Assembly: GCA_002189035.1 (NCBI GenBank)
Contig: CM007991.1
Location: 4,464,001-4,528,000, forward strand
Origin: Utricularia gibba
Taxonomy: Eukaryota; Plantae; Magnoliophyta
Direction of reading: 5' to 3'
Length of the DNA stretch: 64,000 bases
Both the position numbers and the translations under genes were made by a program. Below, in pieces: positions 1 to 64,000 of the stretch (within the stretch, counting starts at the first letter, position 1; every line of letters starts with the position of its first letter). A model generated the notes under the pieces. The model ran no database searches and was not told the DNA's origin. It saw only the letters and a program-made list of their open reading frames with translations.

Positions 1-720
1 AATTACATTTAAGCACTAATATTTAATGGCCTATTCAAACCCTTCAGATGTCATTACCCTGAGCCAAGGACTAATTGTTAGGCTTTGATGTAATTACTTG
101 AGATAAGATCTCATAACTAACATGAGTGATGAATTTTTTATTGATCAATCAACTATCTCCAACCTTAAGTAGTCACATCCATTCTCATCCATACTAGGCA
201 AGCCATGGTTAGACTCCCATTAGTAATGAGTGAAAATGCAAGCTTAAGATCACGATAACTTTGTTGATCTCAAATCTAAGCTTACTTATACGGCTGTCAT
301 ATTCGAGATCTTGCTACTGACATTTGGTTAGCTTCTCATAGTAGCATCTCGAAGACGAGTCATTTAATGAATCGATTCTCTAATCGACACCACACATAGG
401 TTCTAGTAATCTCATTACATCAATTATGAGAACCATTGCGTAAACAATTTAGGGAACTCAATGTATGCTAGCTTACCCGTATTTGTGATATACTCATTTC
501 ACAAATACTCTAGTCAGAGAATTTGTAACATGAACATAAATGCTTGAATTTCATATTATGGTCTTATCATAATTTCTAAAGCATATAGATTAAATAGACG
601 ATTTTATTAGGGATATAAATTTGATCACAATTCAAAGTAACTATTAAAAGATAAGATTTTCCAGTAATTTGATTGTCTCTAGAACACATACACCAATATA
701 CTCAACACACATATCATGAA
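1..720. mobile_element. Probable degenerate LTR-retrotransposon remnant (Copia-like LTR sequence)
   Basis: Non-coding sequence with mixed composition resembling long Copia LTRs; no termini or TSD found. Confidence 0.25.
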
Positions 721-1080
721 TATTCTAACTAATTTGAGCTTTAGTGTGAGGATGATCCCATTGTTGGAAAGCTATTATCCTTTTGTTGAGCATCCGCTTC
801 TCATCGATCCCACACTGTAATATAACATCACACTTTAGAGCAAATCGACATTTAATTGAAGTAAAATGCGAAATCAACTCAAACTTAAAAATATGAAATT
901 GATCAGGAGTAATGTTGGGACTTTTCTTTCTAGAGATAGATACAAAGTTAGGTTGTAAGAAACACAAATAAAATAAGCAAATGCATCACTTCAACAAGAG
1001 AAAAAAGTAGTTCCTTTGAAATTCTCCGATGAACCATACAAACATGCATTTTTTTAAGATCTAAAACATATCTTCCAACA

Positions 1081-1134
1081 AGAGTTTTCCATTCAATAAG
1101 AGTTTTCCATTCAATAAGAGTTTTCCATTCAATA
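1081..1134. repeat. Perfect tandem repeat, 18 bp x3 (AGAGTTTTCCATTCAATA)
   Basis: Read directly; explains IEWKTL x3 in the 948-1142 shadow ORF. Confidence 0.95.
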
Positions 1135-1745
1135 GTAAACATGTTTGCTCACCACTTGAATCACACCTATCATTATGTTTTTCTCTAGCATGCTTCAAAA
1201 AGTACTAGTACCTCTATTTTTTTCTATTTATAAACCTTTCTACAATGATTATGAATAGTATATTCCATTTCAGCATTACATATATAATGATCTTTCTAGT
1301 AAATATTACCAACAACCTCTTATCTTAACCGTTTTCTAGAAACATGCAACTCACCAGCCATAGAATCAATATTCTCATTTTTTAAAATATTTATAGAATC
1401 AATAATATTTTCTAAATCAATAGGAGACCCTTCAGATGTATTCGAAGTCATTATTCTAAAGAAAGAAAATAAAATAGAAGAATCCTAACAATGAAAATCT
1501 AGTGATATCATGAAACTAAAATGATGGGTAAAAACCAAATGTCGGTTGACAAAACAAAACTCGATTTCATAGCACTGAACTTTGAGTTGAAGGAAGTCAC
1601 TTGAAGCATTGCAAGAAGAACGTTGAAAGTCATAGAGGAGAAGAGAATGCCGAGGGTTTGTGGAACATGAATGTTAACTAATAAATGTGGGTAAATATAG
1701 GCTTATGCATTATAATTATATTAAAAACTTTTGGCCCATTGATAT

Positions 1746-3055
1746 TGTTGCGTGTAGTTTCCTCAACAAATTTTAAATATTTAAAACATAAAACACCAAA
1801 TAGCGTAATACGGGTATCGATCTCAGGGAGTTGTTTTTCGTGAAAAGTGTTTTGTAAGCAACTTCTACAAAATATCACGGTTTTGTAAAAGGGGGTTTGT
1901 GGAATGCAGAAAGAAAAGTTACAACCTAAGTGATGGGTCTTGACTATGGTACGCAGTTCTTGGGAATAAGATTCCATTTCCTTCCTTTGTCTGTCCTTGC
2001 CTCGGTTTTCACGGATTTCTTCCGAATAGCTGGTTATAGGAGCAAGGAATAGCCTACTCTCCCTTACACTCTGATTGACAAGGAGGCACGTGAATAGCTT
2101 CATGTGATTCCCTCTTGGACGATTAGAAAGATAAGAGGATTGCCTTCGATTGCCTTCAAAACCGAATAGTGCACGTGTGCCCAGCTGCTGCCAATGGCGA
2201 GTGGCAGGTCCGAGGTCACAACCTGTCCACTGTCGCGGTACTTAGGCCACAAACAATCCGCTACTTCCCTCGAACCGGCAGGGTTGGAGTTGGTGCTCTT
2301 CACCTTGATCTTCACCCAAATCCGCGAGAAGTGGCTTGCTACTCATGGACCTTAACTAAGAGTCGTTATAGAAAGACTGCAACAATACGCGTGGAAGTAT
2401 GCAGAATCCGAAATTAATTCAGCGAAGAACCGAGTGTATTGCTCAAGATTTGGAAGGAAACTTCATCTTCTCCTAGAAACTAAAGGTTTTCAGCCACAAA
2501 GGGCTATCAAAAGAGAAACGAAATTGAAAGCTAAGTGTTCTTCCTCCTTGAGGGGAGGAAGAACTCAAAAGTTCCAAGTACAAGAGAGAAAATGGCAAAA
2601 GTCCGAAACTAAGTGCTCCAAGTAGCTTTTATATCACTCCCCACGTGCATTACTTCCTTTGGGTCCCCTTCCCATCATTCCTTCTGTCTTGCGTGCGCCA
2701 GCAGCTTTTCTTTGCGTGAAGTTTGCGCCCAATCATTTCTGCAGACTCTAACATGCCGTAAGTCAGGGGTCATGACTAGTGCCAGTCTTCCGCCCACAAT
2801 TATTCCAAGTTGCGTACAAGTCACGAAAAGTCAGACTCTGACCACCTGCAATACTCCTGCAACACTCCACGACAGTCTCTTGACATGTCTCGGTCAAAGT
2901 GTAAGAAAAAAGGAATAAGATATACACAAAATGGGAAAATAGAAATTTTCTAGTAAAAATCAAATATTTAATAATAAGACTTCTAATTTGGGTGACTTCA
3001 TACATAATTAACACATAATAATACCTAATAATTAACTAGAAAATGACACTTAACA
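1746..3055 (-). mobile_element. Solo LTR, family C (Gypsy/Athila-like), 1310 bp
   Basis: TG...CA termini on the minus strand; perfect 5-bp TSD GATAT (1741-1745 and 3056-3060); homologous along its length to 57544-58854. Confidence 0.9.
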
Positions 3056-4267
3056 GATATTAAAATTGATGAATGTGAATATATTTAATATTTTAAAAAG
3101 ACAATGTGTAGGTTTATACAATAACCTAAATTGAATTGGGTTTATCTAGTTTGAATTATAGGTTGTAATCGTTATGTAATGGTTACTGGTTCGAATTGGG
3201 TCTTATATAGATTGATTGTTTTGTGGGTTAACTCAAACTCATGTGTGTCTCTACCTTCTTATTTGTTGTCTCCATTTATGTAGTTCAAAACCTCTATTCA
3301 TTTTACAACCAAACATATATTAAGATACTTGAAAGAAACTTAAGATTTTCGTATCATGCAAAGAGTAGGAAGAGAACTCAATTTTGTTTGCAATGAAAAG
3401 AAAAATCTTAAAAATGTCAAATAGTTGATTTTTCTTCTATAATGCTACTCCTAGATGAGAGCAAATGATGAAACTGGGTTGCATTCCTCTTTGGTTAAAG
3501 TTCCTCTATTTTCTAGAATTTGGTTTGTCTATTTCTCCCTTATAGGAGTCTAGTTCAATGTATCTCTCTTATTCATCTTTTTAAACTTCTTTTGAGATGT
3601 GTGTAAAATATATCCATTTTATTTTTCTTCTTTTTCCTCTTTTACAATTGTGTGTGCCTTATTTTCACATTTTCATCTTCCTTCTGCAGCTACGCTTCTA
3701 TGAATCAAATTCACATAGGGTGTAGAACATGAATGCAACACCAAACAATCATATGCTCATGGATAACCTCCTGTGGACGCCAGGTACCAAAAGGTTCACA
3801 ATCGTGGTTTTGGATGGTCTTTGCTACATTAACCAAATTCATAATTTTCATTCATATACACTAAGCAAGCATCAAAATGCAACACGCTTTGTGACAAGTG
3901 AAGCTTTCACCTTTGTTTGCATTGGTGGATCGACATGATTGTGGCTTCTTCATGGGTTCTAGAACTTGGAATTTTTTTCATCAAGAATGTAGTGTAACTC
4001 ACATCATATGCTTTTTCTATAATTCTTCGAGTTAAAAATATGTGATTCTTAAGGTACATAAGCTCGGTTGTTCAAATTTTGCAGAAAATGAGATGAAATA
4101 GTGTCCCTTTCCAATTAATTTGGTAGGTTAGGAGTAGTACATTATGAGGACGTGGCATGAATGGTGCGGTTGATTTCCACCCCTAAGTACGTCTGATCAG
4201 TTTTTAACCAAGATGAATAGAAGTCATAGATGGCTATATTACACTCTACATGTCTTTCTCATTTCTC

Positions 4268-4391
4268 GTTGATTGGTGAATAGGGCTGCAAATGAGCGAC
4301 TTGCAGTGGGTAAGAGGAATAGTAGCTGTCACTAATTTGAAGAGCTTACCCAATGTAAGTCTCTCATTTGCTGCCCCATTCGCCAATCAAC
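4268..4391. ncRNA. Pre-miRNA-like hairpin (47-bp stem, 30-nt loop), unassigned
   Basis: Arms 4268-4314 and 4345-4391 pair with 4 mismatches and 2 G:U on the + strand; TATATATA-like box at about 4433-4440; no match to miRNA families I recognise. Confidence 0.5.
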
Positions 4392-5689
4392 ATTGAACCC
4401 TATGAATCCTTTTCAAGTGGGGGATAGAAAGATATATATACAAAGAGTGAGTGAGCTGTCAGGTAGTGTGCTATGGTAAAGTATTAACATGCCAGGCCCC
4501 TTAATATTTGTCTAACTTTGTAATTTTTTAGTTACTTGGTGTCTCTGATTTTTTTTAGGGGGTACCAATGAAGTTCTCCTTATCCTCATCAACTCATTTG
4601 AACTTGGAAGAAACTACATGAGATATCATATCTATAGGCTCATTGGATTAAACTTCATTTGGAGCATGATTATTGCATCTTCTTGTGTGCATAATGTTAG
4701 ATTTAGTGGCACTACATCTATTAAAGATCAATAGCTCTTCAATGATATTAACGTCATGTGTCATGTCCTACCAATATCGTGTTCAAAAGCAAAAATTTTA
4801 CAAGTTATCACAAATTCCATTTGGTCCAAAATCAATATTATCCAATGAGGCATATTTTCCTTAGTTGATTACTACTATCTGTTTCTTATGGTTTATGGCG
4901 ATAGACAAAAAGTACGATAACAACTAATTTAAGAAGTCAACAACCCAGAAAATAAATAAAATTTCTACACAAATATGTAATACTCATCTTCCTTAAAAAA
5001 TTATTATATAAGAATACAATATACACTTCAAATGGGATCAATCTTTGCCATTAATTAACTTGAATGCAAAAGGCTTCAATTGATTGCATGGACTTATTCA
5101 AAAGGGTCATTTTTTTTATATAAGAATACAATAAAGTTTCCTTTAAGAGTAAATATCAAATCTCGATTAAAAATAACTAAATGCTCTATAGCAATTCAAA
5201 GCTCAATAGAGATATGAAAACCAACATGACAGTGACCAACAAAACAAGATTAAGATTACAACAATAACAAAACAAAGGCCATTCATTTGATTGAGTGCTT
5301 AAGGCCAATTAACCAAGATAATTCAGAAATCCAAATCCATCCAAAGCTCAACTGGAAGAAGCTAATGACCCATATGAATGATAGCTAGGGAAAAATGTGA
5401 AACAAAGGCAATACTTTAGTAATGCCCACATCAACCAGCCTTTACTAGTAGAAAACAAATTATGATAGTTATCCTTGCACCTAGCAAAAGAGAAAACTCA
5501 ACAAAAGAAGTTTCACTACTTGTGTTGTTAAAAGCACTCTCCTCATGCTTGACGTTCAGATTTTCACCTCGAGTCTCAGACTATTCATGAAGTTGGCCTC
5601 TAACTTCGAGGCTTACAAATAAACTAGCATATTGGTTGTTGGGTATGCACGATTCCCTTAGAGTGCAGAAGAACTCACATCTGAGTTTA

Positions 5690-6295
5690 GCATGGATGGA
5701 AAATGTGGATATATATGACAAATATTCAGGATATCCAAACACTCGAGGTGGGCAGCAAGGCAAACCTTGTATCCATTAGAGTTAATCCACATAAGTGTCT
5801 AGATAGGATCAATTTTCTTATTTGCAAGCTTGTGGTATTTATTGGTCAGGTATCGAGCTTTGGTGATCACCACCTATATCGTGTCATATATCATGAACTC
5901 AAAATGTTGCTTACATGAATTAGCTCAACTCTTGCACTTCTCATTTGTGACAGTTAGCTAAGAGACCACCTATTTATGAATCTGCTCGAGGAACTGAAAA
6001 AATCCTCAGCCTTGCAATGTAAGCATGATGGGTTAGGATTATCAATGAGATCTAATCACCCTCAAGGTGTAAAAGAATAAATAACTTTGTAAGAGCTAAA
6101 ACCTATGCTCCTATCCTTAGAATGAGTATGGGTAAAATTTGTTTGACTAATTAAGATATCCGAAGCCGTGTGATCTTTATTAACTAAGCAGAAATGTAAA
6201 TTATTAAGATAACGATTCACGACTTTTTTTCTATTCATCTTTGAATGATAAATAGAAAAGTATAGCTCCTGCAACCTTCCATAAAGTGCACCAAA
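5690..6295 (-). pseudogene. Ty3/Gypsy integrase C-terminal remnant
   Basis: Degenerate translation VVNRYLNNLHFCLV...SQTNFTHTHSKDRSIGFSSYKVIY and KYHKLANKKIDPI...INSNGYKV matches Gypsy integrase motifs (VVNRSLGNLLR, AEFAHN, RSTGFSPF, YNKL..RKIGP..INxNAY); several stops. Confidence 0.75.
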
Positions 6296-6469
6296 AGCCC
6301 CTATAATGTAGGTATTATGATTCGGGATGGTTGAGAGGTGTAAATTGTGAAGTGGCCATGCATTTGCGGGATAAGAAGTGAGATATTTTAGAGAATCAAT
6401 CTAATTAAGAAGTGAATATGCATATGTCGATCTTTTAATCGATCCAATGATCAAGATAGAGTCTGATCT

Positions 6470-7690
6470 TTAAGTATTGATCTATATATTTTAACGCGTA
6501 TTTTTAGGAGTTAATTTAGGATTAAGTTGAGCAATTAAAAACAATATAAGTACTAGTAGATTTTTATTAGAAAATATTATTATTTTGTTATTATGTAATT
6601 TTGCATTGTATTTTCATGTATTATTATCTAAAAATCGAGAAATCAATAATTGAGTATGGTAAATAGTTTCTTACAAAAAGGACACTTAAAATTAACATTG
6701 AAGCATGATAGAATTATGGTAGATGTAACATTGATGCTGTTCATAACTGATACCTTATGATTATGGTAATTGATTGCATGAATAGAGAAGAATAAAAATA
6801 CAAGAAATGAGAATTAAATGCACTTCTCTAGAGGAATTAAAAGGAACTTTGAATTGACAATGTTTATCTTTTTCCAGACTTGAATTTTGATTGTAGCTTT
6901 TTCTTCTCCTATCCACCCATGGACATAAAGAAGACCTTTGTTTTCTATTTGCACTTTTATTTCATCGTGGTCATTCATGACTAGACGTTTTTCGTTTTGA
7001 GGAATCGAGTAAGTTTATTTCAATGTCTTGAGCTATTAATCTCGGTTTTTCATTGAATTTATTTTGGATTTTGTGTATTTTTCCTATATATGCATTAGAG
7101 TTTTTTGTAAATACTCTTACTCATGGTTCATAAGGAATTGGCCAATACTCATGGATTTTGATGTAGTAAGATGAAGAGCATCACCTCCTATCCTTTAGTT
7201 CAAAGGAGATAGTGAATTATATATGATCGAGAAATTTTTTTAATGGACATAGAGTGATTTTGTACCGGAGCCATTCATAATTGGAAAGAATCAACACATG
7301 TGTAAAATTGAATTTTTAGGACAATTGATAACAATCTATTGTCCTCTTAATCGTCCAAGAGAAGATAACATGAGGCTATTTCCGTGTCTCCTTATTCCTA
7401 TAATTGATCATTTAAGTTTTAATTTCTATTTCCATATCTTAAACTTCTTTTACAAACTTTGTGGTAGATTAAAATAGGTTACCAAATAACATCTTTCGTA
7501 AAAGCCCAACTTCTTGATTGATAGTCGTACTAGTTTAATTGTGTTTTACATTTTTTCTATTTAAAAATTATTTGAAGAAATGACATACAACATTGACTCC
7601 TATGAGAGAGGCAACCTAGGCATAAAGTCCATACTAACGTTGATCCATGATTTTTGAGGAATGGATAGAGCCTATAGATTGGTATTACAA
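6470..7690 (+). mobile_element. Degenerate LTR related to family C
   Basis: Shares blocks with family C (ttaatcgtccaag...catgaggctatt; gatttttattagaaaat); followed by PBS-like tggtgctc; boundaries approximate. Confidence 0.4.
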
Positions 7691-7899
7691 GTGGTGCTCT
7701 TACCACGTTGATACATTGTCTACATTTGTAGCCAAAAATAAGATTTTTGGATTAAAAATAAAGTTCAGTCATGACCAACGTGATCCATGTAGTGAGGGTC
7801 TTAGTTCAACTATGAACAATGGTTAGACTTTGGGATGCAAACTCAAACTCGCTTAAACGTGAATCCATCCACCCAATTAGATTTTGGGGTTTCACTTGC

Positions 7900-8500
7900 T
7901 ATTGCAGCAACAAAGGTTTCTGAGATCTAGAAGCGATTATTCAGATAGTAAAAGTAGGTGAACCTTCTGGAGCAAAATGAAGAAGTTCACGGCTCTCAAC
8001 TTCAGAGCACATCGGCCTGCAATAAAGCTTAAGTGAGTTGCAGTGCAGCTAGAAGAGGAAAACGAGACAGCAGAGGAACTCAATGTGCAGCCACAAGTCT
8101 TAACTAAGAAGGAGCAATGAAAAATCGGGAAGAAAGCACAAAGCATTACACTGGTGGAACATGTTCCTAAAGAAGAAGTTGTCATACTAAAGGAACAAAC
8201 ACTGCCAACAATAGAAGAAAATGCTGGAAATTCCAAAGGTGATGTAGAAGCATTAGAAGAAGAACCAAACATAAGAAATGAAGCTGTTGAAGAAGAAAAT
8301 AGAGATGAGAATGAAGAAAATCGACATATAGAAACTGAACATGCAGAGGATGCAGAAAGGGAGCAATTCTTCGGAAGCACCACCAAAAGAGGAAAATGTA
8401 GATACAATGAAAAGAAAGAAATTTTCACCAAATTTGGTTCCTTTGTATGAGAGTATAGGAAAATTTGTACTATGAAAGGAAAGATTCAAAGACAAATAGA
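7900..8500 (+). pseudogene. Glu-rich ORF remnant, probably LTR-retrotransposon internal region
   Basis: 98-aa E-rich ORF at 8154-8450 inside a longer stop-interrupted frame downstream of the LTR; no firm domain. Confidence 0.3.
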
Positions 8501-8749
8501 ATGGAAGTCTAAGTCTAAGCCCATGGACCAACCAGGCCTGACCCTAAAAAATATCGATTTTTGGTCTATATGTTGATCACCTGAAATTTTATCATGCTTT
8601 CTGGTATGAAGCCCTTTTGGCCAATTTAGCTTAGGGCCTAAAAGCCTAAAGGGCCTATGAGCCAACTTGAGAATAAGGTTTTAGGATATTATAGAAAATT
8701 TAATCATAACTTCATTTATTATTGAAGAATACTCAACTCCAAGTCAGCA

Positions 8750-10900
8750 ACCCCAACAAAGAAAATTTATTTGGTACAATTTTTTGGATGCATATTGAAT
8801 GTACTTATTTTATGATTCTAATTTTGATATCATATTCATTTTTTATATGATTCTCGTGTCATTTGAAGCCATTGGTCATGGGTGATATTTTTCTCAAACC
8901 AGCTACTTTGAGGATATCAAATGACTTTCAACATTCGAACAATTCGAAAAAAAAATTTTTTAGATTTGTTATAGTTTTTTATGTTTATTATTTTATAATC
9001 TTCAACTTTCATATTAGTTGATTATTTTTTATATGTTTATTTATATTTGTTAGTATGGATTTGAAGAACATAGTTGCGATTTGCAAATATCATCTTCACA
9101 ATTTAGAAGACACCAGTGATACTATTTCATTATCTAAGAAGCCCAAGTTTGAAGTATTGCATATTTTGCAAAGATTAGAAAAGTTAATATTACAGAAATG
9201 TGCAAGTTCACTATTGAGGTGTGCAAAATTTCATGATGTAAGTTCTTTACTTAGTGGTCAAATACTTTGGTTCGAAAAGTGAAATTTGATCATCATGATT
9301 TTCAAGATCCAGTATCAAGAACAATAATTATGCATGATCTTCTATTTGCTTATGTTGAATATTAAGGAGCTAATGTGTCAAATAGAGTTCTTAGTCCTTA
9401 TTTTAGATTTATTAGCAAAATAACTAAAATAGCTGATTGTATGAAAATCTATGCTAATGAGAATGAATGATTGAAATATTTCTTGAACTCTATTTCTAGA
9501 AGAATTTTGTTGACATCAGATACTTGGATAGTTGTTACTGAAAACGAATATATGATTGTCACTGCTCATTATATTGATGAAAATGAATATATGATTGTTA
9601 CTAAATTCATTGCATTTGTGGAACTGGATAGTCCCCATGTTGGAGATTTATTAGTAGACAAACTATATGGAGTATTGAGAAATTGGCGAATAGATTCAGA
9701 AATCTTTTTGATGAGAATGGATAATGAAAAATGGGATGTATGATGGTGATTTTTTTTTCATATAAGATGTTGTGCTCATATCTTGAATTTGACTATTCAC
9801 TAAGAATTGAAAGTTATAGATATTGCTTTACAAAAATTAGATATTTTGTTAAATATATTAGATCTTCGTAGGGAAGAACGAAAGAATTTGAAAATCATAT
9901 CTTGGATGAATACATGGAAGATGGTGGAGGTTTCTTAAATTTAGATGTATCTACTATATGTAATTCTACTTATGTAATATTACAAATTGCTTTAAAATAT
10001 TGCCTTGTAATCACTGCATTATGTTATAGTACTGATAATTCTCTTGTTAGTCTAAACAAAAGATGAATGCGAGAAGAGCAATAAAGATCTGTGATTTATT
10101 GGGACCATTTTATGAGATTACGAATTTGATATCAGTATCATAATATCCAACTTACAACTTGTATTTTATACAAGTTACAATGATTGAATTGAAATTTAAA
10201 TAACTTTCAAATTGAAAATATAAAGTGATAAAAACAATAGTATTAGGAATGAAAGAGAAATTTGATTAGAATACAAAGTTAGAATTTTTGAGATCTTGTT
10301 ATGAAAAATTTGATTCTTATACTTATGAAGAGACAAAGAATAGAATTAAAATATATTTGAGAAGATTATTTCATGCTTATGAATAAATGTGGATATCACT
10401 TGACCAATCTACTGTAAATATGTTGAAAGATTCCATTTCACATGCACAAGAATGCTCAAAGTCGAAAGGATCAAATACATCTTCTTCTAAGTTATATCTC
10501 ACAGTAGGTTTCATTTTTTATGTTGGTATATTTAATTTAATCTTATATTTGATATAATATCTATACATTTTTCTTTGTATAATTATAGGATTGTTACAAA
10601 GAAATGACACAAGAGTTTTCAAGGATAAATGCAAAATTGATGTATATTTGAATATGAAGAATGGTGATGATAATTCTGATTTGAACGTTTTAGATTATTA
10701 GCAGAAGAAACATTATCATTTTCTTGAATTAGTAGTAACGTCGAAAGACAATTTGAACATTTCAGTAACTACAATTGCTTCAAATTTTAGTTTTATCATT
10801 GGAGATCCTATTTTGAGTAAGTATAAGAATAGATTACTTCTAAATACAATGCAATTTCTTATATGTACACGTAATTGGTTACATGGATTTAATAGATTCA
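8750..10900 (+). pseudogene. hAT (Ac-like) transposase remnant
   Basis: Motifs RILLTSDTW...VTAHYID, FFHIRCCAHILNL, DVST.CNSTY, and hATC dimerisation region (VTTIASNFSF...QFLICTRNWLHG); many stops and frameshifts. Confidence 0.85.
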
Positions 10901-11129
10901 AAACTTCCATTAATAAATTATAAGTAATATTTATTTTATTATTAATTCTAATTTTTGTAGTGATTTTAATGATATGGTTGTTTGATAAAACGAATCGCTA
11001 CTTGGTTGTTGTTCAGAATAGGAAGTAGATTCCCATGAATTTGCCGTATCTCTATTTGATTATCCTGATGAATTCGATGTTGAAGAATTTTATGCAATTT
11101 TTACTAATAAACATGTTATATAATTAATG

Positions 11130-11400
11130 CAAAAGGGAGAAAGACTGAGTTATTTGTTGATCTTGTCATGAGATATATTCACGTTTTGATTACTAGATCT
11201 CTAATTGGAAGGACTATAGAATTTAATTATCTTAATCAATGTGAATTATTTGTGATGTGGTGTATCGTGGATAAACTTTCCCTAAGCTTAAGAGCCATGC
11301 TAGGTGAACAAATGAATCAAGATTATTGATGGACAATTATTCATCATTTGAGTTTTGGTCATATTATCACGCATCTAGTTCACACCCTATGCCCTGAAAA
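11130..11400 (+). pseudogene. Athila/Ogre-type accessory ORF remnant
   Basis: MRYIHVLITRSLIGR...CELFVMWCIV...FGHIITHL resembles the putative plant transposon protein of Gypsy elements. Confidence 0.4.
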
Positions 11401-11734
11401 AATGTCTGAGTTAGGAATTTTCCATGTTAAAGAATAAGATAGTAACTTTGGAAGTGTATTTCTTGAAGGTTTCCATACTAATCAAAGCCTAAGGAAGTGG
11501 ATTTTTTTTAGATCTTAGGCAAGTTTGTGTGGAAATCCTACCCCAAGGAAAAGGAACTCGAATACCCTTTCACCTTTGACATCGAAACAAAACAGTGAAA
11601 ATGTTTCTACCCCGAAATAATCAAAAAGATGAGTGACAAGGTGTTCAATTTACTTCGTGAGATAAGAGAACTGAAATTGTGAGTGACTAACTCCTCTCTA
11701 AACAAGTAATTTACTGCTATGTTTCTTTAATGCT

Positions 11735-12862
11735 TGATAACACAGTTTTTATTATATTTTTATATGTTTTTAGATGGGTTTTATATGATAAAACATTATT
11801 TCGTATGGTTAAATGTTTCCTTCTATGCATTTAGTTTTCAAAAATGTGTTTATTGCGAAAATAGTTCAATTGGCAACAATTGAGCTGAAAACTAGAATGT
11901 TTCTTTTTTAGTCTATAATTAAGTCTTAGCATGATAAGAGTTAATACTGGCAATACACGTTTTTCATTGTCAAGACAAAATGGACAAAAACGCTGATGAA
12001 AAGTTACTTTTCATCGAAAGTAGCCACCTTTTGAAAAAATAAGATATGGAGTAGAGGCTCTCTTTCTAGAAAACTAAGGAGAAGACGTAGATGCCCTTCC
12101 TTTGAGAAGTAATAGAAAAGAAGAAGGAGGAGAGAGAAGAAAACAAGAGGGAGGAGCATGAAGCAAGGAGAATGGTGGTTCTCCGGCAAACACCTCCGGC
12201 CAACTTTCAAATCCACGTCTCTAGACCAAATTTCTTTCTAGAACTTTCAGATTCAGCAGATCTACAAGTTACAGCAGCCACTTAATTTATTTTCATTTTC
12301 AGGTTTTCTATTTCCGACTTTGAACGTGTTCCTATATTTCTTGTATTTTCCATGCTTTCCTTGTGATTGTGGTGCTTAGTTGTGAACGAAAAACCTCCTG
12401 TAGACGCTATTTTAGCTTTTAAACTTGTTTATGTTTGAGTTCTTCAATCTTTAGTTCTTGAGTTTAACATGACTCCCGCAACCCTTTACTCTATTTTTGA
12501 GTGTTAGAGAACTTGGTTTAAGCTTAAAGACTATCTTGAATGATACAAGAGCCTGATCTTTGTGTAAAACCAAATCAAATAATCTCTACTTTATGTTCCG
12601 TTATTTTCTATGTTCATTCACCCCTATAACTTGTTCATTTTAATTAATGTTATTTTATGTACTACACACATAAGACCTAAACTCCTGAAAACACCCCTAT
12701 TTTCAGTAAATGTAAAGGACTTCGAGAAACCTCAATCATTTCTTGTGGATTTAACCCTTGTTTGCTATGCTACATTAATTTCTACGATTTATATAAAAAA
12801 TAACTAGGTTTATAAATTTCTTTTGGTGCGTTGAATATGCTAAATCGCAACGTTTAGCAACA
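11735..12862 (+). mobile_element. Degenerate Athila-like LTR
   Basis: Starts TGATAACACAG (compare family A TGATAACACAC), ends GCAACA followed by agtttt; no TSD. Confidence 0.45.
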
Positions 12863-13928
12863 AGTTTTAACATTCATCAGTGTTGTTTAGTCTTTATTTT
12901 TAGGATTTCGTTAATCTATATGTAGTTTAATATCTGTTAGTTCATGTGAGGAGTTAATTACGTATTTTCTGTCCATTTTATTTAGTGTTAGTGAACTGCA
13001 TCAATGAACTATATGATTGAGCATTAAAACTTCAAGATGATTGAGATGCATAAGCTTTCTATGAGAGCATGTCTTTACCCTTTTTTTTTTATGAGAGCAT
13101 ATGCATGATTAGAGGAACTTATGGAATGGGATCTAGATTAGTTTTTCATGAGTTGTTAGACTTCATAACTGTTATGGGTTTGGTTTCCAATTAAAAAAAT
13201 GAGAGGAATGAATAAAGGGTCAAAAAGAGTATCATCGTAAAAAAGCAATAGACCTAAGTCCTAAAAACCAGCACATAATTAAAAAGTATGTACGAATTCA
13301 CTAAGAGGTGAAAGAGTGAGTGAGGGCAGATTAATCTAGAGGATTAGGAGGAGTCCTGGTATTATAAGGTGAGAGTGCTTGATCAACACTCTTCAATAGA
13401 GAAGAGGCCATGCCCAGAAATCCGTACAGGTTTGAAACAAGCTGCTCCTTCGCTTTCTTGTACATATAAAAAAAATAAAGAATAAAGAGAAGAGAGAAAG
13501 GGAGCTAGAAAATGAGTTGGCAACCATACTCCTCTATGGTTTTGAATGAATCAACTTGGTAAAATGATTTTCGAAAGCACTCCTCAAGAGGAATCTATTC
13601 ACACATATTTGAGTTATAACATGAAATGCACACCAACACTTCTGTAGCTCATACATCCAAAATTATATCTCAGGTGTCAATCTTCACCATCATCGCTTTG
13701 AAATTCAGGTTTCTATTAATATTAGTTTGAACTTCTCACTTGAAGGAAGCCTTCATATTAGTGCTACTGTTCCGACACCCAATGAGTAGTTGACGGAAAA
13801 AACTTAACTTTTATTTAGCTATCTGCTTGTCAAATATTCAAAATTGCTACTTGTTTGGGATTGTGACTATGAAATTGTTCTTAGTTTTTATTTATGAAGT
13901 GAAGATTACACTTTTCAATATGATTGGC

Positions 13929-14459
13929 TGATGGGGTACAAATCGGATGCGGTTAATTGGTCCCTAGAAAGGTGCCAAAAGGTGCTTTGATGGGATAGCA
14001 CAAGGCGACAGATCGATAATTGTCAGAATCTGTCAGCAACGGCTATGTTGCATAGTCTGAAAAGTGGCCGGATTACGGCAAAGTAGGCGGCAGTTATCCT
14101 AAAAGTAGGACCACAGTACAGGCGCATAAAGCAACCGACATCTACATAATTCAGGATTCGTTCAGATCGACCCCTCCTATAACTCTGAGAAATTCTGAAG
14201 AGAAAAAGAATTGAACTCTAAGCCCTTCTACTTGTATTTCTTTTCCGTCTCCGTCTAGTGAAGGATATTTCCAACGAGCTCCGACAGCTCTGTGGCTTTT
14301 CCGTCTCCCCATGGTTTCCACGTAAAAACCTCTGTCTATCTTCATTCTTATTATTCATACCAAGTAAAATACCAAAGCCACAACCGGGCACAGCACGTCC
14401 GGCCGTACCCATAACCTGAAAATCGGTTCTCACTCGGATACTGATTTTCGTCCTCAACA
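13929..14459 (+). mobile_element. Solo LTR, family B, 531 bp
   Basis: TGATGGGG...CTCAACA; TSD TTGGC/TTGAC (4/5); homologous to 28546-29034 and to the split copy at 44992/48397. Confidence 0.9.
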
Positions 14460-14479
14460 TTGACTATATTAAAAAAATG

Positions 14480-15900
14480 CCTTAGAGCATATAAGAGTGG
14501 TGCAGGTTAAGGTTTAGATTTTAATCTTGATTTCTATGCATTTGCTGCTTGTTTTATCATAGCTCGGATAGACCTAAGAGTGAGAGCAAGCAATAGCACA
14601 ACTTAGGAACTCAACTTAGAGGTAGATCAAAGAATTAATTAGAGCATATTATGGGCTATTTTTGTGTAGAACTAGGTAAACTAGGTTCTATTTACTTAAT
14701 AAGTGATGACACATAGCATTCTATAGTTTTAAACCAGAAAAAGTTGTGTTATCTCATAAACATAAGAGTTCATTGAGTAATTTTGACATATGTTGCAATT
14801 AGTGGTACATTTTTAATATTTCATTCCAAATTGAAACTAAATTCTTAATTTAGCCTCAATCTTAATCTAATCTTTTCCATCAGAGTTGTGCAACACATTT
14901 TCAACAAGTCAAATCCCAGAGAATTGAAAGTGCACAGGAAAAGAGTAGAAAGATGAAGACAAAAAGTGGGTTAAAGGCCAAAAAAAGAGTAAGGACAAAT
15001 TATCAAATCCCAAGATGTCAAAGATAAGATCTTTGGAGAGAGAAAAATATCTAAGTTTTTGAGAAGGGAATCTGGAAAAAAATCACAAAAGAATAATAGA
15101 AATGAAAAAGACGAAAAAATGAAGAACTTAATTGAACTTAAAGACATTCTATCACGAACACTACTATCCAAGAATAGATCGCAAATACTATTTCAACATT
15201 TTATTGGAAACTATTTCGATTTCATACTACTATTTTTTTTTTGTCAAGTTGATACATGAATATATTGATGATAATGTTTTATGCTTTAATATGAGTAGTT
15301 AAGTACCAAGTGGTACCTTAGGGTCTAAAAGAAGCGAGCATCATGATTGTTGATTATTAGATCACATGCGTTGGATTATCACACTAATTTCTTATCAAAC
15401 CAGAATAGGTATTGAAAGGAAAAATAGTGATATATTCATTACAAGACAAACCTAATTAGAAATAAAACAAAGATTAGAGAAAGATAAATGTTTAGGTAGA
15501 CTTAAACTTTTGTTTTGTTTGATTAATGATTTTCTTAGTTTGAGTAGAATGATGATATGATGATCCTGCCATTTTTGTAAGTTTCAAGGTATCATACTAG
15601 CTTGTTTTAGACAAAAATATGATTTTCTTATTTATTTCTTTACTACATTTTATGATAGAATTGTATTAATCCAAGTTTAGACTTATTCTTTTATTGTGAC
15701 AAAAATAGAATGTTAATACTCCATATGAAAGCTTTATCTTCCTCGTGTTCGATCCTAATCCATTATACTCATATTTGTACAATGATTTGTGAATTTCCCG
15801 TTTATCAATAAGTAGCTAGACCTATGTGTCAAATGAATAAGAAACCAGGAAGTATTGTGGCTGAAAATAAGGTAAATGACCTACATAGACTTACATATTT
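14480..15900. mobile_element. Heavily decayed LTR fragments
   Basis: Athila-like LTR motifs (gagtgagagcaag...ttagaggtagatc; tcctcgtgttcgatcc); no termini defined. Confidence 0.3.
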
Positions 15901-17539
15901 TGAAGTTGTAAATGTATGAAATTGAGAGGTAAAACTTAGAATTTGTTTACTACACCATCTGAGTACCTCAAGACATCACATTTCTCTTTGTATAAAAATC
16001 CAAGTTTATTTATTTTCTACATTTTTATTTGATCTGAATTATCGGTTTCATATTAGTTTGACCTCTGTCTAATAAAGAAGTCATTATGTGATCATATATC
16101 TAGTATAATATATAGCAATTATTTATTACTCGTAATCGACTCCAAAATTTACTGTGCAATTTGTTTGGAACTTATATTTTATAAAGATCATGTTCTGTAA
16201 ATTCATCTGACATGAAGTTTTTTTTCTTTACAACAACAGTAAATTTTCATTAATCATCAAACCTATTAGACGATGCAATTTATAAATTAATAATGGATAC
16301 AAATGAGATTAACTAATATATTTGATATTTTAACTTGACACAAGTACGTAGTTAAGTGTACTGAAAACTTTGAAATTGTATGAGGTATATGTCAACTAAC
16401 TTATACGGTTAGACTAAGATATATTTTACTTCATTTTATCTTAAAAAATAAAAAAATCACTCGTCAGGGCGCTAATTGGGTGGGTCAAACCCATTCGACC
16501 TGCCCAAGTATATTCCCGCAAGGGGAAAAATACGTTTTGAAGATAACGTTCCAAAGATTACTTCTAATTAGATGCACACGTTTTCGAAAATAGTTTTGTG
16601 GTACAAACGTTTTAGTTTTTATTCAAATTCAGTACAAACGTTTCAAAATATATCATTTTGGTACAAACATTAAATATTATATTATATTTCAAATATAAAT
16701 GTTTTTAAAACATTATTTAAATACATACGTTGTTTAAAATGTACAAACGTTTTTTCACACATACTTTTTTATACATACGTTTATTGTAAACTATGATTTT
16801 GAGCAAAATATATTAAAAATATTTAATATATTATAATATATATTAAAATTAATAAAAAAAATATAATTTATGTGTCTTTCAAATTTTCATGTTTTCTAAC
16901 TCATTAATTTTCGATTCGAATAAATTTTTAATTAAATCTCAATTTAATTTACTTCATTATATGAATTTGATTATTATATTATATTTATATTTATAAGTTT
17001 TTCAAAATTTATAACAATATCCTAAAACTTTTTCTAATAATTAAAAATATCTAAATAATATATTAATATTATAAGTAATATAATTGTAAATATATATTCC
17101 AACATTTAATAATTTGAGTCCATCATAATAACCTTGTGCATTTTAAATATTCCTATTGATTTGGATAGGATGAAACCTAAATATTAGATATTTAAACATT
17201 TTTTGGAATCATTGAAATATTTAAATATCATATTATCTATTAAAGTAAACTAAACGATAAGAATACCAATAAAAAAAACAACGATATAGCTATTGAAGTT
17301 TGAGAATCACCTATATCAAATTAACCAGTTCATCCCCACATGCTATACGTATTTGATTTTAGGGGAATCATTGACGTCCACCCATCATCACAATTGGCAA
17401 TCCACAAGTTGGAGCGAACTGTAATACATCATAACTCGTATACCAACTTCTTGTAAGCTACAAAATGACGAAAGTTAGTAGTATTCCACATATTGTATTT
17501 AACAACTTTGAATGGTTAGAGGCTTACAATTGATGGATA

Positions 17540-18480
17540 CTCAGAATGAAAGAAAACTGGTGGTGCATTCTGCATGAGGAGCCTCACCGAATATAAAGCA
17601 TATAACCCTCATTCAGTTGGTCCAGTTTGTAGTGGAACCAATAAAAACAATAACTTTAAAAATCAATTTTCTATAAGTGTTTGTACTATGTTATTTATTG
17701 AGGTTGCATTGTGTGTACCTCAGGAAAGCGAATAGGCACAGAATCCAACTCATTAACATCGAAAGAAGGTGCCGCATACCCTAGCATATATTTCAGACAC
17801 CTACAAAAGTAAAGTAGTGATTTAGTCATATCTAATTTATTGATTAATCTGGTATAATAATTTTTAGTACCTATACAAATCTTCTTTCGCTGGACATAAT
17901 GCATCTCCTGACCCAAAGAATCTAAGACAATGATTCTTCTATTGCGAGCATCTCCGAAGTTATAGCATACTGTCACCACCCAATGACCTATAGTTGTAGA
18001 AGATAATAGGTTAAACACATTGTATATAATATTCAAATATAAAGCAAAGTGTAGCTTAACGATAAACAATAGGCCACACCACGTATGGGCAAGTAAGGAA
18101 GGCTGGTCGATGGGGAAATATTCTACGAACTCTCTCCTCATTACCAATCCACTCATTGAAATATAGAGGGTCAATGAAATCAAAAATATCCAGTCGCTCT
18201 TCTGGAATCTCACCTCTAATATGACGTAACACTTCTGTAAAATCATAATCACTAAGAATTCCATACTTACGAAAGCCAGGAAGACGCTTCTTCTTCTTGC
18301 AATCCTTCGTCTTTTGTTTCGATACACCATCGTTCACAATAGTGGAATTGTAAGATGAAAAAATGACATTTTGGACATTGACAAACCACTATCCTGCCAT
18401 TGTAGGGGGGTAAGAACTCTCCCCACTCAAAGTCTTCTCTTATTTCACTTGTGGACTTTGATTTCAACAAACTAAACACA
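17540..18480 (-). pseudogene. Ulp1-like (C48) cysteine protease captured in the MULE
   Basis: FIDPLYF...VVWPIV, GHWVV (His), IIVLDSLG (Asp), QTGPTE*GLYAL (catalytic Cys position is TGA at 17609-17611). Confidence 0.75.
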
Positions 18481-18729
18481 TGAGCTCAAGGATGAAACAA
18501 CGATTAAAAAAATCATACATTTTCATCTTTGTTTGGCATGTCTATGTTTCCCTTGGAAGTAGCTGAATTTTGGGGTTGATCAGAGGTGACCTTTGGCTCT
18601 GCTCCTTTGGATGGTTCTTGTGTTCCTTGCTCATTTTCTTCATTTTTTCCACAAGCTTCATTTTCCTATAATAAGGAAACAATAGATCTTGATAACAAAT
18701 AATACCACACCATATGGAACAAACCTATG

Positions 18730-21200
18730 ATCCAATATAGCAGACTACCTTTGTTTTGGAGTTCAGCTCACATGTCCGTGCATTGTGCCCTGTGTATCCA
18801 TATGCACGACAAAATTGAAATTGTCTTGTTCTAGCTTTCTTTTGTTTCTTATGAGGCGATTGTTTTTCATAAGGTGGACTTTTTCGATGCTTCTTGGGCC
18901 TACCACGAGGTGTCGTATGAAATATCGGAGGTAATATGTTGCTCTTGTCCAACATTGGCCATTCCTTAGTATCCGGCATACCTACCAAACAAAAGTTAAA
19001 AAAGTGAAGATAATAATTAACAACAAAAATATTTTTCATGTTCATTACCATGAATTGAGTGAGCGTATGTTTCCCTAAAGTGCATGTCATTATACCAATC
19101 ATGTATGTAATCCCTCAGATTATCACGTTTGGTTCGTATAGCTCGCACCGCATGTTTGCATGGTATACCAGCAGTTTATCAAGTAAGAAAGCAAACATAA
19201 TTGGTGACTAAACATAATCACTTACCAGTTAGTTACCGCATCTGACAAGAACACATGGAGTCCCGGAGGTTAACACAGTAACGATGCAATCCCTTGACCC
19301 ATTCCCAATGCCATTCATCCGTAGATCTGATCTCCACACCAACCTCTGGTGTGGAGTTGTTCTCTATAGTTTGCATGGATGATGGAGAATACCTATATTT
19401 CCATTTGGATGCTTCTGCACGTTGTTTGTTAAATCGGTCGGCAATGGTTCATCTGATCTCTTCTAGCATCCGTAGTATCGGTAATCGCCGTGCATCAAGT
19501 AAGGAGGCATTCCAAGACTCTGAAATGTTATTTGTTAAAGCTTCACATTTGGCATCCTCAGTGAAGTATGCATGCGTCCACCTAGCTGGGTTTATTTTAC
19601 TCAACCTACTATATGCATTGCTGTTCAACCGACCAAGGGCATCCATTTCCATTCTCCAAGTAGCTGGCGTGGATGATGTTGCTCACTTCCAAACTTGAGT
19701 CTTGACAGCATCCGAACGTGCACCTACATTCTCTTGTAGATGTCTAACACAATGCCGCAACTACATAAATCACCATACACTTTAAATCAGTTAAATAAAA
19801 CATATGTTTAATTAACCATACATAGAAAATAAAGTCTTACATGTATTGAAGGTAGTACAATATGCATGGCAAGCTTTAGTCCCGAGGCCCTATATGCCAT
19901 GAATGTGAACTCGTGCATATTATCCTCTATAATACCCAAATCAACCTTAAGAAGGCTTTAAAACCACATCCATGTGTCCTCACTCTTAGTATCCACAACT
20001 GCGTATACTAGTGGTAAAATGTGTTGATCAGCATCAAATATGCATGCACTCAAAATCTGACCACCCCTCTACCTTTAACATGACAACCATCAACACCAAC
20101 AAATGGTCGACAATGCCTCCAACCCGTTTTACAGGCATCCAAACAAATGTCGAGTTTTTCAAATCGTCGATAAGTGTTGCTGATGTCCGGAGGTGAGAGG
20201 ACTAGGTCAATAGTAGTTCCAGAATTGGATAGAACTAATTGTGCACAATACCGACCAATCATCGAATACTCCGTTGCTAGCTTTCCATCACTATCTCCCA
20301 ATACCTTCTTCCGTGCCACATGTGCTTGCATAGGATCCACCCATATGGATGTTGTTAAGTTCATGTGATGCCTAAAATCACGTGTGGTGATGTCTGGCTC
20401 ACCTAATAACTTATCCTCAAAGAGTATCACTAGATGTTTGGGTTTTAAATACTTATTTTCAGTCAACTCCTTGTCACATGAACTACAGTGCTCACTATGA
20501 TACTTAGATACTTGCCAATCTCGATCTGGATGGGGACCTGAGATGGTTACACCCCAACTACACCTTTCGTCCCGACCCCCTTCACACACAACATAGATGT
20601 AAATGTTGTCATTCCTCTTAAATTTCCACTGAATTTGTTCCTGAATACAATAAGCAACGATGGCATCCCGTGCTTCTATTTTGCTACCAAATAATATTTC
20701 TTCCCTACATCGTAATAAAAAGACTTTTATGAATAATAAATTGAAACCTCAGATAAATACACATAGGAACCAACTCATACGCATTATAAGTAAAATTCAT
20801 AATAATTATAAACATAACATATACCAATTACATCTAGAAATTAGATGCAAAGAATTATTGATACTCAAAGAAATAATTAGAGATTAACCCCATCTTTTAC
20901 CTAACTATTATTAATATAAAAAAATAGTCTAGGATTTACCTAATATTTAATCCTTTCCATCTTTTTTTCAAGTTATAATATATAATTTCTTCATTCTTAT
21001 GATCATATAACTCAATGTCTTGAGTTGCAGCCTCATGTGCTTGAAGTATGCATTCTTCCTTCCACTCAATTTTAGACATCGGTTCAACATCGAATGAGCA
21101 CAAAGGTTGCAACCCACTAGATTCATATTGAAACTCCTCCTTCGAATAAACGCATGATTCCGTAGTATCCGAATCACTCATAGTTAGAACCTGTGGCACC
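18730..21200 (-). pseudogene. MuDR/MURA-type transposase, disrupted
   Basis: RPFVGVDGCHVKG, TNNISESWNASLLDARRLPILRMLEEIR, SWIM (YCVNLRDSMCSC) and CCHC knuckle (CRAYGYTGHNARTC); frameshifts and stops. Confidence 0.9.
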
Positions 21201-22200
21201 AAATCAATTGAAAAGCTACAACAAATTAAATTAATACAATTCTACATCTGTCCAATAAACTTACGATTCAAAGAAGAATGATATAATAAGATGAATCTAA
21301 AATTACGAGCAATAAAACCCGGAATCTGAGAACACCGACTCACAGTCAAGAGGGCGATGAGCTACTAAACAAGGATGATCGTGATGGGTCAAGAGGGCGA
21401 CGGGTCAACAATCAGGGTGGCTTGTGGTGGATTGTGATGGCTAACAAAAATCATAGGATTTCATCATGGTGACTAGCAATAGCTGAACCCTAATTACATT
21501 GCATTTCTCAATTTGGGAATGAGCCAGCTAAATATATATACTGAAATAAAAGCCTATTAGTAAACGCTTGTTCTCATAATGTAGGTGTTAAAAGATATGT
21601 TTTTATTTAAAAGATAAATTACAAACATGCATATCAAAAAAATTTCCAAAAAACGTTGGTATTGAAGATATACTATTTTTCAAAACATTAGTTTCAAAAT
21701 AAAAATTTTGAAAACGTTCGTATGTAAAATCTATAAAATTAGACAACGTATGTACCAAAAATCACATTATACAAACGTTAGTATAGAATTGTATGTTTTT
21801 TGTCAAACGTTTGCATTGAAACATAACGTAGCCCTATTTCGCAAGCCTGGGGTAAATTCAACGGCCTCATTACGTGGCGCTTAATAGTTGGTTCAACTAG
21901 GTTAATAGAAAATACTTCTGTTCCAACTTCCCATTCACGGTAATGGTTGGGATACTGGCTGTTGAAGCACAGGGACAGGGGAGTACAAATACCCGTGCCC
22001 TGGCGAGCTACAGTCATGGAAAGGGGTGGTGAACAGAAGACCTTCTTTCTGTTTTGTTTCTCTAGATAAAGCGCTTATGGATAGCAGCACTGCAGTTCCA
22101 AGATGCGGGCTCTGTAATCTGCGGTTCGCGTAACCGAGCAAAAGTAGATATATACTTCTGCCGAAACCTCCCCAATCCGCATCTTATCCATCCGAATGCC

Positions 22201-22780
22201 TCACAGATACTTCCAAGCTGCAATCAAAGATGGACGAAAAGCGTGTGAATAGCAGCATTAAGTCATTTCTCACTCGAGTGATTTGATCAAGATGTGTGGA
22301 CAAAAACTTCAGGGACTTGGATTTGAAGAGGGAAGATTTGAACGCCAGGAGCCGGTGATAAAAAATCAGAAATAATATGTGATTCTTACAAGCGATATTC
22401 TCGGTGGGTGGAGGAAGCCAAGGGCAATTGTGAAACATAATAGCCTTCCAGATCATGGAGAAACTGGAAATAATTCCCACCAAGCAGAGGAGCACGAGGA
22501 ATCCTAGAACCCAGGGCATCAGCAGAAAGCCAAGAAAAAAAGTAACTGATCCACCGAGCATCAGTGCAAGGGAAGTCCCCATCAGCAGAGAAGCGAATCC
22601 CGACGGAGTAATCTGATCGAACGACGGCCCCTGTCTTCTCTGGCCCTGGTTCCCGGAATCTCCATCGGAAAGCGCAGTCGACTGGGATGAGGATTGTATC
22701 ATATTCAAAACTAGAACAGCTAGATCATACAACACCTTGGAGTAATACTCCTGTTGATTCTGCGGCTGCTGCGTCATCAT
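22201..22780 (-). CDS. Plant uncharacterised transmembrane protein, about 135 aa
   Basis: Exons 22780-22390 and 22217-22201 (GT-AG, phase 1) give MMTQQ...YSKVLYDL...QITPSGFASLLMGTSLALMLGGSVTFFLGFLLMPWVLG...ENIA/SWKYL*; two hydrophobic segments. Confidence 0.85.
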
Positions 22781-23759
22781 CTTTTTCACCAAAAAAAAAA
22801 AGTTTTCTTCTGGGGTTTCAATATGAGTTAGTAGAAGAAACGTCGAATGCGGAATCGAGGAAGTTAGTTCCTACAGACGTCAATTATATAGAACCCCATC
22901 AACAAGTAAACTAACAATACAAGACGCCCCGGATAAACAATAGATTGGAAAACAGAACCCAGAGGGATTTGGAATACAAAATTATCCCAGTACTCTATGA
23001 TCTCGGGATTGTGGAACCCTAATCACAGATTTGACGAAAAAGAGAAAAAACAAAAGAAAAGCAGTCTGTTTCTTCCGCCGTTGGTGGGCTTCGTTGTCAA
23101 ACTTTTTGACCTCGAGGCCATCGGTAGGGGGGTACCGGTAGGTATGACACGTGGATATGTCGTGTGCTTTAGGACAACATTCCGTGGGCCCGGAGGAAAC
23201 TTACTTTTGTATTTTCTTTTGAATAAATGAATAGCAAATTTCCATTTTCAGCACAATTGGCTCGGTTATCATTATTTTATTGTTTTTCTTATTGCCGTTG
23301 TCCCATTGCAGAAATGATCTGTTGGGTAGTTTCAGCGTGCACGTTACCTCAGTTGATTGGACCATGAAACCTGCAAAAGCCCCAAGACAAGTGGGGTCCG
23401 AACATCGTGAGTAGGTTTTCGAATGGGCTCTTTGGTTTTTCAAATTCAGTGATGCCATCTGAATCTCCTTCCCCTGTTTCTTGTTTTTCTATTTTATAGT
23501 CCCCTAAAGATGCTTCCTTCTGCATCTTTTCTAGTTCAAAACAACAGTTACCAGATGCCTCGGCATCTGTGTTTGTAAGGCATCAGCAGAAATCATGTCG
23601 AAACACAATAAGAGACATATGGTAACTGTACAACACACCGCACGCAGCATAGAAACGGAGTATGAGGGCCTTGATGGTTAAGGGGCAATGACAGCAACAA
23701 TACAAGTTAGAAAGGCAATCCGACAATCAGTACTTGAGGAGGAATGCACTGGCCTCCAT

Positions 23760-24744
23760 CTACTTCCACAGGAAAGGAAATTTTTTATGAGATATCCCTG
23801 AAGACGAGCCTTCCCCACTGTGAAACAAGCCATTATATTGAGAAGAAAAGGAAGTAAAAGGCCTGCCGTCTTGATCAACAGGGGTGAACCGTGCGTCTGT
23901 GTGCGATGATTCCTGGTGAACCGTGCGGTTCAAGCTCAACTCCTCTGTCGCTTCAGGAGCCAATGACAGAAGAGAGAGAGCACGATCAGAGTTGGCGACA
24001 CGATGATTCAGTCCCTCGGAAAAGAATCTCAGTTCAGTAATGGAGGTGTCATGGAAGTGGGGTTCATGAGATGAGAAGTTGAGAAATGTCTCTGGTTTCT
24101 CGATGTAGCGTATTGGCTGGTGCTGATGGAGCCGGCATAGCTCATTTTCAGTTTCCGATTTCACCATTCCGGGGCACGCCGAGTAAGGCACAACCGAAGC
24201 TGGCAACATTTGTGGGCCATCAAATGATAAGATTGTTGCCCCTGATATAGCAGACTGATTGGGGAAGAGGAAGCTGGCGTTCTGGGACAGAGGTTCCGAA
24301 TGCGGCTTCCTTCGCCTGCGGTTGTGGCCATCTAGTCGTTTTCGACAGCTCCGCTTCCCGTCGTCGAACTCCCCTAATGAGTGAAACCTGCAGCAGAAAA
24401 TATAACTGCATGTCACGAAAATCTAAACTGTAAAATGAGCATTCAGGTAGCATCATGAGAGTATTTAAAGTCTAAAGCTACAATTAACACTGCTAGGCTA
24501 AGAGGTTAGGATGAAGGAAACCAATTATATACCTGCTGCATTGCTGACAAAACCGCTGCTCTTGTCCTCTGATAGTAACGCAAGCAGCCTTTGAATGAAC
24601 TTCACATACCTTATGTCGACGGTGATAGTCTCTGCAGAGGCTCAAATCGGCATCACAACCATCTACCAGGCAATGAGCAACTTGGTTGCTTTTGCTGGAG
24701 GCCTTAGCGCGTTTCGACAAACCCGAAGAAGATGATGATTCCAT
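23760..24744 (-). CDS. SPL13: SQUAMOSA promoter-binding-like (SBP-box) transcription factor, SPL13/TGA1-like, about 279 aa
   Basis: Exons 24744-24533 and 24387-23760; complete SBP domain CLVDGC...[11 protein letters not shown]...[10 protein letters not shown]...[18 protein letters not shown]; N-terminus [15 protein letters not shown]; miR156 site. Ortholog assignment is tentative. Confidence 0.93.
23964..23983 (-). promoter_or_regulatory. miR156/157 target site in the SPL CDS
   Basis: GTGCTCTCTCTCTTCTGTCA, within the ALSLLS-coding segment. Confidence 0.95.
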
Positions 24745-27700
24745 GCCAAGACGCTTTGGATCCCTTAAACCTTCCTTCAAAATAGTATTGTCAGAAGAAC
24801 CTCCCAGGGAAAATCACCACAAGGCATATACTTGAGAAGAATAAGTCTGCAGAATAAACCATTACTCAATTGCACTCACACTCAATAACAAAATGTAGGG
24901 CAAACAACACAGTGTGAATAAAAGTTGAATGCCAATAACGGATGGAAAGTTTTTACAGGTTGCAAAGAGAAGATGGTCCCTCTACGACAACAATTATTGA
25001 AGATCGCCCCTCTTTATACAGAAAACGAAATATTCCACTCAAAAGATCCCAAATATTCACAAATCTTCCTCCCTTCCATCAACGAACAACTACAGGATTT
25101 GATTAGAAACTCCAAAAACGATTTGTGGGAGTTCCCCAACGATACCCAGTTGCTAAAGAATGAATAAAAATTTCAACAAGGGTATCCAGAATTCCCAAAA
25201 ATAAATGTATCTCCGCCTGCGGTTCAACTCGAAGCATCTTCATGCTTTGAACTGCTGCAGTAAATGAGGAGCCAAAAAAAGCCAGAGTGTTGGGGATGTA
25301 CCTGTGAGTTTCATGGCCAAAAGCGTGGCACTAAGAGGAAGAGTTAATTTAAAAAGTACCCACTGTATTTTTACTGTGTGATAAAAGTACCCATCCTATG
25401 TTGAAAAAAATAGCTTTGGTGTGTGTGAGAGAGTGTGACAGTAGGTACTTTAATAAAAGACCCCACTAAGGAAAGCTGAAGGGCTGAACCAGTCCTGAAC
25501 TTTAAAGAAAAGTCTGACTTGAGATTCTCTGCCATTGGTTCTCTGAGAATGGAACCCCATCATGGTATGGGCACCTTAGAAAAACTATGAAAAGTGCCGT
25601 GTGAAAAGGAGAGGAAGTGACGTATGTTTTCAAACCGAAATTCCGAATCCGGCCGGTTCATTGTCCGTCCGGTCGGACAGAATGATCCAACCATATTTGA
25701 ATCCACACCGCAAGTATATTATTATAACATTGACTAAAGAGTAAAAACTACTAAACTAGCATCTATATATACGGAGTAAGTTAAAATGAAATCTATGCTT
25801 CATGGTGTTAATATAGCACGCTGCACATCAATCAATACGGAACTAAGTGAATATGCATTACGTTACTACTTTGATACAATAGTAATAAAGTATAAAAATT
25901 TAATATGTTATTATAAAATTAAATAACAAAATATTTTATAAATTTATAATTCCCTAATGCAATGACTCATATGCCAAAGTAATTTCACAAGTTTAAGAAG
26001 TTAAAATCCATATCTCTATAAAAAAAATATTTTTCCATCTCTACCACATGAAATGAGATTATTATTGTTTGAAGAATTGTTAAAGACTCCATTGCTACCG
26101 AATAAGAGACGATGAAGAAGATAAATGGAAACCCTAGCAAATAAGTGGTGGTGGAAAAGAAAAACAAGAAATTCTGTATATGATCACATTATAACTTCAT
26201 AAAAATAATGATCACAACTAAATAAGTGTACAAATGTTTGTCGTCATTGCACTTTTGTCCTAATCGTGTAAGCATGGTGTACATAATCATGGATCGCAAA
26301 CAATGCAACACAGTGTGACTATTATGTCTTCCATCTTCTAATTTCAGCTTGCATGCCCCCTTTTTTCAACATTTAGAGCATGTTTAAGTATGCATTTTTT
26401 TTCATTACATTCTCATTATGTAAGATAAGAATGCAAAAAAAACAACAACAAAACATCATTACTTTTTCGTTTTGCATTCTAACAAAATACAAATTCTCAT
26501 TTTAAAAAAATATGCTGAAACCCAAAATGCATGTAATACTCATTTTTCACTCTCATTCTCATTTTTCTAACATATTTTACAAAAATACCCCTGAAAAGAA
26601 TGCAAATTTTTATCCAAAAATCTATTTGCACTCATTAACCGGCCGAAGAGAAGAATAATCCTATGCGAGCCAATCTAAAGAACCCAGAGATTAGAGGAGA
26701 AAAAAAGTAGGAATATCTCCCAACTCACGAGGAAATGAGTGAAATACTCTACTTTTTTAAAAACATTTTCATATTACCCTACTTTTTAAATTTATTATTT
26801 TACCTGAGTTTTTAAATAGAATTAGTAATATACCTTATCTTTTGTCATTATTTTTATATTAACTCAATTAAAAGATTAAATGGGTAAATACCTCAACCTT
26901 TTCATTTATATTAACTTTATACAAACTTTGTAATATTAACAAAAATAGAGTTATTTTTTCATTTTATCTTATCTTTATAATTTTTTATATATTTTAGTTT
27001 TAATAAATTTATTGGATACATTTTTTTGATATATTAATATTATTAAAAATATAATTTATTTTCAGAATTTAAGATTTCAATTGAAGGTTTAAATTAAGTA
27101 TTTATACTTTAGTAATAGTATACTATTAGTTTTTCGAAATTCATGATTATATTTTATAATTTAGTGATTTATGAAAAATATAGTTTATTTTCAGACTTTA
27201 TACTTTCAATTGAAGATTTAAATTCAGTATTTATATTTTAGTTATAATATAATATTAAGTTTTCGAAATTTTAGAGATTAAAATAAAGGTAAATAAATTT
27301 TATTATTATGATTTAGTTAGTTTAAGGTTATCATATCAGATTTTAAGGTTTTAATTCAAGAATATGATTTAGATTATTTAACTTTATAATTTTAAATTTA
27401 ATTTTAGAATTTAAAGTTTAAAGATGAAAATAAAGATAAATTTCTAATATAGATGAGCATTAAAAATAAATTATTAATAAAAATGTAAACAAAGGTAAAA
27501 TACAAAGAAAAAGAATAACTAAGGTAAAATGCCAATAAAAAATGTTAAAAAGGGTAAAAAAAATGAATTAAAGTATAAAAGGTAAATGAATAATAAATAT
27601 GTTCTGACAAGGGTATTTAAAAAAATCGTTTTTTAGCATTTAGGGTTTTTTTAATTTATAAAAATATTAAAATTTATTATGGAAACGACATGCATCACTC

Positions 27701-28073
27701 ATTCATTTGATGCATATGTGACACTCTCTTGAGATTCTTTAACATTTACACTACCTATCAATTTTTGTGTCTTACAAAAAAAACATATATTTAATATTAA
27801 CAAAAACATGTAGAAAAGTGTGATAGTAATTTTTCATACTGATATCCACTTTGGCTTATGCCATAATATATGTCAAGATTTGATATCAATGAAATCCCTC
27901 TGATCTTCAACTGTAAAAACCTTCATGGTTTGTTGCTTGAAATCAAATTCTTTATGACCACTGTCTCCTCTTGACATTATCCTATCCATACAATCTCCAA
28001 ATTTACTAATATCGGAGCTCAAAATTTTTTAATTTCTTCTTGTTGTATCCATGCAATGAGGAACTAGGGGTAT

Positions 28074-29285
28074 TGATAACACATAATTGTGAGTGTTTCA
28101 AAATAAGAAAATGATTAGTATTCTTCTACAAAGCTCAGATTTTATTGTTTGTTTCAGTGTTTTTGTGATTAGTAACATTGTTTGCATATTTTATTTCTAA
28201 TCTCAATCTTAAATCTAATCATTTTCTTGAGCATACAGCATATATCAACAATGCAAATCCCAATGATCCTAAAAGTATACAAGGGAAGTAGTATAAAAAG
28301 GGGACAAAAGAGAAGAAATAGAAGCATCAAATCCCAAGAAGAGCAAAAAGAAGATTTTGATACTAATGAAGAGTGAGAAAAATATCTCTTCATTGAACAA
28401 CACGTCACACAAAAATAATTAAGTAGACTTAAATCCTCCATTTGTTAGGTGAATGATTATTAGGTTAGATGAGTTAAATGTAGCAATAATCATGTCATTC
28501 TTTAAAGTTTCAAGTCATTGCATTACCTTATTCTAGTTAGTAGTCTGATGAGGGTACAAATTGAAAGTGGCTAATTGGTCTCTGAAAAGTAGCCAAAGGG
28601 TGTTCTGACACCTGGTGGACAGATCGATAATTGTCAGGACTTGTCAGCGGCGGTTGTTTTACACAGTCTGAAAAGTGGCCGAATTACAGCAAATCAGGCG
28701 GCGATTATTTGAAAAATAGGACCACAGTACAGGCGCAGAAAGCAGCCAACGTCTGTAGAATAGGAGAAATGCTGAAGAGAAAAGGGTTCGACTCTAAGCC
28801 CTCCAACTTGTATCTTTTCTCACCACCTCCATCTAGTAAAGATTTTCTCGACGAGCTCCGACAGCTCCGTGGTTTTTCCGTTTTCCGACGGTTTCCACAT
28901 AAATATCTTCGCCTATCTTCATTTCTACTAAACGAATCGAGCAAAACATCAAAAACGTAATCAGGTGTGGCACATCCAGCTGCACCCATAACCCGAGAAT
29001 TGGCCCTCTCGGATACTGATTCTCGCTCGCAACATAGTCGAATTTGCATGTTATTTCTTATAGTATTTTATTGTAAACCTATCTTACTTTTAGATTAAAC
29101 TAAATCTTTCAATCGTGATAAAAACAACATGCATTAATCTTCACACAACAAACATATAATTCCTTGCGTTTGACCTTGATTCACTATGCTCATATTTTTT
29201 GTATGATTGAATGTTAATTATGTTTATAAATTTATTTGATAGAAGAATTTGTATTTTAACGATATTGTAAAATTTTCATTTATCA
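28074..29285 (+). mobile_element. Old family-A-related LTR interrupted by a family B solo LTR
   Basis: Begins TGATAACAC, ends aacgatatt...tttatCA like family A; TSD not conserved (GGTAT/TGTAC). Confidence 0.5.
28546..29034 (+). mobile_element. Solo LTR, family B, 489 bp
   Basis: TGATGAGG...CGCAACA; perfect TSD TAGTC (28541-28545, 29035-29039). Confidence 0.92.
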
Positions 29286-30539
29286 TGTACTGCTTCATGA
29301 TAACAATCAAATTTTTTTTTCAACATCTGTTTTCTTTTTGCGAAGTTCTCTTTTCTGAATCCTTGCTAACATTTAGCCATGCAGAAACAAGAATAAACTT
29401 ATGTTCCTTTGCCTATCTTTGAGATACTGATTCTCTAGTAGCCATTATCTAAAAAAATGTAGTAAAAATTGATGAAACAAGGAGTGATAATATGCTTGAA
29501 TCAACAGATTGCGTAATTCTAAACACATCATTCCTAATTTAAGCAACAAATTTGATTTTCGGCATTTATTTGAAGCAACAAAATGATTACTGAATAATAA
29601 ACAACTAGGTGCATTGAAAGACATCATGAAACACATCTAAATGTTTAGGAATCATTTATAAATCAACAAAGGATACCATAAAAATGACTGATCAAATGTA
29701 TGCAACTATTTTCTAAACAGATTTAAGAATCATTTATGAATGAAGTTGTTGCATAAATCTAAAACAATGATTTCAAAAGTAATAATTTGATTTCAACTAC
29801 TAAAGTTAATCAATAAAATAAATGGTAAAACAATTAGTTATAACAAAAGATATCATCAAAATAGATTCAAGAATCAGTGAAATACATGAGAAACAAAAAT
29901 GATAGGTTTAGTTGCAAGAAGAAAATCAATAGAATATGGAGATCAAAGTCCTCTAAGAAACTTGGAACAATATTGAAAGGGTAGGATAAAATAAACTCCA
30001 CAAAATCCAACAATCTTATTAAATGCAATAAGAATATGAACTCCCGCCCATCAAACTACAGAATGTGTGTCTTCGAAAACAAAGTGAGACATAGAAGAAA
30101 TTAGACAAAAAAAAAAAAACAAATATGCTCACATCTAGTGCATAACATTGAACAAATATGAATAAATTAAAAGGTATTTACCTATTTGTATGTGTGACGT
30201 AGAAGAACCCAAAAAATAGAGAATTGAAAGACATAAGAACCTATCTTTTATTTTATTGAGTTTCTGAACGGAAACTTGGTTTTTGTGAGGATAGTTTTCG
30301 GAAATCGGAAACCCTTCCTTTATTGATATTGAAAATTTTTATTACTAAAGGTATGCATCACGTAAGTATTTTTGAAAATGAATAAAAATGTTATAACATT
30401 GAAGCTATATATGACATGTATCAAGTTGAATATGGTCCATGTCATAATGTGAATGCTAGTGATTCTACTATTTTATCTTCATTTTCTACTAATGCTCTTG
30501 TTGTACTTCGTAGTGTAGACATCTCTTTTACGCCTTTTT

Positions 30540-30830
30540 CTTATGAAGAATGCATGTTATATAACAATAATCATATAATTGAAGGGAGTAATGATGATTC
30601 TTTTGATATACTAGCTTGGTGGAAAAGCAATTTTATCAATTTTATTATTTTAGATAGAATGGTCAAAGATATTCTTACTCTTTCAACGTCAACCATGCTT
30701 TTGAAAAGCACATTCAGTAAAAGTGGAAGAATAATAACACAGAAAATAACAAAGTGTTCTCCTCCTAATACATTGAAAGGTTGTATGTGCCTAAAAAATT
30801 CGAATGATGCCAAAAAAGGAAGAAAAATTA
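30540..30830 (+). pseudogene. hAT C-terminal dimerisation domain remnant
   Basis: FDILAWWKSN...LDRMVKDILTLSTST...KSTFSKSGRII...NTLKGCMCLKN. Confidence 0.78.
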
Positions 30831-31152
30831 TAAATCAAGTTTTGAATAGAAGTATGAAAATTGAAATCTTAAAAAACATGAGGAATGAAGCTATTCAATG
30901 CAAGTGTTGCATTCTAATTTCAAAAAATAAGAGTTTTATTTTGTATATTTTTATTTTTATTGAATTTGAATTAGTAAGTTGATTCTTAATAGGAGTAAAC
31001 ATTTGATTTGATTTCATTTTATATATTGCACTGTATAATATGGTATTCTTCCAACATAGGTGAGTAAGAAATCGATAAAGAAGTCAATAGTAAATCTGCT
31101 ACACATCCAATAGGCGATTGAAAAGAGATTGTGTCAGACTATGACTACTAGC

Positions 31153-31749
31153 TAGACCTAGGCATGGGTCATGACTTTCCGAGTAACGAGTCAGACTCAT
31201 CTAGCCATGACTCTATTATGGGTTTATGAGTCGACGGGTTGACGGGTTTTGATCCCCAACTTGTATCATACCCAAGTTGACTCATTACTTGTCGACTCTT
31301 CGAGTTGACTCGAGTATACACTCATCAACTCGTATTTATCTTTTTTTAAAAAAATAATTATTTTATTTTTCAGTTTCTTTTTTGTTGTATATGAATACTT
31401 TTATTTGTATATGATCTATTTAATCATTGAATATTCAATTTCAAAAAATGCAATAAAGTTTTCCCTCCTCCTTTACGATATTTGAGATTGATAATATATA
31501 ATATAAGTGAAGTTAGTTAATATCAAATTATAAATATTAAATAAAAAATATATAAAATCTAAATTAAAGAAATGAATAATTTGGACTACAAATTATTCAT
31601 TTTTTCACAAGTTATTCAGGTAACTAGTCAAGTAAAAAATCATCGACTTGACTCATACTTATTTTTCACAAGTATGAGTAATTCGTATCCATTCCATACG
31701 AGTAGATTCGTGGCTAACCCGGGTTGACCCATACCTATGCCCAGGTATA
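31153..31749. mobile_element. Non-autonomous hAT element (MITE), 597 bp
   Basis: TIRs TAGACCTAGGCAT / ATGCCCAGGTATA; perfect 8-bp TSD CTACTAGC (31145-31152, 31750-31757); GACTC/GAGTC subterminal repeats. Confidence 0.9.
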
Positions 31750-31789
31750 CTACTAGCATATATTCTTAAAAGCCACCAACTTGTAGGCA

Positions 31790-32170
31790 TTCAGAATAGG
31801 AGGTAGATTTTTGTCGACAGAACCACAAATAACATTAGGCAAGTCTATAAGACACAAAAAGTAGCTAACCTCTCAGAATCGGTTGGCCAGGGCTTTCTAT
31901 AAATAGAAGTCCAATTCAAGAGAAAATCATTCTACGTCTTTTGCATCCATTATAAATCTCTCCTTTTCTCTTAGTGCAATCCATTTCTTTGATGAGTACT
32001 CTCAGTTTTGTGGTTTTCCGTCACGATGATTTCCACGTAAAAGACTCTGGTTTCATTGTATCGTTTTCTCCATTAACCCAACCATAATCCTACAAATCAA
32101 TGACTTGGATCACAAAAAAATATCCAATTCAATCCTTCTAAATCGTGTTGTTGGTGGTTGCCAATTTTTA
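31790..32170 (+). mobile_element. Degenerate LTR distantly related to family B
   Basis: ctataaatag TATA and tgtggttttccg...tttccacgtaaaa block shared with family B; ends undefined. Confidence 0.3.
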
Positions 32171-33478
32171 ACCAGAATACCAATCAAAAGAGAGGGTAAC
32201 TTCATCTTTTCCATGAGATTTTGGTAGGAAAATATCTTTTCCACATCTTTTCTCCTATGAAATCAGTTGCTTTACACTATAAACCACTTTTTAAAGTAGG
32301 ACATGTGCATTCCCAATATTAATTACTACCTTGTTAAAACTTAAACAAAAAATAGAAATATGAGAGTTTTCTTTTCAATTGTTATCAATTGAGCTAATTT
32401 TCACAATAAAAACATTCCTATGAACTAAATATACAAAATAAAAAATTACACATGCAAAACAATACTTAACCATACGAAACACTCATAAAAATACATATAA
32501 AAACAGTGTTATTAATAATGAAAAGAGAAATATTGATTTATATGAAACACTATTATGGATTTTAAAAAAATTCTCTTCATTTTAATATTACTTAAACTCA
32601 TGAACATTTTATTATATATTTGTAAAATGTTGTATAACTAGATAGTGGGATCATGGTCTTTTGTTTATGAAAAATCTACATATCATATAAAAAGTAACAT
32701 TTTTAAACAACTCATGCTCATTTCTCAAGACACTTTCAATCTCAAAAGAAAGTAATTTATGATTTTATTATATTAATTCTTAAAAATACAATTTTTCTTC
32801 AAAATAGTATTAATTTCTTCAGTGAAAACGTATTGTATAAGTATGATTATATAAATTTTCTCCTACTTTAATGATATATGAGTATAGGTCCCATATCAAA
32901 TTCCAACTTATTCTCCCTTCTCCCATAGTAAAACTCAATGAGTTAGGATAAAAAATATAACTTCTCAAGTCACAAGTCAAACTAGATGAGTTAGAATAAA
33001 AACTATAACTCGTTGAATTAATTTACTCAAGTTGAACTATATGCGTGGACTTGACTCGTACCAAAATTTACCCAAGTTGAATATTTAAAATATAAACACC
33101 ATATTTACTTTAACTAGTACTTGTCATACCTTGGAAAAGAAAACAGTGTATCAATTTGCACAACATCATGTGTGTTTTGACTAGTATTTATCATAATTTA
33201 AAAAAAGAGATAGCATCGCATATATATTTAACTGGTGTTTGTAATAATTTGTGGAGCACAATAGCATCATATAGCACCATGTTTATACGACATAATGATA
33301 ACTCGTTTAACTAGTTCGCACAAGTCAATTTAGAGTTACTCAAATCAACTCGCAATTGTCTCAAGGGCTTCTTTCCCACCCAACTTTACCACACACCCAT
33401 GCCCGTAGCAAATTGTCACTCCAATCCCCATCCTATCCTCTACATATTCTAATTATTTTAATTAATTATATTAATAAC

Positions 33479-33498
33479 TATATATATATATATATATA
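33479..33498. repeat. (TA)10 microsatellite
   Basis: Read directly. Confidence 0.9.
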
Positions 33499-33630
33499 AT
33501 TAATCATTTAATTTTTCCAATAGTATTAATTATATTTTTTAAATAATTAATATTGTAAACTATTTAATGTACATTAACAATAATTATTGTATTCAAAATA
33601 CATATATAGATATTTTTTATATATAATTAT

Positions 33631-34817
33631 TGATGGTAATTCTGCAAGTGTACAGAAACCGTCGAAGTAATAAAATAAGATCGTATCCACAAGGAATTGC
33701 TATTGGAATATTCTTTTCAAACAAAGATTCAAAAAACCGAAAACAAGAGAAATATTTGGTTTTGAAGAGAATAAGAAAAGTGGTCTTAGATCTAAAATCC
33801 ATCTTACTTGAAACTCGCCCTTGCATGTGTGCAAACCTTGAGAGCTGTCCTGCTTACGCAAGCTTTGGGGGTGTTATGCTAAAATAGTGCTACTCATTGA
33901 CTATTATAGCATCGTCCCTTGTTTTGTGGGATTATGGAATCAACCACGCCACCAGAGCCATTTCACCTCTTGTGATAACCCATGTTTTCCCCACACCCAA
34001 ATCTAACCCCTACACCTCTCATCTCGCAGATATATTAGACAGAATGTGCCTTACCAACGATGTCCGATTGAGCCCTTCTCCTTAGGTGCTTGAGACCAAC
34101 CTTTGATTCTCCCACACTCTATTAAGGCTATATGGTATTAAAGATCACGTTGATAAAGAAAACGTTGCGAAAAACAGAATCAGACCTCAAATTAAATGCT
34201 GAAAAACATAATAAGATAGTCACACGCGCATAACTTGCACAAGCAAGGCTTCACAACAGATCCTCAGCCGCAAGCGCTCACACGCACATGCTTGACTTTA
34301 AACAACAAAAGTTGATGAAAAACGAAGGGAAAGGAATCCAAAACATGCTAGACTCGACTCTAAACCCTAGATTGACTCTCTGGTCGTCCACCCTTCGATC
34401 TTTTAGGTCTTCGCGTTTGGATTTTTATATAATGGTGGGGATTTGTCAGGCTTTCTTGATGGGATCGCATCAAGTCTTCTATCCGAATCTTCTAAGATTT
34501 GATACAAATCTTCTAGGATGAGATCCAAATTTTCCAAGATAAGATGTGAATCTTATCTTATCCGAGAATCTTTGACCGAGTCTTCATTCGGATAGACCAA
34601 ATCTTTGCCTCCATCAAAGTAGCTCGAAAATCCCCCAAATTAAGTTAAAATTATCCTGAAAAATCACAAAACACACCTTCCCTCCAAAAAGATCAAAGTG
34701 GTATGAAAGATATAAAATTCTCTTAGAAACATAAGAAAAGTGGGATAAAAAGAATGCAAAACACATCTAAGTGAGTCTCAAAAAGCATAAATATAAGTGA
34801 AATAAAATCAATTATCA
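33631..34817 (-). mobile_element. Solo LTR, family D (Athila-like), 1187 bp
   Basis: TG...CA termini; TSD ATTAT/ACTAT (4/5); carries the gatcgtatccacaaggaa motif typical of Athila-type LTR ends. Confidence 0.85.
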
Positions 34818-34991
34818 ACTATCTTCTAATATTAAAAACTATTCAATTGAAATAAATACATTTTTTTAATTTTGTATTTGAAGTATCTATTTATTGTGTT
34901 GTAAATAGAAATTAATTATTTTTATTAGTTGAAGTATGGTATGCACAAAAAGTAAATTTATTTAATAAATACATACATAAAATATGATTAT

Positions 34992-35680
34992 TGATGATAA
35001 TTTTGCAAGTGTATAGAAATATTGAAGTAATAAATAAAGATCATCTCTATAAGAAATTGATTATTTCTGAATTTTCTAAAACAATTCAAAACAAACAACA
35101 GCAAAACGATTTTGAAAACAATAGAAATAAAAATTTTGGACAAGGATCCACTATACTAAAACTTGTCTATGTATGTATAAACTTTGAGAACTAATCTTAT
35201 TACACAAGTTATATGGTTATTATTTTAAAATAGTGTTATTTGATAACTGTTATAATATTGTATTTCATTTAATGAGAATATAAAATCAATTATACTATCA
35301 GAATCATTTAAATTTTTGTGATAACCCATATTTTCTTCACACTCAATTTTAACTCTTACACCTCACATTTTACAAATAGACTAAACAAAATGTGTCTTAT
35401 CAATGATGTCCTATTAAATCCTTATCTTTAATTGTTTGAAATAAATCCGAGATTTTTTTATTCACTCAGAGTTTTGTTATATTAAAGAGTATGTTGGTAA
35501 ATAAAATATTATGAAAAATAAAATTAAATATCAAATTAAATTGAAAGAATATGATAAAATAGTCACAAGTATGAGGATTTACACAAACAAGGCTTTAGCA
35601 TACATTCTTAGCCTCAATTACTTATATGCATATACTCGTTTCTAACATAAAAATAAACACTAGAATACAAAAAAAATGGT
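34992..35680 (-). mobile_element. Second, AT-decayed and truncated family D LTR
   Basis: Collinear with the copy starting at 33631 from the TG terminus; same left flank ATTAT; right end approximate. Confidence 0.75.
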
Positions 35681-37254
35681 TAAAAACGTTTCTAATAATT
35701 GAAAAAGTGAGTTATTTATAAAAGAAGTGATTTAAGTCTTCAAGCTGTTTGGACAAAATATTTTATTCAAATTTTTTATTTAAATTTTCTTAAATTATCT
35801 TCAAATCTTTATCTTATTCATAAATCTATAACTAAATCTATTCGTTGGCTAAGTTTCTTATCATAGCAAACTCAAAAAATCCACAATAATATATATTTTT
35901 TCAAAAAAATCAAATTAATATAAAACATATAAAATCAATTGAAAATAATTAAGATAGATAGAAACAACTATTAAGAATGATGTAAAAGTATATTTTAGAA
36001 TGATATAAAATTACTTATCAATTATTTAGTCAATGCTTACCAAATAGAGTTGGAGTAAGTATAAAATTCATTATTTTATTTAAGGAGTGCTCTGTAAAAT
36101 TTTTAAAACTTATTTTTATTTTTCAGAAATAAAAATAGTTTTGTTCTAGAACATATTTAATTGTAAAAATTATGATTACAAAAGTTATTTTTGGAAAAGT
36201 AAGGAGTTGAGTACTTTTACTTTTTATTTTTACTTTTGAAAAGTAATTTTGAAAAGTAAAAATAGGGTTAAAAAAATTTTCAAAACAGTGCTTTAAAGGA
36301 TTAGAATGATGAACAAAGTATATGAGATATATAGCATCTTCAAATGTAAGTTTAATTTAACATTTATAAATTAAATATTAAATAATTATTATAATTATTT
36401 AAATTATTGTATTAAAAATTAAAGTTTTTTGTACTTTAATAACTGCAAATCTAAAAATAATTCTACAATTTTACATGCATAATGTTAATAATCTTAAAAA
36501 TGAATATAATAATGAAGATAGTTCAGTCACAAACTGAAAATGTCTTGGAGAAATGAGTATGGAGAGTTTTTTCAATAACTTTTTGTAGGGTGGGTAGTTT
36601 CTAATAAAGCCCCGGTTTGCCCCCGGCGCCTGCCTCATGACTCAAGACGCTTTGCTTACGCCATGACTTTCGGAAGTGGGACTCTCGACCCGAGGTTCAA
36701 GTGAACATATTTTTTTATTTTTTTTCTTGAGTTTAATGGACAAATGATCTTTTTTGTTAAACAAATTGGTGTGATGGTTTAATTTTAATTAATTAAATAA
36801 TTCTCGAAAGTCTAAAATCAAATCAGAAAAAAACTAGTACAGGGTTGTGTCATATGTGTGTGTGTAGGAGTGAAAATTAAGGAAAAATGATTTTTTTTAT
36901 ATTTATAATTGAACGAAATCCTTTTTTGAGGGAAAAAGAAAAGTAGGCCAACAACCGCGAGGGGGAGGATAAGAAGCTGACGCTGAGGTCCAAGTTCCTC
37001 TCCTCCACGGCAAGGCAGTGGGGAAAAACAATAATATTGCTTTCCTTTTCTGAAAATTGGATTAAACGAAAAAAAAAATCTCATCGGGCCGCAAACCATG
37101 AGTTTTATGTAACTTTTGAGTATTTTAGCTCCTCTTTTTTTGTAATATAAAGAGTAAAATCTACAGCGTCAAAATGCTGCTACCAGTTATTGGAAATCCC
37201 AAGGGGTGTGGTGTGGTCTCAGGTGTGCATCCAAGGAAACGCCGGGTGGGTTTC

Positions 37255-37785
37255 TTAGTAAGAATTGTAGATCTGCATCTGGCTGAGAATGTGCTCGAAG
37301 TTGTCACTTGATTTCTGAACCGGATGCGAATGCATTCCCTCGTACGTGGTCACCACCACCCCTTCGTCCTTGGACAGCCTCTGCACTTGCTTCTTCACAT
37401 TGCAACCCTGGTGCGTGCATCTGTAGTAGCTCCTGTAGAGATTGGGAAACCGGGTCGGGTCTTTCTCCATCCGCACTCAAAGATTAATCTAGAGCCAGCA
37501 AGGAGAGCTGAAATACCTGGGAAACTTGTTGTTCTTCACAGCCTTCTGGCCGTACTTCCTCCAACGGTAGCCGTCATCGAGTATGTCAACCTGGCTCCTT
37601 GTCTGAAAGGCATATCTGGGTCTTTTCTCTTTGTCCTTGTGCGTCTTCTCGGAGCCTTCTTTGCGGGTCGGGGCGTCGAAACCGGCGGAATCCATCTGGT
37701 TTCCGATGGGATTGTTCGTTGCCACGTCCATGAGTGGAAATTGAGGGAGCGAGGACGAGGACGCTTGGAAGTAATAATTCTCCAT
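37255..37785 (-). CDS. WRKY75: WRKY transcription factor, group IIc, WRKY75-like, about 148 aa
   Basis: Exons 37785-37517 and 37432-37255; [54 protein letters not shown]...TYEGMHSH...[11 protein letters not shown]. Ortholog name is tentative. Confidence 0.93.
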
Positions 37786-38509
37786 TGCAGGAAACAGCGA
37801 AAAGGAAGAAAACGCGAGATCGTGTGCTGGGTAGTAAAACAACACACAACACCCAGATTTTTATACGGATTCTGAACTCGGAAACAGTTGTTAGAGAAGT
37901 GAGATCAATGGAAATGGAGGGGTAGGATGGATGCTAAGGAGAATTTTCCATGGAAAGGTACAAAGAAAGTACAGGGATGCCATTAAATTCCATATCTAGA
38001 AGCCCAGCTGGTATTATTATTAAAATATGGACAAATCCGATACTTGACCATAATTAATTTAATCCAGATCTTACAACATTCTCATTTTCCATGGGCTCCA
38101 GTCTCCGGTCTCCTCAACTGTTCGTTCCTCCTCCCCCTCACTGTCCTCCCACTAACCCCAATCCCGTCAAAGAAAGCGGCTCCGAGTCCAGAGTTGGATT
38201 TTAATTTTTAAAGGATCAATAATTGTATTAACTAAGTTCAGCTCCGCTCCTCGATACGGGTTGTTGTAATTAATTCCGGGGGATCGGGTGGATTGGATTG
38301 GAGTGCAGTTCAGGGTTTGATAATTCACGGAGCCTAGGGATCTCCATGTAGGCAATAATAATTATTATCAGCAAGCCGAATCCTTAGATCTCCTGGGATG
38401 CATGCAGATGCAGTATCTAGGGAATCAAGATCCATTCTTTGAGAAATTCCACGCCTAATAAAAAAAAAAGAAAACAAATTTAACAAAATGACAATTTATA
38501 TTCCTCGTG

Positions 38510-38560
38510 CAGACGCGTATCGTGGACACCAAGTCAATCCCATTCGTACGCGTACGGCAG
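38510..38560. promoter_or_regulatory. cis-element cluster: CGCG box, W-box, palindromic double GTAC
   Basis: ACGCGT at about 38515, AGTCAA 38532-38537, CGTACGCGTACG 38545-38556; motif presence only. Confidence 0.4.
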
Positions 38561-39805
38561 GGAAGACATGTCCATCGCTTCCGTGTCCACTCACTTTGTG
38601 TTGTGATTTTTCACTCATTGCTTACCTCTATAAACACGTTTGGTGGTGGATCGAGAATGATGAAGATGAATAAAACATGAGAGTTTTGGATGCCTGAATG
38701 GTTCTTATTCATTGTTATTTCACTATCAGACAAGGAGGCGCAAGGTTGGTTGCCCGTTTGTCTGGAAGCAATTTTCCTCTAAGCGCGTACGCAAAAGTGG
38801 GCCACACGTTGCAGCCTTCTTTGTCCAACGTTTCCTTCCTGCCCTTGATTTTCGTCTTCTCTTGGGAATCTGGGCCCTTCTAATTAGTAAACGAAATACG
38901 AATCTACATGTTTACATATTCTTTTTATTATGCTTCTTTTAAGTGGGGCCCACTACTTTCTTTGTAAGAATTAAATAAGAATTGATATATTTTTAATTTT
39001 TTTTACAAAATAAGAAATTATAAAATGATTAATATTTGAAATTTTAAAAAATATGAATGTATTTTTTTAAATAAATATCATATTTACCCATATTTTGAAT
39101 AATAATATTTTATAAAAAATTATATTATATATTATTTTAGTAGTGTAAATAGATTTATATTAAATTTATAATTTTAATTTATGGTATTTTAATAACTTAT
39201 TCAAATAAAAGAAAAATATCACGAAACATTAGCATTCATTTTTACAACATAATAATTGTTGTGAATTATAAAAATAGAAGTAATTTTCTAAATTTATATC
39301 CAAAATCAATTCTTAAAAAAGTTACATTTTAATAGAAATAAAGTAATTTTCAAAAATCATTTTTGAAAGAAGAGAATTCAGTATATATTCAGAAAATAAT
39401 AACAATTAAACCAAAATTGATTATTTGAGAAGAAAATTGTGTGTAAATAATTTCTTTCTCTGCCGTCTCTCCTCAGTCACTCTTCCAATTGAGTCAACGG
39501 ACCCCACAGCAAAAAAGAGTTGCTTTCACGAGATGCCGTTGGCGTGGGGAATTTGGAATGAGGGATATCAATTTTTGAGTAATACAGGTGCCCGAAAGTA
39601 AAACATCCATGATCTTCTCCGCCAGTCATCGAAAGCAGACATAATTCCGCGGGTAACGCAATTCGCTTCTTCTTGATTCTCTCACATCGATCAATCCATC
39701 CTCTTTTAGAGGTACAGCTCCATTTTTTAGTGTTTTTGTATTTGGTTGTCAGTCGATTTTTCCGACAGCCGCTAGAGCAGAACTACGGAAAAAGATAGCG
39801 GAAAG

Positions 39806-42800
39806 ATGGATGTGGATGCGCTGTTGTCATTGGGGCGGTTCAGGGCTTCTGTGAATTCATTTCTGTCGGAATACGAGCCGATCGTGTTGATACTGGTCCC
39901 GATATTCGCACTTTTTTCTGCGCGAATTGTTCATTCGATCATTGTCGCTTGCTCAGAGAGAGGGCCAATATCTGCTGTTTTGGAGGTCTGCATGTCTATC
40001 GCCAAGTACGATTCTCTATGTAGACTTTATCTACTCGACGTTGACCGCAATTGTCGCACTGATCCGTCGATTTGCTTGTGAAATATGCTTTAAGGCGGAT
40101 ACCTGGTGTACACGAGTACATTGATGCCCAGAAGCAAAAGGTGCGATCACATAGATTAGCGATGCGCTTTTGTTCGTTCCATGACTCTCCTACCATCCGT
40201 GAAGTTGTAGACTGAAAAGAGAGTTGGAGACATTGACATTGCCACCATCATCACATGTGTGCTTTATATTTAACACGCTGCACCACATGTTTCTTATTGA
40301 AATGCCACCAAATTTCTTGTTTTAAATATTGCACCTGGATCATGACCTCCTATGCCTCCAGGTCATAAACCAATTGCAGGGTGAAGGTAAATCAAAAAGA
40401 GAGGGTTGGATGACTGATTTGCAAAGCACAGGATTAGGAGTTCAGGTCATAAACAGAATGAAAGATGAGAAAATGAAGGATGCTGCATGGCAGGGCAGAT
40501 GTTCGGGTACAGTGTATGTTTCTTTTTAGTAAATGTTGATACACGTCTATTTCGGATACCTCCCATTTTGCAAGCAACTTTTCTACGTATTTTTTTTAAT
40601 GTAGGCCTGATGCAACAATTTCTTTCTGTTTACAGCTACATTGCAGGCAAGGAACACGAAGGCCACTTTTCGTTGATAAATGAGGCTTGCTCCATGTTAG
40701 TGTCATCTTTCCTGAAGTTCCTTTTTATTTTTAATTTTGACGAGCTCTTAGGAAAATTTTCCCCAAGAAATAAGGGAGATGGAACGGGTTTTACCTATGC
40801 TTGAGTTGTATGGACATAGATGTAGCAGATGATTTCTTATCTTTTGATTGGTATAGTTAGGTACTAGTGGCTTTGGTTCTATCTGTTAGTGTTTTTTCTA
40901 GACATTTCGGTGGCTTTTGGTGCTATTTTACACTACGGCTTCATGACTACTGTATTCTGGCTATAAGCCATTCTCGAATGGTTGAGATCTTGAAATCTTC
41001 ATTTTTGGCAGTTCTCATACACTGTTCCTTCATTCATTTTGGAAATCTTTTTTCAGGTTTGCCCATACTAATCCTCTGCATTTAGATGTTTTCCCGAGTG
41101 TTGTAAGATTTGAAGCTGAAGTTGTGGCAATGACAGCTTCACTTCTAGGAAGTAAGGAAAAAATTTCTGGAGGACAAATTTGTGGCAATATGACATCTGG
41201 TGGAACTGAAAGCATATTGATGGCTGTGAAAGCCTCACGTGAATACATGAGAGCTAGAAAGGGGATAACCAGGCCAGAAATGTTAGTAGTTTCTCTTCCT
41301 CTACTTTTTTCATCTTCGTAAATGTTACATAACTGGTTCAGGTACATAAGAACAGGATCATACCGGTCTCAGCTCATTCGGCATATGACAAGGCGGCACA
41401 CTATTTTAATGTCAAGTTGTGGCGGGTTCCAGTGGGACAAGATTTTCGAGCTGACATTAAACAAATTAAAAAGTACATCAACAAGAACACCATAATGGTT
41501 AGGCTTTTATGCACGTTTGCTGGATATCCTGTTTATATGATTTTTCTAATGAAATATGTGTTGGTTATTCCGCCTAATTTTTTTGAAGTTACCCTAACAT
41601 CGACCCTTTTACAGATTGTTGGATCTGCACCAGGCTTCCCGCATGGAATTATTGATCCAATTGAGGTATACAGCTCTGATTCACTATTTCATTTCTTCTG
41701 TTGCTAGCTCAGCTTGGATTGTGTAAGTCATGCTATTATTATTCTACATGTAGGAACTTGGCGCATTAGCTGCTACATTTGGGATTTGTTTGCATGTTGA
41801 TCTCTGCCTTGGTGGCTTTGTATTGCCCTTTGCTCGCATGCTTGGGTATGCCCTTCGTGATATGTTCCCTGTCGCCACATTTTTCTTGGAAGATATCCTT
41901 TTGCATGGTTTGTTTTTTAATCTGTGGCTACTGCTGCATGTACAAGATTTTTCTGTCATTCCGATTTTCTAAGACATAAATTTAGTGATGTCAGGATACT
42001 TGCAACAGTATAATTCGATTTTTCTCTCAAGATTATTTTTTTCACATCTTGTGTAGGTATCCTGTGCCACAATGTGATTTTACGATTCCAGGTGTTACAT
42101 CTGTGTCTGTGGATGTTCACAAGTATGGACTGGCTCCTAAAGGAACGAGTGTTGTCCTATACAGGAACCATGAATTGCGAAAGGTAAGGCTAAGGCTTGT
42201 TATGTCTTCTTATTACCTTCCTGTCAGAAAAGTTTATTGTGATACCTTTTGTCTAGGTTGGTTTCTATTATACTTAAAATAAATAAATGAATTTTTCATG
42301 GCCATAGGACCATCTGATGCATGCACATGGCCGTTAACATGGTAGAATAAGATGTGCTGTCTCAAATGTGCATGCAGCTCTTAGTGGAGTTCATAAATGA
42401 GCTCATTGCAACACAATATTCACTACTTATTCACCGACTCATGTATTTTTTTTATTTATTGACCACTCTGGAATCGCTCGGTAAAATGGATGGTATGCAG
42501 CACCAATTTGTTGCTGGTGAGTTCCAACTCCTGATGGAATCGAACATGCCTTCTGATATAGCCATGCAATCAGTGATTCCTTTTCACTTTGCTTGTGCAT
42601 TCAGTAACTGAGTGGACTGGTGGACTGTATGTATCACCAACCGTTGCTGGAAGCAGACCTGGAAGTCTTATTGCAGGGGCTTGGGCATCGATGATGTCTC
42701 TTGGGCTAGAAGGTGACTATTTTTTAGCCTCCCTTTTATTTATTTATATTTTTCTATATCAAATGATCTCTCTGTCGTTTTGATAACAGGCTATCTGGAG

Positions 42801-43461
42801 AACACAAGACAGGTGATGGAAGTTTCAAGGAAGATAGAAAGGGGGTATTTGCTAAATTAACCTCAAGTTTTGTTCCATTTTTTCACCTGGGGCCAATTCG
42901 TCCTTTTGATCTCTTTGTAGAATTCGTGAGATTCCAGAGCTTTTCATCATCGGAAAGCCTGACATGACAATTGTTGCTTTTGGGTCTGATTTGGTGGACA
43001 TATTCGAAGTAAATGACATTATGTCTTCAAAAAGCTGGCACTTGAACGCATTGCAGAGGCCAAACAGGTAACATCGGCTATAAAAATCCTATGGACACAA
43101 TCAAGGATATTAGTTAGCTGATTTCTTGATGGAACTTTTTTCCCACCTCGTGTTCCCGTTTTCTCAGCATTCACATCTGCGTGACACTGCAACATGTTCC
43201 TGTCGCTGATGAATTTCTGAGAGACTTGGAAGACTCTGTCCAGGCTGTGAGTGCATGATGCCTTACTTTCTTTCCTCTTGTGAGTGCATGTTCATCCTTC
43301 GAGATGTTCCAATTTGATGAATCTCACTGGCCTCTTAGGTTAAGGCAAATCCAGGCCCAGTCAAGGGAGGGCTGGCTCCAATATATGGTGCTGCGGGGCG
43401 GATGCCGGACCGAGCTGCTGTTCAAGACTTGCTGGTTGATTTCATGGATGGTTCATGCTAA
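39806..43461 (+). CDS. DPL1: Sphingosine-1-phosphate (dihydrosphingosine phosphate) lyase, PLP-dependent, about 540 aa
   Basis: 15 GT-AG exons: 39806-40005, 40095-40140, 40362-40513, 40636-40695, 41057-41281, 41356-41497, 41615-41665, 41754-41845, 42057-42183, 42501-42516, 42605-42712, 42790-42844, 42921-43067, 43168-43246, 43339-43461 (1623 nt, in frame); motifs [27 protein letters not shown] (PLP Lys), AGSRPG. Confidence 0.97.
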
Positions 43462-44329
43462 ATAATCCTGCGTGCTGCTGGATCGATCATCCCCAAATTC
43501 TTAACGATGTGGATTCCCATGGAAACATTCCGACCCTTTAGAGGATGATGTACTCCCTCGCGAGGGCATGCTCAAAGAGATTAGATGGTCGACGCCTACC
43601 TCCACTTTCATCGATATCACCAAAAAGCCTTTTAGTTCGGTTGGCTGCGTGAGATTTTAGCACGCATTCCGAATCCACGAATGCGAGTTAAGTTAAATAT
43701 CCCCATAATATCCGTTCCTCGCTAGCCCCATTCGTTGTGGCACTTAACCACCCACGTCCCGGGACCATTTTGGAACTTCCGCCGCCGGCTCCTCCACTAC
43801 CTTTGCCGCAACACATGCATGAACACGCTCTTCATTTTCCGGCGGCGATTCAGCCCAGCATCATCGCTGCCCTCCGGCTCGTCATCTTTCCCAGAAGCCT
43901 CATTCTCCCTGCTGGCATTTCTAAGCGTCTCCTTGATACTACTCAGATGGTCCTCGAGTGCTTCAATGGCATGACCAACTTAATGTTAAAGTATTTTTGT
44001 TATAACATTAATAACAATTTTGTGATTAATTGTATTTTAATTATAACTGATTTAATGAATTGATATTTAACGATATTTATATTTTTTGAATTGATTTTAT
44101 TCAAATTATTCTAAATACAAAAAAATACAAAAAATTTTACTCAAAGAGCATTATTTTATGTTTTACATTTCAATTATACCTTAATATATTGGCCAAACTA
44201 CTTATTATATTTATTAATTTCAATTTAATAATTTGATCATAGGAACAAAATCATCACATATTCAAACTTTGATCACATATAATGTTTTTGAAATTTTTTG
44301 AATTTTTTTACTTCAATTGCCTTCGAGGC

Positions 44330-44760
44330 TACAAAGTAGGGATGATGACTTCATTGCGATGTTGACCCACTTATAGATATCACATTGTGAAATGAATGCC
44401 TAGCTCCTTAACTAGTTTCACATCATTCATCCTCTGTGTTCAAGTTATGTGGATAGTAAAAAAAATGTGATAGTACTTGAATTTATTGTCTTTCTCTCAT
44501 TCTTTCTAATCTTATAAGTCCTAATTTTGCTTCTCTTGTAGATGGTCTTCTTCTTGATCCATGAGCTTCAAAATCCATTATCCCATACATTCGAGTTGTC
44601 TTTTCACAACTAGCACGACATCATTCACTCATATGTTAGGATTTGGAGCCAATACAAATAGAGCATCATCCCGCATTAATTGGTCTCAAAGGGGGTTGGA
44701 ATTCACTATGGTAAGTAGTCACTAGAACCTTAACAGAATAAAATCTATCAATGAATTCTT
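44330..44760 (-). pseudogene. Possible CACTA transposase fragment
   Basis: Weak: DDALFVLAPNP...VLVVKR resembles the DEPFVLASQA...VVL motif. Confidence 0.25.
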
Positions 44761-44991
44761 GAGAATTTATAGAGAAACTATGATATGTTTGCATAACAAA
44801 AGAATAATTAATCATATTTTTAAAAAATAAACATAGTGATAAATGTTACCTATTGAGCATGGGAGTATGAAAATCTTACACTCTACTACAACCCACAACT
44901 ACATGTTTGATGCGAGATGTTGGTGAGGTGAACCTTGTTTTAATGACAAATGTCATCACCATCTCTCTGCTATACTCAACCATAATACTAT

Positions 44992-45386
44992 TGTTGTAGT
45001 CGAAAATCGGTATCCAGGAGGAGGCCGATTTTTGGGTTATGGGTGTGGCCGGACGCGTCGTACCCAGTTGTGGTTTTGATATTATATTTGGTTCGGTTAA
45101 CAGAAATGAAGATGGACAGGGATTTTTTACGTGGAAATGGAGAACGGAAAAAACCACGGAGTTTGTCGGAGCTCGCCGGAAAATATCTTCACTAAAGGGA
45201 GGTGGGGGAAAAATACAAGTTGGAGAACTTAGAGTCGAATCCCTTCTTCTTCAGGATTTCTATTATTTATAGGTGTGGTTGATCTAGCTGAATTCTGAAT
45301 TCTGTAGGTGTTAGCTGCTTTCTGCACCTGTCGTACATACTATGGTTCTATTTTTATGTAACTGCTGACTGCTCTGTCATTGTCGT
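44992..45386 (-). mobile_element. 3' part of a split family B solo LTR
   Basis: Ends ...CTACAACA followed by ATAGT in element orientation; interrupted by the family A LTR at 45387. Confidence 0.88.
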
Positions 45387-46622
45387 TGATAAACAGAAAA
45401 TTCAGCATATTGTTGCAATAAAAGCAAACTTCCGTATCAAATACATTTATAAGCCATAATCTACACAAAATACAAATTTAGAAAACTTGTATAGTGGATG
45501 TCGGGGTCGATCGCAAGGAGCTTGTGCTTGTCATGTATTTTAACAGATGCAGAATTCAAAGTAACGGTAAGTCTTAGTCTAAGCTCGAACCAACAGTGGC
45601 AAATAAGTTCGTTAAACAAGATCAGTAAACAATATAAGGTCTTAACACTACGGTAACAGGTACTGGTTCTAACTCAGAATAATACTAAGGTGACTTAAGG
45701 GTGTGCAGGTGATATGGTGCCAAAATCCCTAATTTAATCTACCATGTTCCTACACTCACAATTTCAAATAACCTAAGTCTACCTAGGTCATTCATCATAT
45801 TTTCAGTTAAGCTAGTCTCTCATATCATCACCAACGTTGCAATTAGATCTACCCGCATGCAAAGCATATAGAACTAGGTCTACCTGGTTCTACTGGTTCT
45901 ACCTCGGACTAACACCTACTACTCACGTCTTGATTTGTTGGTCTACCTCTAAATCAAGAATCTAAGTTGTAAAGCTACTTGTTCCCCTCCTTAAATCTAT
46001 CCATGGCTTGATAGAAATAAGAGCTAAGAAACAATGATGAATTTTATTAAGATTCCTAGACCTACACTACCATGCTTCATCTTAAGACACCTCTAGGGCT
46101 TTAACTACTCATATTTGGAAGGTAAAAAATAATGACATTAACGTAAAACAACGAAAATGTTAAGGACATCGTGCAGAAGTTGGGTGCAAAAGCCAAAAAA
46201 CATCAACAAACTAAAATAAAGCAGTAAAAGTTCTGGTTTCCCCTTTTGCGACTGTTCCTAGGCCGGAACAGTAGCGTTGAACTGGGTCTTGATCTTCTTC
46301 CTTCGTGCTGGAGGTTCTTCTCCAGAAAAATCGCCTTCCTTTCTCCTTCTCCTTCAGTATTCTTCGTGTTCGAGTTGGGGGAGAAACCCCCTCGTGTGTG
46401 TTCTGAAAAATTCTGGTTCCCCCTTTTGCGACTCTCTCTCCTCCCACTACCAAGGCAAGTACATTCTCTGACAAATCTACTATTTCTAGTCCTGACTTGC
46501 AGACTGCCGTCGTGATAGTGTACTCATTGCCCCCTGCAGCCTGGTGACTTGCACGAAATCAAGATTTTTACTTGATTCTTGGGTTACTGCTAGACTCCAA
46601 AATCGGGTTAGACATGGGGTGA
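45387..46622 (-). mobile_element. 3' part of a family A LTR nested in family B
   Basis: Homologous to 49840-51234; 3' CA end followed by ACGAC; truncated just before the conserved 5' hairpin. Confidence 0.88.
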
Positions 46623-46912
46623 TGGTTGTAATCTACCAAACGAATCGGTGCCTATAAGTATCTTATGAATTCTCCTTTAGATATATGGATATTATCACAC
46701 AATGTGGTATAAGGTAATCATCATTATTATTACACCACATAGTAAATGCCATTATGTCTTAACGAATAGGTAAGGGATCATAACAACAATCCATATTGTT
46801 AATAAATGGAGTGTTTTGTGAAACTTGACGGCTTGCTCCAACTACAATTGCGAAGGTTCATACTTCACCTTCATTGTTTTTGAATAGTTCGAAAGTTGGT
46901 TTTTGAATATTT

Positions 46913-47138
46913 CGCGCGCGCCCTCACGGCACGCCCAAGGGCAGCTGCGCGCTCCCGGTGCTGGCCTGCGGGCTCCCCATTCGACCCGTCTTGAAACACG
47001 GACCGAGGAGTCTGACATGCGTGCGAGTCAACGGGCGAGTAAACCCGTGAGGCACAAGGAAGCTGACTGGCGCGATCCCCCCCCCTCGACGGGGTGGGTG
47101 CAACGCCGACCGACCTCGATCTTCTGAGAAGGGTTCGA

Positions 47139-47182
<44 letters not shown>

Positions 47183-47275
47183 AGCAGGGCGAAGCCAGAG
47201 GAAACTCTGGTGGAGGCCCGCAGTGATACTGACGTGCAAATCGTTCGTCTGACTTGGGTATAGGGGCGAAAGAGT

Positions 47276-47331
<56 letters not shown>

Positions 47332-47385
47332 TCGATGCGCGAGTTCTATCGGGTAAAGCCAATGATTAGAGGCATCGGGGGCGCA
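46913..47385 (+). rRNA. 26S (LSU) rDNA fragment, 473 bp, orphan pseudogene
   Basis: Conserved ACCCGTCTTGAAACACGGACC, GACCCGAAAGATGGTGAACTATGCC, CGAAGTTTCCCTCAGGATAGC; abrupt ends in AT-rich DNA; no TSD seen. Confidence 0.97.
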
Positions 47386-47467
47386 CCAAAATTTCATTCA
47401 GAGAAAAATGATAGCACTTGGTTAGTGAAAAACCAGTGTAGCATAAATAAACTAATCAAGTTTTTAC

Positions 47468-47878
47468 CTGCAAGAGAAGAATAACTAGAAGGTACCTCCT
47501 GCAGATGAACATTTTGGATTTTGGATGATTTCTCGTCTAGTGATGATAATGCTGAATTGCTAGGTTGATTTCTGTTCATAGAAGAAAATGGAACGGTTGA
47601 TTCAGCTGAGCGAGAGTGTTGAGAAGCCTGAAGCTGGCCTTCGCTCATCTCCGTTTGTGGTCATGTTGGATGTTGTTGTTAGTTCGATGGTGGACCTACC
47701 GGCTTGTGCATTTCAGAATGTTGAGGATCATGGGGCTGAGAATAATGGTCTCCCTGGTTATTCTGATCTTGATTTCCCCCAGAAGGTAGCAAATGTGAAA
47801 AAGGGGGCTGACTCTCTGCAGTTGCTGCAGCAGCCCAAGATCTTGCTTTTGCTTCCCAGTCTTCCACATTATTGTTCG
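47468..47878 (-). pseudogene. PNISR-like gene, exon 2 (inverted block)
   Basis: AG/GT-bounded 411-nt exon: NNNVEDWEAKARSWAAA...VHLQEVPSSYSSLAG with in-frame TAA and TGA. Family identity rests on my recollection of plant homologues. Confidence 0.72.
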
Positions 47879-48128
47879 CTGTACGCAAAGAAAAATTAAG
47901 AAAGCAGTGACATGTGAAAGAAGAAACACCTCGTGCATATATTGAACAGAGTAAGTTTTTGGGTGCCAGAAAATTAGACATCAAGTTGTGGGAGGGAAAA
48001 AAACAAGCATATAATGAAAATGTGCATTAAAAACAAGTTCCGCAAAAAATAAAAAACTAGGAAAAAATAAGGTGTACAACTTAAATATAATTTCAAACTC
48101 TCATGAGAATATAAAATTACAAACTAAC

Positions 48129-48260
48129 TTGTGTTTTGTGGATGACTCCATCTTGCAGTCCCCGAATCCTACACGACCCAGTGTACAAAAATATGGAGAA
48201 GGTGCAGAATACCGTAAGGCAGCAAAAATCCATCTTCAGCGTACATCATCACCCAAATGA
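48129..48260 (-). pseudogene. Probable 3' end of exon 1 of the same pseudogene
   Basis: *DSGTARWSHPQNT followed by donor gttagt in a phase compatible with the next exon; weak similarity. Confidence 0.35.
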
Positions 48261-48396
48261 TGATCTAACTCTAACTTGAAAGATGTTCTATTATCTCATT
48301 AATACTTTTTGTTTTATGGAGGTTTTCTTAATATAACTTTTTTACTATAAAATGGTGGCACAATTTTTTGCATCATGGATCAAAAAATTTCATAGT

Positions 48397-48547
48397 TGAT
48401 GGGGTATAAATCGGACCCAGTTAGTCGTCTACTGAAAAGTAGACAAAAGGTGCTTTGACGGGATAACGCAGGCCGACATACCGATACCCATCAATATCTA
48501 TCAACAACAACCGTTTTGCACAATTTGAAAAGTAGCCGAATTACGGC
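48397..48547 (+). mobile_element. 5' part of the split family B solo LTR
   Basis: TGATGGGGTATAAATCGG... preceded by ATAGT (48392-48396) and ending in ACGGC. Confidence 0.88.
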
Positions 48548-48677
48548 TGATAGCATACAAATTTTCATGTTTTAGGATATGAAAAATTATAAATTTGTAA
48601 TTATGTTTAAGTGTTAATTTTATAGTTTTAAGTATTTTTATTTGGTTAGGGAAAGTATGATTTTTGGTGTATTAGTA
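48548..48677 (+). mobile_element. 5' 130 bp of the split family A LTR
   Basis: TGATAGCATACAAATTTTC... aligns to the family A start TGATAACACACGAATTTTC; stops where the hairpin should begin. Confidence 0.8.
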
Positions 48678-48979
48678 GATTGGTGCGTAAATAGGTGCAG
48701 GCGCAGGTGCAGGTTACCAGGAAAAATATGAACCTATACGCAAACTAGGATCTGATACAATCATACTTGTACCATGATTGAAACGAGGCGAGAAATTCAA
48801 GGGTTGATTGCTCAGCTCTACCACAGAATCTGCTTGACCACCTAGTATTTGTGGGTTCTCCACCCACCCAGGTCCGCCATTGGCAAACTGCTGATACTGA
48901 GTGTCATGATGCGTATGAGAAGAAACTGGCATAGAGGAAGAGCCATTGATCAGTTTTCCCTCACCTGTCTCTCACGTTC
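48678..48979 (-). pseudogene. PNISR-like gene, exon 3 (inverted, truncated)
   Basis: Acceptor ttttatttcag; ELSNQPLNFSPRFNH...SW*PAPAPAPIYAPI, comparable to DQPLDFAPRF...SWTPP...VYPPI in homologues as I recall them. Confidence 0.65.
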
Positions 48980-49839
48980 CTGAAATAAAAATACAGACTC
49001 AGGATTCCTCTCCCAATCCCATCAGGGTTATTTTTTTTTTTCTCAGTATAAAACTGATTTTGTTTTTTTGGTGTTGGAAGTATGCTCAAAAACCATGTAA
49101 TCTAGCATCCCATAATTGTTGTTCTCTCTTTTACGGCAATGTCCAGAATTATATGTTTGGATAATGTATTTATAAGTTGTTAAAAATATTCGACAGATTC
49201 TCTTATAATATGTATATTCGAATGGTTCACAGTTTGAATACTTTGATTGGGCATCATAGTTGGATTAATTGTCACATTTGTTTATTTACTGTGTTGATAA
49301 AGTGTTTATCAAGATACAGTAGGCAGTGGGTCGAATGCTGCTTGATATGAGATGTTAGAATAAACATGTGGGGGCTCATGAGATGAGCTGACCGAACATG
49401 TGACGCTGAATAACATATGCATGGTATTTTACATATGTCAACACAATGTTATTCAGATTGCTTTATGCAAATCCTTCGACTTGAGGTTTCATTGTGTCTT
49501 ATATATTATTGCCTTAGATTTGTTACTATTTAGACTTGTTGAAATATACAAGTCAGCGATAGTGATGGTCTAAATTGATAGTATATGAAGATCTCTGAAT
49601 AACTAAGATAGGATTCATTACTTCGGGTAAACGGAGATGAGACTTCAGATTTCCTGATTGTTTCGTCGGGTAAATTCCTGGCCAGGTTGTCGAGATATTG
49701 GAATGAGATTCCAAATTTTCGTTTTGCCATCGAAACGTGAGTTCAGGATAATCTTGATGATCTAGATGAAATGGAATTTGACTATCCATGATTCCATTCT
49801 AGATCGAAGTCTCCAATGAAGGGATATTCATAAGGATAG

Positions 49840-51234
49840 TGATAACACACGAATTTTCCTATTATTAGAGTAAGAAAATTATACTTTTGAATCATGTTTT
49901 AAGTGTTTATCTTATAGTTTTTAGTATTTTCACCAAATTTTAGTACATAATGTGATTTTATGTGTTAATGGGCTAAATCAAAAGATTTAGCCCATCGCAT
50001 GTTATTAACATTTTTCTAATCCAGCAGCAAAGCTCTAAAATTAGGGAGGATACATGAATTTCGTGCATGTGGAGATTTGGAAGAAGGGGCACAAGACATA
50101 AGAAGGAGACATGATTAATATTCAGACGCCTACAGTCTGCAGGTTCAGGCCAGGAACAGTACGAATGTCAGAAACAGTGGATTGATTTTGAAAAATGGAA
50201 AAAATATGTGAAGATATTTTTGGAGAGAAGAGAAGAAAGAGAGGAGAGCAGACCCAAGGAGGGGCTTCTCCCCCAACACGACGAGTACTGAACCAGGAGA
50301 GGAGAAGAAGATCTTCATCCTCAAGAACAGCATAAGAGCCCAGTCCAGCGCTACTGTTCCGGCTAGGGAACAGTAGCAGACGTAAATCAAAACTCTTATT
50401 GCTTTATTTTCGTTTATTGATGTTTTCAGTTTCTACAACCAACTCTTTCACGATATTCTTGACATTTTCGTTGCTTTATGTTAATGTTATCATGTTTTAC
50501 CTTCAAAGCATGAGTAGCTAAACCCTAGGAGTGACTTGAGGTGAAGCATGATGGTGGGGGTCTAAGAATCTTAATAAAATTTACCATTCTTCCTTAGTTC
50601 TTGTTTCTATCAAACCATGAGTAGACCTAAGAAGGGGAACCAGTAGTTTCACAACTTAGATGCTTGATTTAGAGGTAGACCAATAAATCAAGACGTGAGC
50701 AATAGGTGTTAGTCCGGGGTGGAACCAATAGAACCGGGTAGACCTAGTTCTATATGCTTTGCATGCGAGTAGACCTAATTGCAATGTTGGTGACGATATG
50801 GAGGACTAGCTTAGTCGAAAACATGGTGAATGATCTGGGTAGACTTAGGTTATTTGAAGTTGTGAATGTGGGAACATGGTAAATTAAATTAGGGATTTTG
50901 ACACTACACCACCTGCAGACCCTTAAGACACCTTAGTATTATTCTAAGTTAGAACCAGTACCTGTTACCTTAGCGTTAAGACCTAATATTGTTTACTTAT
51001 CTTGTTTATCGAACTTGTTTACCACTGTTGGTCCGAGCTTAGACTAAGACTTCCTGTTATCTCGAATTATGCATTTACTAAAACACTTAGCAAGCACAAG
51101 CTCTTCGTGATCGACCCCGACATCCACTATACAAGTTTTCCAAATTTGTATTTTGTGTAGATTAGGGATTATAAATTTATTTGATACGGATTTTCTATTT
51201 TTATTGCAACGATATTAGGAATTTCCGTTTATCA
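49840..51234 (+). mobile_element. Solo LTR, family A (Athila-like), 1395 bp
   Basis: TGATAAC...TTTATCA; perfect TSD GATAG (49835-49839, 51235-51239); 12-bp-arm hairpin at 49968-49995. Confidence 0.93.
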
Positions 51235-51499
51235 GATAGCAATCAAGGTTCATTATTGAATATCGGATTCAGTTTTAATTGGGTGAATACAATATGCAAT
51301 ACTAGGCATTTCTTGTATTTTATGAGAGACACGATATGTTGGGACAATATCGTTATTAGAGAAATGAGATTTCTCGCCTCTCATTGCCGATTAAAAATGA
51401 ACCTAGTCAGTCACACAAACAAAAAATTAGAAGTTGTCCGAGACGCTTGTGATTCGGGTTTTGATAGACTCTAGCATGTCTTTAATCTTGGATCATAGG

Positions 51500-51915
51500 T
51501 TGGTTAAATATTGATTATATGGGCTCAGGCCCATATAACCAAGGCCCAAAATAATATGGGCCAATGATATGGGCCACAAGTCCTAGGCCCATATTCCTAA
51601 GGTCCAAGCCCATATTTATTAGCCCGTTTTGGAAAGCTTGCCGCATTAAAATGCATGCCATCGCTTGGCTATAAATAGGAGGCAATTGGTCCACTTTCAT
51701 AGGTTTTTGGATTTCTTCTGGGAAGAGGTGTTCAACCTCCGAAAGAGGAAAATCACTTTAGGAAGAAACGAGACCGGTGAATAGCAATACGAAGAAGAGA
51801 ACTCGACTCTGGTTTCGAGTTTGGTAATTTCCTCCACTTATTCCACGTGTTTCTTCTATGTTGATAGTCAGTGTTAATATGAGATATTAGAATTGACTTT
51901 ACTGTGTTTTCCCAA
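51500..51915 (+). mobile_element. Probable Copia-type LTR remnant or promoter
   Basis: Cluster of TGGGCY/GGCCCA motifs, ctataaatag TATA, ends ttttcccaata; no TSD. Confidence 0.4.
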
Positions 51916-52222
51916 TATGCCGATTCAAGAGTTGAATCAAGTATTGGTGCAAATATGAGATATTGGTATCAGATGGATGTTTATTCCATGAGATGGTTTA
52001 AACATATTTTGGGCAAAATGTATGTGATACATTTGTTGGTTTAACCTAGTCGGATTTATTTCTAGTTCGTGTGGACGAGCTAGAGCCATCGTTGTTTCGG
52101 TGCTGTAGCGATATGAGATATCACTGGTTACAAGAAGGGAAATTTTTGTTTTTCCCACCTTCCGCTGCGCGTAACCCAACATTTGGTTCGTCATATAACT
52201 TGATTTCCTTCTCACATCTTAG

Positions 52223-53023
52223 GGTGATCCAATAATGGTTCCTCCACCTTCTGGACCTTCAGCTCCAATTTTTCCTGCAGGACCTGGCTTCCAGTCAGCT
52301 TTACCAATGATAGGTTTCACGCTTGGTGCTGCCTCTTCTGTTCTGCCACATCTTACATCTTTTTCGGGTGATGCATATGGCGTTTCCGAGAGACCAAAAA
52401 AAGTTAGTTATGAATTATTTCCAGGTTTGAATCTGTTCAAATCCTTAATGCTAAAACATATGGTGTGACTGCGGGCTCCAGTGCCTAATTGGCTTAGGGA
52501 AGAAATTATTAAAAAGAAAGCAAGTCTTGCGACTTCTGCTCGAGATATTGACAAGATTGACTCGCCATCCCTTGAGGTCGATGGTGATGATGCATATTCT
52601 AGGAGTAGAGATCAAGCAGATAGCAAGAGCATCGATTCTTCAAGATCCGTTGAAGATGGGGATGATGAGGTGAATTCCCTCCATCCGTGTGACTAATTCT
52701 ATGTTCCCTTCGTACAACCTGTTGCAAATATCTGCTGTTCTTCTGTACTTTTGTTCAAGTTGACTGCTTGTTGGCGTTGCTGATTATGTGCTCATCACTA
52801 TTTGTTTTTTAGGTAGCAACGGAGGCCATTATGACGGCTGCTATGAGTAAGAAAATAAAACGCATTCTAACTGAAGTTCTTTTGAAGGTTGCACCTGCGT
52901 CAATGATAATCAACTATGAGTATTCTTGGAAATGCATTAACATTATTTTCAGGCAGTTCACAGACGAACTGTTTGAGGAAATAGCCTCTAAGGTTTTGGG
53001 AGAAGACGACATCTCCTCTGAAG
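52223..53023 (+). pseudogene. PNISR-like gene, exons 4-7 (+ strand), truncated
   Basis: Exons 52223-52402, 52475-52669 (acceptor mutated to GG), 52813-52887, 52957-53023: FSGDAYGVSERPKK/APVPNWLREEIIKKK...DQADSKSIDSSRS/KRILTEVLLK/FTDELFEEIASKVL. The LTEVLLKxTDE motif resembles PNISR LTEILLDVTDE. No downstream exons found. Confidence 0.78.
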
Positions 53024-56000
53024 GTTACTTAACAACACCCCCTCGTCGCCTGAAATTCTTGTTGACACGGTTTTAAACTTGTCAAGGGATGGTGTTGTCT
53101 AACATACTGAAAACGGTAAGTTCATTTTTTTACACTTTGTTTAGGTTAACTTATTCATTATTATATCCAAAATAAGGACTTCAATCATCTATTATTGCAC
53201 TTGTTGATGATAAAGATGAACAAAGTGAAGGCCGAAGTCTATGAAAATATTATTTAATAAATATTTTATTCTATCACTTTGGTGTTATTGTAATATTTTA
53301 TGGTTTTTTTAGTTAAAAATATGATTTTAATAAATAGTAAGTTTGAAATGCTAACCTTTTTGTATGTTGTAGAGAATAAAAATGGTAAAAAGTCAAATAA
53401 AAAATACACCTTTTGGGAGTTGAAAAAAGAAAATGTTAATTATTCTAGAAATTGTTACATGGGATGGATTTCCCATCGTGGAGTTGATACCCGTCATGAT
53501 AGGACATGATTTTTAAATTTTAAATTTATTATGGATTTGAAGTTTGAATTTGTGGATCAGACATATGTTTGGTGAAACCCTAATGTAATCCTACTTATTG
53601 ACATCCCGACTTGTACAATATTAATAATAAATACAATATAGATATATAACTCATATCTTTATGTCATTCAATCTTTTAAATAAAAGATATATCCTATGAT
53701 TCGTTTGAATCACAAGATCCACCGCAGTTGCATATTTGTGTTATATACTTTTTTTAAAAAAAAAATTGACACTACAATCGCATAAATATGATATGTGAAA
53801 GTTATTTTGAAAATCAAATTTGCAAATTTGGGGATGATCACCTAATTTCTTACAAAAAATTTGCAAACCATATTATACATTAATTAAATCTAAATTCAAA
53901 TAAGTTTAACTTGACTACAAAACAAACTTTTTGAAAATTTTTAAGTATCATTTATAGATGGCTAAATAATGTAAAGTTGCAATAACTCCCATCTATTAAG
54001 AGTTTTGATTTGAAATGTTGCACAACGCTCGTTTAGATAAGGTTTTGGTAAATTAGAAGCAATTTCATGAAAACTTACTTTATTGTTAAAGAAATTTTCT
54101 TTTTCTACATAAGATGAATTGAGAAAAGAGAACTATAGCAAAATATAAGAGGGTTACCCTAAACAACTTTTGAATTTCTTTATAAAAGTGAATCTCCTTA
54201 AAAAACAGATTTTCCTTCCAAAGCGAGCTAATACGTGATTTTTTAACTTGTCCCTAGTTCCTTTCAGTATGACTTGATTTTTCTTGTGTGTAATCCTTGT
54301 GAAGCAATTGGGCCATTCATTATATGATACGTTTGTTGGGCAGTGGAGTTTATATGCCCATTTATTGTTTTTTGGTTGCATATAAGTATCATGTGTGAAA
54401 AAGAAAAGGGAGTTTACCTTACAAAAGGTGACCTCTTGTGTTCCTCTCCGATGGGTGGTCGACCTCACATGCTTAGTGAAGGTTTCTCTTCTTGGATCAT
54501 GTTCTTCGTCTCATGCTAAGGAACTGGCGATAAGAACAATGTTAATTAAATTTTAATAAATTGGTTTTGAGTGGTGGTAACATTTCTTTGATCCATGAGA
54601 CAAGATCAAAGGGTTTATTGTCATAGGATGTGGCTTACAATATTTTATTGTTTGTAAAAATCTACTTAATTAATTCATTTCTAACATTTGTTTGTTGATC
54701 GTGTTGTAGACTTTGAGTTTCGATAGTACTCGTGAGATAAACTATGAACAAACGTGAGTGACCACAGGTTGGAAGGAAGCGCAGATTGGAGATTCAAATC
54801 GGAACCCAAGGAGCAATTTCGAGAAAGGAAAAACAACACTTTTAGTGTTCTTGTTACAGTGTTTTATATGTCGTGTGTGCAAGGATAAATTCGTAAATTC
54901 CTATATAGTGGCATAACGTGTCTCTAATAATTAACCTCCAGGATCCTCTTGATCGCTTTTTTCATCCAATAATCTTAACAAACTACGTTAAGTTTTATAT
55001 CATTTTCTTTTCTTTTTTTATGCAAACCTGTTTTAGGAATATTGCGTAGCTTTAATTGTCTTTATCTGGTACAACAAGTGAGGGACATATTGTATGCGGT
55101 ATATGCTTCTTGATCAACGTGCCTCCTGTATTTTTCTTATTGTGAGTTACTTACTCTACTAGAATCGCTGTTCAAATGGATGAAAATCATTCGAAAAGTT
55201 TCTCCACCAACTATTAAATCATCTTCAAATGGTCTTTTATATACAAAACCACATTTATCTACAAATAGTGATTACTGGAATGTCACACTTCTTTCAATGA
55301 GATTTTCCTTTATATGATTATATTGTTTTGTATGAAAGTTTAGTTGATGATAATATGTTTAGTGCTTCTAGAATGTTATACAAATTCATGCTATTGAAAT
55401 GACTGCTATATGTTTAAATATTTTGAATTATGCTTTCACTCCACTTGGATTTAAGAAAGTTTTTGAATGAAAAACGGCTTTTGAAATATGAAAAAAAAAA
55501 TAGAGCTAATTTATAAACAGATAGAGTTTGAAAAAAAAAAAAACAAATGCAATATATTAATGCAGGAGTTTGTGACTTTTGATGTAGATGAAATTATTTT
55601 TAAATTTTAAGAAAGATTTACTCTTTTTTTTTCAAATTGTTCTGATCTCTATCAAATGACAAATATTTACAAATTTTGAAAATATTTGGATGATTCTTGG
55701 ATTGGTAGAATAACAACTCTGTCGAAATCTATCAAAGAGACTAGATAGCGTCTTGAACCAAACTATTCAGTGATTCTAACATGGTTCACACCTTAGATTG
55801 ACTCAATGAGTTCAAGTAACATCTCTAACCAACCTCCACAATGAATCTAATATGGCTCACACACCAATTGAACCAAAGCAATGCCTCTTACCAAACTTCT
55901 TCGTGAATCCAGTGTGGTTAATCTCAAATATTAAGGAAAACTCTCCTTTTAAGAGGCCCTCCTCATCAAACATTAGAAAAACAAAACCCCTTCATGGAGT

Positions 56001-57543
56001 CTTTTTTTTTTTTTTTTTTTTTACTACCTCTTTGTAGGGCTCCCAAATTTATCTCTAGGATGATCTCCTCATAAGGTTCCCAAATTTTTACCTAGGGTAA
56101 AGGCATAGATAATTTTAGGGATAACCTCCTCATTAGGCTTCCAAATTCATTATATATATATAAATAATGCTATGACATACATATCTATTTCATGAAATAA
56201 GTTTTATCTTTTTTTTATAATGCAGATTAATTTTTTCTATTTATTTGTAAGTTTGTCATAACCTTATTCAATTATTAAAAAATTTATAAAAAAATTAAAA
56301 TTCCAATAACATATATTGTGAGAAAATAGATGTAGAAGTCAGCTATATCGATCATTAAGGCACAATTCAACTAGACAATACAAGCTTTAAAACATGTGAT
56401 ACCTAATGATTTTTTTACATAAAAAACATTGATCTTTATCATTGGTCACATGTTTTTTTTGACATATTTTCTAAATTTGCATTATTGACCAACAACAATT
56501 AAGAATCATTAAATATCACATTTAAAGGAAGAGCGCCACTTGGAATTGATCAAGATGTTAAATAAAATCAATGATGTACTTTTATCTTATTTGTTAATTA
56601 ACCGAAAGAAACAAAAAAGTGGATATGCCCTACAATTTAATAATATTGTGAGGAAGGTAGAAATGGTTTTTTGGATGATTGTGATAGAAGAAATTACAGA
56701 TAGATGTACATAAAAAAGAAATTGATAATGAAACTTACAACATACCAATGTGATTACCATGATTGTGATAAAGAAAATTACATTTAATGTTTTGTTTCTT
56801 TATATTAATATAAAATCATAATATTTTGAAAATTTTGAATTGATGGAATATCCCTTGCAAACACGTATGTCAACCCTTTCTTCATCAATTTGAAGTACTT
56901 TTCGACTATACTAGATAATACGACATGAAAGAGAAATCCAAAAAAAATACATAATAGAGATATTTTTCACTTGTCAAGCAAACAACATTAACTGAAAGTT
57001 GATGATTTTTCAATGTTGTCTCCTATTTGAATATGATGTATACTTGACGTCCATCAAAGAACCAACTTAAAAAGAAACATGTTATATCTGTAGTGTGCAA
57101 AAATTGCAATAAAATTGATCATGACAACAGGACATTCTAGACTATTTAATGTGGAGGCCTTTGAAAATGCACAAAATCAAGAACCGACTATTACAACAAC
57201 ACATGACTTAATAGCAATATGATTAAATTTTCCAAGTAGCCGAAGTGCTGGTGAAAGTTTAATAGCGTCACTTTAATAATTTGAATTTTAAATTTTCATC
57301 ATGAAAATATTCATATAAATACTATTTATAATATAAAAAATTCAAAAAAAAATAGCAATACTTCATTTAATTTCGAATTTTAACAAAATAAAGTTTTAAT
57401 ATATTTATATGTAAAAGTGAATCTAATGCTACTTTGTACATTTGTTACATTTTAAATTTAAGGTATGATTAAAAAAAATCCAATGTTACTTATCAAGTCA
57501 TTGTTTCTTTTAATCAATTTATACTACTTTAGTTATTTGTATT

Positions 57544-58854
57544 TGTTAAGTATCATTTTTAGTTAATTATTAGGTATTATTATGTGTTAATTTTGTATGA
57601 AGTCGTCCAAATTAGGAGTCTTATTATTAAGTATTTGATTTTTACTAGAAAATTCCTATTTTCCCATTTTGTGTATATTTTATGGCTTTTTTTCTCACAC
57701 TTTGACCGAGACATGTCATGAGATTGTCATAGAGTGTTGCAAGAGTATTGCAGGTGATCAGACTCTGAGTTTTCGTGCCTTGTACGCGAGTTGGAATGAT
57801 TGTGGGCGGAAGACTTACACTAGTCAAGGCGTTTGACTTACGGCATGTCAGAATTTGCGCAATGATTATGCGCAAACTTGCACCCAAAGAAAGTTTGGTG
57901 GCGCACACAAGACAGAAGGAATGATGGGAAGGGAACCCAAAGGAGTTAATACACGTGAGAAGTCATATAAAAACCACTTGGAGCACTTAGTTTTGGACTT
58001 TTGTCATTTCCTTTCTAGACTTAGAACTTTTAGGTTCTTCCTGCCTTCCAAGGAGGAAGAATACTTAGCTTTCAATTTCCTTTCTGTTTTCATGACCCTT
58101 TCGGACTAAAAACCTTGAGTTTCTGGGAAGTAGATGAAGTTTCCTTCCAAGTCTTGAGCAATACACTCGGTTCTTCGCTGAATTGATTTCGAATTTTGCA
58201 TACTTCCACGCGCTTTGTTGCAATATTTCTGTAACGACTCCTAGTCAAGGTCCATGAGTAGCAGGCCACTTCTCGCAGATTTTGGTGAAGATCAAGGTGA
58301 AGAGCACCAACTCCAACCCTGCTGGTTCGAGGGAAGTAGTGGATTGTTTGTGGCCTAGGTACCACAACAGTGGATAGGTTGTGACCTCGGACCTACCACT
58401 GGCTATTGGCAACAACTGGGCACACGCGCGCAATTCGGTTTTGAAGGCAATCGAAGTCAATCCTCTTGTCTTCCTAATCGTCCAAGGGGGAATCATATGA
58501 GGCTATTACTATGCCTCCTTGTCAATCAGAGTGTAAGGGAAAGTAGGCTATTCCTTGCTCCTATAACTAGCTATTCGAAAGAAATCAGTGAAAACCGAGG
58601 CAAGGACGGACAAAGGAAGGAGATGGAATCTTATTCCCAGGAACTGCGTACCGTAGTCAAGGTCCATTATTTAGGTTGCAATTTTTATTTCTGCATCTTA
58701 CAAACCCTCTTTTACAAAACCGTGGCATTTTGTAGAAGTTCTTTACAAAACGCTTTTCACGAAAAACAACTCCCTGAGATCGATACTCGTAGTACGCTTT
58801 CTAGTGTTTTACGTTTTAAATATTTAAAATTTTTTGAGAAAACGACACGCAATA
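57544..58854 (+). mobile_element. Solo LTR, family C, 1311 bp
   Basis: TGTTAAG...CGCAATA (terminal CA mutated to TA); perfect TSD GTATT (57539-57543, 58855-58859). Confidence 0.9.
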
Positions 58855-59013
58855 GTATTGGTCCAAATCTATAAAACTAAATACTCTCCATATATACTTT
58901 TTTGTGATTTTATCTCACAAATCTTTCTCATACATTATTTTGAATTCAATGTCTTTCTAAGAGTTTTGATGTCTAAAGTTGTTTTAGCCGTACGAGTTTT
59001 CTATGATGGTAAT

Positions 59014-60360
59014 TGATAAACGGAAATTCCTAGTGTCGTTGCAAAAATAGAAAATTCATTATCAAATAAATTTATAATCCCTAATCCTCACAAAATACAA
59101 ATTAAACACAAAGTGTACTGTGGAATTTGGGGTCGATCACAAGGAGCTTGTACTTGTCATGTATTTCAGCAGATGCAGAGTTCAATGTAATGATAGTCTT
59201 AGTTTAAGCTCAGACCAACAGTGGTAAACAAGTTCGGTAAACAAGATCAGTAAACAATTATCAGGTCTTAACGCTAAGGTAACAGGTGCTAGTTTTCACT
59301 TAGAATAATACTAAGGTGCCTTAAAGATCTACAGGTGGTGTGATGCCAAAATTCCTAATTTAATTTACCATGTTCCTACACTCACAACTTCAAATATCCT
59401 AAGTCTACCCAAGTCATTCATCACATTTTCGGCTAAGCTAGTCCACTATATCATCACCAACCTTGCAATTAGGTCTACCCGCATGCAAAACATATAGGAC
59501 TAGGTCTACCCGGTTTTACTGGTTCTACCCCGAACTAACACCTACTGCTCCCGTCTTGATTTGTTGGTCTACCTCTAAATCAAACATCTAAATTGTGAAG
59601 CTACTTGTTTCCCTCCTTAGGTCTATCCATGGTTTGATAGAAACAAGAGCTAAGAAAACAATGGTCAATTTTATTAAGACTTCTAGACCCACACCACCCT
59701 GCTTCACCTTAAGGCACTCCTAAGGTTTAGATACTCATGCTTTGAAGGTAAAATGGAATAGCGTTAACATAAAACAACGAAAATGTTGAGGACATCGTGC
59801 AGAAGTTGATTGTAGAAGCTAAAAACATAAACAAACGAAAATAAAGCAGTAAAGTTTCTTGATTACGTCTGCCACTGTTCACAGGCCGGAACAGTGGCAC
59901 TGAACTGGGTCTTGATCTTCTTCCTTCAAGCTAGAGGTTCTTCTCCAGAAAAATCTCTTTTCTTCCTCCTTCTCCTTCTATCTCTTCGTGTTCAAGTTTG
60001 GTTGGGGGAGAAACCCCTCGTGTGTGTTCTCTCAAAATTCTGGGTCGTCCCTTCTTTTTTTTGCGACTCTCTCTCCTCATCTTTCTCTTGCCTCCCACTG
60101 CCCAAGGCAAGTACATTCTCTGACAGATCTGCTGCTCTAGGCCCTCACTTGCAGACTGTCGCCATGACAGTGTACTCATTGCCCCCTGCGCCCTAGTGAC
60201 TTGCACGAAATCCAGATTTTTCCTTGATTATTGGGTTGCTGCTAGACTCCAAAATCGAGTTAGACATGGGGTGAGCTAAATCCTTTGATTTAGCCCACTA
60301 ATTACACTAAAATAAGGATATGTTTTTTTATAACATATACAATATTATTTATATACATCA
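59014..60360 (-). mobile_element. Family A LTR, third copy
   Basis: 3' end well defined; hairpin retained near 60271-60298; 5' end uncertain and TSD not matched. Confidence 0.8.
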
Positions 60361-61473
60361 ATATAAGTAAATTATGTGATTTTCATATGTATTTCAGACA
60401 CATGACTTCAACTAGACTTGAATCTATCTATAGAACCTTACCCTAGTCAACAGCATGAAGGGCTTAATGATTGATATTTTCATGTATTTTCATGTTTCTA
60501 GAGTATTTATTTAATATATTTATTTTACAGGTATGAAATTTTTATAAGATTTATAATTTAAAATGTTTTATAATTTTTAACATTTATAAAATATTTAATT
60601 CTCATTTTTCATTCTATCCTCATTTTCATTATTGTTTTATGAATACTAAAATTTTATTAAATATTTTTTATGAAAAATTTTTAAATTTACATTACATATT
60701 TTTTTTTTGATAACTAAATTTTAACTTTTCATTAGATTATTTGTTTTTTTGACAACTAAAACATTTTTTTTATAATCAAGTTTTAATTTTTCATTAGATT
60801 TTTTTTTTGGACAACTCATATCATTAATGTACCATATGAAACTAAGATGATTTTGAGTATGTTTAGTGATGTAACGTTCTACTTGTTACATGCCAAAGTG
60901 AATATCATAGAGTTGCTATCCATGATCAAAATCCAAACCCTACAATTTAATAAGATGATATTCCTTTTACATATTTTGATAGGAAGGTTATTCTAGAAAT
61001 TCTTTGGAGTGTGGATGACAATTTACAGATGATTGAATCTGATGGCGAGCCCAACAATAAACCTCTTCTTATTGGATGCAATCCATCGATGTGGAAGGAC
61101 TTAAATGATCACTCGAAAATTTGGTCATCTTATAATGCCATCACAATACTCCTTGCTCTTAGGTTTACCTTTGATAGCAAGGTTGAGTTAAAATATGGCA
61201 TCATAAATTACTCTATTTTGATAAGAGAATTTCATGTGTCAAGTAGCAATAATTCAATCTACTATCTTATTTGCTACCAAAATCATGAAAAAAAGTCAAA
61301 TGTTCATGGCATTTGAAAGTACAATTGCAATATTAGACAAGATCATGGAAGATTACGAATTTCCAAAAACACATCACATGTATGATCATGTTGGAGATCA
61401 GCCTCAATCCAAATACTGAAGTTGATAGGAAACATTAATCTTGTGTCATGAATTCATGTTCCAGTTAAAAAGG

Positions 61474-61692
61474 TGTTGGGTTTGGGTTGTTGGGCTTTTT
61501 ATATGTATTTTTATTCATTGTGGCTCATTGTTGGGTAACCTAGGTATTGGGTATATGTATACCCTACTAGGAACTCGTATGTTTTAGGTTTTCGATCATT
61601 CTTATTGTTCATGAGTCGTTTTTCATCCAAGGTGATCTCATAAGAATTATCCCTTTGTTCCTTCCCAAGACTCTATCTTTCTTCCATCAACA
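61474..61692 (+). mobile_element. 5' LTR of a Ty1/Copia element (219 bp)
   Basis: TGTTGGG...CATCAACA immediately followed by a PBS. Confidence 0.8.
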
Positions 61693-61704
61693 TGGTATCA
61701 TAGC
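61693..61704 (+). other. Primer-binding site (tRNA-iMet)
   Basis: TGGTATCATAGC, one mismatch to the canonical TGGTATCAGAGC. Confidence 0.85.
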
Positions 61705-61804
61705 AATAAGGTTCTCAAACCTGTGTTCGTTTCAGTATTTTATTTACCGTTCAGCCTTTTTCACTTAGTGGTTTTCCAAGTATCAACCCGAAGCTTGTCA
61801 AACA

Positions 61805-64000
61805 GTGGCTATGATGGCATCTGGTAGGGGGCCTCCGATATTTGATGGTTCTGAGTATGGAAGTTGGGTTAAAAAGATGCGTAGCTACCTTCGAGTCAAA
61901 AAGATTTGGGATGTTGTTGAAAGGGAGATACCGGCTATTCTAGTAACAAGCAAATCTACATCAGAACAACAAGAGAAAGCTGAGTATCTTCAACAAAGAA
62001 AAGATGAAGCAATGGATGCCTTATACCAAGCCATTTCTGAACATCTATTTGATGATATTGCAGAGTGTCAATCAGCGAAAGAAATATGGGATACTCTCAA
62101 ATCCCATTATGATAGTGATGTCAAACTCAGAGAGATAATATGCAAAAACAAGCTGGAGGACTTTGAGAGGAACAAAATGTTAGACAATAAAACCATACAA
62201 GTCTATTATGAATGTACTGCGAAGCTTGTGAAGGAGATTCGAGGATTGGGGGAAAAACTTGAAGATAAAAAGGTGATTAGCAAGGCAATCTCGAGCCTAC
62301 CTGCAAAATTCGAGCCAAAGTTATGTCCACTTGAGACAGAAAGAAAAATCCTTGACATTATTGAAGGAAAGCTCCATCAGTTGTATCCTGAATATCATGT
62401 TACACCAAAGCCAACATTTAGAGAATTCATGATTGAGTTGCAATCAGAAAAGAGATTGGAACTCAGAGATGGTTATGAGGTTGAGAAAACTTATGGTGAA
62501 GCTGCTCTCCTCACCAAAATGCAGAATATATATAAATTCATGTGCAACTAACAATGTCAAGGATGTCAAGTCAACAGACATCAAACAATCACCAACGTCA
62601 ATCCCAACTTCAATCATGGGTAATCAGAAGTGTAGGCATTGTGATAAATCCAACCACAAGAGTGAAGATTGTTGGACTTTAAGCACAAATGCTTGCAAGC
62701 ATTGCAACAAACAGAATCACAGGAGTGAGTTTTGTTGGTGGAAGCCTCATGCTTTGTGCATGAAATGCAATCAAAGAGGCCATCTTGACAAGGTATGTGG
62801 AATGTTAAATCCAATCAAAGTTAATCATAACAAGAAAACTACTTCCAATGATGAAAAATCACATGCATCATTTACCTACTTTGAAGACGAGCCAGAAATA
62901 TCTTTTGAAGATCCTTTTGATTATGAGTGTGCTCTAGTGACACTAGTCTCAGATGCTAAAGGCTGGTACTTGGATTCTGGTGCCTTCTATCATGTATGTT
63001 GTGATACAAGATCATTTTTCCAGCTTGAAAAGATTGGGAAGGAGGGAAGCATGTGCACGGGTGAAAATATTGGCATTGTGGGCAAAGGAAGCATTTTACT
63101 TATGCTAAAAGAAGGAACTGTTCAAGTTGATGATGTTTATTATTCACCAAACCTTAAATAGAACCTATTGAGCTTTGGCCAATTGAGCAGACAAGGTTTT
63201 GACATTGAGCTGATGAAGGATGCTGGTGTTATAACCACTGAAGTTAAAGTTGCTAATCCAAAAACGAAAATTGAATTCCATGCTATGTTGACCCCACCTA
63301 CAACCTCTACCAAATTATGGTCAGTGATAAAAAAAAGTTGTATTTTCTCACTTTAGGATCAAAGCAGCCTTTGGCACAAACGTTTTGGGTACTATAGCTT
63401 CAACAATCAGAAAATATTGTAGAAGAATAAGGAAGTACTGGAATTGAAAGACATCAAGTTTGCTGGTGCCATATGTGAAGTGTGCCATCAAGGTAAAACA
63501 GTGTAGAAAGCCATTTTATTCTAGTGATTCAATAGCAAAGGAGAAATTAGAACTTTTGCATACAGATGTTTGTAGACCATTTAAGGATTGTTCATTGGGG
63601 GAGGGGGGAGTAGATATTTTGTTACATTCATTGATGATTATTCACGTTATTGTTGGGTTTACTTTCTTAAAAGCAAGTCAGAAGTTCCTCATATCTTTCG
63701 AAAATTCAAAGTGATGACTGAGAATCAGAGTGGATGCTCCTTAAAGATGATTAGGTCAGACAATGGAGGTGAACTCTACAATAATAGCATGAGAATGTTT
63801 TGTGAAAATAAGGGAATCATGCATCAATTCATAGTACTATATTCTTCACAACAAAATGGTATATGTGAAAGGATAAACAGAACAATTCTTGATATGTCAA
63901 GATGCCTATTGTTTGAGAAAGATCTTCTGTTAGTGTATGTGTTCTAGAGACAATCAACTCATTGGCAAATCTTATCTTTTGATATTTACTTTGAATTGTG
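61805..64000 (+). pseudogene. Ty1/Copia gag-protease-integrase, frameshifted, runs off the window
   Basis: PPIFDGSEYGSWVKKMRSYL (gag), CCHC knuckles, WYLDSGA (protease), [64 protein letters not shown] (integrase). Confidence 0.92.

Follow-up and report, generated by a model that had tools for sequence, protein, structure and literature searches.

The 64,000-nucleotide stretch of Utricularia gibba DNA analysed here (contig CM007991.1, positions 4,464,001 to 4,528,000 of the forward strand; hereafter the window) contains a nested LTR that now lies in two parts, a family B solo LTR of ~0.54 kb with a family A solo LTR of ~1.37 kb inside it, together with the relic of a cyclin-related/PNISR-like gene and a fragment of nuclear rRNA (Table 1). 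Both LTR families have TG...CA termini in all copies, A starting with TGATA(G/A)C and ending with TTTATCA, B starting with TGATGG and ending with ACAACA. A single LTR flanked by a 5-bp target site duplication (TSD) and without an internal region was found for the split B, for its intact copies B1 and B2, for A2 and for the split A. The A copies are mutually only 76-82% alike. No full-length gag-pol element bearing A or B LTRs was found within the window, and its sole retrotransposon coding sequence is a copia gag/pol region (61805-63158, plus strand) that has no A or B copies at its flanks. As neither family has a full-length element to define polarity, the labels 5' and 3' are nominal.

Table 1. 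Features of the locus and reference LTR copies, in window coordinates
Feature	Position	Strand	Evidence and remarks
B1, intact family B solo LTR	13928-14460	+	TSD TTGGC/TTGAC
B2, intact family B solo LTR	28545-29035	+	TSD TAGTC/TAGTC
B TSD copy 1	44987-44991	-	ACTAT on plus strand = ATAGT on minus strand; read from sequence
B solo LTR 3' part, positions ~152-541	44992-45381	-	BLAST to B1 14079-14459, 74%; MAFFT with B1, B2
A TSD copy 2	45382-45386	-	ACGAC on element strand; one G>A change
A solo LTR, positions ~151-1366	45387-46622	-	83-85% to A3/A2 by BLAST; 78-85% in global alignment
Junction a	46622/46623		GGGGTGA/TGGTTGT; LTR A interior joined to far end of ancestral intron 2
Segment 1, putatively flipped, 2055 bp	46623-48677	-	LTR halves; exon 2 on minus strand; composition/strand scores
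Nuclear LSU (25S-type) rRNA fragment, ~0.48 kb	46906-47388	+	Rfam RF02543, 264 bits over 47012-47297; extended alignment
Exon 2, profile 125-275	47468-47878	-	HMM i-E-values 5e-14 and 3.5e-6; tblastn
B TSD copy 2	48392-48396	+	ATAGT; 5/5 against 44987-44991
B solo LTR 5' part, positions 1-151	48397-48547	+	BLAST to B1 13929-14079, 73.5%; alignment; starts TGATGG
A solo LTR, first ~130 nt	48548-48677	+	Starts TGATAGC; local alignment to A2 positions 1-91, ~80%
Junction b	48677/48678		TTAGTA/GATTGG; A position ~130 joined to a codon boundary in exon 3
Segment 2, putatively flipped, ~0.33 kb	48678 to ~49003-49019	-	Exon 3 HMM, skew, strand score; right end uncertain
Exon 3, profile 285-~395	48678-48979	-	HMM i-E-value 5.6e-7; exon-3 HMM 5.4e-10
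A2, intact family A solo LTR	49840-51234	+	Perfect TSD GATAG/GATAG; in ancestral intron 3; outside the rearrangement
Exons 4-7	52223-52408, 52475-52669, 52819-52890, 52960-53022	+	HMM E-values 2e-11 to 1.6e-24; tblastn; stop-free
A3, family A copy	59014-60420	-	Without matching TSD

An earlier note on this DNA had described the 3' part of B with most of A at 44992-46622 on the minus strand, and the 5' part of B with A positions 1-130 at 48397-48677 on the plus strand, and both self-BLAST and alignments agree with that description. By self-BLAST, B1 positions 151-531 match 45376-44992 (minus strand), and on the element strand the left-hand pieces end in ...ACA for B and ...TATCA for A. The TSD pairs are likewise as claimed: ATAGT is shared by both B pieces at all five positions, and the A TSD, whose first copy forms the last 5 nt of the B 5' part (ACGGC, 48543-48547), agrees at four of five with ACGAC, the reverse complement of 45382-45386. 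At the same site the intact B copies carry ACGGC and ACAGC. Since the A TSD consists of B sequence, it is secure that B inserted first and A second. The short right-hand piece of A was recognized by local alignment of 48548-48638 (plus strand) with the first 91 nt of A2, which scored 88, against maxima of 48 among shuffled sequences and 28 among genomic controls; conservation is poor over the last ~40 of its 130 nt.

Re-inversion of 46623-48677 rebuilds, as had been proposed, a single B element with A inside that can be aligned from end to end with the intact copies elsewhere in the window. At base level, though, the join is imperfect: relative to A2 and A3, ~21 nt of A (GGCTAAATCAAAGGATTTAGC in A3) are absent between 48677 and the reverse complement of 46622. 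A 6-nt indel beside the TSD further distinguishes the rebuilt B from the other copies. We consider it supported that the block 46623-48677 is inverted and that both pieces represent halves of one nested LTR, and the inversion is backed independently by the gene, as exon 2, inside the block, is encoded on the minus strand but exons 4-7 on the plus strand. It does not follow, on the other hand, that both solo LTRs formed before the inversion, because the LTR parts remaining on the left side would still have been in direct orientation, and later LTR-LTR recombination could yield the same structure.

The gene was mapped with a profile of 27 full-length homologues and with tblastn. Seven pieces match the family profile over positions 125-582 with E-values from 1.6e-24 to 4e-6, and their conserved exon order identifies the locus as a member of the family: positions 125-275 map to 47460-47882 (minus), 285-348 to 48768-48947 (minus) and 406-582 to 52232-53022 (plus). 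Exons 2-7 thus resemble plant cyclin-related/PNISR-like proteins (Striga hermonthica CAA0833717.1; a Spatholobus 'arginine/serine-rich protein PNISR'; PF15996), albeit that the homologues themselves score 20-25 bits against Pfam PNISR, below its cut-off of 27, and that Pfam searches with single exons returned nothing significant. In the Striga hermonthica orthologue the counterparts follow one another as exons 2, 3 and 4-7, all on a single strand. In the window, exons 2 and 3 are matched by Striga DNA in minus orientation only (88% for exon 2), and when exons 2, 3 and 4 are un-flipped and concatenated they form a single domain covering profile 126-471 with 164-175 bits.

Unlike intact genes of this kind, the copy in the window is now a relic, with exons 2 and 3 inverted, two in-frame stops in exon 2 (TAA and TGA) and two more in exon 3, and with neither exon 1 nor the large exon 8 and what follows it found (profile 583-1026 had no match in the window). 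Exon 3 also misses its final ~8-10 codons, its reading frame continuing to base 48678. A GGCCCA-rich stretch at 51.5 kb could be where any transcription of exons 4-7 begins. In the left flank the search for exon 1 gave only weak proline-rich matches at 43746-43871 (plus strand), which we rejected, all conserved motifs being absent and a protein-like ORF lying on the opposite strand. Because exon 1 was not located, only the B TSD shows how the left flank is oriented with respect to the gene. We also considered a minus-strand gene in which the exons at 48.8 and 47.7 kb follow one another and the LTR piece occupies the intron between them; this is ruled out by the protein order, in which exon 2 (47.7 kb) comes before exon 3 (48.8 kb). 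The splice phases do fit such a minus-strand gene, a reading that leaves no room for an inversion.

Besides exon 2, segment 1 comprises part of intron 2 with the rRNA fragment, the 3' portion of the intron or other region preceding exon 2, the B TSD and the 5' parts of B and A. Within it, 47883-48391 and 47389-47459 have an A-rich plus strand and a negative strand score in a 3-mer classifier. For 46623-46905 the score of +2.5 is ambiguous, and no intron matches to Striga able to orient this part were found. The rRNA fragment shows little decay; it sits inside ancestral intron 2 and is antisense to the gene once segment 1 is un-flipped. Neither the gene nor this fragment had been mentioned in the earlier note.

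The inversion as first described was incomplete: the block itself is flipped, but re-inverting it leaves exon 3 antisense to exons 2 and 4-7. As exon 3, just beyond breakpoint b, lies on the minus strand, a second adjacent segment would also have been flipped. This segment carries exon 3 with its acceptor and polypyrimidine tract; exon 3 stays to the right of exon 2, and breakpoint b cuts it. The strand scores (sense-strand U-richness and 3-mer) are negative to near zero from 48678 to ~49000 and consistently positive over 49000-49839, AT skew and the 3-mer score both changing sign at ~49000, and these soft compositional signals suggest a third break at 49003-49019. The ends of segment 2 form a 6-bp inverted repeat, GATTGG (48678-83) and CCAATC (49013-18), noticed post hoc and with a chance expectation of ~1-2%. 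A candidate for the missing tail of exon 3 at 49004-49027 (plus strand, peptide IPLPIPSG) added 11 bits, yet nearly any 8-residue filler gives ~10, and a control scan placed it 1007th of 3798; it was therefore rejected. We likewise dismissed 48995-49017 as the lost 21 nt of A, the likeness being weak, in the wrong orientation and judged due to chance.

At junction a we saw no microhomology beyond 1-2 nt and at junction b none, and there is no filler at either. Inverted repeats of at least 14 nt were not found at the junctions, and the ends of segment 1 lack even a short one. ORFs across junction a and across junction c had no match in a public contig collection.

We believe that the locus is probably the scar of three breaks that were rejoined by end-joining, with both freed fragments flipped in place; it is a repair scar of the ordinary breakage-and-repair kind and no functional device. 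Ancestrally, the plus strand would have carried, in this order, the left flank, the nested LTR in minus orientation, exon 2, intron 2, exon 3, intron 3 and exons 4-7, LTR A2 having entered intron 3 either earlier or later. The first break would have fallen within LTR A at about position 130-150, the second in intron 2, ~25-40 bp upstream of exon 3, and the third within exon 3, ~8-10 codons short of its end. The two fragments of 2.06 kb and ~0.33 kb would then each have been religated inverted in their original order, with little or no microhomology and with small losses, including the ~21 nt of LTR A; it is from such features that we infer end-joining. The observations that this reading has to accommodate are the complementary LTR halves, exons 2 and 3 on the minus strand in left-to-right order, and exons 4-7 on the plus strand. 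One event with three breaks and two inversions reusing breakpoint b are equally possible, and two independent flips with a common breakpoint would be an unusual outcome.

Multi-break rearrangements rejoined by non-homologous or microhomology-mediated end-joining include chromothripsis- and chromoplexy-like events and the complex inversions associated with radiation or T-DNA in plants. The locus resembles them in having at least three clustered breaks, religation of fragments in random orientation, small losses, little microhomology and possibly filler, but it differs from them in being tiny (2.4 kb) and in involving two fragments only. A single chromothripsis-like micro-shattering in the germline on a kilobase scale, with at least three simultaneous breaks within 2.4 kb, both fragments rejoined the other way round and the rRNA fragment as filler of the same event, is an unlikely but conceivable variant. 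If true, capture of the rRNA fragment would mean that intron 2 was broken at a fourth point, which could explain why the strand score of 46623-46905 is ambiguous.

Assemblies sometimes contain small contigs in the wrong orientation, and the arrangement could be an artefact in which contigs of 2.06 and 0.33 kb were placed the wrong way round in a genome that is in truth collinear. Trimmed contig ends would then explain the losses at the joins, i.e. the ~21 nt of A and the tail of exon 3. We find this rather improbable: the window contains no N, the sequence at junctions a and c is unique, the A copies differ too much from one another to mislead an assembler, and at only 6 bp the inverted repeat of segment 2 would not fool k-mer assembly. 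Furthermore, the four stops in exons 2 and 3 fit a gene that is long dead and truly disrupted.

Exons 2 and 3 might instead be fragments brought in by a Pack-MULE- or Helitron-like element or as filler, the LTR pieces having been moved by a separate cut-and-reinsert event. The rRNA fragment between the pieces shows that non-local DNA did enter, and the lack of exons 1 and 8 onward would fit this reading. Such an origin is nevertheless very unlikely, as a profile search of the window found no plus-strand copy of exons 2-3 upstream of exon 4, the splice-site contexts, intron spacing and order of the two exons are preserved, the segment borders carry neither terminal inverted repeats nor repeats of another kind, and the break in LTR A and the cut in exon 3 coincide to the base.

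A simple two-break inversion of 46623-48677, with everything to the right of 48677 ancestral, would satisfy the LTR halves, which require just two breaks, and would return exon 2 to the strand of exons 4-7. We give it hardly any chance, as one re-inversion does not restore collinearity on both sides: exon 3 lies outside the block and yet on the minus strand, a placement that its own HMM match (i-E-value 5.4e-10) and the Striga DNA match both back, and a single larger inversion would have reversed the left-to-right order of exons 2 and 3, contrary to what is seen. That the LTR pieces come from separate insertions with TSDs matching by chance can be practically discounted, for although the A TSD agrees at just four of five positions and the last 40 nt of the A 5' piece align poorly, the pieces are exactly complementary (B 1-151 and 152-end, A 1-130 and ~151-end), the two nested boundaries fall together, the B TSD is identical at all five positions and the B halves diverge alike from their reference (73.5% and 74.4%).

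Inversions can also arise by ectopic homologous recombination between transposable element copies in inverted orientation, LTRs included, and inverted A copies do lie close by, the nest being on the minus strand and A2 on the plus. Recombination between them is excluded, since A2 is full length and retains its perfect GATAG/GATAG TSD. In contrast to inversions of this origin, the breakpoints are not at homologous positions of two copies; neither breaks within inverted repeats nor swapped TSDs are seen, the junctions joining LTR A to an intron and LTR A to exon 3.

In maize centromere 10, rearrangements due to double-strand break repair have been rebuilt from fragmented and nested LTR retrotransposons and their TSDs, with repair ascribed to end-joining or microhomology and with insertions of mitochondrial DNA seen (PMC4806543). 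Common to that study and ours are the use of partial elements, separated or mismatched 5-bp TSDs and nesting order to deduce inversions, deletions and the order of events, the kind of repair proposed, and the presence of inserted foreign DNA. The case described here differs in scale (2 kb rather than kilobases to megabases), in lying in a genic region and not a centromere, in having exon order as an independent check, and in involving two adjacent flips instead of one.

The rearrangement is neat but ordinary. It adds to the natural examples of plant genic regions in which end-joining mended clustered breaks, and it calls for no new mechanism. Its usefulness lies in the two independent markers, the LTR nest together with both pairs of TSDs and the exon order, which between them date and delimit it almost to the base. 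Transposon fragments alone can under-call a rearrangement; here they missed the second flip. On a practical matter, the broken gene model at this locus is explained by exons 2 and 3 being antisense to exons 4-7; further to the right, 52354-53601 is collinear with a Logan contig of the same species, the only same-species contig found.

The split of a family B LTR over two strands, described in the earlier note, was reproduced by self-BLAST and MAFFT alike in this window, which is nuclear, 34% GC and without N, and carries spliced plant genes and LTR remnants. By self-BLAST, 48397-48547 (+) matched positions 1-151 and 45376-44992 (-) positions 151-531 of the intact copy B1. Joined to the reverse complement of 44992-45386, 48397-48547 aligned end to end with B1 and a second intact copy, B2 (MAFFT); beyond the 5 duplicated nt and an indel of 6 nt, nothing was added at the join. 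The TSD ATAGT of the split copy lies at 48392-48396 and its complement at 44987-44991. Because B1 (TTGGC/TTGAC) and B2 (TAGTC/TAGTC) each carry TSDs of their own, family B is a solo-LTR family of about 0.54 kb with TG...CA ends.

The nested family A pieces also proved to be halves of one LTR, with a TSD matching at 4/5 positions (ACGGC/ACGAC); the same site reads ACGGC and ACAGC in the intact B copies. Identity of 45387-46622 (-) to the copies A2 and A3 was 78-85%, and 48548-48638 (+) aligned with positions 1-91 of A2 (identity about 80%), with a local score of 88 compared to at most 48 in 500 shuffles and at most 28 in genomic controls. Chance pairing of LTR halves is excluded because the halves are exactly complementary both in A and in B. 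Re-inversion rebuilds the nest, as had been proposed, end to end for B, but the join in A is not seamless. The 130-nt A piece ends in ...TTTTGGTGTATTAGTA, aligned to ...TTTTAGTGTAATTAGTG of A3; beyond TTTTAGTGTAATTAGTG, A3 continues with GGCTAAATCAAAGGATTTAGC and then TCACCCCATG, and it is at TCACCCCATG that the reverse complement of 46622... starts. The jump to TCACCCCATG where A3 has GGCTAAATCAAAGGATTTAGC shows that about 21 nt of A were lost at the break. Microhomology longer than 1-2 nt was found neither at the left junction, 46622/46623 (GGGGTGA/TGGTTGT), nor at 48677/48678 (TTAGTA/GATTGG).

The TSDs of A3 do not match (ACATA vs ATTAC) and its first ~100 nt are divergent; recombination or rearrangement may have produced this copy as well. 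One copy of a 1.3-kb inverted repeat pair with 88% identity (1730-3059, +; 57540-58867, -) adjoins A3, the minus-strand one, and weaker relatives of the repeat lie at 6990-7393. The sole retrotransposon coding sequence in the window, a copia-type gag (Retrotran_gag_2, E-value 1e-24) with the start of pol at 61805-63158 (+), lacks flanking LTRs of family A or B.

A gene crossing the region provided an independent view of the inversion. The plus-strand ORF 52469-52693, used as query in an exhaustive protein search, retrieved homologues of ~900-1030 aa named 'cyclin-related' or 'arginine/serine-rich protein PNISR' (with a weak Pfam PNISR match), the closest named relatives being from Striga and Genlisea, which makes a Lamiales origin of the window likely. 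A profile built from 27 full-length homologues and run on the complete six-frame set of pieces from the window matched seven of them (see table) and no others. In the Striga hermonthica orthologue the matched pieces are consecutive exons 2, 3, 4, 5 and 6/7 on one strand, and Striga DNA matched the window at exons 2 and 3 only, in minus orientation only. Reads of the same species are publicly available, since a Logan contig of run SRR2033663 shares 99.9% identity with 52354-53601.

Features of the rearranged locus and related copies in the window
Feature	Position	Strand	Basis or remark
B1, intact family B copy	13928-14460		self-BLAST
B2, intact family B copy	28545-29035		self-BLAST
LSU rRNA fragment (nuclear), 0.48 kb, well-preserved	46906-47388	+	Rfam model about 610-1000
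Gene, profile 213-275	47460-47633	-	profile search
Gene, profile 125-191	47685-47882	-	profile search
Gene, profile 285-348	48768-48947	-	profile search
A2, family A copy	49840-51234	+	perfect TSD GATAG
Gene, profile 406-471	52232-52408	+	profile search
Gene, profile 470-534	52475-52669	+	profile search
Gene, profile 538-561	52819-52890	+	profile search
Gene, profile 562-582	52960-53022	+	profile search
A3, family A copy	59014-60420	-

Exon 2, inside 46623-48677, is antisense to exons 4-7, which independently supports the inversion of this block. Re-inverting it alone, as in the earlier note, does not suffice, however: exon 3, to the right of 48677/48678 and outside the block, is also on the minus strand and has kept its place right of exon 2. 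Had one larger block been inverted, exon 3 would have come to lie left of exon 2. The frame of exon 3, ...SYFSW*PAPAPAPIYAPI, which parallels Striga ...SNYAWPSSTVPGGAYPLL, extends exactly to base 48678, past which ~8-10 codons are missing; this breakpoint therefore cuts exon 3, and a second segment, starting at 48678, was flipped too. With exons 2, 3 and 4 un-flipped in silico (X at stops), the profile found one uninterrupted domain (126-471, 164-175 bits).

The right end of the second segment was set by two measures of strand composition: the U-richness of introns on their sense strand, and a classifier of forward/reverse log-odds for 3-mers, for which plus-strand genic sequence from the window served as training set. 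Flipped intron parts scored -9.6 (47883-48391) and -19.9 (47389-47459), 48678 to ~49000 negative to near zero, and 49000-49839 between +4 and +16 in every interval scored. As scores switch at ~49000 and exon 3 has its minus-strand acceptor and polypyrimidine tract at 48980-49003, the third breakpoint would lie at about 49003-49019, giving a segment of ~0.33 kb. A perfect 6-bp inverted repeat at its ends (GATTGG 48678-83, CCAATC 49013-18), noticed post hoc with a chance expectation of ~1-2%, is only suggestive.

The ancestral plus-strand layout would have been left flank, the A-in-B nest (-), upstream intron, exon 2, intron 2, exon 3, intron 3 with A2, and exons 4-7. The present order is P, Q', R', S, where Q and R are the reverse complements of 46623-48677 and 48678-~49010, three ancestral joins having been broken and three new ones formed. 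Either a single three-break event religated both fragments inverted, or two inversions reused the breakpoint at 48677/48678 to within 0-6 bp; this coincidence leads us to favour the single event mildly. Misassembly is conceivable for an arrangement read from one assembly, but we consider it improbable, as two of the three junctions have unique sequence around them, divergence among the A copies is too great to mislead an assembler and the gene shows long-term decay. Homologous recombination between inverted A copies is ruled out by A2, which is complete with matching TSDs.

Thus the earlier observation was confirmed and its interpretation as an inversion partly supported. Of the proposed order (B, A, solo formation, inversion), B certainly preceded A, judging from an A TSD that consists of B sequence, and the break postdates the A insertion; the solo step is not demonstrable as earlier than the inversion, because a truncated LTR and its partner, still direct on the left side, could recombine later to the same end state. 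Both small inversions made by end-joining and rearrangements with several clustered breaks are of known kinds; the unusual double flip and the internal gene-based control set this locus apart, which is a tidy new instance and not a new kind of feature. The same established plant-genomics inference was applied to maize centromere 10, where fragmented or nested retrotransposons and TSDs revealed rearrangements by DSB repair, including inversions and foreign filler (PMC4806543).

The LSU rRNA fragment sits in the former intron 2, far from any rDNA context. It could represent older filler DNA left by break repair, or belong to the same event. An ambiguous strand score (+2.5) was obtained for the 283 bp that separate the fragment from the left junction.

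The gene locus is a relic or dead partial duplicate. Two in-frame stops interrupt exon 2 (TAA, TGA) and two exon 3 (TGA at the third codon, TAA in 'W*P'); in exons 4-7 there are none. Profile 583-1026 (large exon 8 onward) had no match in the six-frame search of the window; exon 8, which in Striga encodes ~370 aa and follows exon 7 by only ~160 bp, is missing with all later parts of the gene from the remaining 11 kb (53023-64000), so the relic is truncated on the 3' side too. Exon 1 was searched for and not found; weak proline-rich matches opposite a 60-codon protein-like minus-strand ORF (43800-43979, …EALEDHLSSIKETLRNASRENEASGKDDEPEGSDDAGLNRRRKMKSVFMHVLRQR*) were considered as a candidate. 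This ORF, in a GC-rich island, had no Pfam match.

Exon 4 opens with an ATG at 52235, and about 0.65 kb upstream of this codon a dense GGCCCA/TGGGCC cluster (51511-51600) with several small palindromes, e.g. TTGATTATATGGGC/GCCCATATAACCAA, resembles promoter elements of the plant 'site II' type. A multi-exon PLP-dependent enzyme gene (~39800-43500, +; weak Pfam Pyridoxal_deC match), which looks like sphingosine-1-phosphate lyase, ends shortly before the rearranged locus. Elsewhere in the window are ORFs encoding an SBP domain (SQUAMOSA promoter-binding protein; 23760-24413, -) and a hAT transposase dimerisation domain (30416-30979, +), and diverged direct repeats with 68-70% identity (33621-34273 and 34982-35617; 26994-27441).

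Follow-up and report, generated by a model that had tools for sequence, protein, structure and literature searches.

The window, the whole 64-kb stretch of DNA analysed here, contains what is left of a plant PNISR-like gene, a dead copy in which only exons 2–7 are recognisable. Gene parts were mapped by tblastn with full-length plant homologues and by comparing a profile HMM of 19 homologues with the six-frame translation of the window. Homologue residues ~127–260 and ~255–365 map to 47876–47466 and 48986–48681, both on the minus strand, and residues ~380–502 and ~507–551 map to 52229–52669 and 52822–53022 on the plus strand. E-values of the exon blocks in the HMM search range from 1e-7 to 1e-25, and each mapped part of the gene occurs once in the 64 kb. 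Exon 2 (47878–47468, minus strand) is matched by tblastn with E down to 2e-17 and covers HMM positions 120–195 and 218–282; its AG acceptor and GT donor can be read from the sequence. A truncated exon 3 (48979–48678, minus strand) was delimited by tblastn (E 2e-8), by HMM positions 291–354 and by comparison with exon 3 of Striga hermonthica (L001) and of the closest relative (L006). On the plus strand lie exon 4 (52223–52402; reading frame intact, HMM positions 410–477), exon 5 (52475–52669; open, HMM positions 476–541, E 7e-25), exon 6 (52813–52887; HMM positions 544–567 and tblastn) and exon 7 (52957–53023; HMM positions 568–588), the last recognisable one; exons 4 and 5 are jointly matched by tblastn with E 5e-29. 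By this mapping exon 3 precedes exon 2 on the minus strand, against the order in the homologues, and exons 4–7 are on the plus strand. The preliminary description of the locus had reported just such a scrambled order and strand distribution for a PNISR-like gene; the scrambling is borne out for exons 2–7, which are a remnant and not the whole gene.

Exons 2–7 can be assigned to the plant PNISR-like orthologue group (P0013, P0008, P0014) by their collinearity in the restored order and their shared intron positions. Proteins of this kind have ~900–1030 amino acids in Striga hermonthica (P0013), Withania somnifera (P0008), Dorcoceras hygrometricum (P0014) and Cornus florida (P0012), the last of which carries the source label "nucleolar protein NET1". 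They share with the window copy the order of exons 2–7, the intron positions (which agree with those of L001 and L006), the splice phases and the motifs EDWxAKAxxW, PNWLREEIIKKK and TEVLLK-TDELFEEIA, and even the best exons of the copy are merely 40–66% identical to them. "PNISR-like" is a fair label, rather than a statement of formal membership in Pfam PNISR (PF15996): scanned singly, the window exons gave no match to this family at E ≤ 10, and the full-length homologues themselves reach 19.7–26.1 bits (E 1e-5 to 1e-3) in the part encoded by exons 5–7, below the gathering score of 27 bits. A word search using exon 5 returned no copy other than that in the window with more than 66% identity.

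Unlike its homologues, the copy in the window has neither exon 1 nor the long C-terminal exon rich in Arg and Ser. Exon 1 (~126 amino acids) was undetectable anywhere in the 64 kb by tblastn or HMM, the ~400 amino acids beyond exon 7 were undetectable there by HMM, and no exon 8 was found at 53–58 kb by tblastx or tblastn; the locus is therefore a decayed remnant. Weak proline-rich tblastn matches at 38.0–38.6 and 43.7–43.9 kb were considered for exon 1 and rejected, on reading their translations, as chance or as some other feature read on its opposite strand, and the HMM gave no exon 1 signal. A putative exon 1 at 48260–48130, proposed in the preliminary description, matches neither homologues nor HMM and falls in the 3′ part of intron 1 (48396–47879, minus strand). 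The decay noted there is evident, again in contrast to the homologues: four in-frame stops interrupt exon 2 (47679–47681 and 47661–47663) and exon 3 (48972–48974 and 48714–48716), and the exon-5 acceptor reads GG at 52473–52474, the same site being AG in L001 and L006.

Long terminal repeats (LTRs) surround and interrupt the exon blocks. Nested LTR insertions, in the form of solo LTRs with 5-bp target-site duplications, serve as markers of rearrangement. Three such remnants, A, B1 and B2, have TG...CA termini and 5-bp duplications, and they show nothing unusual for markers of this type except that a palindrome of family B coincides with the break in B1. Solo LTR A is split into two halves in opposite orientations. 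Its 3′ half (44992–45376, minus strand) matches an LTR-A copy at 14079–14459 (blastn, 74%, E 1e-56), and its 5′ part (48397–48547, plus strand) matches 13929–14079 (73.5%, E 3e-19); the termini are TGATGG...ACAACA, and a perfect 5-bp duplication, ATAGT, is found at 48393–48397, with its reverse complement ACTAT at 44987–44991. B1, an LTR of ~1.4 kb nested inside LTR A, is likewise divided. Its body (45387–46622, plus strand) starts with TGATAAAC and is 83–85% identical to B3 (59000–60274) and B2 (51234–50334), and its tail (48548–48675, minus strand), ending in ...GCTATCA, is 80.6% identical over 93 nt to the tail of B2 (E 4e-17). The third remnant, B2 (49841–51238, minus strand), is a solo LTR within intron 3 that runs from TGATAAAC to GTTATCA and is flanked on both sides by GATAG. 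The interval 51338–52180, with ends TGTTGGG...CCCAACA, was also read as a possible LTR; it has neither a target-site duplication nor a second copy.

The two divided LTRs define an inverted segment, Q (46623–48677). When Q was flipped back by script, B1 and its host LTR A were each rejoined: a three-way alignment of LTR A became collinear around the restored B1, with ATAGT on each side, the B1 tail became collinear with that of B2, and B1 acquired a target-site duplication, ACGGC/ACGAC, matching at four of five positions, outside termini TGATAAAC...GCTATCA. The inversion of Q is therefore proved by the nested transposon scars. Between the B1 body and exon 2, Q carries 845 nt from the donor side of intron 2 in inverted orientation (47467–46623, minus strand), with a GT donor at 47467–47466 and a 25S rRNA fragment at ~46905–47385 (Rfam LSU_rRNA_eukarya, 47012–47297, 264 bits).

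Next to Q lies a second inverted segment, R (48678–49006). The cut in exon 3 lies at 48678, 27 nt short of the natural end of the exon in L001 and L006, and there exon 3 abuts the cut end of an LTR, the B1 tail. Behind exon 3 stand the last 27 nt of intron 2 (49006–48980, minus strand), a polypyrimidine tract with AG acceptor whose reverse complement reads aatcctgagtctgtatttttatttcag/GAACG. At 49007 the sequence returns to the plus strand with what appears to be 20 nt of the missing 3′ end of exon 3 (49007–49026, CCTCTCCCAATCCCATCAGG). They encode PLPIPS and continue the reading frame of the cut end; directly after them, at 49027–49028, comes a GT donor, and then a T-run like that of L006. The nucleotide match by itself would be marginal, at 16 of 19 nt to the end of the Striga exon and a score of 26 against a shuffle 95th percentile of 25 (p about 0.04). 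Combined with frame, position and donor, it makes a convincing case for placing the junction here, and alignment of exon 3 prolonged across the restored junction gains 1–7 bits in 19 of 20 homologues. An alternative remainder of exon 3 upstream of exon 4, at 52155–52185 ("PPSAARNPTF"), was rejected because 49007–49026 has the higher score, continues the frame and is followed by a proper donor. Intron 3 (49027–52222, plus strand), which contains B2, spans 3.2 kb, far more than the 77 nt of L001 and the ~85 nt of L006, and restored intron 2 measures 872 nt (~390 nt without the rDNA), compared with 470 nt in Striga. Intron 2 was presumably continuous across its break; nothing in the introns aligns with the nearest relatives available, the exons of the closest one found (Logan SRR288101xx, P0058) being just 74% identical.

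The proof of the Q inversion and the junction found at the right end of R together show that Q and R are adjacent, each inverted in place. All three junctions are placed almost to the base: J1 at 46622/46623, J2 at 48675–48678 and J3 at 49006/49007. They are blunt, with 0–2 nt of filler or unassigned sequence (the "TA" at 48676–48677 in J2 is ambiguous or filler), and ~24 nt, a palindrome present in B2 (z −6.9) and B3 (z −4.0) and absent from both cut ends of B1, was lost at the break in B1. Thus the segment map is established, as are the orientation of each piece, the three junctions and the fact that almost nothing was lost or gained, and the restored exon order is collinear with the homologues. 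Several expectations of the preliminary description have held up: the fusion of exon 3 to a cut LTR at about 48678, the insufficiency of a single inversion and the need for three breaks, a product equal to two adjacent inversions sharing a junction, and a third junction, which it had left between 49000 and 52200. Inverted repeats that could have recombined are not found at the breakpoints: the inverted pair B1/B2 lies elsewhere, B2 being intact and flanked by a duplication of its own. A 7-nt AATCTAC/GTAGATT match occurs near J1 and J2, but chance could account for it and it was given no weight.

Based on this map, a single three-break end-joining event in a gene already ridden with transposable elements (TEs) is the best explanation and a probable one. 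The PNISR-like gene would originally have been an intron-containing gene on the plus strand. Before the rearrangement, solo LTR A would have entered intron 1, B1 would then have inserted into A, and intron 2 would have gained the 25S rDNA fragment. The gene would then have suffered three double-strand breaks within 2.4 kb, break (a) hitting B1 at the place of the ~24-nt palindrome, break (b) cutting intron 2 at a point 27 nt upstream of exon 3, and break (c) severing the final 27 nt that exon 3, going by the homologues, naturally has. These would have freed Q (2055 bp: B1 tail, part of LTR A, the end of intron 1, exon 2 and the bulk of intron 2) together with R (329 bp: the end of intron 2 and most of exon 3), both of which end joining would have religated inverted in their original places, creating J1, J2 and J3. 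The breaks are presumed to have been simultaneous, a point that one haplotype cannot reveal, and the palindrome may have caused break (a). The gene was presumably already non-functional, or else was killed by the rearrangement. It is a rearrangement of an ordinary kind and shows no new mechanism.

The same final order would result if Q and R had been flipped on separate occasions, in either sequence, the later event re-using the junction left by the earlier one; adjacent inversions with a shared junction were one of the options in the preliminary description. Such a history is unlikely: it requires breakpoint re-use within 0–2 nt at J2, at an intron-2 site without a repeat or fragile feature, and two events are less parsimonious than one.

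The preliminary description also offered a circular intermediate, in which the 2.4-kb segment from B1 to exon 3 was excised as an extrachromosomal circle (eccDNA), left the chromosome, was reopened 27 nt upstream of exon 3 in intron 2 and was recaptured in inverted orientation at its own gap. The topology of that proposal is right, since the product of adjacent inversions equals a circularly permuted, inverted re-insertion. J2 is head-to-tail, joining the cut end of exon 3 to the start of the B1 tail in the same orientation, rotating the original Q′ R′ and inverting the result gives the present order Q R, and the third junction lies where a circle requires it. However, plain three-break misjoining gives an identical product with exactly these three junctions; the only point on which the models part is the order of the intron-2 break and the ligation at J2, and nothing specific favours the circle. 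The circle moreover needs an extra ligation and a chromosomal gap that stays open until recapture at the exact site, and in published cases a source copy was retained and the insertion made elsewhere, whereas here each exon occurs once, at its own original site. Formation through a circle is accordingly quite improbable. If true, it would represent a natural plant case of in-situ eccDNA re-integration without duplication, started by an LTR palindrome.

Artefact and transposon capture are both unlikely. That an assembler flipped two pieces is a slight possibility, prompted by the location of J1 and J2 within a repeated LTR family and by the result that none of seven window ORFs on or near the junctions, which might have supported J1–J3 independently, is present in the only same-species short-read assembly available (Logan). 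Against it, the window contains no Ns, R is only 329 bp long with unique sequence on either side, the LTR copies share only 80–85% identity, the junctions are clean, a specific stretch of 24 nt is lost, and an independent contig (L002), where it exists, agrees at 99.92%. Separate capture of the blocks by a Pack-MULE, Helitron or similar transposon, or their origin from different paralogues, is hardly credible: the gene is only a fragment, and B1 (plus) and B2 (minus) at first resembled 0.9-kb terminal inverted repeats of a Pack-type element around exons 2–3, the rDNA and the LTR piece, but B2 turns out to be a complete solo LTR between perfect GATAG duplicates of its own, undoing Q restores B1 as a normal nested LTR, the boundaries lie inside an LTR, an intron and an exon, and the non-overlapping blocks meet to the base in exon 3, in frame, retain the intact gene's splice sites and phases, and re-form one contiguous gene and two intact nested LTRs.

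The three-break reading makes the locus a tidy, fully resolved balanced rearrangement: the nested transposon insertions, together with the in-frame cut through an exon, supply internal markers by which every piece can be returned to its place with base precision. It shows that a gene remnant in a TE-rich plant region can look scrambled without any capture mechanism, and the coincidence of an LTR palindrome with a chromosome break provides a concrete, testable link. Because the gene is dead and incomplete, there is no bearing on gene function.

Balanced complex rearrangements arise when several simultaneous double-strand breaks are repaired by non-homologous end joining, and small-scale, chromothripsis-like local shuffling is of this type. 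The locus resembles such shuffling in its clustered breaks, in fragments religated the wrong way round, and in blunt junctions (0–2 nt of filler) at which hardly anything was lost or gained. It differs in having just three breaks in 2.4 kb, with both fragments keeping their position, and in being old and fixed in the germline, within a TE-rich region of a plant, rather than a fresh somatic event. In humans, circularly permuted re-insertions have been attributed to eccDNA, with the source copy kept and the permuted copy placed at another locus (Takahashi and Innan 2020, PMC7188851). The window shares with those duplications an order that is a circular permutation of the source and a head-to-tail junction; unlike them, it holds a single copy, inverted at its own site, for which a circle is not needed.

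The exon at 52481-52669, used as the query of a library-wide phmmer search, retrieved plant proteins of ~900-1030 aa from sources that include Striga hermonthica, Withania somnifera, Dorcoceras hygrometricum, Cornus florida, and Rumex salicifolius. These homologues score 19.7-26.1 bits against the Pfam PNISR model (PF15996), slightly under its 27-bit cut-off, so that "PNISR-like" is a fair label for the gene, with membership of the family unproven. Exons were mapped by tblastn and by a profile HMM of 19 full-length homologues against six-frame pieces of the window, and the two methods agreed on exon placement. Exon 2 (HMM positions 120-282; 47878-47468) and exon 3 (291-354; 48979-48678) lie on the minus strand, and exon 4 (410-477; 52223-52402), exon 5 (476-541; 52475-52669), and exons 6 and 7 (544-588; 52813-52887 and 52957-53023) on the plus strand. 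The strand arrangement reported in the preliminary description is thus largely borne out; its exon 1 (48260-48130) is unsupported by homologue tblastn or HMM. Each mapped part is single-copy in the six frames of the window. HMM positions 1-119 and >588 matched nowhere in the same six-frame search, which indicates that the locus is an exon 2-7 remnant and not a whole gene; a dedicated search downstream in the window found no exon 8. The proline-rich candidates for exon 1 near 38 kb and 43.8 kb failed when their translations were read.

Intact relatives define the expected structure. In the Striga gene, exon 2 covers residues 127-262 and exon 3 residues ~258-376, followed by an intron 3 of 77 nt and closely spaced exons 4-7. 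The closest relative found, a group of Logan contigs (L003-L009; exon 5 identity 66% in protein and 74% in nucleotides), shares this structure, its intron 3 measuring ~85 nt. The distance from a conserved Trp to the end of exon 3 is 22 residues in all four homologues checked (P0013 from Striga, P0039, P0008 from Withania, and the L006 protein). Exon 3 of the window ends at 48678 after only 13 of these residues, and so is genuinely cut.

The window is plant DNA with a G+C content of ~33%, many LTR remnants, and zero Ns, and its self-comparison yielded two repeat families, A and B. LTRs of family B are ~1.4 kb long and have the ends TGATAAAC...TATCA. B2 (49841-51238, minus strand) is a complete copy with GATAG on both flanks; copy B3 (59016-60313, plus strand) resembles the others only to slightly beyond a palindrome, and since unrelated sequence takes the place of the family's final ~115 nt, it is truncated or diverged. 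Copy B1 is split into a body (45387-46622, plus strand) and a tail, the final ~130 nt (48675-48548, minus strand; E 4e-17 against the B2 tail). The ~530-nt LTRs of family A occur at 13928-14460 and 28545-29035; these two copies do not bound a single retrotransposon, as an SBP-domain (SPL-type) gene fragment lies between them (17695-24416, minus strand; ORF 23760-24416 matching Pfam PF03110). Self-comparison showed a third A copy, split into its 3' part (45376-44992, minus strand) and its first 151 nt (48397-48547, plus strand). When segment Q (46623-48677) is flipped by script, B1 regains its full length and sits nested within a likewise complete solo LTR A, and each then runs collinear with its sister copies. 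The outer 5 nt of the A halves, ATAGT and its reverse complement, form a perfect target-site duplication, and ACGGC and ACGAC flank B1 inside A. These three independent markers amount to proof that Q is one inversion.

Other mobile-element remnants in the window include an ORF with a hAT-family dimerisation domain (PF05699; 30416-30982, plus strand), a DNA-transposon remnant, and Copia-type gag and pol beta-barrel ORFs (PF14223, PF22936; 61805-63161, plus strand). A 1.33-kb inverted repeat pair (1730-3059 and 57540-58867) shows 88% identity at a spacing of 54 kb.

Undoing Q brings exon 2 onto the plus strand and leaves exon 3 on the minus strand, which calls for a second flipped piece. From the relatives, the terminal 36 nt of exon 3 and the donor were aligned against 48980-52222. 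The Striga exon-3 end found its best plus-strand match at 49007-49025 (16 of 19 nt identical), 27 nt away from the opposite end of exon 3; its score of 26, against a shuffle 95th percentile of 25, is marginal alone. From 49007 onward, the cut frame of exon 3 is carried on (...YAPI / PLPIPS), and after the exon-3 remainder come GT and a T-run, comparable to CAG/GTTTTATTTT in the closest relative. With 48678-49006 flipped back, the exon-3 alignment continues past the junction, with a gain of 1-7 bits for 19 of the 20 homologues, and the 27 nt at 48980-49006 form a normal intron end with pyrimidine tract and AG. Restored intron 2 measures 872 nt, or ~390 nt without an rDNA piece, compared to 470 nt in Striga. 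Match, frame, donor, alignment gain, and intron sizes together place the third junction (J3), the boundary that had been left open, at 49006/49007 and define a second inverted segment, R (48678-49006), of 329 bp. A candidate for the exon-3 remainder directly upstream of exon 4 was discarded.

The rDNA piece in intron 2 is a 25S (LSU) rRNA fragment of ~480 nt (46905-47385, plus strand; Rfam RF02543 match at 47012-47297, 264 bits) that takes in part of a GC-rich expansion segment and lies 282 nt from the first junction (J1). Intron 3 (49027-52222) is enlarged by B2 plus other sequence. Its block at 51244-52222 contains short repeats of GGCCCATAT type (51511-51610), a TATA-like box (51672), a PBS-like TGGTATCAGATGG (51966), and ends TGTTGGG...CCCAACA (51338/52180); it lacks a target-site duplication, and no further copy turned up within the window.

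At J1 (46622/46623) the B1 body meets the interior of intron 2. At J2 (48675-48678) the start of the B1 tail meets the cut end of exon 3; these two lie on the minus strand and are separated by 2 nt (TA). At J3 the end of intron 2 meets the exon-3 remainder. Comparison with the restored partners gives 0-1 nt of microhomology at each junction and reveals no duplication, a pattern closer to classical end joining than to template switching. The 7-mer AATCTAC or its complement is common to the surroundings of J1 and J2, compatible with chance. At the LTR break, ~24 nt of B1 are absent, and the same stretch in B2 and B3 is a near-perfect palindrome, GGGCTAAATC-NNNN-GATTTAGCCC (49976-49999 and 60275-60294). 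Folded as DNA, it forms a 12-bp stem in B2 (-12.4 kcal/mol, z -6.9) and reaches -7.8 kcal/mol (z -4.0) in B3; DNA folding gave no comparable structure at either B1 cut end. That the palindrome is missing exactly where the LTR broke suggests that a hairpin-prone site triggered this break.

With P and T as the flanks, the present order P-Q-R-T derives from P-Q'-R'-T: two neighbouring segments were flipped without leaving their places. The most economical account is three breaks, in B1, intron 2, and exon 3, within one repair episode, in which both freed fragments were re-ligated the wrong way round. The preliminary description had reasoned soundly that the order needs three breaks, and proposed either two adjacent inversions sharing a junction or a segment that formed an extrachromosomal circle (eccDNA), reopened in intron 2, and re-inserted inverted. 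The junction topology agrees with the circle, but plain misjoining yields the same three breaks and junctions, the two differing only in whether the break in intron 2 preceded or followed the J2 ligation, so that the sequence gives the circle no support over misjoining. Two sequential inversions, another option for the same order, would mean that the second reused a junction of the first with a precision of 0-2 nt. Capture of the gene blocks by a Pack-type element is unlikely, because B2 carries its own target-site duplication, B1 can be restored as a nested LTR, and the blocks join in frame within an exon. Mis-assembly is likewise unlikely given the absence of Ns, the unique sequence bounding the 329-bp R, and the clean junctions; no independent contigs spanning J1-J3 were found, and the one same-species Logan contig at hand (L002, SRR2033663), equal to 52354-53601 (1 mismatch in 1249 nt, 99.92%) and showing independent sequencing of the same species, reaches no junction.

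The locus is a rearranged pseudogene remnant, a known kind of object. Four in-frame stops interrupt it, divided equally between exons 2 and 3, and its exon-5 acceptor is GG versus AG in two relatives; the reading frames of exons 4-7 are still open. In published permuted insertions of the eccDNA type, the source copy is kept and the landing site lies elsewhere (PMC7188851), in contrast to the rearrangement described here, which has neither a kept source copy nor a landing elsewhere.
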